This document shows, in pieces, positions 1-64,000 of a stretch of DNA of 64,000 bases. A program made the translations under genes and the position numbers. Within the stretch, counting starts at the first letter, position 1. Every line of letters starts with the position of its first letter. The notes under the pieces are model-generated. The model was not told the origin of the DNA and ran no database searches. It was given only the letters and a program-made list of their open reading frames with translations. Source of the stretch: Burkholderiales bacterium. Its GTDB lineage: Bacteria; Pseudomonadota; Gammaproteobacteria; Burkholderiales; SG8-41. The stretch spans positions 56,075 to 120,074 of the forward strand of contig DATICE010000162.1 in the NCBI GenBank assembly GCA_035456985.1, read 5' to 3'.

Positions 1-1266
1 GAACCCCGCATTGCGGTCCGGGCTCCACTGCATCGGCGTCCGCACGCCGTTGCGATCGCCCAGATAGATGTTGTCGCCCATGCCGATCTCGTCGCCGTAA
101 TAGATGATGGGCGCGCCGGGCATCGAGAGCAGCAGGCTGTTCATGAGCTTGATGCGGTCGGAATCGTTCTCGAACAAAGGCGCCAGCCGGCGGCGGATGC
201 CAAGGTTGATCCGCGCGCGCGGGTCGGCGGCATACATCCGGTACATGTAGTCGCGTTCCTTGTTGGTCACCATCTCGAGGGTCAGCTCGTCGTGGTTCCT
301 GAGGAAGATCGCCCACTGGCAGGACTCCGGGATCTCCGGGGTCTGCTGCATGATCTCGACCACCGGGTGGCGGTCCTCCTGCGCGATCGCCATGTACATC
401 CGGGGCATCAGCGGAAAGTGATAGGCCATGTGGCACTCGTCGGCCTCGCCGAAGTACTCGCGCACGTCCTCGGGCCACTGGTTGGCCTCGGCGAGCAGTA
501 GCTTTCCGGGATAACGGGCGTCGAGCTCGGCCCGGATCTTCTTGATCACCGCGTGCGTCTCGGGGAGGTTCTCGTTCGAGGTGCCTTCGCGCTCGACGAG
601 GTAGGGTATCGCGTCGAGGCGGAACCCGTCGACGCCAATCTCGCACCAGTACTCCATGACTTTCAGCACGGCTTCGAGCACCTTCGGGTTGTCGAAGTTG
701 AGGTCCGGCTGATGGCTGAAGAAGCGGTGCCAGAAGTACTGCTTGGCCACCGGATCCCACGTCCAGTTCGATGTCTCAGTGTCGGTGAAAATGATGCGCG
801 TGCCCTGGTACAACTTCTCGTCGTCGCTCCAGACGTAGAAGTCGCGCTCAGGCGAGCCCTTGGGAGCGCGCCGCGCCGCCTGGAACCACGGGTGTGCGTC
901 GGAGGTGTGGTTGACGATGAGTTCCGTAATGACCCGCAGGCCACGCTTGTGCGCCTCCTCCACGAAGTGCCGGAAATCCTCCGTCGTGCCGTACTGCGGG
1001 TGCACACCGTGGTAGTCGGAAACGTCGTAGCCGTCGTCCTTCAACGGCGAGGGGTAGAAAGGCAGCAGCCATAGCGTGTTGACCCCGAGCTGCTGGACGT
1101 AATCGAGTTTCTCGGACAGGCCCCGGAAGTCGCCGAGGCCGTCCCGGTTCGAGTCGAAGAAGGCCTTGACGTGCAGCTGGTAGATGACGGCGTCCTTGTA
1201 CCAGAGCGGATCGTCGGCCGCGCCGGTCGCTGCGGCGGGCGGGCTCTGGGTCGTGGGCAGGTCCAT
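1..1266 (-). CDS. treS: Trehalose synthase / maltose alpha-D-glucosyltransferase (GH13); N-terminal 422 codons, C-terminus beyond the left window edge
   Basis: Absent from the ORF track because there is no stop inside the window. My minus-strand translation from ATG 1266..1264 reads [117 protein letters not shown]. The frame stays open to position 1. It starts 16 nt after the glgE stop. Confidence 0.9.
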
Positions 1267-1282
1267 TACGGCGCTCTCGCGG

Positions 1283-3292
1283 TCACAAGAAGTAGTCGAA
1301 ATCCTGCTCGTGATGCACGCGCCGGCGGACGTGGAATATGTGCGCCGGCACCCGCGCAGGGTCGAGCCGCACGAAATTGCGCGCCCCCGACCACAAGTAG
1401 TGCGCGCCGGTCAGGAGATCGTGCATCTGGTACTGTGTTCCTGGTTCGATACCGAGAGCCTCGACGTCGAGGTTCACCCAGCCCGCGTGGGCGTTGTGCG
1501 GGTCGAGGTTCACGACGCAGACTACGGCATTGGCGAAGTCTTCGGTGGTCTTTGCATAGGCGATCATCTGCTCGTTGTCCGTATCGAAAAATCGCAGCCG
1601 CCAGTCGGCATGGAGCGCGGGATTCTCGCGCCGGATGCGGTTCACCCGCGCGATGAAGGGCCGCAGGCTGTCGGCGCGGTCGAGGTCCCAGTGGCGCAAC
1701 TGGTATTTCTCCGAATCGCGGTATTCCTCGCTCCCCGGGTCGCGGGCGGCGTGCTCCATCAGCTCGTAGGCCGGACCATAGATACCGTAGCTCGCCCCCA
1801 GCGTCGCCGCAAGCACGAGGCGTGCCATGAATGCCGGCCGCCCGCCGTACTGCAGCGCTTCGGTGAGGATATCCGGGGTGTTCGGCCAGAGGTTGGGCCG
1901 GTAGTATTCGCGCCCCGGGCCATGTGCGAGCTCCGTGAAATACTCGGTCAACTCCCGCTTGGTGTTGCGCCAGGCGAAGTAGGTGTAGGACTGGGTGAAA
2001 CCGAGCTTGGCGAGCCGGTGCATCACCTTCGGGCGGGTGAAGGCCTCGGCAAGGAAGATCACATCGGGATGGTCACGGCGGATCTCGGCAATCGCCCACT
2101 CCCAGAACGCGAACGCCTTGGTGTGGGGGTTGTCCACGCGCAAGATGCGCACCCCCTCGCCGATCCAGAAATCGATGACGCTTTTCAGCTCCGCCCACAG
2201 GCCGCGCCAGTCTTCCGACTCGAAGTTGAACGGATAGATGTCCTGGTACTTCTTGGGCGGGTTCTCCGCATACTGGATGCTCCCGTCCGGGCGCCGGCGG
2301 AACCACTCGGGATGGCTCTTCACGTACGGGTGGTCCGGCGCGCACTGGAAGGCGATGTCGAGCGCGATCTCGATGCCGAGCCGCTGCGCGGCCGCCACCA
2401 GGCTGCGGAATTCCGCTGGTGTGCCGAGCTGAGAGTGGATCGCCTTGTGGCCGCCTTCGGACGCTCCGATCGCCCACGGGCTGCCGACGTCGTCCGCCGC
2501 GGCGGCGAGGGCGTTGTTCTTGCCCTTGCGCTTCTCGCGCCCGACCGGGTGGATGGGCGGCAGGTAGAGCACGTCAAAGCCGAGTTCGGCGACGTAGGCG
2601 AGGCGCTTCTCCACGTCCTTGAACGTGCCATGGCGGCCCGGGCTTTCGGACGCGGAGCGCGGGAAGAGCTCATACCACGACGAAAAGCGGGCGCGTTCGC
2701 GATCCACGATCAGCGGCAGCTCCACCGGCCACTGGGTGGAAGACGCGCGGTTCGGGTAGCGCATCGCGATCTCTGCCATCGTGCTGTCGAGACCCGCCGT
2801 TCGTATCGCGTCCACCCCCTGCGCCGCGCGCAGCCGCTTGGCCCACTCCTTCAGGCGTCTTGCGTCCTCGCCGGGCGCGCGGCCGGCGGCTTCCTCGATC
2901 AGGCCGGCCCCAACCTCTGCTGCAATCCGGAGGTCGGCTGCGTCCTCCCGGCGCGAGAATTCATCGCGCCACGAGTGGAAGTGATCGACCCATGCGACCA
3001 CGGTGTAGCGATAGCGGCCGATCGCTCCGGCGGAAAAGCTCGCGCGCCAGACGTCGTTGCCGAGCGGGGCCATCTCGACCTCGCTCCATTGCGCCGCGTC
3101 CTCCGCGCGCCAGCGCAGCATGACGCGCAGGAGGTCGTGGCCGTCGGTAAAGCAATGGGCTTCGACGTCGACGCGTTCGCCCGCGACCCGCTTTACCGCG
3201 TAGCGCCCACCGTCCACTGCGGGCTGGACCGCGTCGATCACAGCCCGAATCCGCCCGTCCGGGGCGGCGGGCGGCAGGCGCACGTCAGTCAT
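1283..3292 (-). CDS. glgE: Alpha-1,4-glucan:maltose-1-phosphate maltosyltransferase
   Basis: 669-aa ORF with GlgE-type N-terminal domain and GH13 core ([51 protein letters not shown]). Flanked by glgB and treS. Confidence 0.9.
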
Positions 3293-5276
3293 CGGCCTCG
3301 CTCCGGAAAAAGACAGTGGAGAGCGGAGGGAGCGTCACCGTGAGCGAATAGGGTCGCCCATGCGCGGCCACCGGCGCGGCCTCCACGCCGCCCAGGTTCC
3401 CCCAGCCGGTGCCGCCGTAGTGCTTTCCATCGCTGTTGAGGAGCTCCGTCCAGCGTCCCGCGCGCGGCACGCCGATAACGTAGTTCTCGCGCGGAATCGG
3501 CGTGAAGTTGCACACAACCAGCACGAGCGGCCCGCGCCCGCGTGGCTTGCGCATGAACGTGAACACGCTGTTCACGGCGTCGTTCGCGTCGATCCACTCG
3601 AAACCCTCGTGGGTGAAATCGGCCTGCCACAGCGCGGGCTCCTCGCGGTAGCAGCGGTTGAGATCGCCGACCCATTTCTGCACGCCCCCGTGCTCGGGAA
3701 GTTCCATGACCCACCATTCGAGCTCGCCCTCGTGCGTCCACTCGCGGCGCTGGCCGAACTCGCCGCCCATGAAGAGCAGCTTCTTACCGGGATGTCCCCA
3801 CATGTAGCCGTAGAGTGCGCGCAGGCCGGCGAACTGCTGCCAGGTGTCGCCGGGCATCTTGCCGCAGAGCGAGCCTTTGCCGTAGACCACCTCGTCGTGC
3901 GAGAGCGGCAGCACGAAGTTCTCGTTGAACGCGTAGAGGAGCGAAAACGTCAGGCGCCCGTGGTGGTACTTGCGGTGGATGGGGTCCTCCCGCATGTACG
4001 CGAGGGTATCGTGCATCCAGCCCATATTCCACTTCAATCCGAATCCGAGGCCGCCGAGATACGTCGGGCGCGACACCATCGGCCACGCCGTGGACTCCTC
4101 CGCCACCGTGAACGCTTCGGGATGATCGCGGTAGACCGCTTCGTTGAGAGTCCTCAGAAAGTGGATCGCCTCGAGATTTTCCCTGCCGCCGTAGCGGTTC
4201 GGGACCCATTCGCCGTCCTTGCGGGCATAGTCCAGGTAGAGCATGGATGCGACGGCGTCCACGCGCAGGCCGTCGACATGGTAGCGGTCGAGCCAGAATA
4301 GCGCCGACGACATCAGGAACGCGCGCACTTCGTGCCGGCCGTAGTTGAAAATGCTCGAATGCCACTCCGGGTGGTAGCCCTGCCGCGGATCGGCGTGCTC
4401 GAAGAGATGCGTGCCGTCGAAGCGCGCGAGACCGTGCGGATCGTCGGGGAAGTGCGAGGGCACCCAGTCGAGGATGACGCCGATGCCGCGCCGGTGCAGG
4501 GTGTCCACTAGATACATGAGGTCCTGCGGCGTGCCGTAGCGCGCCGTCGGCGCGAAGTATCCGGTGGTCTGGTAGCCCCACGAGCCGTAGAACGGGTGCT
4601 CGGTGACCGGCATCAGCTCGACGTGCGTGAAGCCGGTCTTCTCGACGTAGTCCGCGAGCTCGTGCGCAAGCTCGCGGTAACCGAGAAAGCGCCCGTCCTT
4701 CCGTTTCCAGGATCCCGCGTGCACTTCGTAGATCGCCATCGGCGCGTCCAGCGCGTTTTTCCTGCCGCGCCCCGCCATCCACTCGGCGTCACCCCAGTCG
4801 TAATCAAGAGACCAGGTGCGGGACGCGGTCGATGGCGGGCACTCCGTGCAGAATGCGAAAGGATCCGCCTTCTCGCTCGCCCCGCCTGCGTCCGGCGTAA
4901 TGCGGAATTTGTAGCACGTGCCCTCCGCGACCTCGCCGACGAATCCTTCCCAGATACCGGAGCCGTCGCGCCGCGCCGCCAGCGGGTGCGCGACGGGGTC
5001 CCAGTCGTTGAAATCGCCCATGACCGAAACGGCGCGCGCGCCCGGTGCCCACACCCCGAAATGGAACCCCGTCACGCCGTCCGCAACCACCCGCCGCGCG
5101 CCGAGCTTCTCGTAGAGGCGGGCGTGCGTTCCCTCCTTGAAGAGATAGACGTCGTGCGTGGAGAGCGGCGATGACACAGCCTCGCGCGGCGAGCGGCTCC
5201 GCGCACCGCTACCACCCGCAGGCGGCTCGGATTTCGTGGTCTGGCGTGCTGGCATCCTCCTCGGCTTGCCATGCAT
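3285..5276 (-). CDS. glgB: 1,4-alpha-glucan branching enzyme
   Basis: 663-aa ORF with GH13 branching-enzyme motifs ([56 protein letters not shown]). Overlaps the glgE start by 8 nt (ATGACTGA). The exact start is uncertain because the N-terminus is basic and low-complexity. Confidence 0.9.
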
Positions 5277-5418
5277 CAGGAATGATCTTTCTTATCTTGT
5301 AATTGGTCTGTCCCGCGGCACCGAAAAAAGTTCCCCGCGCGTGCTGCGCCGCAGCGCCGCAATGCGAATTCCGCACCATTATGACACTGGCGTTTCCGAC
5401 GGCACCGATCGCGCGGCG

Positions 5419-6084
5419 TCACCAGGCTGCGACCACGATGACGTGAACGCGATACGGGCCGTGCGCGCCGAGCGTTACCGTCTGCTCGATGTCGGCGGTG
5501 CGCGAGGGACCGGAGATGAAATTGACCGCGCGCGGCGGGGTTCCCAACTCGTCACGCATGAGCTGCCACGCTTCTTCCATGCCGCGCACGATGCGCGATT
5601 TGCGCACGACCGCGATATGGGTTTCCGGGAGCAGGCTCACCGTGGCCGGCGTATCGCGGCCCGATAACGTCATCAGGGTGCCGGTTTCGGCGATGGCGCA
5701 GAAGGCTCCCGTGATGCCGACCGGATCGGTGTCGCGCGCTTCCCGTGCCGCAACGTCGATACCCGCGGCACGCCAATCAAGCGCCGCAAGCTCGGACCAG
5801 CATACCGCCGCATGCGGCAATGAATTCGCCTGCAGGTAACGGGCGACGGCAGCCGGGGCGTTCTCGATCGATTCCACCTCTTCCACCGTGCTCGCGAGCC
5901 CCAGCGCGCGCTCCCGAAAACGAACAAGCGGGTCCCATTCCAAGCGCGGTCGAGCATTGACGGGATGCGCCCGGATGTGCGAGCGCACGGCTTCACGCTC
6001 GGCTTCGGCGGAAACAGGTGTCTTCCCCTGCCGCGCGCGGATGCGTGCCAGAATGCTTTCCCGTGCGTGTGTCCCGTCACTCAT
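5419..6084 (-). CDS. lutC: LutC/YkgG-family lactate-utilisation protein C (LUD domain)
   Basis: 221-aa ORF with typical LutC features: SILARIRARQG N-terminus, GITGAFCAIAETGTL, and LLPETHIAVV...SRTADIE at the C-terminus. Confidence 0.8.
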   Translation of the reverse strand: MSDGTHARESILARIRARQGKTPVSAEAEREAVRSHIRAHPVNARPRLEWDPLVRFRERALGLASTVEEVESIENAPAAVARYLQANSLPHAAVCWSELAALDWRAAGIDVAAREARDTDPVGITGAFCAIAETGTLMTLSGRDTPATVSLLPETHIAVVRKSRIVRGMEEAWQLMRDELGTPPRAVNFISGPSRTADIEQTVTLGAHGPYRVHVIVVAAW

Positions 6085-6090
6085 TACGTA

Positions 6091-7611
6091 TCACCCGAGC
6101 GTGGGCATGTTGAGCCCCGGCGCCGGCGTGTCCTGGTGCGGCCAGCGGCTGGTGATGACCTTGGTGCGGGTGTAGAACTTGACGCCCTCCATGCCGTGCA
6201 CGTGGAGGTCGCCGAAGAGCGAGCTCTTCCAGCCGCCGAAGGAATAGAACGCCACGGGCACCGGAATCGGCACGTTCACGCCGACCATGCCGACCTGGAT
6301 CTCGTTCTCGAAGCGCCGCGCGGCACCGCCCGACTCGGTGAAGATCGCCGTGCCGTTGGCGTAAGGGTTGCGATTGACGAGCGCGATCGCGTCCTCCAGC
6401 GTCGTCGCCCGCAGCACGACCAGCACCGGCCCGAAGATCTCGTCCCGGTAGATCTTCATTTCCGGAGTGACGTGGTCGAACAGCGTCGTGCCGAGAAAGT
6501 AGCCCTCATCGGATCCGCGGACCTTGAGACCGCGGCCGTCAACGACAAGCTTCGCGCCCTCCTTCACCCCCTCGTCGATATAACCCGCGACTTTGTCGCG
6601 GTGCTGGGCGGTCACGAGCGGGCCCATGTCCACGCCTTCCTTGTCCCCGGGACCGACTACGATCGCCTCCGCTCTTTTCTTGAGCAGCTTCACGAGGGGA
6701 TCGGCGGCGGCGCCGACCGCGACCACCGCGGAGATTGCCATGCAGCGCTCTCCCGCCGAGCCGTAGGCCGCGCCGATCAAGGCGTCGGCGGCGAACTCGA
6801 GATCGGCATCCGGCAGCACCACCGCGTGGTTCTTCGCGCCGCCCAGGGCCTGAACCCGCTTGTGATTCTTCGCGCAGGTCTCGTAGATGTATTTTGCGAT
6901 CGGAGTGGATCCGACGAAGGACACCGCGTGGATGCCGGGATGATTGAGGATCGCGTCCACGGCTTCCTTGTCGCCGTGCACGATGTTCAGCACCCCGTCG
7001 GGCAGGCCCGCATCCTTGAAGAGCTCCGCCATGCGCATCGAGGCCGACGGCACCTTCTCCGAGGGCTTGAGCACGAAGGCGTTGCCGCATGCGATCGCCA
7101 CCGGGAACATCCACAGCGGCACCATCACCGGGAAGTTGAAGGGCGTGATGCCGGCGCACACTCCGACCGGCTGGCGCACCGTGTGGCAGTCCACGCCCGA
7201 GCCGACGTTCTCCGAGTGCTCGCCCTTCAGCAGATGGGGCACGCCGCAGGCGAATTCGACCACCTCGATCCCGCGCTGGACCGAGCCCATCGCATCGGGG
7301 AGGGTCTTGCCGTGCTCCTCGGTGACGAGCGCGGCGAGCTCCTTCTGGTGCGCCTGCATCAGCTGCAGGAATTTCTGCATCACGCGCGCGCGCCGCAGCG
7401 GCGGCGTCTCGCCCCAGCCGGGAGCCGCCGCCGTCGCGGCCTTCACTGCGTTATCGATATCGGCCGCATTGCAAAACGGAACCTTGCGGACGACGGCGCC
7501 GGTGGCGGGATTGGTGACCGTCCCGTAACGGGTGCTCATGGCGGGATGCTGCCTGCCGAAGACCCACAACGGCACGCTCGCCACGTTCTGACGCTCTCCG
7601 GGCTTGTTCAT
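6091..7611 (-). CDS. mmsA: CoA-acylating methylmalonate/malonate-semialdehyde dehydrogenase-like aldehyde dehydrogenase
   Basis: 506-aa ALDH-superfamily ORF with MSDH-like motifs: ITPFNFPVMVPLWMFPVAIACGNAFVLKPSE, GGAKNHAVVLPDAD (no general-base Glu) and catalytic Cys in GERCMA. Confidence 0.8.
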   Translation of the reverse strand: MNKPGERQNVASVPLWVFGRQHPAMSTRYGTVTNPATGAVVRKVPFCNAADIDNAVKAATAAAPGWGETPPLRRARVMQKFLQLMQAHQKELAALVTEEHGKTLPDAMGSVQRGIEVVEFACGVPHLLKGEHSENVGSGVDCHTVRQPVGVCAGITPFNFPVMVPLWMFPVAIACGNAFVLKPSEKVPSASMRMAELFKDAGLPDGVLNIVHGDKEAVDAILNHPGIHAVSFVGSTPIAKYIYETCAKNHKRVQALGGAKNHAVVLPDADLEFAADALIGAAYGSAGERCMAISAVVAVGAAADPLVKLLKKRAEAIVVGPGDKEGVDMGPLVTAQHRDKVAGYIDEGVKEGAKLVVDGRGLKVRGSDEGYFLGTTLFDHVTPEMKIYRDEIFGPVLVVLRATTLEDAIALVNRNPYANGTAIFTESGGAARRFENEIQVGMVGVNVPIPVPVAFYSFGGWKSSLFGDLHVHGMEGVKFYTRTKVITSRWPHQDTPAPGLNMPTLG

Positions 7612-7626
7612 GGCAGATTCCTCGAA

Positions 7627-9030
7627 TCAGTTTCGCCGTTTACCATACAGCTCGCGGAAGGTGCGGCCCTGCGGCGCCGGAAAATCGCGCCCATCGGTCC
7701 AGCCCCCGGCGAGCGGGAGGCGATGGATCAGCTTTCCCCGGCCGCCGATAATGGACAGCATGCGCGCGCCGAGCGCAGTCATCATCGCATAGATCGCCGG
7801 GCGCAGCGCCACCCAGCCCCAAAGCGCGAGCCCGAGCCGCTCGGGCCACGGCTTGAGCCTTTCCTCGAACTGCCGCTCGCGCAGCTTCCTCATGAGATCG
7901 GGCAGCGGAATCTTCACCGGGCAGACCACGCCGCACTGGTTGCAGAAGGTCGCCGCATTGGGCAGATCGAGCGCGTTTGCGAGCCCCACGTAGCTCGGCG
8001 TCAGCACCGAGCCCATCGGGCCGGGATAGACCCAGCCGTAGGCGTGGCCGCCCACGCTCTGGTACACCGGGCAGTGGTTCATGCAGGCGCCGCAGCGTAT
8101 GCAGCGCAGCATCGGCTGCAGGTCGCTTCCCAGCATCTCGACTCGCCCGCCGTCGAGCAGGATGACGTGGAAGTGCTCCGGCCCGTCGCGATCGCCCTCC
8201 CCCTTCACACCGGTCGTGACCGAGATGTAGTTGGAGATGGTCTGCCCCGTGCCGTGCGCCGGCAGCAGCCGCATCAGCGTTGATGCGTCCTCCAGCGTCG
8301 GCACCACTTTCTCGATGCCGGTGATCGCGACGTGCACGCGCGGCAGCGTGGTCACCAGGCGCCCGTTTCCCTCGTTGGTCACGATGAGCGTGGAGCCGGT
8401 CTCCGCCACGAGGAAATTCGCGCCGGAGATTCCCATCCCCGCGGTCAGGAACTCACGGCGCAGCATCTCTCGCGCTTCGCGGGTCAACGCCGCGATGTCG
8501 GTCTTGCGCGGGGTGCGATGCTTTGCCTCGAACAGGTCGGAGACCTCGTCGCGGGTCTTGTGCACGACCGGCGCGACGATGTGCGAAGGCGGCTCTTTCG
8601 CCAGTTGCAGGATGTACTCGCCGAGATCGGTTTCCACGACCTCGACTCCCGCCGCTTCGAGCGCCTCGTTCAGCGCGCACTCCTCCGTGACCATGGACTT
8701 CGACTTGACGGCCTTCTTGACGCCGTGCCCGCGCGCGATCTCGCACACGATCCGGTTCACGTCCTCGCGGGTCTGCGCCCAATGCACGACGGCTCCGCGC
8801 GCCACGGCGTTGCGCTCGAACTCCTCGAGATAAGCATCGAGATCGGCGAGCGCGCGGTCGCGAATCGCGGCGGCGGCGGAACGGATTTCCTCGTAATTGC
8901 CGAGCTCGGCCACGCGCTCGGCGCGCCCGCGCACGAAGTTGCCCTGCAGCCGCTTAAGGGCGGACTGAAGGTTGGCGTTGGTGAGCTTGGCGCCCGCCGA
9001 CGCTTTGAAGTGCATGGACGTGATCTGCAT
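7627..9030 (-). CDS. lutB: LutB/YkgF-family iron-sulfur lactate-utilisation protein B
   Basis: 467-aa ORF with an LUD-type domain and a ferredoxin-like cluster motif (CIRCGACMNHCPVY ... CNQCGVVCPV). Confidence 0.85.
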   Translation of the reverse strand: MQITSMHFKASAGAKLTNANLQSALKRLQGNFVRGRAERVAELGNYEEIRSAAAAIRDRALADLDAYLEEFERNAVARGAVVHWAQTREDVNRIVCEIARGHGVKKAVKSKSMVTEECALNEALEAAGVEVVETDLGEYILQLAKEPPSHIVAPVVHKTRDEVSDLFEAKHRTPRKTDIAALTREAREMLRREFLTAGMGISGANFLVAETGSTLIVTNEGNGRLVTTLPRVHVAITGIEKVVPTLEDASTLMRLLPAHGTGQTISNYISVTTGVKGEGDRDGPEHFHVILLDGGRVEMLGSDLQPMLRCIRCGACMNHCPVYQSVGGHAYGWVYPGPMGSVLTPSYVGLANALDLPNAATFCNQCGVVCPVKIPLPDLMRKLRERQFEERLKPWPERLGLALWGWVALRPAIYAMMTALGARMLSIIGGRGKLIHRLPLAGGWTDGRDFPAPQGRTFRELYGKRRN

Positions 9031-9037
9031 GGTCCTC

Positions 9038-10135
9038 TCAGCTCATGCGGTAGCGGCGAACGGCGTCCGCGTTCCAGGCGAGACCGTTGCCCGGCCGTGT
9101 GTTTAGGTTCGCGTTTCCGTCGACGATCCGCAATGGCTCTTCGAGGAGCGCATTCCCCCAGTCCACGTACTCCAGCCAGTGCGCCGTCGGCGTCACCGTG
9201 AGGAGATGCGCGCTCACCTCCGGGTAGAGGTGCGAGGACATCTTGATCTTCCTTGCCGCGGCCACCTCGGCCGCGCGCCTCCAGCCGGTGACTCCGCCGA
9301 TCCGCTCCAGGTCCGGCATCACGTAATCGCAGCACTGCGCGGCAAGCGCCCGTTCCATGTCGTGCGGGAGCGAGAAGTTTTCGCCGATCTGCACCGGTGT
9401 CGCGAGCGCGCGCGCGATCTCCGCACACCCCGCGAAATCGTCGTGCCGGATCGGCTCCTCGATCCAGTAGACGCCCTCCCCCTCTAGCGCACGGCCGCGC
9501 CGGAGCGCCTCCTCGACAGTCAGAGCCTGGTTGTAATCCACCATGAGCTTGATGTCGGCTGGTATGCGCAAGCGCACCGCGCGCGCCGCCGCGAGATCGG
9601 CTTCCAGCGTCGGATACCCGAGCCGGAGCTTGATCGCGCGGAAGCCGCCGGCGAGGAGCTTCTGCGCCTCGTCCGCCACGGCAGCGGGATCGTCCTTCAG
9701 TCCCAACCCGCAGCTGTTATACGCGGGCACGGGTCGTGGCGTTCCGCCGAGGTAGGACGCGAGCGGCATCCCCGCGGCCTTTGCCACCGCGTCCCAGGCC
9801 GCCACGTCGAACATCGCCATTGCCATGCGCACGATGCCCTGCACTCCGATCAGCACGAAACGTTTCGCGAGCTTTGCCCACAGGACGGCCGGCTCCACCC
9901 GGTCGCCCTTGACCGTTCGCAGCACCTCCTCGAGCAGGACCGCGATCGCGGGCGCTGCGGCGGGGAGATAACAGAACTGCCACGCGTGCCCCGTCACGCC
10001 CTCCTCGGTTTCGAGATCCACGAGCAGCAGCGGCGCCTCGCGCACCGCTTGCTGGCTGGTGCCGAGCACGTACGTCATCGGCACCTTCACACCGACGGCG
10101 CGGATGTTGCGGACGGTGATTTTGGGCGGCGTCAC
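9038..10135 (-). CDS. Enolase-superfamily enzyme (mandelate racemase / muconate lactonising enzyme family; probable acid-sugar dehydratase or racemase)
   Basis: The C-terminal 366 codons of track ORF 9038..10564 show the MR/MLE pattern (FRAIKLRLG, KLMVDYNQA, VYWIEEPIRHDD, IQIGENF, DYVMPDLERIGG). I trimmed the start to GTG 10135..10133, a GTGA overlap with the upstream stop. The Arg/Pro-rich extension upstream lies inside the neighbouring gene. Confidence 0.8.
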   Translation of the reverse strand: MTPPKITVRNIRAVGVKVPMTYVLGTSQQAVREAPLLLVDLETEEGVTGHAWQFCYLPAAAPAIAVLLEEVLRTVKGDRVEPAVLWAKLAKRFVLIGVQGIVRMAMAMFDVAAWDAVAKAAGMPLASYLGGTPRPVPAYNSCGLGLKDDPAAVADEAQKLLAGGFRAIKLRLGYPTLEADLAAARAVRLRIPADIKLMVDYNQALTVEEALRRGRALEGEGVYWIEEPIRHDDFAGCAEIARALATPVQIGENFSLPHDMERALAAQCCDYVMPDLERIGGVTGWRRAAEVAAARKIKMSSHLYPEVSAHLLTVTPTAHWLEYVDWGNALLEEPLRIVDGNANLNTRPGNGLAWNADAVRRYRMS

Positions 10136-11055
10136 GCCTTCCGGCCCTGCGCATGCAGGATCAGAATATCCCGCGCCGCGCGATGGACGGGCGTCGGCAC
10201 GCCAACGGCCGCGCCGAGCTCGACCACGGAGCCTGAAAGCCACTCCACTTCCAGAGGGTTGCCGCGCTCGAGATCGAGCTGCATTGAAGCCGTCATCGTC
10301 GACGGCAGCGTGTCCACGAACGCCATGCGTTCTTCGGCGAAGTCTTCCGGGAGGCGGATCCCATGGGCCCGGCCCACGGCCGCGGCTTCGCGTAACGCGT
10401 CGAGGTAGAACTTGCGGGTCATGGGATGACTGCGAATCGGGCCGATCGGCAGGCGAATGGTCGCGGTGACGGCGGCCATAGCCACCAGGAACACGAATTT
10501 CTCCCAGAGCGTGCGGCGGATATCGTCGGAAATCGCAGCGTCGAGACCGCCTTTCCGGCACCACTCGAGCAACGCCTCGGCGCGCTTCGAGCGCCGGCCG
10601 CTGTATTCGCCGAACACCACCCTCTGCATGGTTCCGGTGTGCTGGATCACGCCGGGACGGGAAATCGCGGTCCCCATGTACGCGACGCCGCCCATCAACG
10701 CCTTCTCGCCGATGATGGGGCGCAGGATGTCGTCCTTCACCACGCCGTTCTGGAGCGAGATCACGCCGGTTTCCGGACCGATGAGCGGCAGGATCTGGCG
10801 CGCCGCGGAATCAGTATCCCAGAGCTTGACCGAAAAGATGACTATATCGACCTGTCCCAGCGTCGCCGGATCGTCGGTCACTTGCACCGTGCGGAGGCGC
10901 ACGTTCTCGACCTGACTTTCGAGCTTGAGGCCATGCTCGCGCATTGCGGCGAGATGCGCCCCGCGGGCAATGAAAGACACGTCGCAACCTGCGTGCGCGA
11001 GGCGGGCTCCGATCAGCCCACCCACGCCGCCAGAACCCATCATTGCTATTTTCAT
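10132..11055 (-). CDS. 2-dehydropantoate 2-reductase family oxidoreductase (ApbA/PanE-like)
   Basis: 307-aa ORF with an N-terminal Rossmann motif (MKIAMMGSGGVGGLIGARLA) and a KPR-family C-terminal domain. Its start overlaps the lutA stop (ATGA). Confidence 0.75.
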   Translation of the reverse strand: MKIAMMGSGGVGGLIGARLAHAGCDVSFIARGAHLAAMREHGLKLESQVENVRLRTVQVTDDPATLGQVDIVIFSVKLWDTDSAARQILPLIGPETGVISLQNGVVKDDILRPIIGEKALMGGVAYMGTAISRPGVIQHTGTMQRVVFGEYSGRRSKRAEALLEWCRKGGLDAAISDDIRRTLWEKFVFLVAMAAVTATIRLPIGPIRSHPMTRKFYLDALREAAAVGRAHGIRLPEDFAEERMAFVDTLPSTMTASMQLDLERGNPLEVEWLSGSVVELGAAVGVPTPVHRAARDILILHAQGRKA

Positions 11056-11780
11056 AATCCCTCCCCTGCGAGCACTTCGGCAACGTGGAGCACTTTCGTC
11101 TTCGTGTCACCTCGCCGCCGCAGCCGGCCCTCGATGTTGAGCATGCAGCCGAGGTCCCCCAGCACCACCGCGTCGGCGCCGCTGGCGGCAACATTGGCGC
11201 ACTTGCGCTCGGCAATATGGGTGGAGATCTCGCCGAACTTCAGGGCGAAGGTGCCGCCGAAGCCGCAGCAGGTCTCGGCCTCCTCCATCTCCCTGAGCGT
11301 CAATCCCGGCAGGCTCGCGAGCAGCTTGCGGGGCTGGGCCTTGACGCCGAGCTCGCGCAGGCCCGCGCACGAATCATGGTATGTGATGGTGCCCTTGAAC
11401 GATCCCGGCGCGCGATCGAGCTTGACCACGCTCGCGAGAAAATCGGTCAATTCATAAGTGCGAGCGGACAGCCGCTTCACGCGCTCGAGCGTGCCGGATT
11501 CGTCGCGGAACAGCTCCGGGTAATGGGCGCGGATCATTCCGCCGCAGGAGCCCGAGGGGACGACGACATAATCGAAGCCCTCAAACTCGTCGAGCACCTT
11601 GGCCGCAAGCGCCCGGGCGGATCCGCGGTCCCCGGAGTTGTACCCGGGCTGGCCGCAGCACGTCTGCGCGCGCGGGACGACGACTTCGCACCCGGCGGCC
11701 TCCAGCAGCTTGATCGCGGCAAACCCGATGCGTGGCCGCATCAGGTCCACGAGGCAGGTGATGAAAAGCCCGACGCGCAC
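11052..11780 (-). CDS. lutA: LutA/YkgE-family (Fe-S)-binding oxidoreductase subunit (two CCG domains)
   Basis: 242-aa ORF reading MRVGLFITCLVD..QTCCGQPGYNSGD..YHDSCAGLRELG..ETCCGFGGTF, the classic CCG-domain pair of LutA. Confidence 0.85.
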   Translation of the reverse strand: MRVGLFITCLVDLMRPRIGFAAIKLLEAAGCEVVVPRAQTCCGQPGYNSGDRGSARALAAKVLDEFEGFDYVVVPSGSCGGMIRAHYPELFRDESGTLERVKRLSARTYELTDFLASVVKLDRAPGSFKGTITYHDSCAGLRELGVKAQPRKLLASLPGLTLREMEEAETCCGFGGTFALKFGEISTHIAERKCANVAASGADAVVLGDLGCMLNIEGRLRRRGDTKTKVLHVAEVLAGEGL

Positions 11781-11786
11781 GATCGA

Positions 11787-12752
11787 TTACTGGCGGATGC
11801 CGAGCGCGGTGACGAGCTTCTCGTAGAGCTCGTACTGCTCGCGCACGTACTGCTCGGTCGCGGCGGGCGAACGGATCGCCACAACGCCTCCGATCCGGGC
11901 GTTGCCCGCGATCCAGTCCGGGTCCTTGGCAAGACGCGCGAACACCTCCGTCCAGCGGCTCACGATCGCACTGGACACTCCCGGTGGTCCCATGAGCGCG
12001 GTCCAGCCGACGATCTTCTCCATGTCCGGATAGCCCGCCTCGCGCGCGCTCGGTACGCCGGGCAGGTCGGCGATGCGCACCGGCGAGACGAAGAGCGTGC
12101 GCAGCCTGCCCGCCTTCGCCAGCGGAATCACGGTGGGCGCGTTGTTGCACGCAAAATTCACCTCGCCGCCGAGAACGGCGGTGGTGACCTCTCCCCCGCT
12201 CTTGTAGTGAATGCCGACCGCGTGGTCCTTGGTCAGCCCGGCGAGCGTCATCAGGTACTGCGCAGCCATGTTCTGGCTGGTGGCGACGCCGGCGGTCGAA
12301 AAATTGAGCTTGCCGGGACTGCGGCGGATCTCGCCGATGAGGTCGGCCGCCGTCTTGTGGGGCGAGTCGCTTCTCACGAAGCAGACATACGGGTTCAGCT
12401 CGATCATCGAGATCATCGTGAACTCGTTCCACTTGTACGGGAGCTTCGAGTCGAGCGCGGGCAGGATCGCGTGCGTGGCGATGCGAGCCACCAGCAGCGT
12501 ATAGCCATCGGGAACCGCGTTCTTCACCAGATTCGCGGCGATTGCGCCCGAGGCGCCCACGCGATTGACCGACACGATCGGCACGTTGTTGAGATACTTC
12601 GCGGCAGTCTGCGCAACGTTGCGCCCGGATAGATCCGAATCGCCGCCCGCCCCGAACGGGATCACGAACTGGATGGGCCGCGTCGGATAAGTCTGCGCGA
12701 GCGCGCCCGCACAGACGAGCCCCAGGCCGGTTGCCAGAATCCAAGTCTTCAT
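11787..12752 (-). CDS. Bug-family tripartite tricarboxylate transporter (TTT) periplasmic substrate-binding protein
   Basis: 321-aa ORF with a signal peptide followed by the Bug signature AQTYPTRPIQFVIPFGAGGDSD. Confidence 0.85.
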   Translation of the reverse strand: MKTWILATGLGLVCAGALAQTYPTRPIQFVIPFGAGGDSDLSGRNVAQTAAKYLNNVPIVSVNRVGASGAIAANLVKNAVPDGYTLLVARIATHAILPALDSKLPYKWNEFTMISMIELNPYVCFVRSDSPHKTAADLIGEIRRSPGKLNFSTAGVATSQNMAAQYLMTLAGLTKDHAVGIHYKSGGEVTTAVLGGEVNFACNNAPTVIPLAKAGRLRTLFVSPVRIADLPGVPSAREAGYPDMEKIVGWTALMGPPGVSSAIVSRWTEVFARLAKDPDWIAGNARIGGVVAIRSPAATEQYVREQYELYEKLVTALGIRQ

Positions 12753-12777
12753 GCTCCTCCTCCCGTTGGGTCGCGGC

Positions 12778-13806
12778 CTACCGGTACAGGCCCTGCTTCT
12801 CGAGCCAGCCCTGGATCACGCCAGCAACCTGGTCGCTGTTCCGATCCATCATCATCATGTGCGAGTTGCCCCGGATACCGATCTTGGGCAAATCCACAAC
12901 CTCGTAGCGGCCGCCCGCCTGCCGCACCTCCTCCAGGAATTGCACGCCGTTCGCCCTGATCTTGGGCCAGCGCGCATCGGACTCGATGTAATCGCCGTAA
13001 ACCGCAAGTATCGGCACATTCCTCAGGCGGTCGACCTGCTTGCGGTCTCCGACACCTGCCGGCTCGACCAGTACCAGCGCTTTCACCTTCTCCGGACGCG
13101 CCTGGGCAACTCTCAGCCCGAACTGGCCTGACTGGGAATGAATCAGGACGACGCACGGGCACACCCTGTCCACCAGTTCCGTGTAGGCGGCGATGATGGC
13201 CGGATCCGTAGTGGTCCAGCGCGGTACCCCCTGCCTGGTGAAATTGTCGTAACCCTCCGCGGGAAACTGGCTGCCGGGCAGCAGCTTCATCTTCGAAGGG
13301 TCCTTGTTGTAGGAGCCCCGACCGGCTCCGATCCGGAAGCGCTCGAACGGGTTCTCCTTGGTCAGGAACACGGGCTCCCCCTTGAAGATGTCGGGGTACA
13401 TCGCCCAGCCCGAGCGCCCGCGCTCCACCGCGTCGGAGTTGTAGACCGCCCAGCCTTTCTTGAGGAAGTAGTTGAGCCAGCCTTCACGCCCGTCAGGCGT
13501 GGTCTCATAAGTGACGCCGGTGAGCCCGCCCCCGTGCCACATCAGCAGCGGCAGCGCGCCGCGTTGGTCTTGCGGAATGAAGTACTGCACGTACATCTGC
13601 TCGACCTGGTAGACGCCGTTGGGATCCACCTTGGCGGGCACCCCGCCCGGAGTAAACACGATTTCCTTCACCGGCTTCCCCGAAATGACCACCTCGCGAC
13701 CGCCCACATGGAAGGAGCCCATTTCTTTGAGCTGGATCGGCGCCTGCGAGCAGGCTGCCAGGAGTCCCGCAGCGAGCGCTGCGCATGAATGTCCGATCAG
13801 TTTCAT
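12778..13806 (-). CDS. Alpha/beta-hydrolase-fold esterase, probable lipoprotein
   Basis: 342-aa ORF with a lipobox-like N-terminus (LAAGLLAACSQ) and a nucleophile-elbow-like VVLIHSQSGQFG. Substrate unknown. Confidence 0.6.
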   Translation of the reverse strand: MKLIGHSCAALAAGLLAACSQAPIQLKEMGSFHVGGREVVISGKPVKEIVFTPGGVPAKVDPNGVYQVEQMYVQYFIPQDQRGALPLLMWHGGGLTGVTYETTPDGREGWLNYFLKKGWAVYNSDAVERGRSGWAMYPDIFKGEPVFLTKENPFERFRIGAGRGSYNKDPSKMKLLPGSQFPAEGYDNFTRQGVPRWTTTDPAIIAAYTELVDRVCPCVVLIHSQSGQFGLRVAQARPEKVKALVLVEPAGVGDRKQVDRLRNVPILAVYGDYIESDARWPKIRANGVQFLEEVRQAGGRYEVVDLPKIGIRGNSHMMMMDRNSDQVAGVIQGWLEKQGLYR

Positions 13807-13864
13807 CTATTAGCCTCCCAAGGTTGTGAATGCTTTGGTTGTGACCGTAAAATCGCCGCCGCGC

Positions 13865-14950
13865 TCAGATGCGCCACGGTCGCAGAAACGCCATGCGGTC
13901 CATTGAGCGCACTGTCAGCTGCCGCACGGTCTTCCTGTGCAGCACGTGCAGCACGACCGCGGCCCCCGCCTCGCCGCTCGCCCATAGTCTCTGATAGAAC
14001 TCGCTCTGGCGCCCCACCGCCTGTCCGCCCACTCCGAGTATGACGTCGCCCCGCGCGAGACCGGCCTGCTCCGCCGGCGACTGGGGCAGCACCCGCGTCA
14101 CCACTACGTGTCCCTGGATCTCCTCGGAATAGACGCCGAGCCAGGGCCGCGGCGGCTCGCGCCGGCGACCGGTCGCAAGAAGATCGGCGAGCAGCGGCTT
14201 CAAAAGGTCGATGGGGACGAACATGTTACCGGGAAACGCGGCGCCGATCTCGAGCGCGTCGCTGACCCAGAGCGAGCCCACTCCCACCAGCTTGCCGTCT
14301 GCATCGAGCAGTGCCGCGCCGCTGTGCTCGAAGCGCGGCGGTGCCGTGAATATCCCGCCTTCGATCATGTATTCCCACCAGCCGGTGAAGCGGCGGCGCG
14401 ACACCACGCACGCGCGTGACCCGCCGCCGGCCGCGCCGTGGGCTGCGACCAGGACGGTCGCAAGCTCCCGCACCTCGGCCGAGTTCCCCACCTCCAGGGG
14501 CCGGCAGTCAATGCCGGCGCGCAGCACGCCGAAGCCCGTGGCGTGGTCGTAGCCGATGACGCTCGCCGGAAAGACACGCCCGTCTCCGGCAACGACCAGG
14601 ATGGAGCCCGCCTCGAGTATCAGGTAGCCGATCGTGACGATGAGCCCCTTCTCGCCGAACACCACCCCCGTGCCCTCGCGCTCGATCCCCAGGTTCTCGG
14701 CTGTGCGCGCATCCGGCACCGCCTTGATGGAGAGCTTCACGACGCCTTCGAGCGGCACGTTGTCCGCACGCAGCTCGGGCACGGCGAGATGGGCAGCGCG
14801 CCAGGCGGAGAGGGCTGCGGTGAAGAAGGAGACGGTCACGGTCGGGGTGCGCGTTGAACGGAAGCAACCTGCCGATTCCGCGCGCACGTCTAAACCGGCG
14901 CATTGCGTCGGGATTTGACCAATGTTATCGGGGCGCTTGCCGCCGGGCAA
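13865..14950 (-). CDS. Trypsin-like (S1C/HtrA-like) domain plus PDZ domain protein; catalytic triad apparently degenerate
   Basis: 361-aa ORF with an HtrA-like core (GTGVVFGEKGLIVT..GDGRVFPASVIGYD..HSGAALLDADGKLVGV) and a C-terminal PDZ (GHVVVTRVLPQSPAEQAGLARGDVILGVGGQAV). The start is uncertain; an internal alternative start before VTVSFFTAALSAW is possible. Confidence 0.6.
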   Translation of the reverse strand: MPGGKRPDNIGQIPTQCAGLDVRAESAGCFRSTRTPTVTVSFFTAALSAWRAAHLAVPELRADNVPLEGVVKLSIKAVPDARTAENLGIEREGTGVVFGEKGLIVTIGYLILEAGSILVVAGDGRVFPASVIGYDHATGFGVLRAGIDCRPLEVGNSAEVRELATVLVAAHGAAGGGSRACVVSRRRFTGWWEYMIEGGIFTAPPRFEHSGAALLDADGKLVGVGSLWVSDALEIGAAFPGNMFVPIDLLKPLLADLLATGRRREPPRPWLGVYSEEIQGHVVVTRVLPQSPAEQAGLARGDVILGVGGQAVGRQSEFYQRLWASGEAGAAVVLHVLHRKTVRQLTVRSMDRMAFLRPWRI

Positions 14951-14989
14951 CGGGTGCCGGCCGGCGCGCGGCGAGAGGTAACAGCGTGC

Positions 14990-15610
14990 TTAGGCGGGCG
15001 CCCGGTAGCGGACGCCGATGATTTCGATCTCGGCCTCGCCGGCGGGGGTGGCGAGCGTCACGACGTCGCCGCTGCGCTTCTTGAGCAGCACCCGGGCGAT
15101 AGGAGACAGCCAGCTCACCTGGCCGCGCTTCACATCCACCTCATCCACCCCCACGATGGTGATGGTGCGCTCGTCGCGCCCACCGCGTACGTAGGCATAG
15201 GTGACTGTGGCGCCGAAGAATATCTGGTCGGAGTCGCCGCGCCGCACCGGATCCACCACTTCCGCGCTGTCGAGGCGCTTATTGAGATAGTGGATGCGGC
15301 GGTCGATCTCGCGCAGCCGCTTCTTGCCGTAGATGTAATCGCCGTTTTCCGAGCGATCGCCGTTGGAGGCCGCCCACTGGATGGTCTTGACGAGCTCGGG
15401 GCGCTCGGCGTCGAGAAGCTTGCTCAATTCGGTCTTGAGCCGCGCGTAACCGAGCGGCGTGATGTAGTTCTTGGCCTCCGGTGCAGTAGCGGCCGTGGTC
15501 GCAGCGCGCCCATTGCCGTTGCGACCATGTCCGTTGCCGTTGCGGCCATGCCCATTGCCGTTACGCCCGTTGCCGTTGCGATTACGCGAAGCTGTCGCTG
15601 ACTTGCTCAT
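14990..15610 (-). CDS. greB: Transcription elongation (transcript cleavage) factor GreB with an N-terminal Asn/Gly-rich repeat extension
   Basis: From ATG 15610 the product reads MSKSATASRNRNGNGRNGNGHGRNGNGHGRNGNGRAATT..NYITPLGYARLKTEL..WAASNGDRSENGDYIYGKKRLREIDRRIHYL..WLSPIARVLLKK. The Gre core is unambiguous. I trimmed the track ORF (to 15748) to the first ATG preceding the repeat. Confidence 0.85.
   Translation of the reverse strand: MSKSATASRNRNGNGRNGNGHGRNGNGHGRNGNGRAATTAATAPEAKNYITPLGYARLKTELSKLLDAERPELVKTIQWAASNGDRSENGDYIYGKKRLREIDRRIHYLNKRLDSAEVVDPVRRGDSDQIFFGATVTYAYVRGGRDERTITIVGVDEVDVKRGQVSWLSPIARVLLKKRSGDVVTLATPAGEAEIEIIGVRYRAPA
15509..15580. repeat. Four imperfect copies of a 15-nt core (CCSRTTGCCGTTRCG), two of them in 21-nt units, inside the greB 5' end
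   Basis: Read directly as cccattgccgttgcg / accatg tccgttgccgttgcg / gccatg cccattgccgttacg / cccgttgccgttgcg. It encodes (RNGNG[HG])n on the minus strand. Confidence 0.85.
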
Positions 15611-15729
15611 GGTGGGTGTGAGTGCGGTACGTTTCGAGCGGGGGAGCCTCATAGTATAGCAAAAACAACGTATTACTGGCGATAGCTTGGGCGATGCTCC
15701 AGAACCCCGCCCAAACGAAGGGTTCTTAA

Positions 15730-15758
15730 TTGTCGCTGCCGATTTCATATTGTAAAAT
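15730..15758 (+). promoter_or_regulatory. Candidate sigma70-type promoter of the IclR gene with an overlapping inverted repeat (possible auto-operator)
   Basis: TTGTCG (15730..15735), a 17-nt spacer, then TAAAAT (15753..15758), about 30 nt upstream of the GTG start. The inverted repeat CGATTT-N9-AAATCG overlaps the -10 element. Sequence pattern only. Confidence 0.35.
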
Positions 15759-15788
15759 CGACCCCCAAAACCAATTCAACCCCCTGCC

Positions 15789-16559
15789 GTGACAAGAGAA
15801 AAAGAGACCCGGTCCTCGATCCAGGTCATCGATCGCATGATGAGTCTGCTCGGGGCCCTTTCCCGCCATGGCTCCCCGGTCAACCTCAAGCAGCTCGCCA
15901 CCGAGACGCGGCTGCACCCCTCCACCGCGCACCGCATCCTCTCCGTGATGGTGGGCAGCCGGCTGGTGGACCGGATCGAGCCGGGCACCTACCGCCTCGG
16001 GATCCGGCTGCTCGAGCTCGGCAGTCTGGTCAAATCGCGGATCAGCGTGCGCCAGGAAGCCCTGCCGCACATGCAGAGCCTGCAACAGGAGCTGGGTGAA
16101 ACAATCAACCTGTCGGTGCGCCACGATGACGAGGTCGTTTATGTCGAGCGCATCTCCGGCAACAACTCGATGATGCGAGTCGTGCAGATCATCGGTGCCC
16201 GCGCGCCGCTGCACATCACGGCAGTGGGCAAGATCTTCCTCGCCGAGGACAGCCCCGGGAAGTGCGCCGAATACGCGCGGCGTACCGGCTTGCCGCGCTA
16301 CACCGACAATACGCTGACCGATGCCGATGCCCTCGCAAAGGAACTCGAGAAGGTCCGCCGCCAGGGCTACGCCTCCGACAACGAGGAGGCCGAGAAGGGG
16401 GTTTCCTGCCTTGGCGCCGGCATCCACAACGACGAAGGCCGCCTCGTCGCCGGCCTCTCCGTCTCCGCGCCCTCCGACCGGCTCAACAAAGCATGGGCTA
16501 CCCAGGTGCGCCAGACCGCTGAGAAGATCTCGCGGGCCATCGGCCACCCGATCCGGTGA
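15789..16559 (+). CDS. IclR-family transcriptional regulator
   Basis: 256-aa ORF with an N-terminal wHTH (SIQVIDRMMSLLGALS..LKQLATETRLHPSTAHRILSVM) and a C-terminal IclR effector domain (ASDNEEAEKGVSCLGAGI). Confidence 0.85.
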   Translation: MTREKETRSSIQVIDRMMSLLGALSRHGSPVNLKQLATETRLHPSTAHRILSVMVGSRLVDRIEPGTYRLGIRLLELGSLVKSRISVRQEALPHMQSLQQELGETINLSVRHDDEVVYVERISGNNSMMRVVQIIGARAPLHITAVGKIFLAEDSPGKCAEYARRTGLPRYTDNTLTDADALAKELEKVRRQGYASDNEEAEKGVSCLGAGIHNDEGRLVAGLSVSAPSDRLNKAWATQVRQTAEKISRAIGHPIR

Positions 16560-16566
16560 CTGGCCG

Positions 16567-17961
16567 GTGCTCGACCAGCCCCTCGTCATCCTCGATCTCG
16601 AGACCACCGGCGCCAACGCCGTGTACGACCGCATCACCGAAGTAGGCCTCGTCGAGGTGGGGCCGGGACGGAGCGTTGCCGAGTGGTCCACGCTGGTGAA
16701 TCCGGGCACCCGGATACCGCCGGCGATCCAGTCGCTCACCGGCATCACGGATGACATGGTTGCGCTCGCCCCCTCGTTCGCGGAGATCGCGCCGAACCTG
16801 CTCGCGCGGCTCGAGGGAAAGCTGCTGGTCGCGCACAATGCCCGTTTCGATTATGGATTCCTCCGGAATGAGTTCCGCCGAGCCGGGTTGCGCTACTCAA
16901 GCCGCGTGCTGTGCACGGTCAAGCTTTCGCGCCGGCTCTTCCCGCGCGAGGTGCGTCACAACCTCGATGCGCTGATGGCGCGTCACGGCCTGGAGTGCGA
17001 GGCGCGCCACCGTGCGCTCGGCGACGCGCGCGCGGTGTGGCAGCTCCTGACGCGCTGGCGCAACGAGGTCGCGCCCGACGCCGTCGCCGGCGCGGTAGAT
17101 GCCCTGGTCCGGGCGCCCACTGTCCCTGCAGGACTGGCGGAAGGCGCGCTCGACGACATTCCGGAAGTCCCAGGCGTCTATCTTTTCTACGGAGATAACG
17201 GCGCGGCGCTCTACGTGGGCAAGAGCATCAACCTGCGCTCGCGCGTGCTGGCGCATTTTGCGGGCGACCACCGCGACGCCCGGGACATGAAGATCGCGCA
17301 GCAGGTAAAGCGGGTGGACTGGACCGAGACCGCCGGCGAGCTGGGCGCGCTGATCGAGGAGTCGCGGCTGGTGAAGAGCCTTGCCCCTGTCTATAACCGC
17401 CGACTGCGGCGCCCGGCGGAGCTCTGCGCCTGGCACTGGCGGGCCGAGGAGCTGCTCGTTCCCCCCCGGCTGGTTGGCGTGGACGACCTGGGGCAGGTAC
17501 GGTTCGATGATCTCCACGGGCTGTTCCGCTCGCGGGCCGCGGCGCTCGAGGCGTTGCGGGAAATTGCCACTGCGCACCAGCTCTGCCCCATTGTCCTCGG
17601 CCTGGAGAAAGGCAAGGGCCCCTGCTTTGCCCACCAGCTCAAGCGCTGCCGCGGCGCCTGCGTCGGGAAGGAATCGCGCACCGCTCACGCGCTGCGGCTC
17701 GCCACCGCGCTCGCGCAGTTGCGGATGCGGCCATGGCCGTTCAAGGGTCGGATAGGGGTGCGCGAGAATGGCGCGGCGCGGGAAGATATCATCGTTCTCG
17801 ACCGCTGGTGCTATCTCGGCACCGTGCGCTCCGAAGCCGAGCTGAGCGAGCTGGAAGGCCGGTGCCCGCCGGCGGCGTTCGATCTCGACACTTACAAGAT
17901 TCTGACGCGCTACTTTGCGCGTCCACGCGGCGACTACACGGTCATCGAGCTCGCGGCATGA
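16567..17961 (+). CDS. DnaQ-like 3'-5' exonuclease fused to a GIY-YIG (UvrC/Cho-like) nuclease domain
   Basis: The N-terminal part has Exo I-III-like motifs (VILDLETTGAN, LVAHNARFDYGFL, HRALGDARAV). It is followed by GIY-YIG (PGVYLFYGDNGAALYVGKSINLRSRVLAHF ... YNRRL). The start is uncertain: GTG 16567 is the first plausible start after the IclR stop, and the track ORF from 16321 overlaps IclR. Confidence 0.75.
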   Translation: MLDQPLVILDLETTGANAVYDRITEVGLVEVGPGRSVAEWSTLVNPGTRIPPAIQSLTGITDDMVALAPSFAEIAPNLLARLEGKLLVAHNARFDYGFLRNEFRRAGLRYSSRVLCTVKLSRRLFPREVRHNLDALMARHGLECEARHRALGDARAVWQLLTRWRNEVAPDAVAGAVDALVRAPTVPAGLAEGALDDIPEVPGVYLFYGDNGAALYVGKSINLRSRVLAHFAGDHRDARDMKIAQQVKRVDWTETAGELGALIEESRLVKSLAPVYNRRLRRPAELCAWHWRAEELLVPPRLVGVDDLGQVRFDDLHGLFRSRAAALEALREIATAHQLCPIVLGLEKGKGPCFAHQLKRCRGACVGKESRTAHALRLATALAQLRMRPWPFKGRIGVRENGAAREDIIVLDRWCYLGTVRSEAELSELEGRCPPAAFDLDTYKILTRYFARPRGDYTVIELAA

Positions 17962-18003
17962 ATCGAACGCGCCCGCATGCTGCAGGCGCTGGCCAAGGGA
18001 AGA

Positions 18004-18027
18004 GTTTGCGGACGGCCGTCCGCAAAC
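18004..18027. terminator. Strong palindromic hairpin between convergent genes (possible bidirectional terminator)
   Basis: GTTTGCGGACGG/CCGTCCGCAAAC, with 12-nt self-complementary arms. It sits between the exonuclease-fusion stop and the stop of the 77-aa gene. No clear U-tract. Confidence 0.45.
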
Positions 18028-18028
18028 T

Positions 18029-18262
18029 TCAATGAACGACCAGGGGCTGGTTCAGCAGGACGTCGAAGCTGCCGAGGAACTCGTCCACGCGCTCGACGGA
18101 AGCGTCTTCGGCGACGGCGGCCTGCAGCGAGCTGACGAACCGGTCCGCGACATCGCCCTGGAAGAACGTGCCGCGGGCGCTGCGCTTGTCCACCAGCTCG
18201 TAGCCATGCTGCGCGGGATATTCCACCACGTAGTAGCTGTCGCTGCTATAGATGATGTTCAT
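18029..18262 (-). CDS. Small conserved hypothetical protein (resembles the betaproteobacterial DUF3567 family from memory)
   Basis: 77-aa ORF reading MNIIYSSDSYYVVEYPAQHGYELVDKRSARGTFFQGDVADRF, with host-typical codon usage. The family assignment is from recollection only. Confidence 0.55.
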   Translation of the reverse strand: MNIIYSSDSYYVVEYPAQHGYELVDKRSARGTFFQGDVADRFVSSLQAAVAEDASVERVDEFLGSFDVLLNQPLVVH

Positions 18263-18504
18263 CGCCGTTTACCCCTCACGCCCGAAAACAACGCTTTTCC
18301 GGGCTCTCGGGTTGACATTCTCAGCAAGACGCATTCCGACCGCAGTGATCGTTCTCACGTGTGAGAATTTGGGGGCGTAGACGGTCGATTTCAAGCAATG
18401 AACGGCCGCGTGGATGATGAGCGTCGCGCGACGAGTAGACGGCAATAGGACCAATTCCACATCGCAGGTGGGGTATTGATCACGTCACCTGCTGTTAGCT
18501 GCCC

Positions 18505-18539
18505 GTTACTCGTCACTCGTCATTCGTAACTCGTCACTG
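18505..18539. repeat. Five tandem heptamers GTTACTC GTCACTC GTCATTC GTAACTC GTCACTG overlapping the stop codon of the EamA gene
   Basis: Read directly. On the sense (minus) strand it is CAGTGAC GAGTTAC GAATGAC GAGTGAC GAGTAAC. Confidence 0.9.
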
Positions 18540-19430
18540 CACTTTGGCGCGGCGCAACTGGCTCAGTGCGATCCCGGCAAGGATCAGCAGCAGTCCCGAA
18601 TAAGCGTTCGCGCCGGGCTCCTCCCCCAGCAAAGCCACGCCGATCAGAAGGGCGACGACCGGGATACAGTAGTTGATCAGCGACATGAAGGTGGGCCCCG
18701 CAGATGCGACGAGCTTCAAATGCACGAGGGTCGCGATGGCCGTCGGGCCGATGCCGATCCAGAGGAGAATCGAAACCGCGTCCCAGCCGGGATCGAGCTG
18801 CCACGGCTGGTCCACCGCCAGTGCGACCGGCACGCTGATCACTGCGGCAATCGCAATGATTGCGGCCGAAGCGACCATGACTTCTCCCTTGAGGGTCACG
18901 CGGATGATCACGCCGTTCGCCGCGTAGCACACTGCGCCCGCCAGCACCGCGAGCTGGGCCAGCACCTCGATCGGCGAGCCGCCCAGGCCCGCCAGAGCCG
19001 CCGGCCCCATGAGCACGACGATGCCCCCGAAGCCCAGCAGGAAGCCGAGCACGCGATCACGGGTCATGTGCTCGCCCGCGACAAAGAGATGCGCGAGCAG
19101 CAGCGTCGTGAGCGGCATGATCGCCATGAGGATGCCGGCGAGCGCGCTGTCGATGGACTTCTGACCCCAGGTGATGAACCAGAACGGCAGGCAATTGCCC
19201 ACGAATGCGAGCACGACGTACGGCATCCACGCGCGGCCGACCGGCGGAAAGGTGTAGCCCATCGCACGGATCACTGCGACCAGGATCACCGCACCGATTA
19301 CGAGCCGCGTCGCGACGAGCGTCGCCGGCGGCACGTGCGCGACGCCGAGCTTGATGAACATGAAGTTCGAGCCCCACAGCGCAACCAGCGCCGCGAGCAT
19401 GGCCCAGTCCTTCAGCGCGCGCGCCGCCAT
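18534..19430 (-). CDS. DMT-superfamily (EamA-like) transporter
   Basis: 298-aa, roughly 10-TM hydrophobic ORF with two EamA-type halves. It begins 4 nt after the multicopper oxidase stop. Confidence 0.8.
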   Translation of the reverse strand: MAARALKDWAMLAALVALWGSNFMFIKLGVAHVPPATLVATRLVIGAVILVAVIRAMGYTFPPVGRAWMPYVVLAFVGNCLPFWFITWGQKSIDSALAGILMAIMPLTTLLLAHLFVAGEHMTRDRVLGFLLGFGGIVVLMGPAALAGLGGSPIEVLAQLAVLAGAVCYAANGVIIRVTLKGEVMVASAAIIAIAAVISVPVALAVDQPWQLDPGWDAVSILLWIGIGPTAIATLVHLKLVASAGPTFMSLINYCIPVVALLIGVALLGEEPGANAYSGLLLILAGIALSQLRRAKVQ

Positions 19431-19434
19431 TCGT

Positions 19435-20847
19435 CTAGGCGACGCGCAACATGGCCATCATGCCCCCCGCCTGGTGCGACAGGATGTGACAATGGAACAT
19501 CCAGTCGCCCGGATTGTCGGCAACGAATGCGATATCCACCCGCTCGCGCGGCGCGAGCAGCGCCGTGTCGCGCCATTCGCGATGAGGCGTCTCCACGCCG
19601 TCACGGGCGATGATCCGGAACGCGTGGCCGTGAAGATGGATCGGGTGCGGCCATGCGGTGTCGTTCTTCAGGGAGAGCACGTAGTGGCCGTTGCGCTTGA
19701 GCGTCAGCGCTGGCCGGTGCGCATGCTCCTTGACCGCGACACCGTTGATCGTCCACGCAAGGTGGTGCTGCCGCACCAGCGCGCCGAGCGGCACCCGCTC
19801 CCCCTCGAACTGTGCCTCGCGCAACCCGCCCATGGCGCCGCCCTCAAACAGCATCTCGTGCCGCCCGGCCCGCGCCACGTCGGGCTCGGCCAGCGGATTG
19901 GGCGCGAGCGCGATCGGGTCCGCGGGCGGACGCGCGCGCAGCGGCGGCTCCGCGCTGTAGTCGAGCGCCATCAGGCGCGACTCGCCGCGGGGGTTGACTT
20001 CGTCCATCACCAGATGGCGCGAGCCCGGAGGCTGCAGGCAGTCGAGCACGAGATCCGCCCGCATCCCCGGCGCAAGCTCGATCAGTCCGCGCTCGGGCGC
20101 ATGCGGCTCGACCGGCTGGCCGTCGAGCGCGATGACGCGCGGCTCGTGGCTGTTGAAGCGCAACAGGAAGATGCGCGCCACCGCGGTGTTGACAAGCCGC
20201 AGCCGGATGCGTTCGCCGCTACGCACCCCAAACGCGCCGTCCTTCAGCGTGAACCGGCCGTTCACGGTGACGGTGTTGCCGATGCGCCCGCCGTGCGTGA
20301 GATCGAACAGGCTGTTGAAGTCCTCGCGCTGGGATGCGTCGGGGTTCAACCGGAAATCCGACAGCACCCATGTCACGTCCCGGTCCACCCGGATGGAATC
20401 GCGCTCTTCCACGATGAGCACGCCGTAGAGCCCGCGCGCGACCTGCTCGTAGCCCGCGAGATGGGGGTGATACCAGTAGGTACCGGCATCCGGCAGCGCA
20501 AACTCGTAGACGAACTCGGCGCCCGACTCGATCGGGGGCTGCGTGACCTGCGGGACTCCGTCCATCCGGTTCGGCACCCGCACCCCGTGCCAGTGCACGG
20601 TGGTCGGCTGCGGCAGCCGGTTGGCGACCACGATGCGCGCCGTGTCGCCCTGGCGGAATCGCAGCTCCGGAGCCGGCACCGCTCCGTTGTAGCTCCACAC
20701 TTCCGTCTGCGGATACTCGGCGGGAACGAGCTGCTGGCGCGCGACGCCCGCGGTAAGCGTCACCGAGGCCGCACGCGCAGATGCGCACCACGGTGCCGCC
20801 GCCAGGGCAGCAAGGCTTTTCAATGCGGCGCGGCGGGTGACTTTCAT
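19435..20847 (-). CDS. Multicopper oxidase, Tat-exported
   Basis: Copper-site motifs HWHGVRVP, YWYHPH, HPIHLHGH and HCHILSHQAGGMM. Twin-arginine signal MKVTRRAALKSLAALAAAPW. I trimmed the start to ATG 20847. Confidence 0.85.
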   Translation of the reverse strand: MKVTRRAALKSLAALAAAPWCASARAASVTLTAGVARQQLVPAEYPQTEVWSYNGAVPAPELRFRQGDTARIVVANRLPQPTTVHWHGVRVPNRMDGVPQVTQPPIESGAEFVYEFALPDAGTYWYHPHLAGYEQVARGLYGVLIVEERDSIRVDRDVTWVLSDFRLNPDASQREDFNSLFDLTHGGRIGNTVTVNGRFTLKDGAFGVRSGERIRLRLVNTAVARIFLLRFNSHEPRVIALDGQPVEPHAPERGLIELAPGMRADLVLDCLQPPGSRHLVMDEVNPRGESRLMALDYSAEPPLRARPPADPIALAPNPLAEPDVARAGRHEMLFEGGAMGGLREAQFEGERVPLGALVRQHHLAWTINGVAVKEHAHRPALTLKRNGHYVLSLKNDTAWPHPIHLHGHAFRIIARDGVETPHREWRDTALLAPRERVDIAFVADNPGDWMFHCHILSHQAGGMMAMLRVA

Positions 20848-20881
20848 CGGGAACCTTGCAAGCATATCATCGGGACTTGGC

Positions 20882-21556
20882 ATGGCAGAGAATTTCATGC
20901 GGCGGCAAGTTGCATGCGTTGCGGCGCTGGCTGCGTTCGCCGTCCTGTCGGTTGCCCGCGCGCCGGCGCAGCAGTTTCAGCCAGTCCCTCCGCCCGCCGC
21001 CGGCCGTAGCGCGCTTCCCGCCGGGCCGTTGCCCGGGATCGGGCTGCTGTCGGAACTGCGCAAAGGCGGCTATATCATCTACTTCCGCCACACTTCCACG
21101 GATTTCTCCCGCGATGACTCGCGCTCGCGCAGCGATGATGACTGTGACAACCAGCGTCCATTGACCGACAGAGGACGGGACGAAGCCAGGCAGATCGGGG
21201 CCGCGTTCAAAGAGCTGAAAATCCCCGTTGAGAAAGTCCTGGCGAGCCCGCGCTGCCGGACGATGGAAACCGCGCTGCTCGCATTTGGCCGCGCTGACAA
21301 GGCACGCGAGGTGCGCGGCGGGCCGGCCGCTCCTGAAAACCCCGACCGCTACGCCGGTTTGCGCCAGCTGCTCTCAACAACCGTCAAGCCCGGCGCAAAC
21401 CTGGTGATCTCGAGCCATGGCAATCCCTTCTATGCCACGGCTGGAGCGCCCTACCTCGATGAAGGCGAAGCGGCGGTCATCAGGCCCCTGGGAAAGGACT
21501 TCGAGATCGTGGCGCGAGTCAAGCACAATGCCTGGCGCGCGTTGGCAAAGAACTGA
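20882..21556 (+). CDS. Histidine phosphatase family protein (secreted)
   Basis: Signal peptide (VACVAALAAFAVLSVARAPAQQ) followed by GGYIIYFRHTSTDFSRDD (RHx catalytic motif) and ISSHGNP. The start is 20882 or 20897. Confidence 0.7.
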   Translation: MAENFMRRQVACVAALAAFAVLSVARAPAQQFQPVPPPAAGRSALPAGPLPGIGLLSELRKGGYIIYFRHTSTDFSRDDSRSRSDDDCDNQRPLTDRGRDEARQIGAAFKELKIPVEKVLASPRCRTMETALLAFGRADKAREVRGGPAAPENPDRYAGLRQLLSTTVKPGANLVISSHGNPFYATAGAPYLDEGEAAVIRPLGKDFEIVARVKHNAWRALAKN

Positions 21557-21594
21557 TCTGGCTGCACATAAGATTAGCTCGTCCGGCGTGCGGT

Positions 21595-22125
21595 TCAGGC
21601 GGTGAGCTGCCTGACCATCTCATCGACATGTTTCAGCGTGAGCGCACGCATCTCCTCGCGCGTGAGGTTGCTCACCGGGTGCGGCAACTCGATGAACGCG
21701 TGGCCGTCCATGCCCTTGCTGCGAAACTGATAGACCGCCGCATTCCTGAACGCCTGAGTGAGGAACATCGTAGCGGGTATGCCGCGCTTCTCGAACTCCA
21801 CCGTGTCGTGCACACTGCACAACGTGCACGACCCTCATCCGCCGAGGGCGGCCGCGGCCACCTGTACCTCCCGCGCCATCTCGTTTAGCAGTTTTTCGGT
21901 CGCGGGGCGGGAAAACGCCTCCTTGCGCCGGATGATGACCTTGGCCACACCGTAGCGGTCGCGCAAGACGTCTGCAACAGTCTCGAAAATAACGTCGGCC
22001 TGCTCCTTGGTATTGTCGAGCAGCCCCACGACCTTGCCGGAGAGGTCCATCGGTCGCGGAGCCAGTGCGATTCCTGTCCTCGCCCCGCCGGCGGTGGGGT
22101 CAATGAATCCCGGTTCACCCGTCAT
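21595..22125 (-). CDS. Putative selenoprotein with U-G-S-C motif (in-frame UGA at 21837..21835 read as selenocysteine); 176 aa
   Basis: Track ORFs 21835..22125 and 21595..21822 share one frame and are separated by a single TGA plus 4 sense codons. The joined product reads ..VQVAAAALGG-U-GSCTLCSVHDTVEFEKRGIP... A SECIS-like hairpin follows the UGA directly. Confidence 0.7.
21805..21832 (-). promoter_or_regulatory. Candidate bacterial SECIS element
   Basis: The mRNA reads UGA-GG-GUCGUGCAC-GUUGUGCAGU-GUGCACGAC. This is a perfect 9-bp stem starting 2 nt after the UGA. The loop can extend by G.U, U.G and U-A pairs to a GUGC tetraloop. Confidence 0.6.
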
Positions 22126-22143
22126 CGGAATCTCCTTCCGCCT

Positions 22144-23172
22144 TCACACTTCGTAGGTGCCATGCACCGCCCGGCTGGTCTCGTTCCAGCCGTGGCATAT
22201 GGCGGTGATCGGGCCTTCGCCGCCCGCGACGATGAGATGCAGCCGCTGCGGGACTTTCACGGCCCTGATCAATGCACTGTCGTCGTCCGGGTCGATGCCC
22301 ATATGCCGCGCCCTTTCCGGCCGCCAGTTGCCCCCGTGCTTCAAGCTCACCTGCGGCCGCACCGCGAGCTCGCTCAGGCGCTTCACGACATCGGCGCGGC
22401 TCATACCGGCGTCGGCGCACAGTCGCGCATGTTGCGGGCTCATGGCGACGACCATGTCCGAGACGAACCACATGTTCCAGGAGCCGGGCGCGGTCATCGC
22501 GTCGCCGATGCCCCTCAGCAGCCGCTCGGGCTCCGTGCTGACGTCATCGAAATGCAGCCGCGGGTTCTCCGCCATGGAGCACGTTATCACGTTGTCCTGC
22601 GGCAAGTAGCCGCGCGAGACCGCCAGACTCTCCCACGGGCTCTTCTCCATGTTCTCGGTGAGGCATGCGGTGTAACGAATAGGCGAGCTGAAGACGGTCG
22701 CGGACGCCTTGCCCGAAATCCCGCCACCGAGGTTCAGGAGCATCAGCCGGATGGCTCGCCCGATGCTCGCGTTGGCACGGAAGCCTGGCCCGAAGCAGCC
22801 GTTGCCGCCATGCAGCCCGATCTTCTGCGCGTACGGTCCATTCACGATCATGAGGGGGGCAACGCCGTGCATCGTGCATTGCACGCCGCCCATGTTGAAC
22901 TCTTCGCGGATGATCTGACTGACGCCGCCCAGCACCACCGGCAGGTACTCCGGCTTGCAGCCCGCCATCAACGCATGGATGGCGACCGCGCGCACCGTGG
23001 CCACTTCCATCGCAGGTGGAATGGGGCCGACCACTTCCTCGGGATCACGGCGCGTGCCGGCGAGCATCCGCTTCAGGCGCGCTTCGGTGGGGGTCACGAC
23101 GGGCAGGCCGTCGGACCATTCTTTCTCGAGAAAAAACTCGAACTCGTCCACCACCGCAGACGATCCAGTCAC
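22144..23172 (-). CDS. Conserved-looking protein of unknown function (342 aa)
   Basis: Host-typical codon usage and a full-length ORF (EFEFFLEKEWSDGLPVVTPTEARL..GVQCTMHGVAPLMIVNGP..GNGCFGPGFRANASIGRAIRL). I recognise no family. There are 18-nt gaps to both neighbours. Confidence 0.6.
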   Translation of the reverse strand: MTGSSAVVDEFEFFLEKEWSDGLPVVTPTEARLKRMLAGTRRDPEEVVGPIPPAMEVATVRAVAIHALMAGCKPEYLPVVLGGVSQIIREEFNMGGVQCTMHGVAPLMIVNGPYAQKIGLHGGNGCFGPGFRANASIGRAIRLMLLNLGGGISGKASATVFSSPIRYTACLTENMEKSPWESLAVSRGYLPQDNVITCSMAENPRLHFDDVSTEPERLLRGIGDAMTAPGSWNMWFVSDMVVAMSPQHARLCADAGMSRADVVKRLSELAVRPQVSLKHGGNWRPERARHMGIDPDDDSALIRAVKVPQRLHLIVAGGEGPITAICHGWNETSRAVHGTYEV

Positions 23173-23190
23173 GCCGTCACCCCGTTACCG

Positions 23191-24537
23191 TCATAGCGCA
23201 AAGTCGAGCGTGCTGAAGTCGGCTATTTTCTCGGTCTCCGCCAGCCGGGAAAACAGCCGTTCGGCCTTCGCGCGGTCGCGGTGCGCCGTCAACGTGAGGA
23301 ATTTCTCGAGCAACTCGCTGCGCGTCAGCGGCATCGTGGGCGTGCCCTTGAAGTCATGCCCCTCGGCGGTGAGCGCCTGGCCGTTCGTCAATTTGAGCGT
23401 AAGGCGGCTCGCCGATGACGAGTAGCCGGGCGCGGATTTCAACAGCTCGACTTGCGCGCCCTTGGCGAGCGCGCGGATTTTCGGGTCGTTGAGGGTCGCC
23501 TCGGAGAACGTTCGCGGGTCGAGCGGATCCTTGTACAGCGCGACGGCCACGCTGAAGGGCACGCTGTATTGCATCATCGTGAGGTCCCGCGGCTCGTTGA
23601 TGGCGTGCTGGGTCACCACCTTCTCGCCGCCGGAGATCGCGATTCCTGCGACGTCGTCTCCCGAAAGCTTGTGCTTCTGCTTGAGATCCAGCGCGAGCGT
23701 CACCGGCACCTGCGCGGTCGAGTGGCAGGCGTAGCGCTTGATCTTGGTCTTCATCACGTGCCAGACGGAGCCGAGGTCCTGCGTGAGCCGCGCCGGCTGC
23801 GCGTCCCGGCAGAACACGTTGAGAATTCCGAATTTCCCGTCCAGCACTCCCGCCGGACCAGTATAGCCGTCGCGCGCCAGCACCGCGGCCATGAAGCCGC
23901 CTTCCGCGGCGCGGCCGAGATGGAGGCGCTTCACCATGCCGCCCGTCGCGGAGAATTCCATCAACCCCGAGCTCAGCGAGCCGGCGATGCCGAACGCATT
24001 GGCCATTTTTTGCGCGTCCAGGTCGAAGAGCCTCCCCACCACCGCGGCGGTGCCGAAGACGCCCACGACGCCCGGGGAATGGAAGCCCACTTTCTCGATC
24101 GAGTGATTCGCCGCGTGCCCGATGCGGTAGAGCACTTCGAAACCCGCGACGTACGCGGATAGCAGCGCCTTGCCGGAGAGCTTGCGGCCCTGCGCGGGCG
24201 CAAGGCCCGGCACGGCGAGTGCCGCGCTCGGATGGATGCCGACGCTCGGCTCGACCAGGGCGTCCAGCTCGAACGCATGGGCCGCGGCACCGTTGCACAG
24301 GCAGGCGAATGGCGCGCGCACCTTGACGGGCGTGCCGAACACGCTGCACTCGCCCGGCGCGCTGTTGCGGCTGGCGTACTCGACCACGGTCCGGCTCCAG
24401 GGCAGCTGCGACCCGTAAACGCAGGCGCCGACGGTATCGATGATGCAGTCCTTTGCGCGCTCGATCACCTCCGGCGGAATCCGGTCCCACGTGAGGCCGA
24501 CAGCAAAATCCGCCAGCCTCTGCGATGCTTCTGTCAT
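23191..24537 (-). CDS. MmgE/PrpD-family protein (2-methylcitrate dehydratase-like)
   Basis: Starting at ATG 24537 it reads MTEASQRLADFAVGLTWDRIPPEVIERAKDCIIDTVGACVYGS, with PrpD-type helical domains throughout. I trimmed the track ORF (to 24615) because it overlaps the purB start. Confidence 0.8.
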   Translation of the reverse strand: MTEASQRLADFAVGLTWDRIPPEVIERAKDCIIDTVGACVYGSQLPWSRTVVEYASRNSAPGECSVFGTPVKVRAPFACLCNGAAAHAFELDALVEPSVGIHPSAALAVPGLAPAQGRKLSGKALLSAYVAGFEVLYRIGHAANHSIEKVGFHSPGVVGVFGTAAVVGRLFDLDAQKMANAFGIAGSLSSGLMEFSATGGMVKRLHLGRAAEGGFMAAVLARDGYTGPAGVLDGKFGILNVFCRDAQPARLTQDLGSVWHVMKTKIKRYACHSTAQVPVTLALDLKQKHKLSGDDVAGIAISGGEKVVTQHAINEPRDLTMMQYSVPFSVAVALYKDPLDPRTFSEATLNDPKIRALAKGAQVELLKSAPGYSSSASRLTLKLTNGQALTAEGHDFKGTPTMPLTRSELLEKFLTLTAHRDRAKAERLFSRLAETEKIADFSTLDFAL

Positions 24538-24583
24538 GATTTTTGTCTCCAGATGGCGGCTGGGGACGCCGCGCTTTTGGTAA

Positions 24584-25966
<1,383 letters not shown>

Positions 25967-25989
25967 CCGCAATACCTCCCGCCGCTGCA

Positions 25990-26520
25990 ATGGCGCGCGT
26001 CCCGCTCATCGACGAACACGCCACGCCAGAAATCGCCGCGCTCGCCGCGAAGATCCGCGGGGCCCGCGGCGGCCAGCTGCATGTCTTCTACCAGGCGCTG
26101 CTGCACACGCCAGCTCTCGCTTCCGCGTGGTTCGAATTCAACAACGCGGTGCGGTTCCGCACCGGCCTCGGCGACCGTGTGCGGGAGCTCGCGATCATGC
26201 GCGTCGCGGCCCTGACCGGCTGCGACTACGTCTGGCGAGTCCACCAGGCACAGTACGCGGCCCCCGCCGGCGTTACGCCGCGCGAAGTCGAGGCCCTGCG
26301 CGACTGGCGCAAGTCGGGCGTCTTCGGCGCGCGCGAGAGCGCGCTGCTCGCGTACGTGGATGCCATGACGAGGGACGTGGCGGTCCCCGACGCCGTTTTT
26401 GGCGAGATGAGCGGGCATTTCAGCGCGCGCGAGACGGTGGAAGTGACGGTGCTCGTCGGCGCTTACAACATGCAGACGCGCGTGCTGAGGGCACTCGACC
26501 TCGACCCCGAGAAAACGTGA
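25990..26520 (+). CDS. Carboxymuconolactone decarboxylase (AhpD-like) family protein
   Basis: 176-aa ORF with the CMD-family pattern (LHTPALASAWFEFNNAVRF..RELAIMRVAALTGCDYVWRVH). Confidence 0.7.
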   Translation: MARVPLIDEHATPEIAALAAKIRGARGGQLHVFYQALLHTPALASAWFEFNNAVRFRTGLGDRVRELAIMRVAALTGCDYVWRVHQAQYAAPAGVTPREVEALRDWRKSGVFGARESALLAYVDAMTRDVAVPDAVFGEMSGHFSARETVEVTVLVGAYNMQTRVLRALDLDPEKT

Positions 26521-27590
26521 TCGTTGTTGTCGAAGACGACCCTTTCCCGCGGCTGCTCCAGGTGATCCTGGACCCGGCGGCGCCCGCCGCGCGCGTCGCC
26601 GCGTTCTCGCATTTCTTCGCGCACGAGCTGCCGGACTTCAGCGGATGGTGTGAGCGGCTGCGCGCGCACCTCAAGCGCCTCCATCCTGCTGAGGTGCGGC
26701 TCGTCCCCGACCAGGAGGCAATGCTCGCAGCAATGCCCGGCGCAACGGTCGTTGTTGCGGAATCGCTCGCCGTGGGGAAGCGCGAAATCGCGGCCGCGGG
26801 CGGCAAGCTGCGCGCCGTGCACAAGTACGGCACCGTGCTGTCGAACATCGATCTCGCCGCCTGCAAGCGCGCGCGCGTCCGGGTGCTCACCGTGCGGCGC
26901 CGCGCGAATATTTCCTGCGCCGAGCACGCACTGGCGCTGATGCTCGCGCTTGCGCGCAAGATTCACGAGACTGCCGGCCTGGTGAGCGCCGAGCAGCTCA
27001 CGGCTGCGGGCTATTCGCCCACCCGGTATGACCGCGCGCACACCGCTAACGCGAACTGGGGCCGCGTCACCGGCACGCGCAACCTGCATGGCAGGCAGCT
27101 CGGCATCGTCGGACTGGGGGAGATCGGGCGCGAGCTTGCAATCCGCGCGGCGGCGTTCGGGATGCGCATCGTCTACACCCAGCGCCACCGCCTGTCCCGG
27201 CAGGAGGAAGCGCGTTACCACGCGACCTACGCGCGGCTCGACAAGCTGCTGGCGGAGAGCGATTTTGTCGGTCTGCACCTGCCCATGAACGACGCCACCC
27301 GCGGCATCATCGGGGCACGCGAGCTCGGATTGATCAAGCCGGGCGCGATTCTCGTCAACGTCTCGCGGCCCCCGCTGGTGGACCGCGAAGCGCTGCTCGA
27401 GGCCCTGCGCAGCGGGAGGCTGGGCGGGCTCGGCCTCGATCCCCATTACGACGCGCCGGGGCGCGCCGATGATCCCCTGCTCGGTTTCCGCAACGTGATC
27501 GTGACCCCCCACCTCGCGGCGGCGCCCCGCTACAATTCGCTGGATGACTTCGAGGAGATGCTGCTTGGCATTGATCGCGCGCTGCGCTGA
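26517..27590 (+). CDS. D-isomer-specific 2-hydroxyacid dehydrogenase family, NAD-binding
   Basis: Motifs GRQLGIVGLGEIGRELAIRAAAFGMRI, NVSRPPLVD and VIVTPHLAA. I trimmed the start to GTG 26517 (GTGA overlap with the previous stop). The track ORF from 26127 overlaps the CMD gene. Confidence 0.8.
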   Translation: MIVVVEDDPFPRLLQVILDPAAPAARVAAFSHFFAHELPDFSGWCERLRAHLKRLHPAEVRLVPDQEAMLAAMPGATVVVAESLAVGKREIAAAGGKLRAVHKYGTVLSNIDLAACKRARVRVLTVRRRANISCAEHALALMLALARKIHETAGLVSAEQLTAAGYSPTRYDRAHTANANWGRVTGTRNLHGRQLGIVGLGEIGRELAIRAAAFGMRIVYTQRHRLSRQEEARYHATYARLDKLLAESDFVGLHLPMNDATRGIIGARELGLIKPGAILVNVSRPPLVDREALLEALRSGRLGGLGLDPHYDAPGRADDPLLGFRNVIVTPHLAAAPRYNSLDDFEEMLLGIDRALR

Positions 27591-28542
27591 GATCGCCATC
27601 GGCCTTCTGGTTCTGGCAGGCACGATGCAGGCGCAGGCGCAGCAATATCCGACGCGGCCGGTGCGCTTCATTGTTCCGTTCCCGCCGGGAACAACGACCG
27701 ACGTCGTGGCGCGGCTCGTCGGGCAGCGGATCGGCGAGCGCCTCGGCCAGCCCATCGTGGTCGACAACCGCTCCGGCGCGAGCGGCACGATCGGGGTGGA
27801 AACGGTGGCGCGCGCCGCGCCCGACGGCTACACGTGGGGGCTCGGCACGACGACCACCCACGCGCTGGCTCACATTCTCAGCCCGAAACTTGCGTATGAC
27901 CCGGTACGGGACTTCGCGCCGGTCGCGCTGCTCGGCGACTCACCCTACTTCCTGACCACCAACCCCGCACTGCCGGCATCCAATTTGAAGGAATTCATCG
28001 CCTACGCGCATGCCAATCCAGGCAAGCTGCTTTACGCTTCCGTCGGCAACTTCAGCCTCGGGCACCTCTCCGGCGAGCTGCTCAAGAAAGTGGCGGGAAT
28101 CGACATGGTCCACGTGCCCTACAAGGGATCCACGCTGGCGCTGATAGACCTGCTGGCCGGCCGCATCCAGCTGAACATCAGCACCATCGCGGCGTCGCTG
28201 CCGCAGGTCAAGGCCGGCAAGCTGCACGCGCTCGCGGTCACCAGCCAGAAGCGCGTTCCGGTGCTGCCCCGGACCCCGACCGTCGCGGAATCGGGGTTCC
28301 CCGGCTACCGGGCGTCGCTATGGGTGGGCGTATTCGTGCCTGCACGCACACCCGGCACGGTGGTCGGTCGGCTCAACCGGGAGTTCAACTCCACTCTGGG
28401 TTCGGCCGAAATGCGCGAGGCGCTCGTCGCCCAGGCGTTCGAGCCCGGCGCCCTCGCCCCCGAGGCCTTCGTCACGCTGATCCGGGAAGAAACGGCGCGC
28501 TGGCGCAAAGTCATTGCGGACGCCGGTCTCAAGCCGGAATAG
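27544..28542 (+). CDS. Bug-family TTT periplasmic substrate-binding protein
   Basis: 332-aa ORF with a signal peptide followed by AQQYPTRPVRFIVPFPPGTTTD. The start is uncertain because it overlaps the upstream gene by 47 nt. Confidence 0.85.
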   Translation: MTSRRCCLALIARCAEIAIGLLVLAGTMQAQAQQYPTRPVRFIVPFPPGTTTDVVARLVGQRIGERLGQPIVVDNRSGASGTIGVETVARAAPDGYTWGLGTTTTHALAHILSPKLAYDPVRDFAPVALLGDSPYFLTTNPALPASNLKEFIAYAHANPGKLLYASVGNFSLGHLSGELLKKVAGIDMVHVPYKGSTLALIDLLAGRIQLNISTIAASLPQVKAGKLHALAVTSQKRVPVLPRTPTVAESGFPGYRASLWVGVFVPARTPGTVVGRLNREFNSTLGSAEMREALVAQAFEPGALAPEAFVTLIREETARWRKVIADAGLKPE

Positions 28543-29070
28543 TCACGCATTCCGCCGTTTGACGTTGCCGAGCTCGGTCCAGATCCGCAGCTCCTCCGGC
28601 AGCGGCGGCGGCGTGCCGGTGTAGCCCAGCTCCGCCGCCACCCTCGATCCGCTGACCCTCGCGCCACTGTCGAGGAACAGTCCCTTCACGTAGGCGTGCG
28701 CGCACAGCACCCCGCCCGATTCGAAGCGCTGTTCCACGTAGCCGTACTTCTCGTCCCAGGTCACGAGCCGCGTCACGAGCTCGAACTTCTGCAGCGGCGC
28801 GAGCGGGCGGATGAAATTGATCTCGGCCGCGCCGAGGGCAGCCGCCCAGCGCTTGCGCAGGATGATCCCCAGCAGCCCGATCTGCGCGACGAGATGCAGG
28901 CGCCCCAGATCCATGAACGAGAGGTAGCGCCCGTTGTTCATGTGCAGATTGACGTCGCAGTCGGTGGGCAGCACCCGGAAGGCGACGCGCGACTCCTCGA
29001 ACAGCCCCCTGCGCTGCAGCCCGATCAACCGGACCAGCAGGAGGAACAGCCGCAGATACAGATTCATCAC
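28543..29070 (-). CDS. Hotdog-fold acyl-CoA thioesterase family protein
   Basis: 175-aa ORF reading FRVLPTDCDVNLHMNNGRYLSFMDLGR..LVTWDEKYGYVEQRF. Its stop directly abuts the stop of the convergent Bug gene. Confidence 0.6.
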   Translation of the reverse strand: MMNLYLRLFLLLVRLIGLQRRGLFEESRVAFRVLPTDCDVNLHMNNGRYLSFMDLGRLHLVAQIGLLGIILRKRWAAALGAAEINFIRPLAPLQKFELVTRLVTWDEKYGYVEQRFESGGVLCAHAYVKGLFLDSGARVSGSRVAAELGYTGTPPPLPEELRIWTELGNVKRRNA

Positions 29071-29717
29071 CCTTCCCGCGAAGGGCGAAGGCGATGCCGC
29101 AGGTATTCGACGATGCCAGGCATGATGGAGAGCAGGATGATCACGGCGATCACCAGCGTCAGATTCTGCTTCACCACCGGCACGTTGCCGAAGTAGTAGC
29201 CGGCGTAGGCGAGCGAGCCGACCCAGGCGATGCTGCCCGAGAAGCTGTAGAACAGGAAGCGCGGGTAGCGCATGTGCCCGAGTCCAGCCACGAACGGGGC
29301 GAAAGTGCGGATAATCGGAACGAAGCGCGCGAAAAAGACGGTCTTTGCGCCGTAGCGGTCGTAGAAACGATGCGTGCGCGCGAGATGCTCGGGATTGAGA
29401 AACCGGGAGCCCTCACGCGTGAACACGCGCGGCCCGATGTAGCGCCCGATCCAGTAATTGGTGTTGTCCCCCAGGAACGATGCGGCGGCGAGCGCCGCGA
29501 ACAAACCATGGATGTACATGTCGCCCGCGGCGGCGAGCGTCCCGGCCACGAACAGCAGCGAATCCCCCGGCAGGAACGGTGTCACCACCAGCCCGGTCTC
29601 GCAGAACACGATGACGAAGAGGATCGCGTAGATCCATGGGCCGTAATTCGCGACCAGCCACTGCAGGTGGCGATCGAGGTGGAGGACGATGTCTACGAAG
29701 CCGGCGAGGAGCTCCAC
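29067..29717 (-). CDS. DedA-family inner-membrane protein
   Basis: 216-aa ORF reading ILFVIVFCETGLVVTPFLPGDSLLFVAG..RFYDRYGAKTVFFARFVPIIRTF. Confidence 0.85.
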   Translation of the reverse strand: MELLAGFVDIVLHLDRHLQWLVANYGPWIYAILFVIVFCETGLVVTPFLPGDSLLFVAGTLAAAGDMYIHGLFAALAAASFLGDNTNYWIGRYIGPRVFTREGSRFLNPEHLARTHRFYDRYGAKTVFFARFVPIIRTFAPFVAGLGHMRYPRFLFYSFSGSIAWVGSLAYAGYYFGNVPVVKQNLTLVIAVIILLSIMPGIVEYLRHRLRPSREG

Positions 29718-29733
29718 GGGCGGGCAGCCGCGC

Positions 29734-30681
29734 CTAGACTACCGCGCCGGACTCGCCGGGCTTCTTCTGGACTTCCGGCCGGGCGAGATCCTCGCGCGAG
29801 ACGCCAAGCCACATCACGATCGGGCTCGCCACCAGCACCGAGGAGTAGATGCCGAAGAGAATGCCGATGGTGAGCGCGAGCGCGAAGTAGTGGAGCGTCT
29901 CGCCGCCGAAGATCAGCATCGCGCACACCATCAGCTGGGTGCAACCGTGGGTGATGATGGTGCGCGACATCGTGGCCGTGATCGCGTGGTCGATGATTTG
30001 CGGCACCGTCAGGCTGCGCATCCTGCGGTTGCGGAACACTTCGCGCACCCGGTCGAACACCACCACCGACTCGTTCACCGAATAGCCGAGGATTGCCAGC
30101 ACCGCGGCGAGCACCGGCAGCGAGAACTCCCACTGGAAGATGGAGAAAAAGCCGACGATGATTACGGTGTCATGGAGATTCGCGACGATCGTCGCGACAC
30201 CGAACTTCCACTCGAATCTTAACGCGAGATAGGCGACGATCCCGAGCGAAACGAACAGCAGCGCCAGAGCGCCGTTTTCGAGGAGCTCGCGTCCCACCTG
30301 CGGCCCGACGAATTCGACGCGGCGCATCTCGACCCGCGCATCGTCCTTTCGCAGCTCCTGCAACACCTGCTCCGAGAGCTTGGCGCTGCTCACGCCCTGC
30401 TTCAGGGGCAGCCGGATCAGCACGTCGCGCGAGGTGCCGAAGTTCTGCACGGATGCATCGGTAAAGCCGAGCCGCGCCATGGATTCGCGGATCTTGCCGA
30501 GGTCGGCCGCCTGCGCGTAGGCCACTTCCATCACCGTGCCGCCGGTGAAATCCACCCCGAGGTTGAGCCCCCGGAACGTGAGCGACCCCACCGCAATCAA
30601 AAACGTGACGATCGAGATCACGTTGAAGATCAGCGCATAGCGCATGAACGGGATGTCGCGCTGGATCTTGAACCATTCCAT
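29734..30681 (-). CDS. secF: Protein translocase subunit SecF
   Basis: 315-aa ORF with SecF membrane-domain motifs (GVDFTGGT, LHDTVIIVGFFS, GYSVNESVVVFDRVRE). It lies immediately downstream of secD. Confidence 0.95.
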   Translation of the reverse strand: MEWFKIQRDIPFMRYALIFNVISIVTFLIAVGSLTFRGLNLGVDFTGGTVMEVAYAQAADLGKIRESMARLGFTDASVQNFGTSRDVLIRLPLKQGVSSAKLSEQVLQELRKDDARVEMRRVEFVGPQVGRELLENGALALLFVSLGIVAYLALRFEWKFGVATIVANLHDTVIIVGFFSIFQWEFSLPVLAAVLAILGYSVNESVVVFDRVREVFRNRRMRSLTVPQIIDHAITATMSRTIITHGCTQLMVCAMLIFGGETLHYFALALTIGILFGIYSSVLVASPIVMWLGVSREDLARPEVQKKPGESGAVV

Positions 30682-30697
30682 GGCTACGCTCCCGACT

Positions 30698-32563
30698 TCA
30701 TGCCTTGGTTGACGCCTGCGGCCGCCAGACCTGGCCGATCGAGACCTTTTCGAGCCGGCGGCGGCTGCCGTAGTAGAGGTTGACCATGGACCGCGAGACC
30801 ATCACCGCGCTGAACTGCGACGTGAGTATCCCCAGACACAGCACCACTGCGAAACCTTTCACCGGCCCGGAGCCCAGCAGGAACAGGAAGAGCCCCGCGA
30901 TGAGCGTGGTGAGATTCGAGTCGAGGATCGTCCCCCACGCCCGGTCGTAGCCGGCGTGGATCGCCGCCTGCGGCGTGTTGCCGTTGCGCAGCTCCTCGCG
31001 GATGCGCTCGTTGATGAGCACGTTGGCGTCGATCGCCATGCCGATGGTGAGGGCAATGCCGGCCATGCCGGGCAGCGTCAGCGTCGCCTGCAGCATGGAA
31101 AGCAGCGCGATCAGGAACAGGACGTTGGCGGCAAGCGCGACGACCGAGAACACCCCGAACAACGTGTAGTAAGCGATCATGAACGCCGCGATCGCAATGA
31201 ATCCGTACCAGGTGGAATGGAAGCCGATCCGGATATTCTCGGCGCCGAGCGAGGGGCCGACCGTGCGTTCCTCGATGATCTCCATCGGCGCCGCGAGCGC
31301 ACCGGCGCGCAGCAGGAGCGACACGTCGTGCGCCTCCTGCGTCGTCATGCGCCCGCTGATCTGCACGCGCCCACCCGGTATCTCGCTGCGGATCACGGGC
31401 GCCGTAACCACCTCGCCCTTGCCCTTCTCGAACAGCAGGATCGCCATGCGCTTGCCCACGTTCTCGCGCGTGACCTGGTGAAAGATGCGCGCGCCGGTGC
31501 CGTCGAGGCTGATGTGCACCGCCGGCTCGCCGGTCTGGTTGTCGAAGCCGGGCTGCGCGTCGTTGATCCGGTCGCCGGTCAGGACCACCTGCCTCCTCAC
31601 CAGGATCGGCGCGCCGCCGCGTTCCACGTAAAATTCGTCGCCGAAAGGCACCTGCCCCGCCTGCGCCGCCTGTATCGCCGCCGGATTGTTGGTCGCTTCG
31701 TCGTCCACCATCCTCACTTCCAGCGTCGCCGTGCGGCCGAGGATGTCCTTCGCCTTGGCGGTGTCCTGCACGCCGGGCAGCTGCACCACCACGCGGTCCG
31801 CGCCCTGCTGCTGGATGATGGGCTCGGCCACGCCCAGCTCGTTGACGCGGTTGCGCAGCGTCGTGATGTTCTGCTGCAGCGAGTAGTCCTGCGTCCTCTT
31901 CTGCGCCTCGGGCTTGAGCGTCGCGACGATGCGGAATTCGCCGCCGTCGTCGACCGTCTTCAGCTCGAGATCCGGCAGGCTGCGCGACAGCTCCTGCAGA
32001 CCCTTCTCGCGCGTCGACGAATCGCGGAAGCGCACTGCGATCGCCTGCCCCTCGCGCGCGACGCCGGTGTACTGGATCCGCTTCTCGCGCAGGTTGCTGC
32101 GGACATCGTTCAGCGTCGCTTCCAGCTTCTTCGCGATCGCCGCCTTCATGTCCACCTGCAGCAGGAAGTGCACGCCGCCGCGGAGATCGAGCCCCAGGTA
32201 CATCGGCAGCGCGCCGATCGAAGCGAGCCAGCGCGGGCTGTTGGAGAGGAGATTCAGCGCGACGACGTAATCCTCCCCGAGCTGCGACTGCAGCAGGTCC
32301 TTGGCTTTCAGCTGGTTGTCGGTGTCGGAAAAACGCGCCTTGACGCTCGCCGCGTCGAGAAATACCCCGGCGGGCGCAATGCCCCCATTCTTGAGGATAT
32401 CCTCGATGCGCCCCATCAAGGCGCTGTCGGACTTGAGCGTCGCCCGCTGCGGCTGCACCTGCACCGCCGGCACCTCGCCGTAGAAATTGGGCACCGTATA
32501 GAGCAAGCCCACCGCCAGCGCGACGGCGATCAGGATGTACTGCCAGAGGGAGTAGCGATTCAT
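30698..32563 (-). CDS. secD: Protein translocase subunit SecD
   Basis: 621-aa ORF reading MNRYSLWQYILIAVALAVGLLYTVPNFYGE..LGLDLRGGVHFLLQVD..LPGMAGIALTIGMAIDANVLINERIREE. Confidence 0.95.
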   Translation of the reverse strand: MNRYSLWQYILIAVALAVGLLYTVPNFYGEVPAVQVQPQRATLKSDSALMGRIEDILKNGGIAPAGVFLDAASVKARFSDTDNQLKAKDLLQSQLGEDYVVALNLLSNSPRWLASIGALPMYLGLDLRGGVHFLLQVDMKAAIAKKLEATLNDVRSNLREKRIQYTGVAREGQAIAVRFRDSSTREKGLQELSRSLPDLELKTVDDGGEFRIVATLKPEAQKRTQDYSLQQNITTLRNRVNELGVAEPIIQQQGADRVVVQLPGVQDTAKAKDILGRTATLEVRMVDDEATNNPAAIQAAQAGQVPFGDEFYVERGGAPILVRRQVVLTGDRINDAQPGFDNQTGEPAVHISLDGTGARIFHQVTRENVGKRMAILLFEKGKGEVVTAPVIRSEIPGGRVQISGRMTTQEAHDVSLLLRAGALAAPMEIIEERTVGPSLGAENIRIGFHSTWYGFIAIAAFMIAYYTLFGVFSVVALAANVLFLIALLSMLQATLTLPGMAGIALTIGMAIDANVLINERIREELRNGNTPQAAIHAGYDRAWGTILDSNLTTLIAGLFLFLLGSGPVKGFAVVLCLGILTSQFSAVMVSRSMVNLYYGSRRRLEKVSIGQVWRPQASTKA

Positions 32564-32571
32564 CGAACTGC

Positions 32572-32656
32572 GTGAATGGTGAGTAGTGAGCAGCGAGTAA
32601 ACAAAACCACTAATCGACGATCCCGCCCAGTCGACTCACTTCTCACCACTCACTGC
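32572..32656. repeat. Two inverted arrays of heptamers filling the yajC-secD spacer (potential long hairpin)
   Basis: Plus strand: GTGAATG GTGAGTA GTGAGCA GCGAGTA (32572..32599), a 33-nt spacer, then GACTCAC TTCTCAC CACTCAC TGC (32633..32656). The 20-nt arm cores are complementary at 17 of 20 positions. Confidence 0.85.
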
Positions 32657-32980
32657 TTATTGGATGTTCTTGAGGGTCCCCTTCGGCAGCACCAGCTGCA
32701 CCGCCGGGCGCTGCACCTGGATCTCGACGTTGTTGGCGATCTCGAGCGTGACGTAGCTGTCGCCGATCTTGCTGATGCGGCCGAGCATGCCGCCCGCCGC
32801 CACCACCTCGTCGCCCTTCTGCAGGGCTTCGATCATCGTCTTGTGCTCCTTCGCGCGCTTCATCTGCGGGCGGATCATCAGAAAGTAGAGCACGGCGAAC
32901 ATCAGCACGATCAGGATGATGCTTTCGAAACCGCCGCCTGGCGCGGGGGCGCCCTGGGCCCAGGCTGGATTGATCAACAT
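32657..32980 (-). CDS. yajC: Preprotein translocase subunit YajC
   Basis: From ATG 32980 it reads MLINPAWAQGAPAPGGGFESIILIVLMFAVLYFLMIRPQMKRAKEHKTMIEALQKGDEVVAAGGMLGRI. I trimmed the track ORF (to 33082). Confidence 0.9.
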   Translation of the reverse strand: MLINPAWAQGAPAPGGGFESIILIVLMFAVLYFLMIRPQMKRAKEHKTMIEALQKGDEVVAAGGMLGRISKIGDSYVTLEIANNVEIQVQRPAVQLVLPKGTLKNIQ

Positions 32981-33032
32981 AGCGTCTCCGTGGTTCGGGC
33001 GGGCGCGGGAGCACCCGGAAAAATGGCGAATT

Positions 33033-34145
<1,113 letters not shown>

Positions 34146-34169
34146 TCATCGCCCGTTACTCCGCACTCA

Positions 34170-35195
34170 TCACTGTCGTTCGATGAGCATCGCGTCGCCG
34201 TAGCTGTAGAAGCGGTAGCGGCGCTCGCTCGCGTGGCGGTACGCGCGGCGGATATTATCCATGCCGCCGAACGCCGACACCAGCATCAGCAGCGTCGACC
34301 GCGGCAGGTGGAAGTTGGTAAGCAGCCGCTCGACCACGCGGAAGCGATAGCCGGGAAGAATGAAGAGCCGGGTCTCGTCGCGGCCGCATTTCAGCTCACC
34401 GCCGGCCGCCGCGCTCTCAAGCGCGCGCAGCGTCGTCGTCCCGACCGCCAGCACCTGCCCGCCGCCAGCGCGCGCCCGGTTGATGGCGTCCACCGCCGTC
34501 TGCGGCACGTCGTACCATTCCGCGTGCATCTCATGGTGCGCGAGGTCCTGAGAGCGCACGGGCTGAAAGGTGCCGGCGCCCACGTGGAGCGTGATAAAAG
34601 CGACCGCAGCGCCCCGATCGCGCAGCGTCTGCAGCAGGGCGTCGTCGAAATGCAGGCCGGCGGTCGGGGCGGCGACGGCGCCCGGCTCGCGCGCGTACAC
34701 GGTTTGATAGCGCTCCACGTCGCTTCCGCCTGCGGCGCGCGTAATGTACATCGGCAGCGGAACCGCGCCATGGCGCTCGAGCAGCGCCAGCGCGTCCTCG
34801 CACCTCTCGAAGCGCAGCCGGAAAAACTCGCGCTCGCGGTCCAGCACGGTCGCCTCGATCGCGTCGGCGAGCACCAGCGTGCTCCCGACCCGCGTCGGGT
34901 GGTTTGCGCCGATCTGCGCCAGTACCTCGCCGCCGGACAGGACGCGCTCGACCATCACCTCGACCCGTCCGCCGGTCTTCTTGTGTCCGGCGAGTCGCGC
35001 CTTGATGACGCGCGTGTCGTTCGCCACCACGACGTCGCCGGGCGCGACGAGGTCGACGATTTCGCGGAACTGCCGGTCTGACAGCGCGCCGGTCCTGCCG
35101 TCGAGTTGCAGGAGCCGGCTCGCGCCGCGCTCCGCCGGCGGAAACTGCGCGATCAGCTCCTGCGGAAGCGCGTAATCGAAATCGTCCAGGCGCAT
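34170..35195 (-). CDS. queA: S-adenosylmethionine:tRNA ribosyltransferase-isomerase
   Basis: From ATG 35195 it reads [54 protein letters not shown]. The track extension to 35360 runs antisense through the tRNA gene, so I trimmed it. Confidence 0.95.
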
Positions 35196-35301
35196 GCCCG
35201 GATTATAGGAGAGCGCGAATCGTGGATCGTGATTCGGCAGCGCGGCGCCCGGTTTCGTTGTTGGAGAATCCGGATTGCGGGATAATCTGCCCCGCACTCC
35301 A

Positions 35302-35388
35302 GCCGGGATGGCGGAATTGGTAGACGCACGGGACTCAAAATCCCGCGGTGGCGACACCATGAGAGTTCGATTCTCTCTCCCGGCACCA
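35302..35388 (+). tRNA. tRNA-Leu (anticodon CAA), class II with long variable arm, encoded CCA
   Basis: I folded the cloverleaf by hand. Acceptor stem GCCGGGA/TCCCGGC; anticodon stem-loop CGGGA-CTCAAAA-TCCCG; variable arm GGTG..CACC; T-arm GAGAG-TTCGATT-CTCTC; terminal ACCA. Confidence 0.9.
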
Positions 35389-35471
35389 TCACGATTGTTT
35401 CACGTTTCAGGTTGGAGCGGATTGCGGTTCGAGGGTTTGGACCTTGAACTTCGTGCGGCGGTCGTCGCCGA

Positions 35472-37094
35472 TCAGGCGGCCGGCACGGCGCCGCTCACCA
35501 CCACCCGGTTGCGCCCGGCCTTCTTCGCCTCGTAGAGCGCTTCGTCAGCTGCCCGCAGCAGCGCTTCCGGGTTGTCGGCGTGCTGCGGGAAAATCGCGAT
35601 CCCGAATGACGCCGTGACGGCGTCGAGCCGATGGCCGCCTTGCTCGAGGCGCAGCGCTGCGATGCCGCGGCGTATCCTCTCCGCCCGTTCCACCGCCACT
35701 TCCAGCGTCGTCTCCGGCAGGACCACCGCAAGCTCCTCGCCTCCGTAGCGGCAGCCGATGTCGGAGCCGCGCACGTGCTCGCGGATCACGTCCGCGACCC
35801 GCTTGAGGACGAGATCTCCGGCCTCGTGGCCCCAGGTGTCGTTGAAGCGCTTGAAGTGGTCGATGTCCGCGAGAATCGCTGCGACCGGCGTGCGGTTGCG
35901 GCGCGCTTTCAGCAGCTCCCGTCCGAGCAGCTCCCACAGGTAGCGCCGGTTGTGCAGCCCGGTGAGCGGATCAGTGATCGCCAGCTCGCGGGTCTCCCGC
36001 AGCGCCTTCTGCAGCTCCGCCTCGCGCTCCTGCAGCGACTGCGCCATCTGGTCGAATGCGTCGCCCAGGCGAGAAATCTCCTCGCGGCCGCCCGGCAACC
36101 CGGTGCGCGCGGTGAGGTCGCCTGCCTGGACACGGCGCGCGACATCGAGGAGCTTCCGCAGGTTGCGCAACACCATCAACTCCGCCCCGTACCATCCGCC
36201 GATCAGCAGCAGCATCGTGACCGCCACCAGGCTGCCGAGCGTCTTGATGAATGTCGCGCGCGCCTCCGAATAGATCACGCCTTGGTGGACGCCGACCATG
36301 ACACGCAACGCCGGAGTGCCGTCGGAGTTCTCCCATACGCCCTCGATCGCGTAGACGCGCGGCGCGCCGGCCGCGTCAGTCGTCTCGAGCACGCCGCTTA
36401 TCGCGGCGACCCCCGGCTGGCTCAGTCGCGGCTCGGAGAGGCTGGATCCGATGCGCGCCCCCGGCGCCGGGACCTGGGCAAGCACGATGCCATCGCGATC
36501 GAGCAGCGTCACCACGGCGCCGAGCGGCCTGCGCGACGCGCCGGCAAACTCGCCGAGCGGCTTGAGATCGAGCCGCGCAAACAGCACGGCGACGACTTCG
36601 CCGTCCGCATCCTGCACCGGCTGGCCGAGATCGATGCCGTCTCCGCCGGTGGCACGGCCCGCGTGGTAGCCTCCGACCGAGAGTCTGCCGCTTTCGACCG
36701 CCTCCCGGAAATACGGGCGATCGCTCACGTTGACGCCGTCGTCCCACGCCCTCGCATCGCAATGAAGGTCGCCGCTCGCAAGGTACATGCCGAGCGAGTG
36801 GTAGCGCTCCCGATCGGCCCGCATCAGATCATGGAAGTGCTCGTGGCAGGCCTGCCGGTCGCGCAGCAGCGCGGGCACCGCGCCCGCGGACGCGATCAGC
36901 AGCTGGTGCGCGCGCTCCACAGTCTGCTCAACGCGCGCGGCCACCAGCCTGGCGTATTGCCGCAGCTCCTCGCGCGCATGGCTTTCCGCCAGGTAGCGTT
37001 GCTCGAGCGCCCCGTAGACCATCAGCGCCAGGGCGGGGACTGCAGAGAGCACCACCACTATGGCGACGCGCCCGCGAGTGCTCAGGTTCTTCAC
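35472..37094 (-). CDS. Sensor diguanylate cyclase (N-terminal TM, Cache-like periplasmic domain, HAMP, GGDEF)
   Basis: 540-aa ORF with a HAMP-like segment (RRVQAGDLTARTG..EISRLGDAFDQMAQSL). The GGDEF domain has RYGGEELAVVLP, and an RxxD I-site (RGSD) lies 5 residues upstream. Confidence 0.85.
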   Translation of the reverse strand: MKNLSTRGRVAIVVVLSAVPALALMVYGALEQRYLAESHAREELRQYARLVAARVEQTVERAHQLLIASAGAVPALLRDRQACHEHFHDLMRADRERYHSLGMYLASGDLHCDARAWDDGVNVSDRPYFREAVESGRLSVGGYHAGRATGGDGIDLGQPVQDADGEVVAVLFARLDLKPLGEFAGASRRPLGAVVTLLDRDGIVLAQVPAPGARIGSSLSEPRLSQPGVAAISGVLETTDAAGAPRVYAIEGVWENSDGTPALRVMVGVHQGVIYSEARATFIKTLGSLVAVTMLLLIGGWYGAELMVLRNLRKLLDVARRVQAGDLTARTGLPGGREEISRLGDAFDQMAQSLQEREAELQKALRETRELAITDPLTGLHNRRYLWELLGRELLKARRNRTPVAAILADIDHFKRFNDTWGHEAGDLVLKRVADVIREHVRGSDIGCRYGGEELAVVLPETTLEVAVERAERIRRGIAALRLEQGGHRLDAVTASFGIAIFPQHADNPEALLRAADEALYEAKKAGRNRVVVSGAVPAA

Positions 37095-37104
37095 GGTCCG
37101 CCGT

Positions 37105-37938
37105 TCAGCGCAGCGTCACCTCAGCATTGTCGATCAGCCGCGTGCGGCCGAGCCGGGCCGCGGCCAGGATGACGAGTTCGCGATCGCGCTCGGAGGGCTG
37201 GCGCAGGTCCGCCCGGCGGCGCACCGCGATGTAGTCGGGCTGCCAGCCGTGGCGCGTGAGCTCGGCCATCGACTGCTGGTCGATGCGCTGGAAATCGCGC
37301 GCGCCTCTCTCCATCTCCGCCTGCGCCTGCTTCAGGATGGCGTACAAACGGGGCGCCTCCTTGCGCTCCTGCGCGGACAGGTAGGCATTGCGCGAGGACA
37401 GCGCGAGCCCGTCATCGGCCCTGACGGTTTCCGCCGGAATGATCTCGATGGGCAGCGCGAACTGCTTCACCATGTCCCGCAGTACAAGATATTGCTGGTA
37501 GTCCTTCTTGCCGAAGATCGCCGAGTGGGGCATCACCAGGTTGAAAAGCTTGAGCACCACCGTCGCGACGCCCCGGAAATGCCCGGGGCGGTGCGCGCCC
37601 TCCAGGATGTACTGGAGGTCCGAAGGCTCGACCACGAAGGTTTGCTGCTCGGGATAGATTTCCTTTTCGTCCGGCACGAACACGACGTCCACGCCGGCCG
37701 CCTTGAGCCGCGCGCAGTCGGCCTCGAGTGTGCGCGGATAGCGGTCGAAGTCTTCGCGCGGGCCGAACTGCAGGCGGTTGACGAAGATGCTGACCACCGT
37801 GCACGCCGCGCGCGGCTTGGCGATATCGATCAACTGGATGTGGCCGTCGTGCAGGTTGCCCATGGTCGGCACGAACACGTTGTTCGGCACGCGCTGCAGG
37901 CGCGCGCGCAGGTCGGAGGCGGAGTGGATGACGTCCAC
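37105..37938 (-). CDS. panC: Pantoate--beta-alanine ligase
   Basis: From GTG 37938 it reads [52 protein letters not shown] trimmed the track ORF (to 38523) because it overlaps panB. The start overlaps the panB stop by 1 nt. Confidence 0.9.
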   Translation of the reverse strand: MDVIHSASDLRARLQRVPNNVFVPTMGNLHDGHIQLIDIAKPRAACTVVSIFVNRLQFGPREDFDRYPRTLEADCARLKAAGVDVVFVPDEKEIYPEQQTFVVEPSDLQYILEGAHRPGHFRGVATVVLKLFNLVMPHSAIFGKKDYQQYLVLRDMVKQFALPIEIIPAETVRADDGLALSSRNAYLSAQERKEAPRLYAILKQAQAEMERGARDFQRIDQQSMAELTRHGWQPDYIAVRRRADLRQPSERDRELVILAAARLGRTRLIDNAEVTLR

Positions 37939-38729
37939 TAGAACGAGTGTTCGGGCCCGGGGAACGTGCGCGCCTTGACTTCCTTGACGTAGAGCTCGAC
38001 CGCGCCCTGGATCGTGCCCGTCGTGCGCATGAAATTCTTGACGAACTTCGCCTTCCGGCCGGGAAAGACGTCGAGCATGTCGTGCAGCACCAGCACCTGT
38101 CCCGAGCAGTCCACGCCGGCACCGATGCCGATGGTCGGAATCGTGAGCGCTTCCGTGACCGCGCCGGCGAGCGCCGCGGGAATCGCCTCCAGCACGATCA
38201 TTCCGGCGCCGGCCTGCTCGATCAGCTTCGCCTCCTTGATCAGTTGCTGGCCCGCGTCCTCGCCCCGCCCCTGCACCCGGTAGCCACCAAGAGCATGCAC
38301 CGACTGGGGGGTGAGCCCCAGGTGCCCGCATACGGGGATGCCGCGATCGACGAGAAACTCGATGGTGTCCAGCATCGGCCGGCCACCCTCGATCTTCACC
38401 ATGTGGCCCCCAGCCGCCATGAGCTCCGCGGCGTTGTGAAACGCGTCCTGCGGCGAGACCTGGAAGGTGGCGAACGGCATGTCCGCGATGACGAATGCGC
38501 GCTTCGAGCCGCGCGCGACGCACTGGGTGTGGTAGACCATGTCGCGCAGCGTCACGGGGAGCGTCGACTCGTGCCCCTGCAGCACGTTGCCGAGCGAGTC
38601 CCCGATGAGCAGCGAGTCGACGCCGGCCGCCTCGAGCACCGCGGCGAAGCTCGCGTCGTAGCAGGTGAGCATCGCGATCCGGTTGCCTTCCTGCGCCATC
38701 TTCTGCAACGTCGTGAGCGTGATCCGCAT
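37938..38729 (-). CDS. panB: 3-methyl-2-oxobutanoate hydroxymethyltransferase
   Basis: 263-aa ORF reading [51 protein letters not shown]. Confidence 0.95.
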
Positions 38730-38747
38730 GTCGAACCCCTGTTTGAG

Positions 38748-39398
38748 CTAGCTGCCCAGGCTGAAGAACTCGCGCGGGCCCCGCATCGCGATAACGCGCT
38801 GCAACAATAAATCAAAATCGCCGGGCTGATCAACAAAATTCAGGTTTTCGGAGTTAACGGTCAGCACCGGCGCGGCGTCGTACTGATGGAAGAACCGCGC
38901 GTAGGACTCCGCGAGCTCGACCAGATACTCGTCCGGAATGTTGCGCTCGTAGGCGACTCCGCGGCGGCGCACGCGCTCGATCAGCGTCGCGGGCGAGGCC
39001 TGCAGATAGATCACGAGGTCGGGAACCGGCGCCTGGGGCTTCAACTGCGCCCAGACCTGGCGGTAGAGCGCGAACTCATCGTCGCTCAGGGTGAGCCGCG
39101 CGAAGAGCGCGTCCTTGTCGATCATGAAATCCGCCACGGTAAGCCCCGCGAAGAGATCCGGCTGCGAGAGCCTGCGCACCTGGGCGGAGCGCTGGAACAG
39201 GAAATAGAGCTGGGCCGGCAGCGCATAGCGCGCGCGGTCCTGGTAGAAGCCGGGGAGGAACGGATTGGCATCGGGATCCTCGAGCAGCGCCAGGCCTCCC
39301 GTGCGCTCGCCCATCACGCGCGCGAGGCTCGTCTTGCCCGCGCCGACGGGGCCTTCGACCACGATGTAGCGGTATTTTTCGGGCAGCCTCGCGCTCAT
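38748..39398 (-). CDS. Deoxynucleoside kinase family protein
   Basis: 216-aa ORF with a P-loop (YIVVEGPVGAGKTSLARVM) and a dNK-type LID (RVRRRGVAYE). Confidence 0.8.
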   Translation of the reverse strand: MSARLPEKYRYIVVEGPVGAGKTSLARVMGERTGGLALLEDPDANPFLPGFYQDRARYALPAQLYFLFQRSAQVRRLSQPDLFAGLTVADFMIDKDALFARLTLSDDEFALYRQVWAQLKPQAPVPDLVIYLQASPATLIERVRRRGVAYERNIPDEYLVELAESYARFFHQYDAAPVLTVNSENLNFVDQPGDFDLLLQRVIAMRGPREFFSLGS

Positions 39399-39422
39399 TT
39401 CATGACTCGCCCGCCCCGCGGT

Positions 39423-39914
39423 TTACCCATTATCCGTTTCGCGAAGCCTGATCATGCCTGAGGCGTCCACATTGCGCACGAGATCGGCGATGCGCCCGCG
39501 TCCAGGCACCACTGCGTCAGGCGCGATCTCCGCGAGCGGCACCAGCACAAAGGCGCGGTCGAGCATGCGCGGATGGGGAACGTCCAGCGCGGGCTCGCGC
39601 ACGGTCAGCCCGCCGTAGAGCAGGAGGTCGAGGTCGAGCGTGCGCGGCCCATTGGGCACATCGCGCACCCGGCAGTGGGCCCGCTCGATCGCGAGGAGAT
39701 GCTCGAGCAGCTCGCGCGCCGCAAGCCGCGTCTCGATTTCCGCCACTGCGTTGACGAAATCCGGCTGGTCGAGGACTCCAGTGGGCGGGTTGCGATAAAG
39801 CGACGAGCGCCCCACGAGCCGGGTCCCGGGCAGGGCCGCGAGCGCCTGCAGCGCGCGGCGGATCTGGGCCGGGGGGTCGTCGAGGTTGCTCCCAAGAGCG
39901 ACAAAAGCAGTCAC
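39423..39914 (-). CDS. folK: 2-amino-4-hydroxy-6-hydroxymethyldihydropteridine diphosphokinase
   Basis: Motifs ALGSNLDDP..GPRTLDLDLLLYG..PHPRMLDRAFVLVPL. I chose the start at GTG 39914 ((M)TAFVALGSNL), which matches the usual FolK N-terminus and length of about 160 aa. Alternatives at ATG 39944 or GTG 39965 would translate the heptamer repeat. Confidence 0.85.
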   Translation of the reverse strand: MTAFVALGSNLDDPPAQIRRALQALAALPGTRLVGRSSLYRNPPTGVLDQPDFVNAVAEIETRLAARELLEHLLAIERAHCRVRDVPNGPRTLDLDLLLYGGLTVREPALDVPHPRMLDRAFVLVPLAEIAPDAVVPGRGRIADLVRNVDASGMIRLRETDNG

Positions 39915-39937
39915 GACTGACGGCTGACGGCTGACAG
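39910..39937. repeat. Four tandem heptamers GTCACGA CTGACGG CTGACGG CTGACAG in the pcnB-folK spacer
   Basis: Read directly. The TGA-containing strand here is antisense to the flanking genes. Confidence 0.85.
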
Positions 39938-39961
39938 GCGTCATCCTTCCGCCTTCTGCCT

Positions 39962-41332
39962 TCACAGTCCGGCGCCCGGCGGCACACCGCCGTGTCCCGG
40001 GGCGCCGCCTGTGCCGCGCGGCCCGCGCCGCCGTCTGCGGCGGCGCTTGCGCGGCCCGGCCTCCCCGGTCAGCATCTGGGCGCGCTCGGACTCACCCGCG
40101 CGCTGGAAGCGCTCCCACCATTCGCCAAGCGCAGGCTCGACCTCGCCGCTTTCGCAGCGCAGGCGCAGGAAATCATAACCGGCCCGGAAGCGCGGGTGCT
40201 CGAGCAGACGGTACGGGCGCTTGCCGGCGCGCTGGTGGAAACGCGGCTGCATCGCCCAGATCTCCCGCATGTCGGCGCCATGACGGTGCGGTATCGCGAG
40301 CTTCCCGGCCTGGGCCCGCATGACGTGATCCATCGCCTGGTAGAGGGCGGGGATCGGCGGCCCGCCCTTCTCCTCCAGTACCTTCCATTCGGCGAGAACC
40401 TCGGGCCACAGCAGCGCCGCGAACAGGAATCCCGGCGACACCGGCTTGTCCACCCTCACCCGCTCGTCCGTGCCTTGGAGCGCGGCGATGACGAAGCGCT
40501 CGCCCGCCGCCCTGCCCATGGCGGCGTCGAGCAGCGGCAGCACGCCGTGGTGCAGCCCTTCCCTGCGCAGCTGCGCGACGCCCTCCGCGGCATGTCCGGA
40601 CATCAGCAGCTTCAGCATCTCATCGAGCAGGCGCGAAGGTGGCACGTGCGCAAGCAGCCCGGCGAGCCGGCGGATCGGCCGGCGCGTCGCCGCGTCGATT
40701 TCGAGCCCGCGGCTCGCCGCGAGCCGCACCGCGCGCAGCATTCGGATGGGGTCCTCCCGGTAGCGCTTCTCCGGGTCGCCGATCATGCGCAGCCGTCGCT
40801 TGAGGAGGTCGGGAACGCCGCCGTGGTAATCCCAGATCTCCTGGGAGGACGGGTCTAAGAACAGCGCGTTGATGGTGAAATCGCGGCGCGTCGCGTCCTG
40901 CTCCTGGGTGCCGAACACGTTGTCGCGCAAAATTCTTCCGTGCTCGTCCGCGACGCGCTCTCCCTCTTCCTCCACCGGGTTCGAGCCGCGGAACGTGGAG
41001 ACTTCCACCAACTCCGGCCCGCACATCACGTGCACCAGGCGGAAGCGCCGCCCGATCACCCGCGAGCGCCGGAACAGCCCGCGCACTTCCTCGGGCGTGG
41101 CGTCGGTCGCGATGTCGAAATCCTTGGGCCTGCGGCCGAGCAGCAGATCGCGCACCGCGCCGCCAACGACGAAGGCTGCGAAGCCATGGCGCTGCAGCGT
41201 CTGCGTCGTGCGCAGCGCGCAAGAGCTGATCGCATCACGGCCGACGCCATGCGCGCCGTGCGCGATGATCTTGGGCTGCGACGACCCGAACAGCTGACCG
41301 GAGAAGACCTTGCCGAGGAAACGCCTGATCAC
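39962..41332 (-). CDS. pcnB: Poly(A) polymerase I
   Basis: 456-aa ORF reading FVVGGAVRDLLLGRRPKDFDIATDATPEEV..RRDFTINALF, with a basic Arg-rich C-terminus. Confidence 0.9.
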   Translation of the reverse strand: MIRRFLGKVFSGQLFGSSQPKIIAHGAHGVGRDAISSCALRTTQTLQRHGFAAFVVGGAVRDLLLGRRPKDFDIATDATPEEVRGLFRRSRVIGRRFRLVHVMCGPELVEVSTFRGSNPVEEEGERVADEHGRILRDNVFGTQEQDATRRDFTINALFLDPSSQEIWDYHGGVPDLLKRRLRMIGDPEKRYREDPIRMLRAVRLAASRGLEIDAATRRPIRRLAGLLAHVPPSRLLDEMLKLLMSGHAAEGVAQLRREGLHHGVLPLLDAAMGRAAGERFVIAALQGTDERVRVDKPVSPGFLFAALLWPEVLAEWKVLEEKGGPPIPALYQAMDHVMRAQAGKLAIPHRHGADMREIWAMQPRFHQRAGKRPYRLLEHPRFRAGYDFLRLRCESGEVEPALGEWWERFQRAGESERAQMLTGEAGPRKRRRRRRRGPRGTGGAPGHGGVPPGAGL

Positions 41333-41339
41333 GGGATCC

Positions 41340-42002
41340 TTACTCGAGCGTGATGATCGGCCAGCCGCCGCGCTCGGCGCGCGACCGCAGCGCCGCGTCC
41401 GGGTCCACCGCGACCGGGTGGCTCACGCGCTCGAGGAGCGGCAGATCGTTATGGGAGTCGCTGTAGAACCACGATTCGGAAAAGTCGGCGAGCGCGCCGC
41501 CCCGCTCCGCGAGCCACGCTTCGAGCCGCGTGACCTTGCCCTCGCGGAAGCACGGCGTCCCGCTCACCCTGCCCGTGAATTCCCCGTTCCGCTCTTCGGG
41601 ATCGGTCGCGATCAGCTCCGCAATGCCGAACTCGAGCGCGATTGGCGCAGTGACGAAGCTGTTGGTGGCCGTGATCATCACGCGCAGGTCGCCGCGGTGG
41701 CGCTCGACGAGGGCGCGCGCCTTGTCCCGGATCAGGGGGCGGATCTTCAACTCCATGAACTCGCGATGCCAGTCCGCGAGCTGCGACCGGGGGTGGCGCG
41801 ACAGCGGCATCAACTGGAAATTGAGGAAACTGTGGATGTCCAGGGTGCCGGCCTGGTAATCCCGGAGAAAGTTCAGGTTGTGGGCCTCGTAGACCTCGCG
41901 GTCGACCACGCCCTGCTCGATCAAAAACTGCGCCCACTCGAAATCGCTATCACCCGCGAGCAGCGTATTGTCTAGATCGAACAGGACCAGCCGCTGGTTC
42001 AA
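41340..42002 (-). CDS. HAD-IB family hydrolase (SerB-like phosphatase)
   Basis: 220-aa ORF reading [37 protein letters not shown]. Confidence 0.8.
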
Positions 42003-42727
42003 TCGCGCGCCCCCGCCGCCGCATCTCCCGTCCTCGACCCCGCATCCTGCCGGCCGGCGGCGTGCAGCAGCTCCCGCGCCAGCGGGACGGTGACCGGACG
42101 GCGGGTCTCGAGCGAGTAGCGATCGAGTGCGTCGAGCGTGGCGAGCAGCGTGGGCAGGTCGCGCCGCGCCCGTGTCAGCAAGTAATCGGACACCTCGGGT
42201 GCAAGCTGGAAGCCGCGGCTCGCGGCGCGGTCCGCGAGCGCTTGCGCCTTGTTCTCGTCGGTGAGCGCGTGGACCTGGTAGACGAGGCCCCAGGCGAGGC
42301 GGGTCGTCAGATCCTCGCGCAGTTTCAGCTGCGCCGGCGGCTCGCCGGCGCTCGCGAGCACTACGCCGCCATGTTCGCGGAGCGCGTTGTAGAGGTCGAA
42401 CACCGCGACCTGTCCTTCGCTGTCGAGCCGGTCCACGTCGTCGAGCGCGACGCAGTCCATGCGCTCGAGCCCGGCTTCGATGCGGCTACCCGCGGCGCAG
42501 GCGAGGTAGCTGGCGGCTGCTCCTTCGCTCCGCAGCGCGGCGACGGTTGCCCGGAGCAGATGGCTGCGGCCGCATCCCGGCCGCCCCCAGAGGAAGAAGC
42601 AACGCTCGCGCGCGTTCCCCGCCGCAAGCCGCTTCAAATTGCCGAGCAGCTCGCCGTTCAACCCGGCGACGAAATTATCGAGCGTGGGCTGCGGCGGGAT
42701 GGCGAAATCGAGCGCGAGCTGTTTCAT
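41999..42727 (-). CDS. hda: DnaA regulatory inactivator Hda
   Basis: From ATG 42727 it reads [48 protein letters not shown]. The 610-aa track ORF is an antisense extension across purM. Confidence 0.85.
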
Positions 42728-42802
42728 TACGGTAAAATTCGAGGCGCCTATCTTAGCCCAAAATCCGGCCATTCCCGACACGCTCCCACTCGAGAACGTG
42801 GT

Positions 42803-43846
42803 TTGAAGAAGCCCGCCGCCCCCCTCACCTACCGCGACGCCGGCGTGGACATCGACGCCGGGGACCGTTTGGTCGAGAACATCAAGCCGTTCGCGAAGAA
42901 GACCCTGCGCAAGGGCGTGCTCGCCGGAATCGGCGGATTCGGCGCGTTGTTCGAAATCGCCCGGAGCCGCTATCGCGAGCCGGTGCTGGTCGCGGGTACC
43001 GACGGGGTCGGCACCAAGCTGAAGCTCGCATTCGAGCTGAACCGCCACGCCTCCATCGGCATCGATCTCGTGGCGATGAGCGTCAACGACATTCTGACCC
43101 TCGGGGCGGAGCCGCTGTTCTTCCTCGACTACTACGCGTGCGGCCGGCTTGACGTCGCGACCGCGACCGAGGTTGTCAAGGGCATCGCCGCAGGCTGCAG
43201 ACAGGCCGGCTGCGCGCTGATCGGCGGCGAGACCGCGGAAATGCCCGGCATGTACACCCCCGGCGAGTACGACCTGGCGGGATTCGCGGTAGGCATCGTC
43301 GAGAAGCGCCGCATTATCGACGGCTCCGGCATTGCCGAGGGGGACGTCGTGCTCGGGCTGGCCTCGAGCGGCGCGCATTCCAACGGCTACTCGCTGATCC
43401 GCAAGATCGTCGCGGTCAAGGGCGTGGACCTGTCGGCGCCATTCGATGGTCGTGCGTTGAGCGATGTGATGCTCGAACCCACCCGGATTTACGTGAAATC
43501 GGTCCTGAAATTGATCAAGGGCGGCGCCGTGAAGGGCCTCGCTCACATCACCGGCGGCGGCATCGTCGAGAACGTTCCGCGCATGCTGCCCGCGCGGCTG
43601 GCGGCGCGCATCGAGCGCGCGGCGTGGCGGCTGCCGCCGCTGTTCCAGTGGCTGAAGGAGGAAGGCGCCATCGACGATACCGAGCTCTACCGCGTGTTCA
43701 ATTGCGGCATCGGCATGGCGGTGGTCGTCGCGCCCGCGCACGCCGCAAGGGCGCTGAGGACCCTCAAGGCCGCGGGCGAGACCGCGTGGCGCATTGGCCG
43801 CATCGTCAGGCGGGCCCGGAACGAACCGCAAGTCGATATCGTCTGA
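42803..43846 (+). CDS. purM: Phosphoribosylformylglycinamidine cyclo-ligase (AIR synthetase)
   Basis: Motifs [56 protein letters not shown]. The start is inferred at TTG 42803, with no in-frame ATG nearby. The upstream part of the track ORF is antisense to hda. Confidence 0.9.
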
Positions 43847-43848
43847 TC

Positions 43849-44505
43849 ATGTCCGTGGCTGAAAAGACGCTGGTCATCCTGATCTCCGGGCGCGGCAGCA
43901 ACATGGAAGCAGTGCTCGATGCGCGGCTGCCGGCGCGCGTCGCCGCCGTCGTCAGCAACAGCCCGCAGGCGCGCGGCCTCGGCGTTGCCGCCCGGCGCGG
44001 CATCGCGACCGCAGTGGTCGATCACCGCGCGTTTCCCGACCGCGCCGCGTTCGAGGCGGCGCTCGCTGCCGAGATCGACCGCCACCGGCCGGACCTCGTC
44101 GTGCTGGCGGGTTTCATGCGCATCCTCACGCCACCTTTTATCGAGCGCTACGAAGGCCGGATCATGAACATCCATCCCTCGCTGCTGCCCGCATTCCCGG
44201 GACTGGATACGCACCGGCGGGCGCTTGAAGCGGGCGTGCGCATTCACGGCTGCACGGTGCACTTCGTCACCCACGCCCTCGACAGCGGGCCGATCGTCGT
44301 GCAGGCCGCCGTGCCGGTGGAAGCCGGCGACTCGGAGGAGCGGCTCGCCGCCCGCGTGCTCGCGCAGGAGCACCGCATTTATCCGCAGGCGATACGTTGG
44401 TTCTGCGAGGGGCGGCTGAGCGTCGGCCGCGACGGTGCCGTCGCAGTGGACGCGGCGGGCACGGCGGTCGGAACATTGACTGCACCGCCGCTCGAAGCGA
44501 GTTGA
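43849..44505 (+). CDS. purN: Phosphoribosylglycinamide formyltransferase
   Basis: From ATG 43849 it reads LVILISGRGSNMEAV..VVLAGFMRIL..IMNIHPSLLPAFPGLDTH..GCTVHFVTHALDSGPI. Confidence 0.9.
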   Translation: MSVAEKTLVILISGRGSNMEAVLDARLPARVAAVVSNSPQARGLGVAARRGIATAVVDHRAFPDRAAFEAALAAEIDRHRPDLVVLAGFMRILTPPFIERYEGRIMNIHPSLLPAFPGLDTHRRALEAGVRIHGCTVHFVTHALDSGPIVVQAAVPVEAGDSEERLAARVLAQEHRIYPQAIRWFCEGRLSVGRDGAVAVDAAGTAVGTLTAPPLEAS

Positions 44506-44512
44506 GGCGACC

Positions 44513-45229
44513 GTGATGAGGTGCCGGACCGTATGGGCGGCAGCCTTCCTGCTCCTTGCGCTTCCCGGCGCGGCGGCCGCGCCCCCGGCGCCTAAGTCCG
44601 TATCGGCGAGCTACAACGTCTTCCGGAACGGCGGGCACGTCGCGGTCATGCGCGAGACTTTCGAGGCGAGCGGCGAGAGCTACCGTATCGTGAGCGAAAC
44701 CCACGCCGTTGGGCTGCTCGCGCTGTTCGCGCCGCATCCCTTGCGGGTGACGAGCAGCGGACGGCTGACTGGCGCCGGGCTCGCGCCGCAGCACTACGAA
44801 TATAAACGGGGTGAGGATGATCCGCGGCGGATACGCGCCGAATTCGACTGGGAGGGAGCGCAGCTCAAGGTCTGGCGCAGCGGCAGGACCGAGACGCTGC
44901 CGTTGCCGCCCGGGACTCAGGATCAGCTATCGATCATGTATCAGTTCATGTATCTCGCGCCCGACCAGCCGCAACTCCTGCAGCTTTCGAGGACCACCGG
45001 CCGCAGGCTGGAGCAACACCGGTACAGCGTCCGCACCGGAGTCGAGATCAAGACCGCGCTCGGGCCCATGACCACCGTGCATCTCGTGCGCCAGCACGAG
45101 CCCAAGGAGAGCGGCATCGAAATCTGGCTCGCGCCGCAGCAACGCTACCTGCCGGTCCGGCTGCTGGTCCGGGAAGACGACGGCTCGCGCTTCGAGCAGG
45201 TCATCACGAAGCTCGAGATCAAGCCATGA
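44513..45229 (+). CDS. DUF3108-like secreted protein
   Basis: 238-aa ORF with a signal peptide (AAAFLLLALPGAAAA) and the pattern SASYNVFRNGGHVAVMRETFEASGESYRIVSET. The family call is from memory of betaproteobacterial purN-downstream genes. Confidence 0.55.
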   Translation: MMRCRTVWAAAFLLLALPGAAAAPPAPKSVSASYNVFRNGGHVAVMRETFEASGESYRIVSETHAVGLLALFAPHPLRVTSSGRLTGAGLAPQHYEYKRGEDDPRRIRAEFDWEGAQLKVWRSGRTETLPLPPGTQDQLSIMYQFMYLAPDQPQLLQLSRTTGRRLEQHRYSVRTGVEIKTALGPMTTVHLVRQHEPKESGIEIWLAPQQRYLPVRLLVREDDGSRFEQVITKLEIKP

Positions 45230-46251
45230 CGACGCGCACGCGCCTCGTCGTCGCCGCCCTGCTCTCTTTCGCCCTTCACGCGATGGTGATTTCAGGCGAG
45301 TGGCTGCCGATTCCGCTTGCGCCGGGGACGCCGCGGCCGCTCGAGGCGCGACTCGCGTACCTGCCGGAACTCAAGCCGGCGGCTCCCAAGCCGAGGATCA
45401 GGGCGCCCCGGCGCATCGCGCCGGTTCCGGCTCCGGAAGTGGCGGCGATCGCGGTCCCGAGCCCGTTTGTCCTGCCGAACGCCCTGGACGACGAGGACAT
45501 GGCGGGGGCCCTGCCCGAGGAACCCGTCGAGCCGGAGCCGCCGCAGCGGCTCGCGCTCGCCGCGCCGACGATCGTTGACGCCGCAACCGCCCACGGTCTG
45601 CCGCGCAGAGGCCGGATTTCCTACACATTGTTCTACGGCGAAGAGCGGCTCTCCGTCGGCAACGTGGTGCAGTCGTGGGAAGCGGGGGCGGATTCCTATC
45701 TGTTGGCAAGCGCAGCCGAGTCGACGGGACTCGTGGAGCTTCTCTGGCCGCAGCGCCTGCGCTACGTGAGCCGCGGGAAAGTGACGCAGCACGGCATGCA
45801 ACCCGAGTCGTTTACGGCAAGCCGCACGCGCCGCGGAAGGAACGAAGTGGCGGAAGCGCGTTTCGACTGGGCGGCCGGAAGTCTCAGCTACGGCCACACG
45901 GAAAACCGGAGAAGCGCACCGCTTCCCGCCGGCGCGCAGGACATCGTGAGCTTCATCTTCCAGATGGTCCTGGCGCCGCCCGCTCCCGGACGCTACCGGG
46001 TGCCGATCACCACCGGCACGCGCTTCGACATTTATGACGTCGAGGTTTCCGCCGAGGAGCGGATCGAGACCCCGCTCGGCGCGTTGCGGGCGCTGCCGGT
46101 CCGGCAACTGCCGCGCTCCGGGGAAGCGACCATCGAGATATGGCTCGCCGCCGACTACCGCTACCTTCCCGTGCGGATCCGTCACTACGACCGCAGGGGC
46201 AATTTCACCGGCGAGCAGATGGTGAACGAGATCCGCGTCAGCGAAGAGTAA
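45226..46251 (+). CDS. DUF3108-like protein with N-terminal TM segment and Pro-rich linker
   Basis: 341-aa ORF. Its C-terminal part is paralogous in pattern to the preceding gene (ISYTLFYGEERLSVGNVVQSWEAGADSYLLASAAEST ... IEIWLAADYRYLPVRI versus IEIWLAPQQRYLPVRL). ATGA start/stop overlap. Confidence 0.55.
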   Translation: MTTRTRLVVAALLSFALHAMVISGEWLPIPLAPGTPRPLEARLAYLPELKPAAPKPRIRAPRRIAPVPAPEVAAIAVPSPFVLPNALDDEDMAGALPEEPVEPEPPQRLALAAPTIVDAATAHGLPRRGRISYTLFYGEERLSVGNVVQSWEAGADSYLLASAAESTGLVELLWPQRLRYVSRGKVTQHGMQPESFTASRTRRGRNEVAEARFDWAAGSLSYGHTENRRSAPLPAGAQDIVSFIFQMVLAPPAPGRYRVPITTGTRFDIYDVEVSAEERIETPLGALRALPVRQLPRSGEATIEIWLAADYRYLPVRIRHYDRRGNFTGEQMVNEIRVSEE

Positions 46252-47544
46252 ATGGCCATCACCCGCGCCCAGCTCGAGGCGGCGACCGAAGCCCTCGGGC
46301 TCGCGCTCAAGTTCGACCGCCCCGCCGATGCGATGCTCCACGATTTCTTCCGGGCCCGCCACGCCCTCGGCAGCCACGACCGGGCATTCATCGCCGAAGC
46401 GGTCTACGGCGTGCTGCGCCGCAAGCGTACTGTGGACCACCTCGCTCCGGGCGGCTCTCCGCGGGGCATGCTGCTTGCCTACCTGGCGCGCGTGCGGGGC
46501 ATCAGCATCCGGGAACTCTCGGACCTATTGAAGCAGGACGAATCATCGTGGCTCTCGGGGATCAAAGCGCAACCGCTCGACGACCTGCCCCTCGCGCTGC
46601 GCGCCGAGTTGCCGGACTGGATCCTCGAGCGGCTCCGCTCCCGTTTTTCCGAACCCGAAATCGCCGCGCTGGCCAGGGGATTGAACGAACCCGCCCCGCT
46701 CGATCTCCGCGTCAACACGCTGCTCACCGGTCGCGAGGAAGTACAGCAGGCGCTCGCCGTCGACGCCGTCGTTAGCGAGCCGACGCCGTATTCGCCGGTC
46801 GGCCTGCGCGTCAAGGGCAGGCCCGCGATCAATCGCCACCCGCTGTTCCTGACGGGCGCCATCGAGGCGCAGGATGAAGGCAGCCAGCTGCTCGGCTTTC
46901 TTCTTGCGCCACGGCGCCACGATCTCGTAGTGGATTTCTGCGCCGGCTCCGGGGGCAAGACCCTCATGCTGGGCGCGCTGATGCACTCCCACGGCCGCAT
47001 CTATGCCTTTGACGTCTCGGTGGTGCGGTTGAGCCGCCTGAAACCCCGGCTCAAGCGTTCCGGGCTCTCCAACGTGTACGCGCAGCCGATCCGCAGCGAA
47101 AATGACATCCGCGTAAAGCGCCTCGCCGGCAAGATCGACCGGGTGCTGGTGGACGCCCCATGCACCGGGCTCGGAACGTTGCGCCGCAATCCCGACCTCA
47201 AATGGCGCCAGTCGCCGCAATCGGTCGAGGAGCTGAAGCTCAAGCAGGCCGCGATCCTGCGCGCGGCGGCGAATCTCGTGAAGCCGGGCGGGCTGCTGGT
47301 TTACGCGACCTGCAGCCTGCTCGCGGAGGAAAACGAGGACATCGTCTCCGCATTCCTCGCAGAACGCGGCGGCTTCCGGACGCTGCACTGCCGGGAGCTG
47401 CTCGAGCAGCAGGGAATCACCCTCGAAACGGGCGAATTTCTCCGATTGTTTCCGCACGTGCACGGCACCGATGGCTTTTTTGCTGCTGCACTGCAACGAA
47501 TTGATGGAACCGGTGGCCCGCGGACCGGTCTTAATAGTCCCTAG
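46252..47544 (+). CDS. RsmB/NOP-family class I SAM-dependent RNA (m5C) methyltransferase
   Basis: 430-aa ORF reading VVDFCAGSGGKTL..VLVDAPCTGLGTLRRNPDLKW..LVYATCSLLAEENE. Confidence 0.85.
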   Translation: MAITRAQLEAATEALGLALKFDRPADAMLHDFFRARHALGSHDRAFIAEAVYGVLRRKRTVDHLAPGGSPRGMLLAYLARVRGISIRELSDLLKQDESSWLSGIKAQPLDDLPLALRAELPDWILERLRSRFSEPEIAALARGLNEPAPLDLRVNTLLTGREEVQQALAVDAVVSEPTPYSPVGLRVKGRPAINRHPLFLTGAIEAQDEGSQLLGFLLAPRRHDLVVDFCAGSGGKTLMLGALMHSHGRIYAFDVSVVRLSRLKPRLKRSGLSNVYAQPIRSENDIRVKRLAGKIDRVLVDAPCTGLGTLRRNPDLKWRQSPQSVEELKLKQAAILRAAANLVKPGGLLVYATCSLLAEENEDIVSAFLAERGGFRTLHCRELLEQQGITLETGEFLRLFPHVHGTDGFFAAALQRIDGTGGPRTGLNSP

Positions 47545-47697
47545 TCAATTGACCCGTATCAGGATATTCCCTCCAAATCATTGTGCTACCGCGTAGGGTC
47601 GGTCCCGGCAAGTGCTCTTTTTGCTATGCCGGGCGGTGGAATTTCTGTAGACTGCGGGCCAGCACGATAACAAAGCAGTAATTCGCTCAGGAGAGCC

Positions 47698-48861
47698 ATG
47701 TTTACAGGCGTTTTTGATCTGCCGTGGTGGGGGTATGTGCTTTACGCGCTCGTGGTTACGCATATCACGATTGCCGCGGTCACCATCTATCTGCATCGCT
47801 GCCAGGCACATCGGGCGCTCGAGCTGCACCCGGCCGTCAGCCATTTCTTCCGTTTCTGGCTGTGGCTCACCACCGGCATGGTGACGAAGGAGTGGGCCGC
47901 GATTCACCGCAAGCACCATGCAAAAGTCGAGACTGTGGACGATCCGCACAGCCCGCAGATTTACGGCATCAAGAAGGTGCTGTGGGAGGGCGCCGAGCTC
48001 TACCGCAAGGAGTCGCGCAATCGGGAAACGCTGGACCGCTACGGCGCTGGCACGCCTGATGACTGGCTCGAGCGCAACCTCTACACCCGGCGCGACAGTC
48101 TCGGTGTCACTGCCCTGTTCCTTATCAACTTTGCCCTGTTCGGTTTCATCGGAATCACCATCTGGGCAGTGCAGATGGCGTGGATTCCGTTCTTCGCCGC
48201 CGGCGTCATCAACGGCATCGGCCACTACTGGGGCTACCGCACGTTCCAGCCGGAGGACACCAGCACCAACATCGTCCCGTGGGGCATGCTCATCGGCGGC
48301 GAGGAATTGCACAACAACCACCATGCGTACCCGACCTCGGCGCGCTTCTCGATCCAGTGGTACGAATTCGACCTCGGCTGGCAGTACATCCGGGCCCTCG
48401 CGCGACTGAAACTCGCCCAGGTCAAGAAGGTCGCGCCCGAATTGAGGCTCGATACTGCGAAGACGCGCTGCGATCTTGCGACGGTACAGTCGGTCATCAC
48501 GCATCGCTACGAGGTGCTGGCCAAGTACGCCCAATCGCTGCGCCGGACCTGCGCCGAGGAAATCCGCGTTCTCAGGACGGGCGCGGCGGGGGTGGACGTT
48601 GGCGCGATCAAGCGCATGCTCCACCGGGATGCAAAAATGATCCCGGCGAACGAGCGCGTCAAGGTGGACGATGCGCTGAGCAAGAGCAAGGTGCTTGCCA
48701 CCGTCTACGCCATGCGCGAGGAACTGGCCGCGCTGTGGCAGCGCTCCAATGCCTCCAAGGAGCAGCTGGTGCGTCAGCTCGAGGACTGGTGCGAGCGCGC
48801 GGAGGCAAGCGGCATCGTCGCGCTGCAGGAATTCAGCCGCCGGCTGCGCTGCTACGCCTGA
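47698..48861 (+). CDS. Membrane fatty-acid (acyl-CoA/lipid) desaturase
   Basis: 387-aa ORF with three His boxes: HRCQAH, HRKHHAKVETVDDPHSP, and HNNHHAYPTS. Confidence 0.85.
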   Translation: MFTGVFDLPWWGYVLYALVVTHITIAAVTIYLHRCQAHRALELHPAVSHFFRFWLWLTTGMVTKEWAAIHRKHHAKVETVDDPHSPQIYGIKKVLWEGAELYRKESRNRETLDRYGAGTPDDWLERNLYTRRDSLGVTALFLINFALFGFIGITIWAVQMAWIPFFAAGVINGIGHYWGYRTFQPEDTSTNIVPWGMLIGGEELHNNHHAYPTSARFSIQWYEFDLGWQYIRALARLKLAQVKKVAPELRLDTAKTRCDLATVQSVITHRYEVLAKYAQSLRRTCAEEIRVLRTGAAGVDVGAIKRMLHRDAKMIPANERVKVDDALSKSKVLATVYAMREELAALWQRSNASKEQLVRQLEDWCERAEASGIVALQEFSRRLRCYA

Positions 48862-48879
48862 AGGCAGATCGCAGGAATT

Positions 48880-48908
48880 AAAAAACCCGCCAAACGGCGG
48901 GTTTTTTG
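48880..48908. terminator. Bidirectional rho-independent terminator (desaturase / rpmG)
   Basis: AAAAAA-CCCGCC-AAAC-GGCGGG-TTTTTTG, located between convergent genes. Confidence 0.85.
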
Positions 48909-48973
48909 TTTCTGGATCCCCGCCTGTGCGGGGATGACGCGGCGGCACGGGGACGTTCGCCGCCCCGCAGCGG

Positions 48974-49129
48974 TCACTTGATCTTTGTCTCTTTATAGAT
49001 CACGTGCTTGCGCGCCACCGGATCGTACTTCTTGATCTCCATCTTGTCCGGGGTGGTGCGCTTGTTCTTGGTCGTGGTGTAGAAGTGGCCGGTGCCGGCA
49101 CTGGATTCAAGCTTGATCTTCTCGCGCAT
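48974..49129 (-). CDS. rpmG: 50S ribosomal protein L33
   Basis: Not in the ORF track because it is too short. My translation is [51 protein letters not shown], with a GGAG Shine-Dalgarno 7 nt upstream. I anchored the coordinates against the frames of overlapping track ORFs. Confidence 0.9.
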
Positions 49130-49139
49130 GGCGGGCTCC

Positions 49140-49376
49140 TCAGATTTCCTCGCCGCGCGCGCGCATCTCGGCGAGCACGGTCTCGATTCCCTTGCGGTCG
49201 ATGGTGCGCAGCCCCGCCTGGGACACGCGCAAGCTTACCCAGCGGTTCTCGGCTTCGACCCAGAAGCGGCGATATTGCAGGTTCGGCAGAAAGCGCCGCC
49301 GCGTCTTGTTGTTGGCGTGGGACACGTTGTGCCCCAGCATCGGCTTCTTGCCGGTGACCTGGCAAATGCGTGACAT
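49140..49376 (-). CDS. rpmB: 50S ribosomal protein L28
   Basis: From ATG 49376 it reads [40 protein letters not shown] (78 aa). I trimmed the track ORF (to 49541). Confidence 0.95.
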
Positions 49377-49549
49377 GGAACGGCTCCGGGGATCTCGAAA
49401 GGCGCGGATTCTACAGGTTTTTCCCCGCTGGCTCAAGAAGTTTCCAGCCGCCAGAACGCCAAGACGAAGATCATCGCCCGGTACTCTCGGAGTCCGGGTG
49501 GCTGATCCACGACATGCAGTGGCCGGCGCACCGCATCGCAACTGCGGAT

Positions 49550-50002
49550 TTACCTCACCACCAGCACTGGAATCCTGCTGTGCGTAAGCACTTTCGCCGT
49601 TTCGCTGCCGAGCAGCAAGGCATCGAGTCCCCTGCGCCCGTGCGAGGCCATCATGATCAGGTCACACTTGCGACTCCCGGCGTTGTTGATGATCTCCTCG
49701 TAGGGGTGGTCCCCCACGACGACCAGGCCGTCGCAATCGACGCCCTCCTTTTTTGCGCGCGTCACCAGTGCGGAAACCATCTTCTGGGCGATCTCCTTGG
49801 CTTCCTCTTCGTGCTCCCTTTCGATCTTGGCGCGCAGCGACTTGGGCGTCGCCCATGGCTGAACGTGCAGGTAAAAGTGGGATATCACGTGGATCGCGGT
49901 CACTTTCGCCCCGATGGATTTGGCAAAGGGAATGCATTCCTTCTCCGCCTTGCGGGACGGCTCGGAGCCGTCAACGGGCAACATGATGTGCTTGTAGTAC
50001 AT
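49550..50002 (-). CDS. Universal stress protein (UspA family)
   Basis: 150-aa ORF reading [51 protein letters not shown]. Confidence 0.85.
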
Positions 50003-50085
50003 GGCGCATCCTTCCCTGATGTGAGGTCGCTCAGCACCAGCGTGCGCGCAGAACCGATCGAGCCGCTTGATCTAGGTCAACTCAC

Positions 50086-50760
50086 CTACAACAGACCGCG
50101 CTCGGCGAACGACATCGCCGCCCCCGCGCCGATGACAAAGTGGTCGAGCACTTTGACGTCGACCAGCGCGAGCGCCTGCTTGAGCGCGCCCGTCAGCGCC
50201 TCGTCGGAGCGGCTGGGCTCGGCGATGCCCGAGGGATGATTGTGCGCAAAAATGAGGGCTGCGGCGTTGTGGTGAAGCGCGCGCTTCACCACCTCGCGCG
50301 GGTAGACGCTGGTCTGGGTGAGCGTGCCGCGGAAGAGTTCCTCCACCGCCAGCACCCGGTTTTGCGCGTCGAGGAACACCCCGACGAAAACCTCGTGCGG
50401 CCGGTCCTGAAGCTTGAGCCGAAGGTAATCGCGCACCGCCTGCGGCGAGCCCAGCGCGGAGCCGCGGTCGAGCTTCTCGCGTAGCGCCCGCCGCGCCATC
50501 TCCAGCACTGCCTGCAGCTGTACGTATTTCGCCGCGCCGAGCCCGGATACCGCGGTGACCGCATCCGCGCCGGCCGCGAACAGCCCGGAGAGCGACCCGA
50601 AGCGCGTCAGCGCCTCGCGCGCGACGTCGACGGCGCTCTTGCCCCTTACCCCGGTGCGCAAAAAGATCGCGACCAGCTCAGCATCGGACAGAGATTCCGC
50701 GCCCCGGTGGAGGAGCTTCTCGCGCGGCCGGTCGTCGAGTGGCCAATCGGTGATTGCCAT
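50086..50760 (-). CDS. radC: RadC-family (UPF0758, JAB/MPN domain) protein
   Basis: 224-aa ORF reading [45 protein letters not shown]. Confidence 0.9.
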
Positions 50761-50918
50761 GGCGGTATAGCTCGCTGTTCATCACATGCTGCTCGTTCCT
50801 GCATAACGCAAGGCGGCCCCCGGCGTTTACTTGCGGGCGCGAATTTTCGCATTCGCGATTTACGATTCACGGCGTTTGCGGTTACACTCCCGAGCGTAAC
50901 CTGAAGTAATAGCTCTAG

Positions 50919-52118
50919 ATGGCTGAAAGTTCTAAGAAATCAGTTGTTCTCGGCATCACCGGCGGTATCGCGGCGTACAAGGCGGCCGAGCTCACGCGCG
51001 AGCTTGCGCGCAACGGTATCGAGGTGCAGGTGGTGATGACCGAGGCCGCCGGCGAGCTGGTCACGCCCGCCACCTTCCAGGCGCTCTCGGGCAAGCCGGT
51101 ATACACCGACCTGTGGGACGCACGCGTCGCCGACAACATGGCCCACATCGAGCTCTCGCGCGGCAAGGACGCGATCGTGGTGGCACCAGCAACCGCCGAC
51201 TTCATCGCCAAGCTCGCGCAGGGCCTGGCGGACGACCTGCTCTCGACGTTGTGCCTGGCGCGCGAATGCCCCCTGATCGTGGCGCCGGCGATGAATCGCC
51301 AGATGTGGGACAACCCGGCGACGCGCCGCAACATCGAGCGCCTGCTGCGCGACGGCGTGGCGATCCTCGGCCCCGCGAGCGGCGACCAGGCGTGCGGCGA
51401 GGTCGGCATGGGGCGCATGCTCGAGGCGCGCGACATCGCCGAGGCGGTAACGGCTTTCCTCTCCCCGAAGATCCTGAGCGGGGCGCGCGTGCTGATCACA
51501 GCCGGCCCGACGTTTGAGACCATCGACGCGGTGCGCGGCATCACCAATCGCAGCTCGGGCAAGATGGGCTACGCGGTCGCGCGCGCAGCGCTCGAGGCCG
51601 GCGCCCGGGTGACGTTGATCTCCGGGCCGACCAGTCTCGCCGCACCCGCCGGCGCCCAGCGCGTGGACGTCGTGTCCGCGCGCGACATGTTCCAGGCGGT
51701 GAAAAAGCGCGTGGCGGAGGCCGACATCTTCGTCAGCGTCGCCGCGGTCTCGGACTATCACGTCGCGAGCCCGCAGCGGCAGAAGATCAAGCGGAGCGCG
51801 CGCAGGCTCCGGCTCGACCTCGTGCCCAACCCGGATATCCTGGCGTGGGTCGCATCGCGGCCGCGGCCGCCGTTCTGCGTCGGCTTCGCGGCGGAAACGG
51901 AGAAGCTGCGACAGCATGCCGAAGCCAAGCGCCGCGCGAAGAAGGTGCCGTTGCTCGCGGCGAACCTCGCGCAGCAGGCGATCGGCGCGGACGACAATGA
52001 ACTGACCCTGTTCGACGACGCGGGCGCGCACAAGCTTCCCCGGGCATCGAAGCCGGTCGTGGCGCGGCAGCTCGTCGCGCATATCGCGAAACTCTACAAA
52101 GCAAGCAGTAAGCGCTGA
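50919..52118 (+). CDS. coaBC: Bifunctional phosphopantothenoylcysteine decarboxylase / phosphopantothenate--cysteine ligase
   Basis: 399-aa ORF reading VVLGITGGIAAYKAAEL..APAMNRQMW..ITAGPTFETIDAVRGITNRSSGKMG. Confidence 0.95.
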   Translation: MAESSKKSVVLGITGGIAAYKAAELTRELARNGIEVQVVMTEAAGELVTPATFQALSGKPVYTDLWDARVADNMAHIELSRGKDAIVVAPATADFIAKLAQGLADDLLSTLCLARECPLIVAPAMNRQMWDNPATRRNIERLLRDGVAILGPASGDQACGEVGMGRMLEARDIAEAVTAFLSPKILSGARVLITAGPTFETIDAVRGITNRSSGKMGYAVARAALEAGARVTLISGPTSLAAPAGAQRVDVVSARDMFQAVKKRVAEADIFVSVAAVSDYHVASPQRQKIKRSARRLRLDLVPNPDILAWVASRPRPPFCVGFAAETEKLRQHAEAKRRAKKVPLLAANLAQQAIGADDNELTLFDDAGAHKLPRASKPVVARQLVAHIAKLYKASSKR

Positions 52119-52128
52119 GCAGTGAGCG
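52101..52128. repeat. Four tandem heptamers GCAAGCA GTAAGCG CTGAGCA GTGAGCG spanning the coaBC stop codon
   Basis: Read directly. TAA (52109), TGA (52116, the coaBC stop) and TGA (52123) fall in three different frames. Confidence 0.85.
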
Positions 52129-52145
52129 GAACAAGACCGTCACCC

Positions 52146-52628
52146 ATGAACCGGTCACCGCAGGCTGCGCGCGCGCCCGTGAAAACGATCGACGTCAGGA
52201 TTCTTGATGAGCGGCTGCGCGGCCAACTGCCGGGATACGCGACGCCAGGCTCGGCGGGGCTCGACCTGCGCGCCTGCATCAGCACGCCGCTCGCGCTGGC
52301 GCCCGGCCAGACCGAGCTGATCCCGTCCGGCATTGCCATTCACCTCGCCGATCCCGGCCTGGCGGCGGTAATCCTGCCCCGCTCGGGCCTCGGTCACAAG
52401 CACGGCATCGTGCTCGGAAATCTGGTCGGCCTGATTGACTCCGATTATCAGGGCCAGATCTTCGTGTCCACCTGGAACCGCGGGGGCGCCCCGTTCACGA
52501 TCAATCCCATGGAGCGCCTGGCCCAGCTGGTGGTGGTGCCGGTGGTCCAGGTCGGCTTCAACGTGGTGGAGGACTTCGACACGAGCCGCCGCGGCGCGGG
52601 CGGCTTCGGGAGCACGGGCAAACGATGA
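52146..52628 (+). CDS. dut: dUTP diphosphatase
   Basis: Motifs [60 protein letters not shown]. The start is uncertain. ATG 52146 is given; GTG 52179 (VKTIDVRIL) best matches the canonical N-terminus; the track start at 52122 lies inside the heptamer repeat. Confidence 0.9.
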
Positions 52629-53020
52629 CGAAATCGGCGCTCGTCCTTTTCGCGCATGGCGCGCGCGACGCGCAATGGAGCGAGCCATTCCGGGCAATCC
52701 GGCAGGCGGTTGCGACGCGCCGCCCCGATCTCACCGTAGATCTCGCGTTCCTCGAGCTGATGCAGCCGGCGCTGGGCGACTGCGTGGCGCGCCTGGTCAA
52801 GGATGGCCACACCCGGATCACCGTCGCTCCGCTGTTCCTGGCGCAGGGCGGACATCTGAAGAAGGACCTGCCGCGACTGTTGAAAGACCTGAGCACGCGG
52901 CACGCGGCGGCGGAGATCACAGTGCTGCCGCCGATCGGCGAGGTGACCGAACTGCTGAACGCCATCTCGGAGTGGCTGGTAAGCAGCGCGCCGCGCCAGA
53001 CAGCAAGTGGTGAGCAGTGA
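52625..53020 (+). CDS. CbiX/SirB N-terminal-domain (class II chelatase-like) protein
   Basis: 131-aa ORF reading [37 protein letters not shown]. Confidence 0.7.
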
Positions 53021-53023
53021 GCA
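53003..53023. repeat. Three heptamers GCAAGTG GTGAGCA GTGAGCA spanning the CbiX-like gene stop codon
   Basis: Read directly. It lies 7 nt upstream of the ATG of the next gene. Confidence 0.8.
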
Positions 53024-53030
53024 GAAAACT

Positions 53031-53489
53031 ATGAGGCGCGGGTTCGTGGCCCGCGCCCCGCAGGTCCTGGCGGGGCTGGCGCTCGCGCTGAGCGCGTGCG
53101 CCGCCAGTTCCGGGATGCCGGAAATCCCGCTCGTCGTGAACGGCCACCGGCTGACGGCCGAGGTCGCGGCCACCGACGGGACCCGCTCGCAAGGCCTCAT
53201 GCACCGCAGAATCCTGCCGGAGAACCGCGGCATGCTGTTCGTTTTCCGCGAAACTGCGCGGCACGCGATGTGGATGATGAACACCTACATTCCGCTGTCG
53301 GTGGCGTTCCTCGACGAGCGCGGCGTGATCATCAACATCGAGGATATGAAGCCGCACACACAGGACACGCACCCAGCGGCGAAACCTGCGCGCTATGCGC
53401 TGGAAATGAACCAGGGCTGGTTCGCGAAGCGCGGCATCAAGCCGGGCGCCAGGATCGAGGGGCTGGAGCGCGCGCCGCCGGCACGATAA
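53031..53489 (+). CDS. DUF192-domain protein, probable lipoprotein
   Basis: From ATG 53031 it has a lipobox-like signal (LAGLALALSACAASSG). It then reads SQGLMHRRILPENRGMLFVF..MWMMNTYIPLSVAFLD..YALEMNQGWF. Confidence 0.75.
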   Translation: MRRGFVARAPQVLAGLALALSACAASSGMPEIPLVVNGHRLTAEVAATDGTRSQGLMHRRILPENRGMLFVFRETARHAMWMMNTYIPLSVAFLDERGVIINIEDMKPHTQDTHPAAKPARYALEMNQGWFAKRGIKPGARIEGLERAPPAR

Positions 53490-53512
53490 AGCGTGGCGAG
53501 TGATAAGACGTC

Positions 53513-53547
53513 AAAAAGAAACGCCCGGGCAAACCCGGGCGTTTTTG
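53513..53547. terminator. Bidirectional rho-independent terminator
   Basis: AAAAAGAA-ACGCCCGGG-CAAA-CCCGGGCGT-TTTTG, located between convergent genes. Confidence 0.85.
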
Positions 53548-53563
53548 CGTAAGCCGGACCCGA

Positions 53564-54061
53564 TCAGCCGAAGAATATGCCCTGGTGGCCTGCGGCCGCC
53601 ATGAAGAACAGCATCGGGATCGAAAGCAGGGTATTGCTGCGAGAGGCAAGGAACGCGACGCGGCGCGCTTTTGCCTTCTCCTCATCGGTCGCCTGCACCA
53701 TGCCGAGAATCTTCTGCTGGTTGGGCCAGATCAGCACCCACACGTTGAAGAGCATGATGGTACCGAGCCACGCGCCGATGCCGATTGCATAGAAGGCGTG
53801 GTTGAGGAACAGGAACGCATTGAAGAAATTCTTGCCGAGAAGCAGCGCCCCCGCAAGCCAGGTCACCACCGCCGCCCAGCGGAACCAGAAAAGCGCGCGC
53901 GGCGCAACGTGCTTGGTGATGCCCGCTCCCGTATTGTCTTTGCCGGCGGCCGCCATCGCCGGAACCTGCACGAAATTGAAGTAGTAGAGCAGGCCAATCC
54001 ACATCACGCCCGCCGCAATGTGGAGCCAGCGCCCGAGGCCGAGCTGTATGAAGTCCATCAT
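53564..54061 (-). CDS. Integral membrane protein (about 4 TM; resembles the membrane domain of urate hydroxylase PuuD-like proteins from memory)
   Basis: 165-aa hydrophobic ORF reading WLHIAAGVMWIGLLYYFNFVQVP..ALFWFRWAAVVTWLAG. The family call is tentative. Confidence 0.5.
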   Translation of the reverse strand: MMDFIQLGLGRWLHIAAGVMWIGLLYYFNFVQVPAMAAAGKDNTGAGITKHVAPRALFWFRWAAVVTWLAGALLLGKNFFNAFLFLNHAFYAIGIGAWLGTIMLFNVWVLIWPNQQKILGMVQATDEEKAKARRVAFLASRSNTLLSIPMLFFMAAAGHQGIFFG

Positions 54062-54070
54062 GGCCGCCCC

Positions 54071-54166
54071 CTATTGCAACGCGTACTTCACGACGTTGTA
54101 CAGAATGAGCGTGAGGACCACGCCCCAGAACACTGTCCACCCGAGCGAGTCTAGAAAATATTTCAT
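54071..54166 (-). CDS. Candidate 31-aa single-TM small protein
   Basis: My translation is MKYFLDSLGWTVFWGVVLTLILYNVVKYALQ. AGGAGGAGGG lies 7 nt upstream of the ATG. The stop is 9 nt before the start of the next membrane-protein gene. It is too short for the ORF track. Confidence 0.4.
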   Translation of the reverse strand: MKYFLDSLGWTVFWGVVLTLILYNVVKYALQ

Positions 54167-54484
54167 TGCTGGTCCCTCCTCCTGGAAGTGCGTTGCGCGA
54201 AATTGCGAGCGCGCTGGCGGAACATTCTAGTACAGTTGGGTGCGGGCGGCAATTCCACCGGGAATTCAGGCGGCTGTAGTCGAAGCATGCTGCCGGTAAG
54301 CGCTGCTGCTTCTGTCCGGCGTCAGCGCCGGGCAGATTCAGGGCCGGACCGTCACCCTCGTTCTGTTGCGTTGGCGCGACAATGTTGTGTCCGGAAACCG
54401 GTAAATTGTGTAAGCTAACCACAGCAGCAATCCGGAGTGTAGCCGTGCTCCGGCCTGCACTGGAATAGCGAGTTCGGATCGCCC

Positions 54485-55261
54485 ATGCGTCATCGATTCG
54501 GAATCACGCTCACAGCGCTCGCGCTGACGGTCGCGGCCGCGCTGCAACCCATTACCTGTGCTGCCCAGGCGCTGCTTTCGTACGAGCGCGGTGGACTGGG
54601 GCTCAGACAGCCGACCGGGCCGGGGGCGAATACCGAGTCCGGCAGCGAGGCGAGACAGCCTTGGCTGGTCCGGCAACCGTCCGATATCACTCTCTTCGGC
54701 GGCGCGCGTGAGCTGACACGCGGCGGCCTGGGCGCGGCGGAGACATATGGCGGCGTGGTGTACACCTTTTCGCGCAGTTGGGGCTCGTCGCTCGAGGCGG
54801 CTTATGCCCCGGAATCCCCGCTGGTTCCGCGCCATTACGCCCTGACGGGAGAGGTGCGCACCGCGCTGAGCGACCGCAAGGCGCTCAGCGTGGGAATCAA
54901 GTACCGGATCTACGACGCGGATTTCGGCGTGCCGGGTGACCCGGCGCCGGTGAACGGCTTGGGGCTTGAGCCTTCCCGCGGGCTGGGGGCAAGCTATGCC
55001 GCCGGTTATCAGTTGCAGCTCGGCTACCAGCATAGCGCATTCACTTTGTTCGGGCTCGCGCTGGGGCGGGAGATGGAGAGCTACGCAGCGGCATTCGACC
55101 CCGCAACGCCCTACCCACGTCAGCTCTCCTTTACCGGGCAGCACTGGCTTACGCCGAGCTGGGCAGTGAGCTACGACGTGCTGTCGGGGGACCTCGGTAT
55201 TCCGAACCCGACGCGGCTCCAGGGCATGGGACTGCGTCTCGGCGTGCGCTACCGGTTCTGA
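54485..55261 (+). CDS. Putative outer-membrane beta-barrel protein
   Basis: 258-aa ORF with a signal peptide (LTALALTVAAALQPITCAAQA), alternating amphipathic strands and a C-terminal ..LGVRYRF (terminal Phe). Its length and ending resemble YaiO-like barrels, which is tentative. Confidence 0.5.
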   Translation: MRHRFGITLTALALTVAAALQPITCAAQALLSYERGGLGLRQPTGPGANTESGSEARQPWLVRQPSDITLFGGARELTRGGLGAAETYGGVVYTFSRSWGSSLEAAYAPESPLVPRHYALTGEVRTALSDRKALSVGIKYRIYDADFGVPGDPAPVNGLGLEPSRGLGASYAAGYQLQLGYQHSAFTLFGLALGREMESYAAAFDPATPYPRQLSFTGQHWLTPSWAVSYDVLSGDLGIPNPTRLQGMGLRLGVRYRF

Positions 55262-55297
55262 GCGCACGGATTTCCACAATCCACGGTAAGGGAGAGC

Positions 55298-56281
55298 TTG
55301 ACCATGATTGCTTGCGCGCAGCGTAATCTGCTGGCAGCCGTTCTGGCTGCGCTATCGGTCTTCCTGATACCCATCGGTGCCCGCAGTCAGGACTATCCGG
55401 TCAAGGTCGTGCGCGTGATCGTGCCGTTCGCGCCGGGTGGCGGCAGCGACATCACCGCGCGCCAGGTCGCGCAGAAATTCAGCGAGCAGTTCCGGCAGCA
55501 GTTCGTGGTGGACAACCGCGGCGGGGCGAGCGGGCTGATCGGAATGGAGCTGACGGCCAAGGCTCCGCCCGACGGATACACAATCATGGTGATGTCCGGC
55601 AGCTTCTCGGCGACGCCGGCGACGCACAAGCCGGCGTTCGACCCGATCAGCAACATCCTTCCGGTCGCCGAAGTGGGCTTTACCCCGTTCGTGCTGTCGG
55701 TGCACCCGACGCTCCCCGTCAAGAGCGCCAGGGAGCTGATCGCGCTGGCGAGGGCGCGACCGGGGCAGCTCAACTATGTCACTCCGGGCGTGGGCAGCCT
55801 CACGCACCTGGCGACGGAGCTCCTGATCAACATGACCAAGATCGACATGGTCGGCGTCGCCTACAAAAGCACCGGCGCGGCGCTTCCCGACCTGTTATCG
55901 GGGCAGATACAGCTGATCGTGGGCAGCCTGCTCCCTACCCTCCCGCATATCCAGTCCGGCAAGCTCCGCCCCTTGGCGGTGACCACCGCAAAGCGCTGGT
56001 ACTCCCTGCCCAGCGTTCCGCCCCTCAATGAAACGCTGCCCGGCTACGAGGTCGAACTCTGGTTCGGAGTCATGGTGCCGCGGGGCACACCGCCCGCCGT
56101 CATCGACCGCCTCAATGCCGCGGTGAACCGGTTTCTGCAGGAGCCCGACATGAAGAAGAACCTCGAGGCGCAGGGCATGGCCCCCTCGGGCGGCACGACG
56201 CAGCGGTTCGGCGAGCGCATCCGCAAGGACTACGAGCGCTGGGTGAAGGTGGTGCGAGAGCAGAACATCAAGCCGGAGTAG
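55298..56281 (+). CDS. Bug-family TTT periplasmic substrate-binding protein
   Basis: 327-aa ORF with a signal peptide followed by SQDYPVKVVRVIVPFAPGGGSD. Confidence 0.85.
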   Translation: MTMIACAQRNLLAAVLAALSVFLIPIGARSQDYPVKVVRVIVPFAPGGGSDITARQVAQKFSEQFRQQFVVDNRGGASGLIGMELTAKAPPDGYTIMVMSGSFSATPATHKPAFDPISNILPVAEVGFTPFVLSVHPTLPVKSARELIALARARPGQLNYVTPGVGSLTHLATELLINMTKIDMVGVAYKSTGAALPDLLSGQIQLIVGSLLPTLPHIQSGKLRPLAVTTAKRWYSLPSVPPLNETLPGYEVELWFGVMVPRGTPPAVIDRLNAAVNRFLQEPDMKKNLEAQGMAPSGGTTQRFGERIRKDYERWVKVVREQNIKPE

Positions 56282-56312
56282 CTTCCCGACGAGCGAAAGA
56301 CCGAAACAACGA

Positions 56313-56969
56313 ATGTCTCTACCGGCACGCGCCATGATGTGGAAGGCATTCGCCCTGAGCGCGCTCGTCCTCGCGCTGACTGGCTGTTTCGGCACCCAGG
56401 TCTACCCCAACCTGCAGGAGCACCGCATTGCGCTGCAGCCGGGCGAACTCGAGGCGTCCGGCATCGCATTCATCACGCCTTCAACCATCACCGGGCAGGA
56501 ACAGGAAAAGCAAGCCGTCGCGCTCACTTTCGCCGATGTGATCAAGCGCGAACGTCCGGGCCTGCGGGTCGTGACGCTCGCCGAGACGCTGGGCGCCGTC
56601 AACAAGGCGGGAATGGCCGACGACTACAAGCGGATGTACGAGGAGTACCGCGACACCGGCCTGCTCACCCGGGACGTGCTGCAGCGAATTGGTGCGGCAA
56701 CCGGAATGCGTTACCTCGTTCAACTCAAGCTGCAGGGCTTCGGGCAGGGGTCAAAGGAGCGTTTCGGAATTCTCGGCCTGCGCATCGTAGAGACCCAGTA
56801 CGCGTATGTCCGTCTGTTTTTCCAGATCTGGGACAGCAGCGATGGCACGATTGCTTGGGAAAGTACGCAAGAGATGCATATTTCAACGGATACGGTGAAG
56901 GATAAGCCGGTGATGCAGCGCATCGTGCTCGAGCGCACTGCCCACGACCTCATTGCGAAACTGCCGTAA
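56313..56969 (+). CDS. Lipoprotein of unknown function
   Basis: 218-aa ORF with a lipobox (ALVLALTGCFG). I recognise no family. The start may instead be the MMW at 56334. Confidence 0.6.
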   Translation: MSLPARAMMWKAFALSALVLALTGCFGTQVYPNLQEHRIALQPGELEASGIAFITPSTITGQEQEKQAVALTFADVIKRERPGLRVVTLAETLGAVNKAGMADDYKRMYEEYRDTGLLTRDVLQRIGAATGMRYLVQLKLQGFGQGSKERFGILGLRIVETQYAYVRLFFQIWDSSDGTIAWESTQEMHISTDTVKDKPVMQRIVLERTAHDLIAKLP

Positions 56970-57001
56970 AGCCGGACGGCTCGCGCCGCCGGTTTACGTG
57001 C

Positions 57002-57051
57002 GCGCGTTGGAGCGAACGCCGATCCGTCGCTCAACGCGCGCAATTATTTCT
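57002..57051 (+). terminator. Candidate terminator hairpin after the lipoprotein gene
   Basis: GCGCGTTGGAGCGA-N11-TCGCTCAACGCGC (one bulge) followed by CAATTATTTCT. Confidence 0.45.
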
Positions 57052-57059
57052 GGTCCCCT

Positions 57060-57839
57060 CTACTGCTGCCTTCCTGACTTGTCAGTGAGGGGCACGAAGC
57101 GCACCGCAAGAATGTTGCGGCGCGTGACCCGCCCGTCGGGCTGCTTCTCGATCAACAGCAGCGACTGTCCCGCCGCCTGGCCGCCGACGGGTACCACCAG
57201 CCGCCCGCCGGGCTTCAACTGATCGATCAGCGGCTGCGGCACCTCGCGCGGCGCGGCCGTCACCATGATGGCGTCGAACGGCGCATGCTCGGGCCAACCC
57301 CGGTAGCCGTCGCCGGTCCGCGTCACGATGTTGCCGTAGCCGAGCCGCTTCAGCCGTTCCGCGGCCTCGCGCGCGAGCGGCTCGACGATCTCGATGGTAT
57401 AGACCGTGCCGGCCAGCTCGGCGAGCACCGCCGCCTGGTAGCCCGATCCGGTTCCCACCTCGAGCACCCGGTCGCCGGGCAGGACTTCCATGAGATCGGT
57501 CATCAGCGCGACGATGAAGGGCTGCGAGATGGTCTGGCCCATGCCGATCGGCAGGGGGCGGTTGGCGTAGGCGTTGCGCCGGTCGGCCGTAGAAACGAAC
57601 TCGTGGCGCGGCACCTTCGCAATCGCCTGCATGACGCGCTCCGAGAGGCTCGCGCGGCCCGTCTCGAGGCGCGTCTCGCGGGTGAGCGCCGCGATCTCCT
57701 CCACCATGCGCTTGCGCTGCGGCTCGTAGACGTCCTGACTCTGCTGCGCCTGCGCTGCGCCGGCCGCGGCGGCGGGCGCCGCGGCACCGAGCAGCGCGAG
57801 CACGCAGTTACGCAGCGCACGCATGAAAGAAAGGGGCAT
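57060..57839 (-). CDS. pcm: Protein-L-isoaspartate O-methyltransferase with an N-terminal signal-peptide-like extension
   Basis: 259-aa ORF reading VPRHEFV..ISQPFIVALMTDLM..VLEVGTGSGYQAAVLAEL, preceded by MPLSFMRALRNCVLALLGAAAPAAAAGAAQAQ. Confidence 0.85.
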   Translation of the reverse strand: MPLSFMRALRNCVLALLGAAAPAAAAGAAQAQQSQDVYEPQRKRMVEEIAALTRETRLETGRASLSERVMQAIAKVPRHEFVSTADRRNAYANRPLPIGMGQTISQPFIVALMTDLMEVLPGDRVLEVGTGSGYQAAVLAELAGTVYTIEIVEPLAREAAERLKRLGYGNIVTRTGDGYRGWPEHAPFDAIMVTAAPREVPQPLIDQLKPGGRLVVPVGGQAAGQSLLLIEKQPDGRVTRRNILAVRFVPLTDKSGRQQ

Positions 57840-57897
57840 ACCGGCTGTCCAGTATGCCCCGCAGCTCCCCGCCTCCGCAACGAGGCGCGGAAAGAGA

Positions 57898-58239
57898 TCA
57901 GCCCTTCAGGCAGGCGCTCATGAACTTCTTGCGCGCGTCGCCCTCGAGTTTCTTGGCGCCGGCCTGCTTGTTGCAGTCCGCCATCCGCTGCTGCTGCTGC
58001 TTCTGTGCTTCGGTCGGGCCCCTGGCCGTCTCGCCGCCGCTCAGGCAGGCGCTCATGAACTTCTTGCGCGCTTCACCTTCGAGCTTCTTGGAGCCGGCCT
58101 CCTTGTTGCAGTTCGCCATCCGCTGCTGCTGCTTCTTCTGCGCTGCAGTTGGCTCCTTCTTTGCCTTTTCCTGCGCCAGCGCAAGCGGCGCTGCCGCGAG
58201 CATCAGGCCGCACAGCGCTGCCATCATCAGCTTGCTCAT
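57898..58239 (-). CDS. psiF: PsiF-repeat protein (two tandem PsiF repeats), secreted
   Basis: 113-aa ORF with a signal peptide followed by two copies of AQK(K/Q)QQQRMA(N/D)CNK(E/Q)AG(S/A)KKLEG(E/D)ARKKFMSACL. Confidence 0.8.
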   Translation of the reverse strand: MSKLMMAALCGLMLAAAPLALAQEKAKKEPTAAQKKQQQRMANCNKEAGSKKLEGEARKKFMSACLSGGETARGPTEAQKQQQQRMADCNKQAGAKKLEGDARKKFMSACLKG

Positions 58240-58486
58240 ACTCGATCCCTTAACTTGTTGATTTCATTGAGCCTGCTGGACGGCCAGGCCCCCCTTGTCG
58301 CGACCTCCGACCTTTAACATAACGCGCAAAGCGAATTTGCGCTGACGCGTTCCCCTCAGGCGGACCGCCAGCGAGTCGCCGCATGTCGTCAAACAGGCGT
58401 TTGCTCTCGCGGACGCTCTGCGCCGGCGTATTGCCGCTGACGAGGAGCGACCCATTCAGAACGCTCAAGTACGCAGCCTGTCCAAT

Positions 58487-59986
58487 ATGTTGACCTATCG
58501 CAAACTGTGCCGTAATTTTCGCGGTAGTTTAAGACGTGCGGGCCAGCAACCAGAGGCAGCTCCGATTCCGGACATAAAAATAAGCCAGGCCGCCAGCACC
58601 TCCCTCTCCGCGCTCGACCGGCTGCGCCACTGGTGGCAGCGGATCGCGGCGGCGGTGCTGCCGGGGCCGGGCGCGGACGATGCTGGCCGCGAGGTCGTGC
58701 ACACCCCCGGCGAAGTGAAGCCGCTGCTCGAGCAGAGCCGGGTGCAGCGCGGCGGGGAAGCCTCGACGCGCGATCGCGCCGCGCGGATCGCGGCGATCTA
58801 CCGCGACGCCAACCTCGCGCAGCGCGCCGAGATCCTCGACCTCATCACGCACGAATTTGCGCCCGGTCGCGACGACCTGGAACAGGCGATCGTTGCCATG
58901 CAGGCCGCGGCCGATGACGCCGAGCTCTCGCGGGCGGAGGCGCGGCTGCGCGTCGCGTTGAACGCCCCGCGGGCGAAATTCTTCACCCAGTTCAACCTGC
59001 TGCCCGAGGGCGTGAAGTTCCTGGTGGACCTGCGCGCGGATCTCCTCGCGGCGTTGCCGAAGGCGCCGGCGCTCGAAGTGCTCAAGGTCGAGCTCGACGG
59101 GCTACTCGAGAACTGGTTCGACCCGGGCTTTCTCGAATTGCGCCGGATCACCTGGAATTCGCCGGCGCTCGTACTCGAGAAGCTGATCGCCTACGAAGCG
59201 GTCCACCCGATCCAGTCGTGGAACGATTTGAGAAACCGGCTCGATACCGACCGCCGCTGCTACGCGTTCTTCCACCCGCGCATGCCCAACGAGCCGCTGA
59301 TCTTCGTCGAGATTGCACTCACGCGCGGCCTGCCCGGGAGCGTTCAGCTTCTGCTCGACCAGGGCGCGCCCGTCCAGAATCCGCTCGCCGCCGATACCGC
59401 CGTTTTCTATTCGATCTCGAATACCCAGAAGGGCCTGCGCGGGGTGAGTCTCGGCAATCTCCTGCTGAAGCGCGTGATCGAGGACCTGCGGCGCGACCTG
59501 CCGCAGCTCGGCGTCTTCACCACGCTCTCGCCGCTACCCGGCTTCCGCAAGTGGCTCGACCAGGCGCTTGCCGAGAAGCTGCCCCTGCTGGGGGAACAGG
59601 ACCTCGCAAGGCTCGCCGAGTCGCTGGGGCACCCCGAGCCGGCGGACGCGCTCGCCGACACGCTGGCGCGCCCCGAATGGCCGATCGATGCGCGGCTGGG
59701 CGAAGCGCTGCGCGAGCCCATGGAGAAGCTTGCCGCGCGCTACCTGCTCCGCGAAAAGTCGGGCCCGAACCTGCTCGATCCGGTCGCGCATTTCCACCTC
59801 ACGAACGGTGCGCTGGTAAGCCGCATCTACTGGCTCGCCGACACCTCCGCCCACGGCATGGAGCAGTCCTACGGCATGATGGTGAGCTACCGCTACGAGC
59901 TCTCCGAGGTGGAGGAAAACCACGAGCGGTTCCAGCGCGACGGCCACATCGCGGCGGCGCGGCGGATGCACAAGCTGCTCGATTGA
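58487..59986 (+). CDS. Malonyl-CoA decarboxylase family protein
   Basis: 499-aa ORF reading FFHPRMPNEPLIFVEIALT..FYSISNTQKGLRGVSLGNLLLKRV..FTTLSPLPGFRKWL..HFHLTNGA. The start is uncertain. Confidence 0.85.
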   Translation: MLTYRKLCRNFRGSLRRAGQQPEAAPIPDIKISQAASTSLSALDRLRHWWQRIAAAVLPGPGADDAGREVVHTPGEVKPLLEQSRVQRGGEASTRDRAARIAAIYRDANLAQRAEILDLITHEFAPGRDDLEQAIVAMQAAADDAELSRAEARLRVALNAPRAKFFTQFNLLPEGVKFLVDLRADLLAALPKAPALEVLKVELDGLLENWFDPGFLELRRITWNSPALVLEKLIAYEAVHPIQSWNDLRNRLDTDRRCYAFFHPRMPNEPLIFVEIALTRGLPGSVQLLLDQGAPVQNPLAADTAVFYSISNTQKGLRGVSLGNLLLKRVIEDLRRDLPQLGVFTTLSPLPGFRKWLDQALAEKLPLLGEQDLARLAESLGHPEPADALADTLARPEWPIDARLGEALREPMEKLAARYLLREKSGPNLLDPVAHFHLTNGALVSRIYWLADTSAHGMEQSYGMMVSYRYELSEVEENHERFQRDGHIAAARRMHKLLD

Positions 59987-60139
59987 CGGCGCGGCTCGCA
60001 GGTCGCGTTCGACTCACTCGCCTCCGGGCACACCCCGAATTTCGCTGTAATCTCCCGCGCGCAGGGCGGCTGACCGGCGCTGCCGGTATCAAGCGATCGC
60101 CGCCTGATCCCATTGAAGGATAACAAGCACCGGCACAAA

Positions 60140-60319
60140 ATGACGCCGTACAATCGGAGGTTTCGGACAACTACTGAGGAAAATCACGGGGAAGTTTGGT
60201 ATTTCCGGGAGAACCCGCAGGCCGAACCTCATTCCAACGCCATGGCCGTAGTCGAGCTTGTCATGAAGCACCGGCTGCCGATCAGCATGTCCAAAAGACC
60301 GAATTTTTTTATTATGTGA
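60140..60319 (+). CDS. Hypothetical 59-aa ORF in an AT-richer islet (may be non-coding)
   Basis: MTPYNRRFRTTTEENHGEVWYFRENPQAEPHSNAMAVVELVMKHRLPISMSKRPNFFIM. Its codon usage is atypical for this window and I recognise no family. The track lists it from an alternative start at 60113. Confidence 0.2.
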   Translation: MTPYNRRFRTTTEENHGEVWYFRENPQAEPHSNAMAVVELVMKHRLPISMSKRPNFFIM

Positions 60320-60404
60320 CCGCAATGGCAGGTTAAGGCAACGTATGTCCTAACTGGTCAGTTCGGTGCGGACGGGCCGTTAGTGAGCTAATGGAGCTTA
60401 GACG

Positions 60405-61442
60405 ATGACACTGCAACAACTCCTGGGGATCGAGCTGCCGATCATTCAGGCGCCGATGGCGGGTGTGCAAGGTCACGCACTGACAGTGGCGGTTTCCAAC
60501 TCGGGCGGCCTGGGCTCATTACCCTGCGCCATGCTGGATATCGACGCGATGCGCAGGGAACTGCAGGCCATCAAGGCGCAGACGGGCAAGCCCGTCAACG
60601 TGGGTTTCTTTTGCCACACACCACCCGTGCCGGACGCCGAGCGCGAAGCGGCCTGGCGGGCGGCGCTCACGCCCTATTACAACGAGTTCGAAATAGACCC
60701 GGCCAACATTCCCGCCGGCGCCGGGCGCATGCCGTTCGGTGCAGAGGCTGCCGACGTGCTGGGCGAATTCAAGCCCGCCGTGGTCAGCTTTCACTTTGGT
60801 TTGCCGTCGGCCGAACTGCTGGCACGAGTGAGAGCGTGGGGCCCGAAAATTCTCGCGTCGGCAACAACGGTTGAAGAGGCGCGCTGGCTCGAAGCGCGTG
60901 GAGTTAACGTCATCATCGCACAAGGCATCGAGGCGGGCGGACATCGCGGGATTTTCCTGTCGGACGATCTGACCTCCCAGGTCGGCACGTTTGCACTGTT
61001 GCCGCAGATCGTGCGGGCAGTCAGGGTCCCGGTCGTTGCCGCTGGCGGCATCGCGGATGCGAAAGGTGTTGCGGCTGCCATCGCGCTCGGCGCCGCCGGT
61101 GTTCAGTCGGGAACGGCGTACTTGCTGTGCCCAGAGGCAACCACAAGCGCCGTGCATCGCGCCGCGCTGAAGAGCGAGGCCGCCCGCCATACGGCGCTCA
61201 CGAACCTTTTCACCGGCCGACCCGCGCGCGGAATCGTAAACCGGATCATGAGAGAGCTTGGCCCGATAAGCAGCGTCGCGCCGGCTTTTCCCCTGGCCCC
61301 CGCCGCCCTTGCGCCCTTGCGCGCCAGAGCCGAAAGCAGAGGCTCCGGCGATTTCTCGCCCCTGTGGTCTGGCCAGAACGCAAGCGGATGCAAGGAAATC
61401 CCGGCCGCCCAGCTGACTCGTGAATTGGCCGCCTACATCTAG
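60405..61442 (+). CDS. Nitronate monooxygenase (NMO / 2-nitropropane dioxygenase family)
   Basis: 345-aa ORF reading IIQAPMAGVQG..VIIAQGIEAGGHRG..PVVAAGGIADAKG. Confidence 0.85.
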   Translation: MTLQQLLGIELPIIQAPMAGVQGHALTVAVSNSGGLGSLPCAMLDIDAMRRELQAIKAQTGKPVNVGFFCHTPPVPDAEREAAWRAALTPYYNEFEIDPANIPAGAGRMPFGAEAADVLGEFKPAVVSFHFGLPSAELLARVRAWGPKILASATTVEEARWLEARGVNVIIAQGIEAGGHRGIFLSDDLTSQVGTFALLPQIVRAVRVPVVAAGGIADAKGVAAAIALGAAGVQSGTAYLLCPEATTSAVHRAALKSEAARHTALTNLFTGRPARGIVNRIMRELGPISSVAPAFPLAPAALAPLRARAESRGSGDFSPLWSGQNASGCKEIPAAQLTRELAAYI

Positions 61443-61464
61443 CGGCCAGCAAGGTCGAGATCAG

Positions 61465-61932
61465 GTGGCGATCCACCTCGTACAGCCACGCTCGGACGAC
61501 GAATGGAGGAACGCGCGGCGCCTTATCGAAGAGTACGCGGCGACTCTGGACCTGGACCTGTCGTTCCAGAACATCGCATACGAACTGGAGCATCTTGCGA
61601 TCGAATACGGCCCACCCGCAGGAGCGTTCTTTCTTGCCGAAGAGAACGGGTCGTATCTCGGCTGCGTCGGCCTGCGACAGTTCTCCGGCGGGGTAGGCGA
61701 GATCAAGCGCCTGTACACGATCCCCGCTGCACGGGGCCGCGGGCTGGGACGCCTTCTCGCCGAGAAGATCGTGGCTGCAGGCAGGGTGCTCGGGTATCGG
61801 CGCTTGCTTCTTGATACGCTGCCGACCATGAAAGAGGCTCAATCCCTCTACGTGTCCCTGGGCTTCAAGCCGACCGCGGCGTATCGATTCAACCCGGTCG
61901 CGGGGACCGCTTTCCTCGAATTGGAGCTATGA
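61465..61932 (+). CDS. GNAT-family N-acetyltransferase
   Basis: Motifs GCVGLRQFSGGVGEIKRLYTIPAARGRGLGRLLAEKIV..LLLDTLPTMKEAQSLYVSLGF. I chose the start at GTG 61465 after the NMO stop. The track start at 61420 overlaps NMO. Confidence 0.8.
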   Translation: MAIHLVQPRSDDEWRNARRLIEEYAATLDLDLSFQNIAYELEHLAIEYGPPAGAFFLAEENGSYLGCVGLRQFSGGVGEIKRLYTIPAARGRGLGRLLAEKIVAAGRVLGYRRLLLDTLPTMKEAQSLYVSLGFKPTAAYRFNPVAGTAFLELEL

Positions 61933-62921
61933 TGAACACGGAGGGAGGAGAAGCAATGCGAAATTACTGGCTGAGGACTGCGCTTTCCGCGCTCTTGCTC
62001 GCGGCGGGCGGTGCGCACGCCCAGCAGGATTACCCGACGAAGCCGATCCGGCTGATCGTCCCATTCCCGGCCGGCGGCCAGACCGACATCGTGGTGCGAA
62101 CGCTGGCGCATAAACTGACCGAGACCTTAAAGCAGCAGGTGGTGGTGGACAACCGCGCTGGCGGCGGGGGCACCATCGGCGCCGAAATCGCGGTCAAGAC
62201 AACCCCCGACGGCTACTCGTTTGTCGCCGTATCGACCAGCTACGCCTCGAACGCGGCGCTCTACAAGCTGCCCTACGATCCGCTCAAGGACATGGTGCCG
62301 ATCGCGATGATCGGCGAGATCGCCAACCTGATGACGGTCAATCCGTCGAGTTCCTACGCGAGCGTCAAGGAGCTGATCGCATACGCCAAGGCGAATCCCG
62401 GCAAGCTCAATTACGGCTCCGGCGGCGTCGGCAGCGGCAACCACCTCGCGACCGAGCTCTTCAACCAGATGACCGGCACCCAGATGACGCACGTGCCGTA
62501 CAAGGGAGCCACCTCCGCGGCAAGCGACCTGATGAGCGGACAGATCCAGCTCATCGTCGGCGGCCTTCCGGGGCTGATCCCGCATGTCAAATCAAAGCGG
62601 CTGCGCGGCATCGGGGTGACGAGCGACAAGCGCTCGAGCGCCCTGCCCGAAATCCCGACTGTGGCCGAAACCGTGCCGGGTTATGTCGCCGTGAGCTGGG
62701 CGGCCATCCTGGGCCCGAAAGGCCTGCCCAAGAGTATCGTCGCGCGCTGGAACAGCGATATCAACCGCATCCTGGAGCTACCTGACGTGAAGGCGCGCAT
62801 GACGGCCGACGGCCTGGAGCTCATCGGCGGCCCGCCGGAGCTGCTCGGCGACAGGCTCAAACGCGACGTCGCGATGTGGCAAAAAGTGGTCAGGACCGCC
62901 AACATCAAGCTTGGAGGCTGA
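61929..62921 (+). CDS. Bug-family TTT periplasmic substrate-binding protein
   Basis: 330-aa ORF with a signal peptide followed by AQQDYPTKPIRLIVPFPAGGQTD. ATGA overlap with the GNAT stop. Confidence 0.85.
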   Translation: MMNTEGGEAMRNYWLRTALSALLLAAGGAHAQQDYPTKPIRLIVPFPAGGQTDIVVRTLAHKLTETLKQQVVVDNRAGGGGTIGAEIAVKTTPDGYSFVAVSTSYASNAALYKLPYDPLKDMVPIAMIGEIANLMTVNPSSSYASVKELIAYAKANPGKLNYGSGGVGSGNHLATELFNQMTGTQMTHVPYKGATSAASDLMSGQIQLIVGGLPGLIPHVKSKRLRGIGVTSDKRSSALPEIPTVAETVPGYVAVSWAAILGPKGLPKSIVARWNSDINRILELPDVKARMTADGLELIGGPPELLGDRLKRDVAMWQKVVRTANIKLGG

Positions 62922-62950
62922 CACCGCCTCACCTCGGCGCGAGAGCTTCC

Positions 62951-63898
62951 TCAGGCTTTCAGGAACTCGTCCAGCACCGCGCACCACGCCGCCGCCAGGT
63001 TGCCGCGGTGGTAGCCGCCGCCTCCGAAGCCCATGATGCGCCCGCCGCAGAACTCGTTCGCGAGCGCGCACAGGCGCCGCGCCGCGTGCGCGTGCGCCGC
63101 CGGCGTGTACTGCAGCATCGCCAACGGATCGCCCGCGAGGCTGTCGGCGCCGCATTGGAACAGGATGAACTCGGGCTTCCCCCCGCGCACGTGCGCCTCG
63201 ACTGCTTCCCACACCTTCTTGAACTCCCGGTCGCCCATGCCCGGCAGCAGCGGCACGTTGAGCTTCGTTCCCTTTGCCGCGCCCTTCCCAATCTCGTGCA
63301 CGTGGCCGGTGCCAGGGTAGAGCGTGCGCCCGTCCTGGTGGACGTCGGCGTAGATGAGATCCGGGTCCTCCTCGTAGGGATAGTAGAGGCCGTCGCCGTG
63401 ATGGACGTCGATGTCCACGTAAGCGATGCGCCGGATATCGAACTGCTCCCGCAGCGTATCGATCACGACACCCACGTCGTTGAATACGCAGAAACCCGCG
63501 GCCGATCCCGGACGCGCGTGGTGGAGGCCCCCGATCGGCTGGAACGTGCGCACCGCCCCGCCGCTAATGATCGAGTCGAGCCCGTGCAGGGCCGAGCCCG
63601 CCACCGTCGCCGCAGCCTCGTAGATGCCCGGGCAGGCCGGGGTGTCACCGTAATCAATGGCGCCGTACCCCTCCTCGGATTTTTCCTTCACCCAGGCGAC
63701 GTGCTCGGGCGTGTGGAAGCGGTGCAGCTCCTCTTTCGCCGCCATCCGCGGGTCGGCGATCGCGGCGCGCTTGTCGAGCCCCTGCTTCACCGCTTCCTTC
63801 CAGAACGCTTCCTGCCGGTCCGGGCCGAACGGGTGGCCGTGGGGAAAGCCGTACTTCCCGAGCGATTCCCCGACGTAAAGCTTGACCTCGTTTTTCAT
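62951..63898 (-). CDS. Histone deacetylase-family (AcuC/acetylpolyamine amidohydrolase-like) zinc hydrolase
   Basis: 315-aa ORF reading GGLHHARPGSAAGFCVFND..IAYVDIDVHHGDG..GGGGY. Confidence 0.85.
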   Translation of the reverse strand: MKNEVKLYVGESLGKYGFPHGHPFGPDRQEAFWKEAVKQGLDKRAAIADPRMAAKEELHRFHTPEHVAWVKEKSEEGYGAIDYGDTPACPGIYEAAATVAGSALHGLDSIISGGAVRTFQPIGGLHHARPGSAAGFCVFNDVGVVIDTLREQFDIRRIAYVDIDVHHGDGLYYPYEEDPDLIYADVHQDGRTLYPGTGHVHEIGKGAAKGTKLNVPLLPGMGDREFKKVWEAVEAHVRGGKPEFILFQCGADSLAGDPLAMLQYTPAAHAHAARRLCALANEFCGGRIMGFGGGGYHRGNLAAAWCAVLDEFLKA

Positions 63899-63919
63899 GC
63901 CGTACTCACGATAAACCCA

Positions 63920-64000
63920 TCACCCATCACCGAAAAGCGACAGCTGCCCCGCTCGCCCGGGCCCGCGGAATTGCGTGGTATCGAGCGTCTTGTTGCGCGA
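63920..64000 (-). CDS. 3' end (26 codons) of an unidentified gene entering from the right window edge
   Basis: The minus-strand frame is open from position 64000 and reads SRNKTLDTTQFRGPGRAGQLSLFGDG, then stops. The stop lies inside a GGGTGAT heptamer repeat. It is too short to assign. Confidence 0.3.
   Translation of the reverse strand, partial: SRNKTLDTTQFRGPGRAGQLSLFGDG

Follow-up and report, generated by a model that had tools for sequence, protein, structure and literature searches.

A conserved six-gene unit in uncultured Betaproteobacteria interleaves lutA, lutB and lutC with other enzyme genes and may serve 2-hydroxy acid catabolism

The window, by which we mean the whole 64,000-nucleotide stretch of DNA that was analysed, derives from an uncultured soil betaproteobacterium. 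Eight genes lie on its minus strand between positions 5419 and 13806. In order, they are predicted to encode a lipoprotein carboxylesterase of the esterase-713/SulE-like alpha/beta-hydrolase family (abH, 12778..13806, 342 aa), a Bug/TctC periplasmic binding protein of the tripartite tricarboxylate transporter (TTT) type (11787..12752, 321 aa), LutA (11052..11780, 242 aa, GTG start), a 2-oxoacid/(R)-2-hydroxyacid oxidoreductase of the ketopantoate reductase (KPR; ApbA/PanE) family with ApbA N- and C-terminal domains (10132..11055, 307 aa), a mandelate-racemase-like (MR-like) enolase-superfamily enzyme with MR_MLE N- and C-terminal domains (9038..10135, 365 aa, GTG start), LutB (7627..9030, 467 aa), a CoA-acylating methylmalonate/malonate-semialdehyde dehydrogenase (MMSDH, mmsA, 6091..7611, 506 aa), and LutC (5419..6084, 221 aa), the last gene of the conserved core.

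An ORF check recovered all eight genes, and the sequence-only reading that preceded this analysis had placed them and their junctions exactly to the base. The tight coupling that it described is seen in spacers of 25 nt (abH to Bug) and 6 nt (Bug to lutA), followed by two 4-nt overlaps, ATGA between lutA and the KPR-like gene and GTGA between the KPR-like and MR-like genes, and then by spacers of 7 nt (MR-like to lutB), 15 nt (lutB to MMSDH) and 6 nt (MMSDH to lutC). Within 5419-13806, a consensus search turned up no minus-strand site resembling a promoter, and terminator-like matches were fewer (four) than expected from shuffles (6.4). From the spacing, we infer that these genes would be co-transcribed as one unit. 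Its upstream edge is not fixed; 58 nt before abH is the end of a PDZ-protease gene on the same strand. No convincing terminator was found 3' of lutC (z = 0.95), which is separated from glgB by a gap of 142 nt.

The earlier family assignments hold against Pfam and NCBIfam profiles and, for the esterase, a match to PDB 1qlw. LutA matches PF02754 in two CCG cysteine-rich stretches (E = 3e-34) and resembles the C-terminal part of LdhH (204 bits). LutB combines a LUD domain (PF02589), a 4Fe-4S dicluster (Fer4, PF13183) and LutB_C (PF11870); it passes the L-lactate equivalog model TIGR00273 (458.8, cutoff 444.8), so its substrate may be ordinary L-lactate. LutC carries a LUD domain (PF02589, E = 2.8e-32). 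The MMSDH scores 726 bits against TIGR01722 (cutoff 448.5), 644 bits against PDB 5tjr and 632 bits against 4zz7, and by these matches is a canonical CoA-acylating (methyl)malonate-semialdehyde dehydrogenase. Since no producer of (methyl)malonate semialdehyde was found among the cluster genes, this enzyme may be functionally unrelated to the rest of the cluster.

Conservation extends to six of the genes, lutA, KPR-like, MR-like, lutB, mmsA and lutC, in uncultured Burkholderiales-like Betaproteobacteria. The six-gene order recurs at the same chromosomal site in about 15-20 betaproteobacterial MAG loci, and the orders lutA-KPR-MR-lutB and/or lutB-MMSDH-lutC in about 20 independent loci, with proteins 60-97% identical to those of the window. 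Interleaved order is seen at loci L001, L003, L004, L005, L010, L012, L015, L017, L032, L037, L071, L074, L081 and L082; wherever this order occurs, the MMSDH gene sits between lutB and lutC. These loci share their flanks, with genes for IclR, a Gre-like protein and a PDZ-protease upstream and glgB-glgE-treS downstream. Internal order differs in L019, where all components are still together. L024 has its three lut genes side by side as lutABC, 2.1 kb away from KPR-MR, with two opposite-strand genes in between and MMSDH absent; the association is therefore not obligatory. Conservation of the interleaved order thus holds for the six-gene core and not for the eight-gene operon first described, as the esterase and Bug come and go. 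The conserved interleaving argues for co-expression and against stand-alone lactate utilisation, in keeping with the dedicated pathway first suggested. No published description of the arrangement, or its assignment to a known pathway, was found in the literature searched.

The front of the operon is less stable. The esterase aligns with Alcaligenes esterase 713 (PDB 1qlw, 177 bits), including the SQSG serine and the NSHMMM histidine, and its translation contains an L-A-A-C lipobox; no Pfam match was found for it. Its gene is present at four loci only (the window, L011, L012 and L019). In L081, a locus 92-97% identical to that of the window, the esterase gene is absent and the DNA is colinear on either side; the Bug orthologue is 91% identical, and a divergent AraC regulator gene occupies the space between it and lutA, versus 6 nt in the window. 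This comparison indicates recent remodelling of the operon's 5' end. The Bug protein matches PF03401 (TctC, 138 bits). Among solved structures it comes closest to binding proteins of the BugE, AdpC and terephthalate types (100-128 bits), a result that does not pin down its ligand; neither tctA nor tctB was found within the cluster. Bug, sulfatase, AraC and EamA genes vary in presence between loci. By these distributions, the esterase and Bug are lineage-specific accessory additions outside the conserved core, so Bug uptake and ester or lactone hydrolysis do not qualify as the core steps once proposed. Nor is IclR (15789..16559) favoured as the regulator, as two genes lie between it and the cluster and L081 has AraC directly upstream of lutA.

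The KPR-MR pair has a much wider distribution, spanning Beta- and Alphaproteobacteria, Acidobacteriota and Actinobacteria, often in the arrangement TetR|KPR-MR. KPR adjoins MR in 52 of 79 loci; where flanking DNA was sufficient (n = 45), 22 loci had KPR-MR only and eight the full interleaved set. Self-contained TetR|KPR-MR units occur in Polaromonas JS666, Variovorax, Trebonia and others, and the contexts of the pair are many and unrelated, including housekeeping regions and plasmids. Judged by this distribution, KPR-MR is a pre-existing, mobile, translationally coupled two-gene module that is widespread and uncharacterised. The unit would have originated through placement of this module, its MR bearing K-x-R, between lutA and lutB and of MMSDH between lutB and lutC.

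The best solved relative of the MR-like protein is Pseudomonas putida mandelate racemase (303-305 bits, 43% identity). A placement among acid-sugar dehydratases was rejected: it scores 159 bits against TalrD/GalrD, no solved sugar-acid dehydratase scores higher, and it falls far below every NCBIfam dehydratase equivalog cutoff. Mandelate racemase uses Lys166 as its S-specific and His297 as its R-specific base (PMC9835602). The MR-like protein reads K-L-R at the K164-T-K166 position, and R166 is invariant in 80 of 80 aligned family sequences. In these sequences the rest of the catalytic set is as in mandelate racemase, with the metal ligands (D195, E221, E247), D270, H297, E317 and K164 kept. 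Much of the hydrophobic pocket is also conserved, including F52, Y54, L93 and L298. Cultured homologues from Polaromonas JS666 (WP_011486028) and Bradyrhizobium Ash2021 both have KxR, whereas K-T-K is found in the proteins of genuine mdlCBA operons, which are located on Burkholderia and Rhizobium replicons and have mdlB/mdlC as neighbours. As Arg is able to serve as a base in some enzymes, the MR-like enzyme may be a racemase despite R166.

The KPR-like protein passes the subfamily model TIGR00745 and scores below the PanE equivalog (NF005091, 240.3 against a cutoff of 252), with 23% identity to E. coli PanE. It resembles PanE and KPR-family reductases in its ApbA fold and in its catalytic residues (K72, N98, K176, E210, S244 and E256), which, together with D248, are invariant. 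In 54 sequences, the pantoate-binding residues are replaced: N180 by L, N184 by S/A, N194 by I/L/V/M and N241 by M. By this pattern, the enzyme has kept its catalytic residues and has hydrophobic residues in place of the Asn ligands of the pantoate 4-OH and carboxylate; the housekeeping panB is 25 kb away and unlinked to the cluster. The KPR family also holds D-mandelate and D-2-hydroxyisovalerate dehydrogenases/reductases, the D-mandelate dehydrogenase being bacterial. It further includes the fungal 2-oxoisovalerate reductase KivR (PMC3478992); the residue roles and the 2R stereochemistry of the product are described in PMC10127515. The mobile KPR-MR module, the invariant Lys166 to Arg change and the lost pantoate ligands are all absent from the sequence-only reading.

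Overall, we consider catabolism of a small 2-hydroxy acid by the conserved six-gene unit, with C2 stereochemistry managed by three enzymes, to be the best explanation (probability roughly 0.45). That the six genes serve one hydroxy-acid pathway is somewhat better than an even bet. Because the interleaved order is conserved and the two inserted genes form a widespread enzyme pair, the unit probably acts in the breakdown of a 2-hydroxy acid that is not plain lactate. This carboxylic acid would be small and probably aliphatic or branched, though any named substrate would at this stage be an unlikely guess. LutABC would first oxidise its (S)-isomer to the 2-oxo acid, by analogy with the Ralstonia eutropha LutACB complex, which acts on the (S)-C3-C4 2-hydroxy acids L-lactate and (S)-2-hydroxybutyrate (PMC10656315). 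The KPR-like enzyme would then interconvert this 2-oxo acid with the (R)-isomer of the hydroxy acid, as KPR-family enzymes give 2R products. The MR-like enzyme would act on the (R)-isomer, since only the (R)-specific His297/Asp270 base is kept and Arg replaces the (S)-specific Lys166. This sequence of (S)-isomer, oxo acid, (R)-isomer and MR-like step is tentative.

For the MR-like reaction, a beta-elimination or dehydration that uses one base and yields a 3-deoxy-2-oxo acid would be more likely than a slow or unusual racemisation. The MR-like and KPR-like pockets both look largely hydrophobic, a feature that fits poorly with a beta-leaving group except in a substrate such as a 2,3-dihydroxy branched acid. 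The MMSDH would act on (methyl)malonate semialdehyde formed further downstream, e.g. by a valine-type route from 2-oxoisovalerate; this is the weakest step of the scheme, as the aldehyde-making enzyme is absent from the cluster. The esterase, Bug and the sulfatases of relatives may be interchangeable front ends that free the hydroxy acid from conjugates and deliver it.

Alternatively, the MR-like enzyme might be a true racemase, with LutABC oxidising the (S)-isomer and the KPR-like enzyme working as an NAD(P)-dependent (R)-2-hydroxyacid dehydrogenase, in a mirror image of the mandelate MdlA/MdlB steps that would bring both enantiomers to one 2-oxo acid, e.g. 2-oxoisovalerate or 2-oxobutyrate. 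The kinship with mandelate racemase, its conserved pocket residues and the D-2-hydroxyacid enzymes and KivR of the KPR family are consistent with this, and the TetR|KPR-MR unit alone would allow use of both enantiomers with a single dehydrogenase. However, the Lys retained in genuine mdlCBA operon proteins is Arg in all family members, a racemase would be redundant given an S-specific oxidase and an R-specific dehydrogenase, and a route from 2-oxo acid through (R) to (S) into LutABC would be a futile cycle. We therefore regard this as unlikely.

It is similarly doubtful that LutABC is a normal L-lactate oxidase among whose genes KPR-MR and mmsA landed, persisting by co-expression alone and sharing no pathway. 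The LutB equivalog score, the mobility of KPR-MR, the lack of an obvious substrate supplier for MMSDH and the recent 5' remodelling all suit such a history. Against it, the interleaved order survives protein divergence to 60-65% identity and several accessory-gene changes, neighbouring genes overlap by 4 nt or lie 6-15 nt apart, and L019 reorders the genes yet keeps all components together. The original scheme, in which uptake by Bug and hydrolysis of a lactone or ester are followed by dehydration of an acid sugar by the enolase-superfamily enzyme, keto reduction, LutABC oxidation and semialdehyde oxidation, is improbable: although the window has esterase and Bug genes, dehydration could proceed in a one-base active site and, to our knowledge, all characterised MR-subgroup members other than mandelate racemase are acid-sugar dehydratases, most core-bearing loci lack esterase and Bug, the MR-like protein is far from such dehydratases in score, both module pockets are without the polar ligands that one would expect for polyhydroxy acids, and the aldehyde dehydrogenase is a CoA-acylating MMSDH rather than of the 2-oxoglutarate-semialdehyde type.

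The preferred reading, hydroxy acid catabolism by the six-gene unit, has partial parallels in known systems. Sulfolactate degradation employs SlcC and ComC as a 'racemase by two dehydrogenases', followed by the (R)-specific lyase SuyAB, with a TTT transporter, SlcHFG. The proposed S-specific oxidation, R-specific reduction, R-only enzyme and TTT-type binding protein would resemble it as a mechanism analogy, not as membership: the protein families are completely different, sulfite-handling genes are absent and the pocket residues look hydrophobic. The L019 cluster contains an Ldh_2 gene of the ComC family, comparable to ComC of the sulfolactate route. The mandelate pathway mdlCBA(D) comprises mandelate racemase, S-mandelate dehydrogenase, benzoylformate decarboxylase and benzaldehyde dehydrogenase. 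There too, a single operon brings together an MR-type enolase-superfamily enzyme, an aldehyde dehydrogenase and a system for the S-specific oxidation of 2-hydroxy acids; here, however, a KPR-family reductase and LutABC are found in contrast to FMN-dependent MdlB, a ThDP decarboxylase is absent and the aldehyde dehydrogenase is a CoA-acylating MMSDH. Characterised LutABC systems have three contiguous genes in variable order (ABC or ACB). The LutABC/LldEFG/YkgEFG systems (Bacillus subtilis lutABC, E. coli ykgEFG, Ralstonia eutropha and Neisseria lutACB) have the same three subunit types and domain architectures as those predicted for the present unit, which differs in that other enzyme genes lie between each lut pair, in an order conserved in a clade.

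The eight open reading frames that the sequence-only reading had placed on the minus strand between 5419 and 13806 were all found at exactly those coordinates, and searches of Pfam and NCBIfam upheld every family assignment in the cluster. Read 5' to 3' on that strand, the genes encode an esterase, a Bug binding protein, LutA, a ketopantoate-reductase-family protein (KPR-like, 10132..11055), a mandelate-racemase-like enolase-superfamily enzyme (MR-like, 9038..10135), LutB, a (methyl)malonate-semialdehyde dehydrogenase (MMSDH, product of mmsA, 6091..7611) and LutC. They are tightly coupled. As read from the sequence, the esterase gene ends in TAG and is followed by a 25-nt spacer containing a ribosome-binding site (GGAGGAGG); 6 nt separate the Bug gene from lutA, which starts with GTG; lutA and the KPR-like gene overlap by 4 nt (ATGA), as do the KPR-like and MR-like genes (GTGA); and spacers of 7 nt, 15 nt and 6 nt precede lutB, mmsA and lutC, respectively. 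A consensus scan detected no minus-strand promoter-like sites within the cluster, and terminator-like sites were fewer there than in shuffled sequences. The G+C content of the window is ~66% and the cluster region is free of any compositional break.

The boundaries of the cluster are not sharply defined. A PDZ-protease gene on the same strand ends 58 nt upstream of the esterase gene. Downstream, the 142-nt gap after lutC was examined for a terminator and folds no better than shuffled sequence; glgB-glgE (1283-5276, minus strand) follow directly. Read-through from the hydroxy-acid operon into glgB is possible, since this gap has no convincing terminator. In relatives, glgB-glgE are followed by treS-mak (14931-21098 in L081, a close homologue on a long contig), which corresponds to the GlgE alpha-glucan pathway. 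On the other side of the cluster, the plus strand carries an IclR gene and then a Cho-like gene with RNase_T exonuclease and GIY-YIG domains (15789-17961), the longest reading frames of which overlap by ~240 nt. Synteny of the IclR / Gre-like / PDZ-protease block extends to every close relative, irrespective of its lut accessory genes. Further along (22144-28542), a 342-aa reading frame without a Pfam match adjoins an MmgE/PrpD-family gene and is followed by purB, a CMD-family gene and another TctC/Bug gene.

Comparative genomics, proposed earlier as a check on the interleaved order, found this order again in related loci. Scanning one genome per GTDB species with the MR-like protein turned up at least 539 relatives, of which the 80 best-matching loci, all of them in MAGs, were used for mapping the window proteins; two close homologues on long contigs (L081, L082) were added. 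The order lutA-KPR-MR-lutB-mmsA-lutC is present whole or to the contig end in L001, L003, L004, L005, L010, L012, L015, L017, L032, L037, L049, L071, L074, L081 and L082, with partial versions in L002, L006, L007, L011, L021, L025 and L035. Identity to the window proteins across the interleaved loci ranges from ~60% to 97%. Because it is this order that is conserved among relatives, the eight-gene unit first proposed reduces to a core of six genes, with variable esterase and Bug genes. The lut genes are non-contiguous, with two genes between lutA and lutB and a single gene between lutB and lutC, as is also the case in ~15 related loci. The closer relatives also share a chromosomal site, with IclR, Gre-like and PDZ-protease genes upstream and glgB-glgE-treS/mak downstream. 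The six-gene interleaved unit is real, conserved and unannotated.

Some loci depart from this order. L019 reads lutA-MR-Ldh_2-x-Bug-KPR-Bug-lutB-mmsA-lutC, and in L057 mmsA and then lutC directly follow the MR-like gene. L024 has a contiguous lutABC 2.1 kb from KPR-MR, with MetE-like and FAH-family genes on the opposite strand between them, and has no mmsA. L003, L017, L021, L037 and L063 are betaproteobacterial-type loci in MAG records labelled Streptomycetaceae, Chitinophaga or Bifidobacteriaceae; these labels, which probably reflect mis-binning or mislabelling of the source assemblies, were left out of inference.

Among the loci compared, the esterase gene is confined to the window, L011, L012 and L019, and Bug genes differ in number and position. 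Sulfatase (PF00884) genes lie directly upstream of the lut/KPR/MR cluster in L001, L003, L010 (1183-2604), L011, L012 (4660-6195), L015, L019 and L082 (6569-7993); they are co-directional or divergent, some are paired with Bug genes, and the window has none at that place. Between the MR-like gene and lutB, an EamA transporter gene is found in L005, L006, L010 and L082, and a 2OG-oxygenase gene together with a CBS-domain gene in L012. The esterase, sulfatase, Bug and EamA genes, all variable, look like interchangeable front ends that would release or transport the acid. The esterase has no Pfam match. It matches PDB 1qlw (Alcaligenes esterase 713) at 177 bits over residues 22-337, with SQSG (Ser) and NSHMMM (His) aligned, is also homologous to SulE-like esterases and carries an LAAC lipobox. 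The Bug protein has a TctC domain, and no tctA or tctB was found in or beside the cluster or among the scanned window genes; a solved-structure search for a clue to its ligand matched generic TTT binding proteins only. Burkholderiales commonly carry orphan Bug genes, and elsewhere in the window tblastn detected three Bug paralogues with weak similarity (29-32% identity). An Ldh_2 gene (ComC/malate-lactate dehydrogenase family 2) is attached to the MR-like gene in L019 (11278-12327), as are FAH-family hydrolase genes in L024 (12346-13269) and on a Bradyrhizobium Ash2021 plasmid (L085, 11081-11842).

The 5' part of the window cluster was compared with that of L081, the proteins of which are mostly 91-97% identical (LutC 85%) and the DNA ~93% identical. 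At the DNA level, the difference spans window 11780-13864 and L081 5507-8356. Relative to L081, the alignment shows a gain of ~1.17 kb, carrying the esterase gene, between the PDZ-protease and Bug genes, and a loss of ~1.85 kb between Bug and lutA that held two small ORFs and a divergent AraC-family regulator. Eight bases are left at the site of this loss, made up of the 6-nt spacer and the final two nucleotides of the Bug stop codon. On this comparison, recent remodelling has joined Bug to lutA through that spacer.

The Lut subunits have canonical domains by Pfam: two CCG domains in LutA; LUD, 4Fe-4S dicluster and LutB_C domains in LutB; and a LUD domain in LutC. LutB scores 458.8 on TIGR00273 (cutoff 444.8), and a structure search retrieved no solved structure of a LutB relative. 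The R. eutropha LutACB system uses L-lactate and (S)-2-hydroxybutyrate as substrates, and contiguous lut gene order can vary (PMC10656315). Judged by its scores with TIGR01722 (726 bits; cutoff 448.5) and with PDB 5tjr (644 bits) and 4zz7 (632 bits), the aldehyde dehydrogenase is a canonical CoA-acylating (methyl)malonate-semialdehyde dehydrogenase. Catabolism of 2-oxoisovalerate ends in methylmalonate semialdehyde; this is the sole established link to MMSDH, the presence of which is not directly accounted for.

The closest solved relative of the MR-like protein is P. putida mandelate racemase (303-305 bits, 43% identity). Its top structure match is the K166R mutant 1mdl, because the window has K-L-R in place of K164-T-K166. 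Active-site positions were fixed by homology to mandelate racemase and PanE, and the MR-like alignment comprised the window protein and 79 relatives, the best 80 of at least 539. D195, E221, E247, K164, N197, S139, Y54 and L93 are invariant in these sequences; D270, H297 and E317 are conserved in 79 of the 80, the remaining row being a gap; and position 52 is Phe in 77 and Trp in three. The residues that define the MR subgroup (D195, E221, E247; the H297-D270 dyad; E317) are therefore all in place. Position 166 is Arg in 80/80, so that the KxK motif of mandelate racemase is lacking, and the homologues from Polaromonas sp. JS666 and Bradyrhizobium Ash2021 are KxR too. Also conserved, and specific to this K-x-R family, are L22-G23-T24-S25, an Arg near MR position 30 in the 20s flap, N138 and V319. 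In the library searched, no paper on the K-x-R family or on the interleaved arrangement was found.

Mandelate racemase uses Lys166 to deprotonate (S)-mandelate and His297 to deprotonate (R)-mandelate (PMC9835602). Since these are the S-specific and R-specific bases, respectively, the K-x-R family keeps only the R-specific one. K-T-K is retained by the proteins of genuine mdlC-mdlB-mdlA operons (Burkholderia RPE67 and Rhizobium K84 replicons), which share 41-47% identity with the window protein; Pfam found no mdlB or mdlC homologues in the window cluster, and such context was seen only for KxK homologues. As it lacks a defining feature, Lys166, the K-x-R family should not be filed as mandelate racemase. 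Kinship with the acid-sugar dehydratases, among which it had been proposed to place the protein, found no backing: the best dehydratase match, NF047820 (TalrD/GalrD), reached 224.5 bits against a cutoff of 500. Assignment as an acid-sugar dehydratase (TalrD/GalrD, FucD, RhamD, GalD and others) was rejected, the protein falling below the equivalog model and matching TalrD/GalrD (PDB 2pp0) at 159 bits, compared with 305 for mandelate racemase.

The KPR-like protein has both ApbA domains (N- and C-terminal) and the catalytic Lys176, Glu256 and Asn98. It passes the ApbA/PanE subfamily model and scores 240.3 on the PanE equivalog NF005091, just below the cutoff of 252. The E. coli PanE reference sequence was checked against PDB 1yjq and aligned with 54 module partners, in which K72, N98, K176, E210, S244, D248 and E256 (PanE numbering) are invariant. 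Four PanE asparagines are replaced in these 54 sequences: N180 by Leu, N184 by Ser/Ala, N194 by Ile/Leu/Val/Met and N241 by Met. In PanE, the 4-OH is bound through Asn194 and Asn241 and the carboxylate through Asn184 and Ser244, and hydride delivery gives 2R products (PMC10127515); the KPR family also includes a 2-oxoisovalerate reductase (PMC3478992). Given the replaced 4-OH and carboxylate ligands, this 2R chemistry and the known family members, the KPR-like protein is by homology a 2-oxoacid / (R)-2-hydroxyacid oxidoreductase that has a more hydrophobic pocket and is not adapted to pantoate. Pantoate is an unlikely substrate because the 4-OH ligands are missing. The housekeeping panB lies 25 kb from the cluster, unlinked.

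The KPR-MR pair has a modular origin. Neighbour clustering placed a KPR-family gene immediately upstream of the MR-like gene in 52 of 79 loci. Where at least 4 kb upstream and at least 6 kb downstream were available (45 loci), 22 had KPR-MR only, 14 MR only and eight the full interleaved unit; the one remaining locus is L024. Loci with KPR-MR only are spread over Betaproteobacteria, Alphaproteobacteria, Acidobacteriota and others and have no other neighbour in common; a search outside the Lut clade for conserved neighbours that might point to a substrate gave just TetR and, in part of the loci, GSTs. Alphaproteobacterial K-x-R orthologues without KPR (L026, L028, L038, L039, L050-L054; about 3000-18000) are flanked by lptB-rpoN-ptsN upstream and aroA-cmk-rpsA downstream, a housekeeping context that is uninformative. 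A frequent neighbour of theirs, encoded on the other strand, is an ACMSD-like Amidohydrolase_2 gene.

A further homology search, with the JS666 protein as seed, and six context look-ups showed that the self-contained unit of a TetR gene (TetR_C_13) and KPR-MR (KxR) present in JS666 recurs in Variovorax, Trebonia and several metagenome contigs; it is absent from one locus looked up. The loci that carry it are L084 (JS666), L089/L090, L088, L091 and L093/L094. On plasmid 1 of Polaromonas sp. JS666 (L084, NC_007949, 10352-14899), TetR adjoins KPR-MR-GST-GST next to a haloacid dehalogenase and an ActP-type symporter, and two glutathione S-transferase genes likewise follow the unit in L089/L090. 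The Bradyrhizobium plasmid carries MR-FAH with GST, SDR and haloacid dehalogenase genes nearby. Detoxification-type genes near the TetR-linked unit (L084, L088, L089/L090) encode haloacid dehalogenase, OYE, AhpC, a chromate transporter and SOD, and in L089 an IS66 transposase and a conjugative-transfer gene fragment adjoin it.

From the observed gene content, six-gene order and active-site features, we infer a sequence of enzyme steps that fits the stereochemistry of LutABC, the KPR-like and the MR-like enzyme. LutABC would produce the 2-oxo acid from an (S)-2-hydroxy acid, the KPR-like enzyme would interconvert this 2-oxo acid with the (R)-2-hydroxy acid, and the MR-like enzyme would deprotonate only the (R)-isomer, after which beta-elimination/dehydration to a 3-deoxy-2-oxo acid or an unusual racemisation may follow. 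KPR and MR would travel together because one makes or uses the (R)-isomer and the other acts on it alone, and the resulting route from S through oxo to R would make an S-specific oxidase useful beside them. A true racemase would be redundant, even futile, next to an S-specific oxidase and the KPR-like enzyme. A more far-reaching reading, tentative at a probability of roughly 0.3, is that KPR/MR (K-x-R) is an unrecognised, widespread pair that converts a 2-oxo acid to an (R)-2-hydroxy acid and passes it to a one-base, (R)-specific eliminase/dehydratase with Arg166, or to a racemase with unprecedented Arg acid/base chemistry, and that LutABC has been recruited to a non-lactate (S)-2-hydroxy acid.

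With respect to the substrate, the MR-like and KPR-like pockets look largely hydrophobic, and the two conserved MR-like arginines (166 and ~30) could bind an anionic group. Sulfolactate, halolactate, tartrate/malate and glycerate were considered as substrates and none could be supported. The sulfatases of relatives and the haloacid dehalogenase and GST genes of plasmid copies are suggestive hints, but none of these genes is conserved alongside the core.

'L-lactate utilisation' is the annotation that LutABC receives everywhere. The conserved split-lut operon suggests that the complex has been recruited to another 2-hydroxy acid, and it shows how an annotation applied wholesale may mislead. With the inserted KPR-like/MR-like pair comes an uncharacterised family of the enolase superfamily; in the 80 sequences aligned, Arg replaces the textbook S-specific base of mandelate racemase. 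It is a clear and cheap target for enzyme discovery, with Polaromonas sp. JS666 plasmid 1 as a cultured source. No major paradigm would be changed; the gain is in annotation, enzymology and soil carbon metabolism.

Compared with known systems, the unit is a LutABC-operon variant that resembles the mandelate pathway in outline and is a strict member of neither. It has the subunit domains of LutABC systems and differs from them in its non-contiguous lut genes. With the mandelate pathway it shares the MR metal ligands and H297-D270, whereas Lys166, mdlB and mdlC are absent. The proposed three-enzyme route of stereo-inversion and elimination would follow a logic like that of sulfolactate degradation, although the protein families are unrelated.

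Follow-up and report, generated by a model that had tools for sequence, protein, structure and literature searches.

Heptanucleotide repeats, single or paired into hairpins, at gene 3' ends in an uncultured soil betaproteobacterium

The heptamer repeats found in the spacers of this uncultured soil betaproteobacterium are a genuine, fast-changing and lineage-specific repeat class, and they belong to an already published one, that of the heptameric intergenic repeats occurring singly or as inverted pairs. The window analysed was a 64,000-nucleotide stretch of one Burkholderiales contig (GenBank assembly GCA_035456985.1, contig DATICE010000162.1), in which a first-pass annotation had proposed a dispersed family of period-7 arrays at gene junctions. 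This proposal was borne out by a fixed-length autocorrelation scan (21 comparisons, at least 15 matches required, same length for every period), which returned nine period-7 arrays in the window, versus 0, 1, 1, 0, 1, 0 and 1 arrays for periods 4, 5, 8, 10, 11, 13 and 14, respectively; the Poisson probability of the excess was about 1e-8. Two of the nine (at 3447 and 20986) consist of low-complexity, GC-rich sequence and fall outside the heptamer family. At a strict threshold of 85% matches, a scan of the window detected no array of period 7, since the repeats are imperfect. The period-7 calls of TRF (18504-18538, 39913-39935, 39945-39963, 53010-53024 and 63915-63931) agreed with the autocorrelation scan. 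The (G/C)TGA(G/C)-type core that had been described was recovered in most units as GTGA, common to seven of the nine sites. Most sites are single short arrays filling spacers of 25–45 nt. The first-pass annotation was right about the arrays and missed both that many are arms of long hairpins and that they are tied to gene 3' ends. The features of the window are collected in Table 1.

Table 1. Heptamer arrays and hairpins in the window, with coordinates on the forward strand.
Feature	Position	Strand	Remarks
Exemplar array downstream of EamA	18505..18539	-	5' arm of long imperfect hairpin; first unit holds EamA stop (18534-18536)
Whole predicted EamA hairpin	18410..18542	-	5' heptamer arm, central mini-hairpin, decayed 3' arm
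yajC-secD spacer, complete, a heptamer-repeat hairpin	32564..32656	-	Inverted repeat and RNA fold
queA-tgt spacer, degenerate single array	34137..34169	-	Begins at queA stop
pcnB-folK junction, two abutting arrays	39905..39963	-	TRF and autocorrelation scan
Weak three-unit array	50846..50873	.	ATTCGCG ATTTACG ATTCACG (reverse complement CGTGAAT-type); divergent spacer
coaBC-dut array	52101..52128	+	GCAGTAA GCGCTGA GCAGTGA GCGG; straddles coaBC stop
cbiX-like/DUF192 array	53003..53023	+	Two units only, GTGAGCA GTGAGCA
Array 5' of gene 62951-63898	63904..63932	-	Sense GGTGATG GGTGATG GG

The array downstream of EamA, taken as the exemplar, carries exactly the letters first reported for it, and TRF placed it at 18504..18538 with a period of 7, 5.0 copies and 82% matches. 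Its sense strand reads CAGTGAC GAGTTAC GAATGAC GAGTGAC GAGTAAC, in which the stops claimed earlier are present at offsets 4 (TGA), 18 (TGA), 25 (TGA) and 32 (TAA), closing all three frames, the first being the EamA stop itself. The predicted hairpin is centred on a mini-hairpin near 18454-18480, with GACCAAT-type flanks and the sequence CCCCAC..GTGGAAT, and its decayed 3' arm, near 18410-18450, contains ACTCGTC. The inverted repeat 18425-18444 / 18500-18519 is 75% complementary, and the RNA fold of -52.1 kcal/mol (z = -2.7) is only moderately better than that of shuffled sequences. The central motif is kept in the relatives L103, L105, L106, L108, L111, L114, L120 and others; the EamA orthologues present the layout of the exemplar with different units, and several EamA families display A.C mismatches in the sense RNA where the antisense would form G.U pairs; a signature of selection on the mRNA fold is therefore absent. 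Spacer lengths within EamA unit families were 70/84/91/105/126, 89/96/103 and 125/132 nt, and a modulo-7 test on the lengths pooled over all lineages was not clearly non-uniform, the signal being confined to the unit families. In 18200-18560, neither an intrinsic terminator nor an Rfam 15 match at E <= 1 was found, and a sigma-70 promoter was sought at the exemplar without success.

Another hairpin occupies the whole yajC-secD spacer, where the two segments first described as inverted copies, 32633-32656 (the 5' arm in the sense direction) and 32572-32599 (the 3' arm), were confirmed as such with 85–89% complementarity. After the TAA stop, the 5' side reads ATAAGCA, GTGAGTG, GTGAGAA, GTGAGTC and GAC up to the loop, and the 3' side continues with CTCGCTG, CTCACTA, CTCACCA, TTCACGC and AGTTCG up to the secD ATG; the sense minimum free energy is -46.0 (z = -5.3). 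Strains with identical YajC carry three structural alleles of this spacer, of 93, 58 and 37 nt, and their tgt-yajC spacer, which is free of repeats, shows zero indels. Division by 7 leaves a remainder of 2 for every one of the yajC-secD spacer lengths of 93, 86, 100, 93, 58 and 37 nt. L002 has no such spacer, its two genes overlapping as TAATG. A hairpin at this position persists over many lineages and over all three alleles of one population. In the distant species L041, L073 and L077 the spacer holds classical terminator-like hairpins, and a hairpin is therefore the conserved feature at that position.

The remaining sites are shorter. At the queA-tgt junction, the weak candidate 34141-34169 is degenerate in the window (sense GTGATGA GTGCGGA GTAACGG GCGATGA), but the orthologous spacer of L001 (6807-6846) contains the clean array GTGATGA GTGATGG GTGATGA GTGACGA, and L082 has an unrelated 131-nt sequence in its place. 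At pcnB-folK, the array reported at 39910-39937 was found together with a further one of unit GAAGGCN at 39935-39963; in the sense direction, GAAGGCA GAAGGCG GAAGGAT comes right after the pcnB TGA and is followed by GTCAGCC GTCAGCC GTCAGTC, the latter array probably lying either within the opening codons of folK or immediately 5' of its start. GAAGGCN arrays also occupy the pcnB-folK junction of L003, L005 and L008. The true coaBC stop (52116-52118) lies within the second unit of the coaBC-dut array, which therefore encodes the last coaBC codons. The cbiX-like array likewise straddles a stop (53018-53020), with the DUF192 start 10 nt further on, and neither of these two arrays varies among strains 98.2–99.9% identical. 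The array at 63904..63932 was confirmed, along with the stop of an upstream minus-strand ORF inside it; some 20 nt separate it from the start of gene 62951-63898, for whose protein a look-up returned no exact-sequence record. The other weak candidate, 50846-50873, does have its three units, but it is weak (lag-7 score of 13/21) and lies in a divergent spacer.

Beyond the window, 175 period-7 arrays were counted in 469 kb of clade DNA, of which 155 (about 90%) fell in the non-coding part, which makes up about 16% of the clade sequence. The array density was 0.35–0.41 per kb in the clade versus 0.022 per kb in distant betaproteobacteria (about 16-fold), where period 7 was as frequent as other periods; the enrichment is clade-specific. 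The tabulation of position and orientation showed a bias to gene ends, downstream of genes: co-directional, convergent and divergent spacers held 3.83, 4.02 and 0.34 arrays per kb, respectively (Fisher p = 5e-5), and the median start of first arrays was -1.5 nt relative to the last base of the stop. Genes were called by codon-usage log-odds, with approximate start codons; ORF calling by length and GC3 was dropped, as it picked wrong-strand ORFs. A Shine-Dalgarno-like motif was found 5' of 6 of the 37 genes that follow paired arrays versus 56 of the 136 that follow array-free spacers (p = 0.006), a comparison that is soft because the start codons came from a crude gene caller.

The sense strand was found to be rich in stops, as claimed, with 0.59 stop triplets per unit versus 0.14 for the antisense (p = 9e-10). 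The arrays abutting or overlapping the stop of a gene accounted for this difference (0.74 versus 0.08 stops per unit, n = 53), whereas those starting more than 5 nt downstream showed no significant one (0.31 versus 0.24, with a background of 0.19). The 3' arms and the unit families GTTCCGR and GTTNCTC have no stops. Since the enrichment is limited to stop-adjoining arrays, it is a by-product of the amplification of a stop-containing heptamer, whose period is not divisible by 3; the three-frame stops are real, but they are not special translation-stop signals, and the function of frame-independent stop that had been suggested for them was not upheld.

A full element consists, in order, of the upstream stop codon, a 5' arm of 3–8 heptamers, an apical loop or mini-hairpin and a complementary 3' arm, which in operon spacers often reaches to within about 10 nt of the following start codon. 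Arms matched at 5.45 of 7 positions within a spacer versus 4.16 of 7 between spacers (p = 4e-12), and 31 distinct consensus units were counted among 44 arm pairs. The two arms are mostly balanced in length, with only a few long arrays unbalanced, so that their independent expansion was rejected as a general rule; the stem interruptions recur most often every 7 nt. The more stable strand of the hairpins was the sense strand in 11 cases and the antisense in 19 (p = 0.2), so the G.U signature of RNA-level selection on the sense strand is not supported. A known RNA family or riboswitch was rejected, since Rfam 15 over the window at the gathering score gave a tRNA as its sole match and none to the arrays. 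The heptamer hairpins lack the T run of intrinsic terminators and were not assigned to them; in L111, L120, L127 and L128 the arrays follow a distinct terminator of the classical type. A GTAG head was not seen either: arms begin with GTGA-type units, stems span 60–130 nt, and GACG/CGTC is internal to some units and does not form a terminal tag. An extended Shine-Dalgarno role was also considered, GGTGAT being complementary to the 16S 3' end, and was set aside, as most units offer only 4–5 complementary bases.

The elements change by gain or loss of whole 7-nt units and by loss of the hairpin apex. Copy-number variation in orthologous spacers was confirmed, and the elements are hypervariable, with unit numbers that differ between near-identical strains. 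Of the three roles that had been inferred for the arrays, the data bear out one, that of slippage-prone elements, with spacers of close relatives differing by multiples of 7. Relatives also contain long perfect arrays, such as CCATTAC x15 and GAGTTCC x17, and the elements are dispensable, being absent in L002 and replaced in L082. Additionally, unit families are re-used within one genome: L128 has CGTGAwT at four spacers, L003 has GTTCCRR at three to four spacers and GAGNAAC at three, and L128, L111, L120 and L127 have one unit family each at three to four spacers. An inner TCGAC..GTCGA and an outer GCGTGA..TCACGC are repeated at several spacers of one contig. In the 64-kb window, each site presented its own unit variant and the two signatures tested were single-copy.

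Several known repeat systems resemble these elements in part. Xanthomonas (GGGAATC) and Nostoc (GGGGAYT) possess intergenic heptameric repeats (Rehm et al. 2015, PMC4692102), and the Xanthomonas arrays are single or inverted pairs (PMC4692102). The present arrays share with them the tandem 7-nt intergenic units, the arrangement in single arrays or in convergent inverted pairs that can fold into stem-loops, the single or paired type preserved between species with differing lengths, and the confinement to a lineage (PMC4692102). They differ in that one G-rich, quadruplex-prone unit dominates the Xanthomonas and Nostoc genomes and the arrays described here have many units and no G-tracts, in the first unit that typically holds the stop codon and in the host, an uncultured betaproteobacterial lineage. 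The existence of cyanobacterial STRR heptamers is noted in the same work (PMC4692102), and direct TAACTGA repeats, for which a translation role was proposed, occur in Beggiatoaceae, cyanobacteria and Bacteroidetes, often where a ribosome-binding site is expected (PMC4679880). These are likewise intergenic heptamers with stop triplets (TAA, TGA) near the boundaries of coding regions, but they comprise one unit, are almost all direct (1 inverted among 170) and lie mainly just 5' of starts (PMC4679880), in contrast to the common inverted pairs and the anchoring at stop codons observed here. In Calothrix and Anabaena, the STRRs are heptanucleotides repeated in tandem within non-coding spacers; a genome contains several unit families, with units such as CCCCAGT. 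They belong to another phylum and have other units, and the likeness lies in the tandem, non-coding heptamers and the several families.

According to a 2007 survey of units of 5–11 nt, as far as it is quoted in PMC4679880, heptanucleotides were the commonest class of long simple sequence repeats, four Burkholderia genomes were among the richest, and polymerase slippage in 7-nt steps was proposed. The earlier statement that no betaproteobacterial equivalent was known is consequently outdated; in that quoted form, the survey scored long near-perfect arrays, and most arrays of the window are short and degenerate. The REP/BIME/REPIN elements are also extragenic hairpins, often inverted doublets, which overlap gene ends; REPs are found for the most part where the flanking genes are unidirectional or convergent, and an action as RNA stem-loops has been suggested for them (PMC3733652, PMC3116915). 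Unlike the present stems, which are made of locus-specific heptamers in which the tag was not found, REPs have units of 20–40 nt with a GTAG/CGTC tag, near-alike over hundreds of loci, and are RAYT-linked (PMC3733652, PMC3116915); no RAYT gene came to notice in the window. The omega (ParB) operators of pSM19035 consist of 7-bp units in direct and inverted orientation, some of the present units being AATCACG/CGTGATT; the omega sites are contiguous WATCACW heptads with a known binding protein, and they overlap the promoters of a Firmicute plasmid (PMC9499535), whereas the arrays described here avoid promoter spacers, have loops between arms and comprise many units.

The reading that we favour, with moderate confidence, is that these are slippage-driven heptanucleotide repeats of the STRR/Xanthomonas type at gene 3' ends, where they build REP-like hairpins. 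Slipped-strand mispairing in 7-nt steps would generate the units, and its products would survive only where an indel frameshifts no gene. The 3'-end hairpins probably tune mRNA stability and the translation of the downstream gene: once transcribed, they may behave like REP/BIME stem-loops, protecting the upstream message and damping read-through, and, in line with the fewer Shine-Dalgarno-like motifs after paired arrays, they may mask the ribosome-binding region of the next gene, whose translation would therefore depend on a ribosome terminating at the stem base. The net effect would be a tuned expression ratio of neighbours (YajC over SecDF, for instance) and no essential signal. Slippage gives no reason for the step of 7, and the re-use of a unit family at several unrelated spacers is not explained by simple slippage in situ. 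That re-use also argues against purely neutral debris, in which a lineage-specific replication or repair bias makes 7-nt duplications, kept where they cause no frameshift, and hairpins and stops are fitness-neutral. The fast turnover and dispensability of the elements, the long perfect arrays of relatives, the lack of a folding advantage on the sense strand and the seeding from a stop codon, which accounts for the stop enrichment, all agree with neutrality, and we consider it unlikely yet the reading to be taken most seriously among the rivals; divergent spacers, which are also non-coding, hold about 11-fold fewer arrays, the arms remain complementary and balanced despite unit turnover, and the yajC-secD hairpin persists across lineages and alleles.

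Mobile elements similar to REPs or REPINs, that is, non-autonomous palindromes copied to gene 3' ends by a trans-acting enzyme (a RAYT-type Y1 transposase) with secondary heptamers, are rather improbable. Such copying fits the placement, which is that of REPs, mainly between unidirectional and convergent ORFs (PMC3733652), the unit family recurring with the same inner and outer sequences on one contig, the presence/absence polymorphism of L002 and the inverted doublets, which resemble REPINs as far as these are described in the sources cited. It is at odds with the separate unit variant of each window site, the single-copy signatures, the number of distinct units among the arm pairs, the lack of a visible GTAG tag and a length variation by 7-nt steps within loci instead of gain or loss of whole elements. 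The decoupling spacers of the first-pass annotation, which would halt ribosomes in any frame, are very unlikely: stop-adjoining arrays do close three frames, with a sense stop density four-fold that of the antisense, but the enrichment is gone further than 5 nt after the stop, the 3' arms and several unit families are stop-free, a close relative joins yajC and secD directly by the TAATG overlap, and out-of-frame stops are not needed at a gene end. Equally little weight is given to direct and inverted heptad arrays on double-stranded DNA in which each 7-bp unit would bind one protein dimer, after the ribbon-helix-helix omega/ParB protein of pSM19035 and its WATCACW sites. The units AATCACG, CATCACC and TATCACC and their complements resemble these sites, which likewise mix direct and inverted heptads (PMC9499535), and genome-preferred unit families fit recognition by a trans-acting factor; nevertheless, a single genome contains many unrelated families, each arm fits its own partner more closely than arrays elsewhere, divergent, promoter-containing spacers are avoided, and a loop separates the arms where omega sites are contiguous. 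A more speculative variant of the hairpin reading, to which we give little credence, sees in the paired arrays a separate class of hairpins, self-expanding 'stop-to-start bridges'. At the base of the stem, the upstream stop and the start region of the next gene, without a Shine-Dalgarno motif, would be kept about 10 nt from each other, a ribosome on terminating would unmask that region and re-initiate there, the hairpin length would drift freely in 7-nt steps, and a lineage-specific nucleic-acid-binding protein or a peculiarity of replication or repair would set the preferred units.

For the lineage, these spacers represent a readable case of heptameric repeats, anchored at stop codons, paired into hairpins across whole operon spacers and polymorphic in near-identical environmental strains, with natural alleles that have no hairpin. 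The yajC-secD allele series of 93, 58, 37 and -1 nt offers a handle on whether such repeats adjust mRNA stability and translational coupling or are tolerated products of slippage. If the bridge reading were true, the paired arrays would be an operon-level device for protein stoichiometry made from a microsatellite. For annotation, they are a warning that unstable repeats can determine where genes of these genomes end, along with their stop codons and short C-terminal tails.

The heptamer arrays were found to be real, statistically solid and lineage-specific. When self-matches were scanned at different lags (21 comparisons, an array being at least 15 matches), the window held nine period-7 arrays, against 0, 1, 1, 0, 1, 0 and 1 at periods 4, 5, 8, 10, 11, 13 and 14, respectively, an excess with a Poisson probability of about 1e-8. 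Gene junctions accounted for seven of the nine, the other two being GC-rich low-complexity stretches. Relatives' loci (L001–L182) were compared with the window; those centred on tgt place it in an uncultured betaproteobacterium, the nearest relatives being soil, sediment and groundwater MAGs with Tgt identities of 75–94%. Densities were 0.353 arrays per kb in the clade (window, L001–L008 and L012) and 0.407 in 80 metagenome loci with EamA orthologues, followed by 0.053 in nearer outgroups (L009–L029 minus L012) and 0.022 in distant betaproteobacteria of similar G+C (L030–L080), where period 7 was no commoner than other periods. The excess is restricted to the window's clade, in 469 kb of which 155 of 175 arrays were non-coding. 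Period-10 arrays were also enriched in the EamA loci L103–L182 (0.127 per kb, compared with 0.016–0.044 elsewhere). The MAG contigs L003, L006, L012 and L061 are titled Streptomycetaceae, Bordetella parapertussis or Enterobacteriaceae, but carry the tgt-yajC-secD locus with Tgt 74–86% identical to the window's, and their bin taxonomy labels look unreliable.

Coordinates of arrays and associated features in the window and in relatives' loci
Feature	Sequence	Position	Strand	Remark
Exemplar array	window	18505–18539	minus	Tandem Repeats Finder: period 7, 5.0 copies, 82% matches
Hairpin with exemplar as 5' arm	window	18410–18542		
Conserved region	window	18263–18405	minus	Upstream of gene 18029–18262 (DUF3567)
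yajC-secD site	window	32564–32585		secD without Shine-Dalgarno motif, as in L001–L025
queA-tgt array	window	34137–34169		Orthologous position in L082: 230–420
tRNA gene	window	35302–35385	plus	Rfam 59 bits; spacer upstream of queA; strand opposite to flanking genes
Array with upstream ORF's stop	window	63904–63932		
Tandem repeat GCCCATTGCCGTTGCGACCAT	window	15507–15587		TRF 21-nt (or 15-nt) unit, ~3.8 copies; within predicted gene 14990–15610 (minus); probably a coding repeat
Convergent spacer	L111	1556–1755		
Convergent spacer	L120	3814–4015		
Convergent spacer	L127	2325–2439		
Convergent spacer	L128	6343–6494		
CGCCAAG-rich repeats	L128	774–1007		Similar to 131-nt sequence of L082

The sense strand of the exemplar (CAG-TGA-C GAGTTAC GAATGAC GAGTGAC GAGTAAC) reads as the first-pass annotation gave it. 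Its first TGA is the stop codon of an EamA-family transporter gene, and further stops at +14, +21 and +28 close all three frames. Every other site that had been listed was found in the window, including the array near its end that holds the upstream ORF's stop, and the queA-tgt site, previously called weak, is matched in the nearest relative, L001, by a clean array in the orthologous spacer.

The arrays were similarly dense in co-directional and convergent spacers (3.83 and 4.02 per kb, respectively) and scarce in divergent ones (0.34 per kb; 3 of 55 divergent spacers carried arrays vs 96 of 328 others, Fisher p = 5e-5), which ties them to gene 3' ends rather than to non-coding DNA at large. 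The median start of the first array lay 1.5 nt ahead of the stop codon's end. For roughly half of the co-directional pairs, the distance from the end of the 3' arm to the following start codon was about 10 nt or less. Genes following paired arrays less often had a Shine-Dalgarno-like motif than genes after array-free spacers (6/37 vs 56/136, p = 0.006, with approximate start calls). In the window's clade, a conserved TCACG-N8-12-ATG tail lies ahead of secD and doubles as the final unit of the 3' arm; the counterpart in Gallionella-type relatives is AGAGG. The four convergent spacers of the table have a classical terminator hairpin (GGTTTGCGGAC...GTCCGCAAACC TTTC) directly after the stop and CGTGATT-type arrays beyond it, suggesting that some arrays may sit past the main transcript end.

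In relatives, a forward array was typically followed 15–60 nt on by its reverse complement. In the window's yajC-secD spacer the arms are 85–89% complementary (sense fold −46 kcal/mol, z = −5.3), and the same layout was found in L001, L003–L008, L010, L012, L014, L017, L020, L023, L025 and L055 with units differing by lineage (GTGAGTN, GTAATGG, CGTAAAT, GTGATTC, GTGAATG and others). L015, L019 and L024 build this architecture from 8-nt units (GTGAACGA, GGGTGAAC), showing that step size varies among lineages while the GTGA core is kept. The exemplar is likewise one half of a paired-arm structure. Its predicted hairpin (−52.1 kcal/mol, z = −2.7) has the stop codon within the stem base and a partly decayed 3' arm, and EamA orthologues (77–97% identity) share the post-stop order of 5' heptamer arm, small central hairpin, complementary 3' arm and conserved block CTTGAAAnCGACCG, with units including GACGAGT, GACAAGT, GATAAGT, GAAGGCN, GTTCCRR and GGAGTGA. 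Several measures support spacer-specific pairing: arms matched at 5.45 of 7 positions within a spacer vs 4.16 between spacers (p = 4e-12), 44 array pairs comprised 31 distinct units, arm lengths within a pair were usually balanced, and single-base stem interruptions were most commonly spaced by 7 nt. The stretch of ~130 nt that separates the exemplar hairpin from the DUF3567 gene is strongly conserved in about 40 metagenome loci, with motifs CTTGAAAtCGACCG..., GTGAGAAC.GTCAC and TGTCAACCCGAGAGCCCGGAAAAGCGTTGT. Neither an Rfam match at E ≤ 1 nor a sigma-70 consensus was found in it, and it may represent a leader or regulatory region not described before.

The arrays change stepwise by 7 nt and are labile. 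Ten contigs with YajC identical to the window's (secD DNA 94–97% identical) carry three structural yajC-secD alleles (93, 58 and 37 nt) that keep to a 7-nt register and vary in unit number, loop presence and the stop codon used (TAA or TGA within the first unit, via a 7-nt indel) around a constant tail, TTCACGC-AGTTCG-ATG; the adjoining repeat-free tgt-yajC spacer is indel-free in the same strains. The yajC-secD spacers of near relatives (93, 86, 100, 93, 58 and 37 nt) all leave a remainder of 2 on division by 7, and EamA spacers step by 7 nt within unit families (70/84/91/105/126, 89/96/103 and 125/132). Long perfect arrays in relatives, such as CCATTAC x15 and GAGTTCC x17, are a sign of recent expansion, and the short arrays at coaBC-dut and cbiX-DUF192 were invariant among strains 98.2–99.9% identical. 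The elements are dispensable, since yajC and secD are joined directly (TAATG overlap) in L002 (85% Tgt identity), and in L082, with YajC identical to the window's, an unrelated 131-nt sequence replaces the queA-tgt array. Bounded at its ends by the inverted repeats TAACCGCCAAGGCGCCAA ... TTGGCGTCTTGGCGGTTTA, this replacement looks MITE-like, and with it QueA ends in ..IERAGN* rather than ..IERQ*.

The stop-rich pattern is also real, with 0.59 stop triplets per unit in the sense vs 0.14 in the antisense strand of first arrays (p = 9e-10; background 0.19). The enrichment was confined to arrays abutting or overlapping the gene's own stop (0.74 vs 0.08, n = 53) and was absent, at 0.31 vs 0.24 (not significant, n = 33), from those starting more than 5 nt downstream. 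This is most simply read as amplification of the heptamer holding the gene's stop codon, whose copies reach all frames because 7 is indivisible by 3. The earlier description of dispersed arrays was correct but covered only part of the feature. The proposed function as frame-independent stops is not supported, the stops being a by-product. A tolerance filter probably adds to the enrichment, in that unit gains and losses in an array straddling a gene end would be harmless only where each frame runs into a stop shortly afterwards, as illustrated by the coaBC and cbiX-like ends, with the real stop in the second unit.

Units would arise by slipped-strand mispairing, proposed for heptanucleotide SSRs generally according to the summary in PMC4679880, and arrays would survive only where a 7-nt indel causes no frameshift. 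Once transcribed, the stem-loops may act like REP/BIME elements, stabilising the upstream message and attenuating read-through, and may bury the downstream gene's start region so that a terminating ribosome is needed to open it. Classical terminator-like hairpins in the yajC-secD spacers of the distant species L041, L073 and L077 support a conserved role of a hairpin there. A strong functional claim is opposed by the loss of elements and by strand stability: no sense-strand advantage was found (11 sense vs 19 antisense), and EamA-downstream hairpins of L111, L120, L124, L127, L131, L137, L140 and L148, many related by descent, folded 9–20 kcal/mol better in antisense, with sense A.C mismatches where antisense would pair G.U, consistently within families. 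Re-use of one unit family at unrelated spacers of one genome (L128, L111, L120, L127 and L003, plus the window's GTGA core) keeps alive two rivals, REPIN-like elements and protein-binding arrays. REPs (PMC3733652) share the placement bias and presumed RNA stem-loop role, but no terminal GTAG/CGTC tag was seen here and, in place of high-copy identity, the signatures tested were single-copy within the window; the WATCACW units of omega heptads (PMC9499535) resemble some array units, but omega sites lie at promoters, whereas the heptamer arrays avoid promoter spacers.

No Rfam family matched the arrays. The closest match was found in the intergenic heptamers of Xanthomonas and Nostoc (Rehm et al., PMC4692102), single or in convergent inverted pairs, whose type is kept between species while lengths differ. 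The same kind of repeat is known as STRRs in cyanobacteria, as TAACTGA repeats in Beggiatoaceae (PMC4679880) and, according to the summary there, as the long heptanucleotide SSRs prominent in Burkholderia. The arrays belong to a class already known and mechanistically unexplained, and what makes this case valuable is its natural series of alleles, with which the effects of heptamer repeats can be tested.
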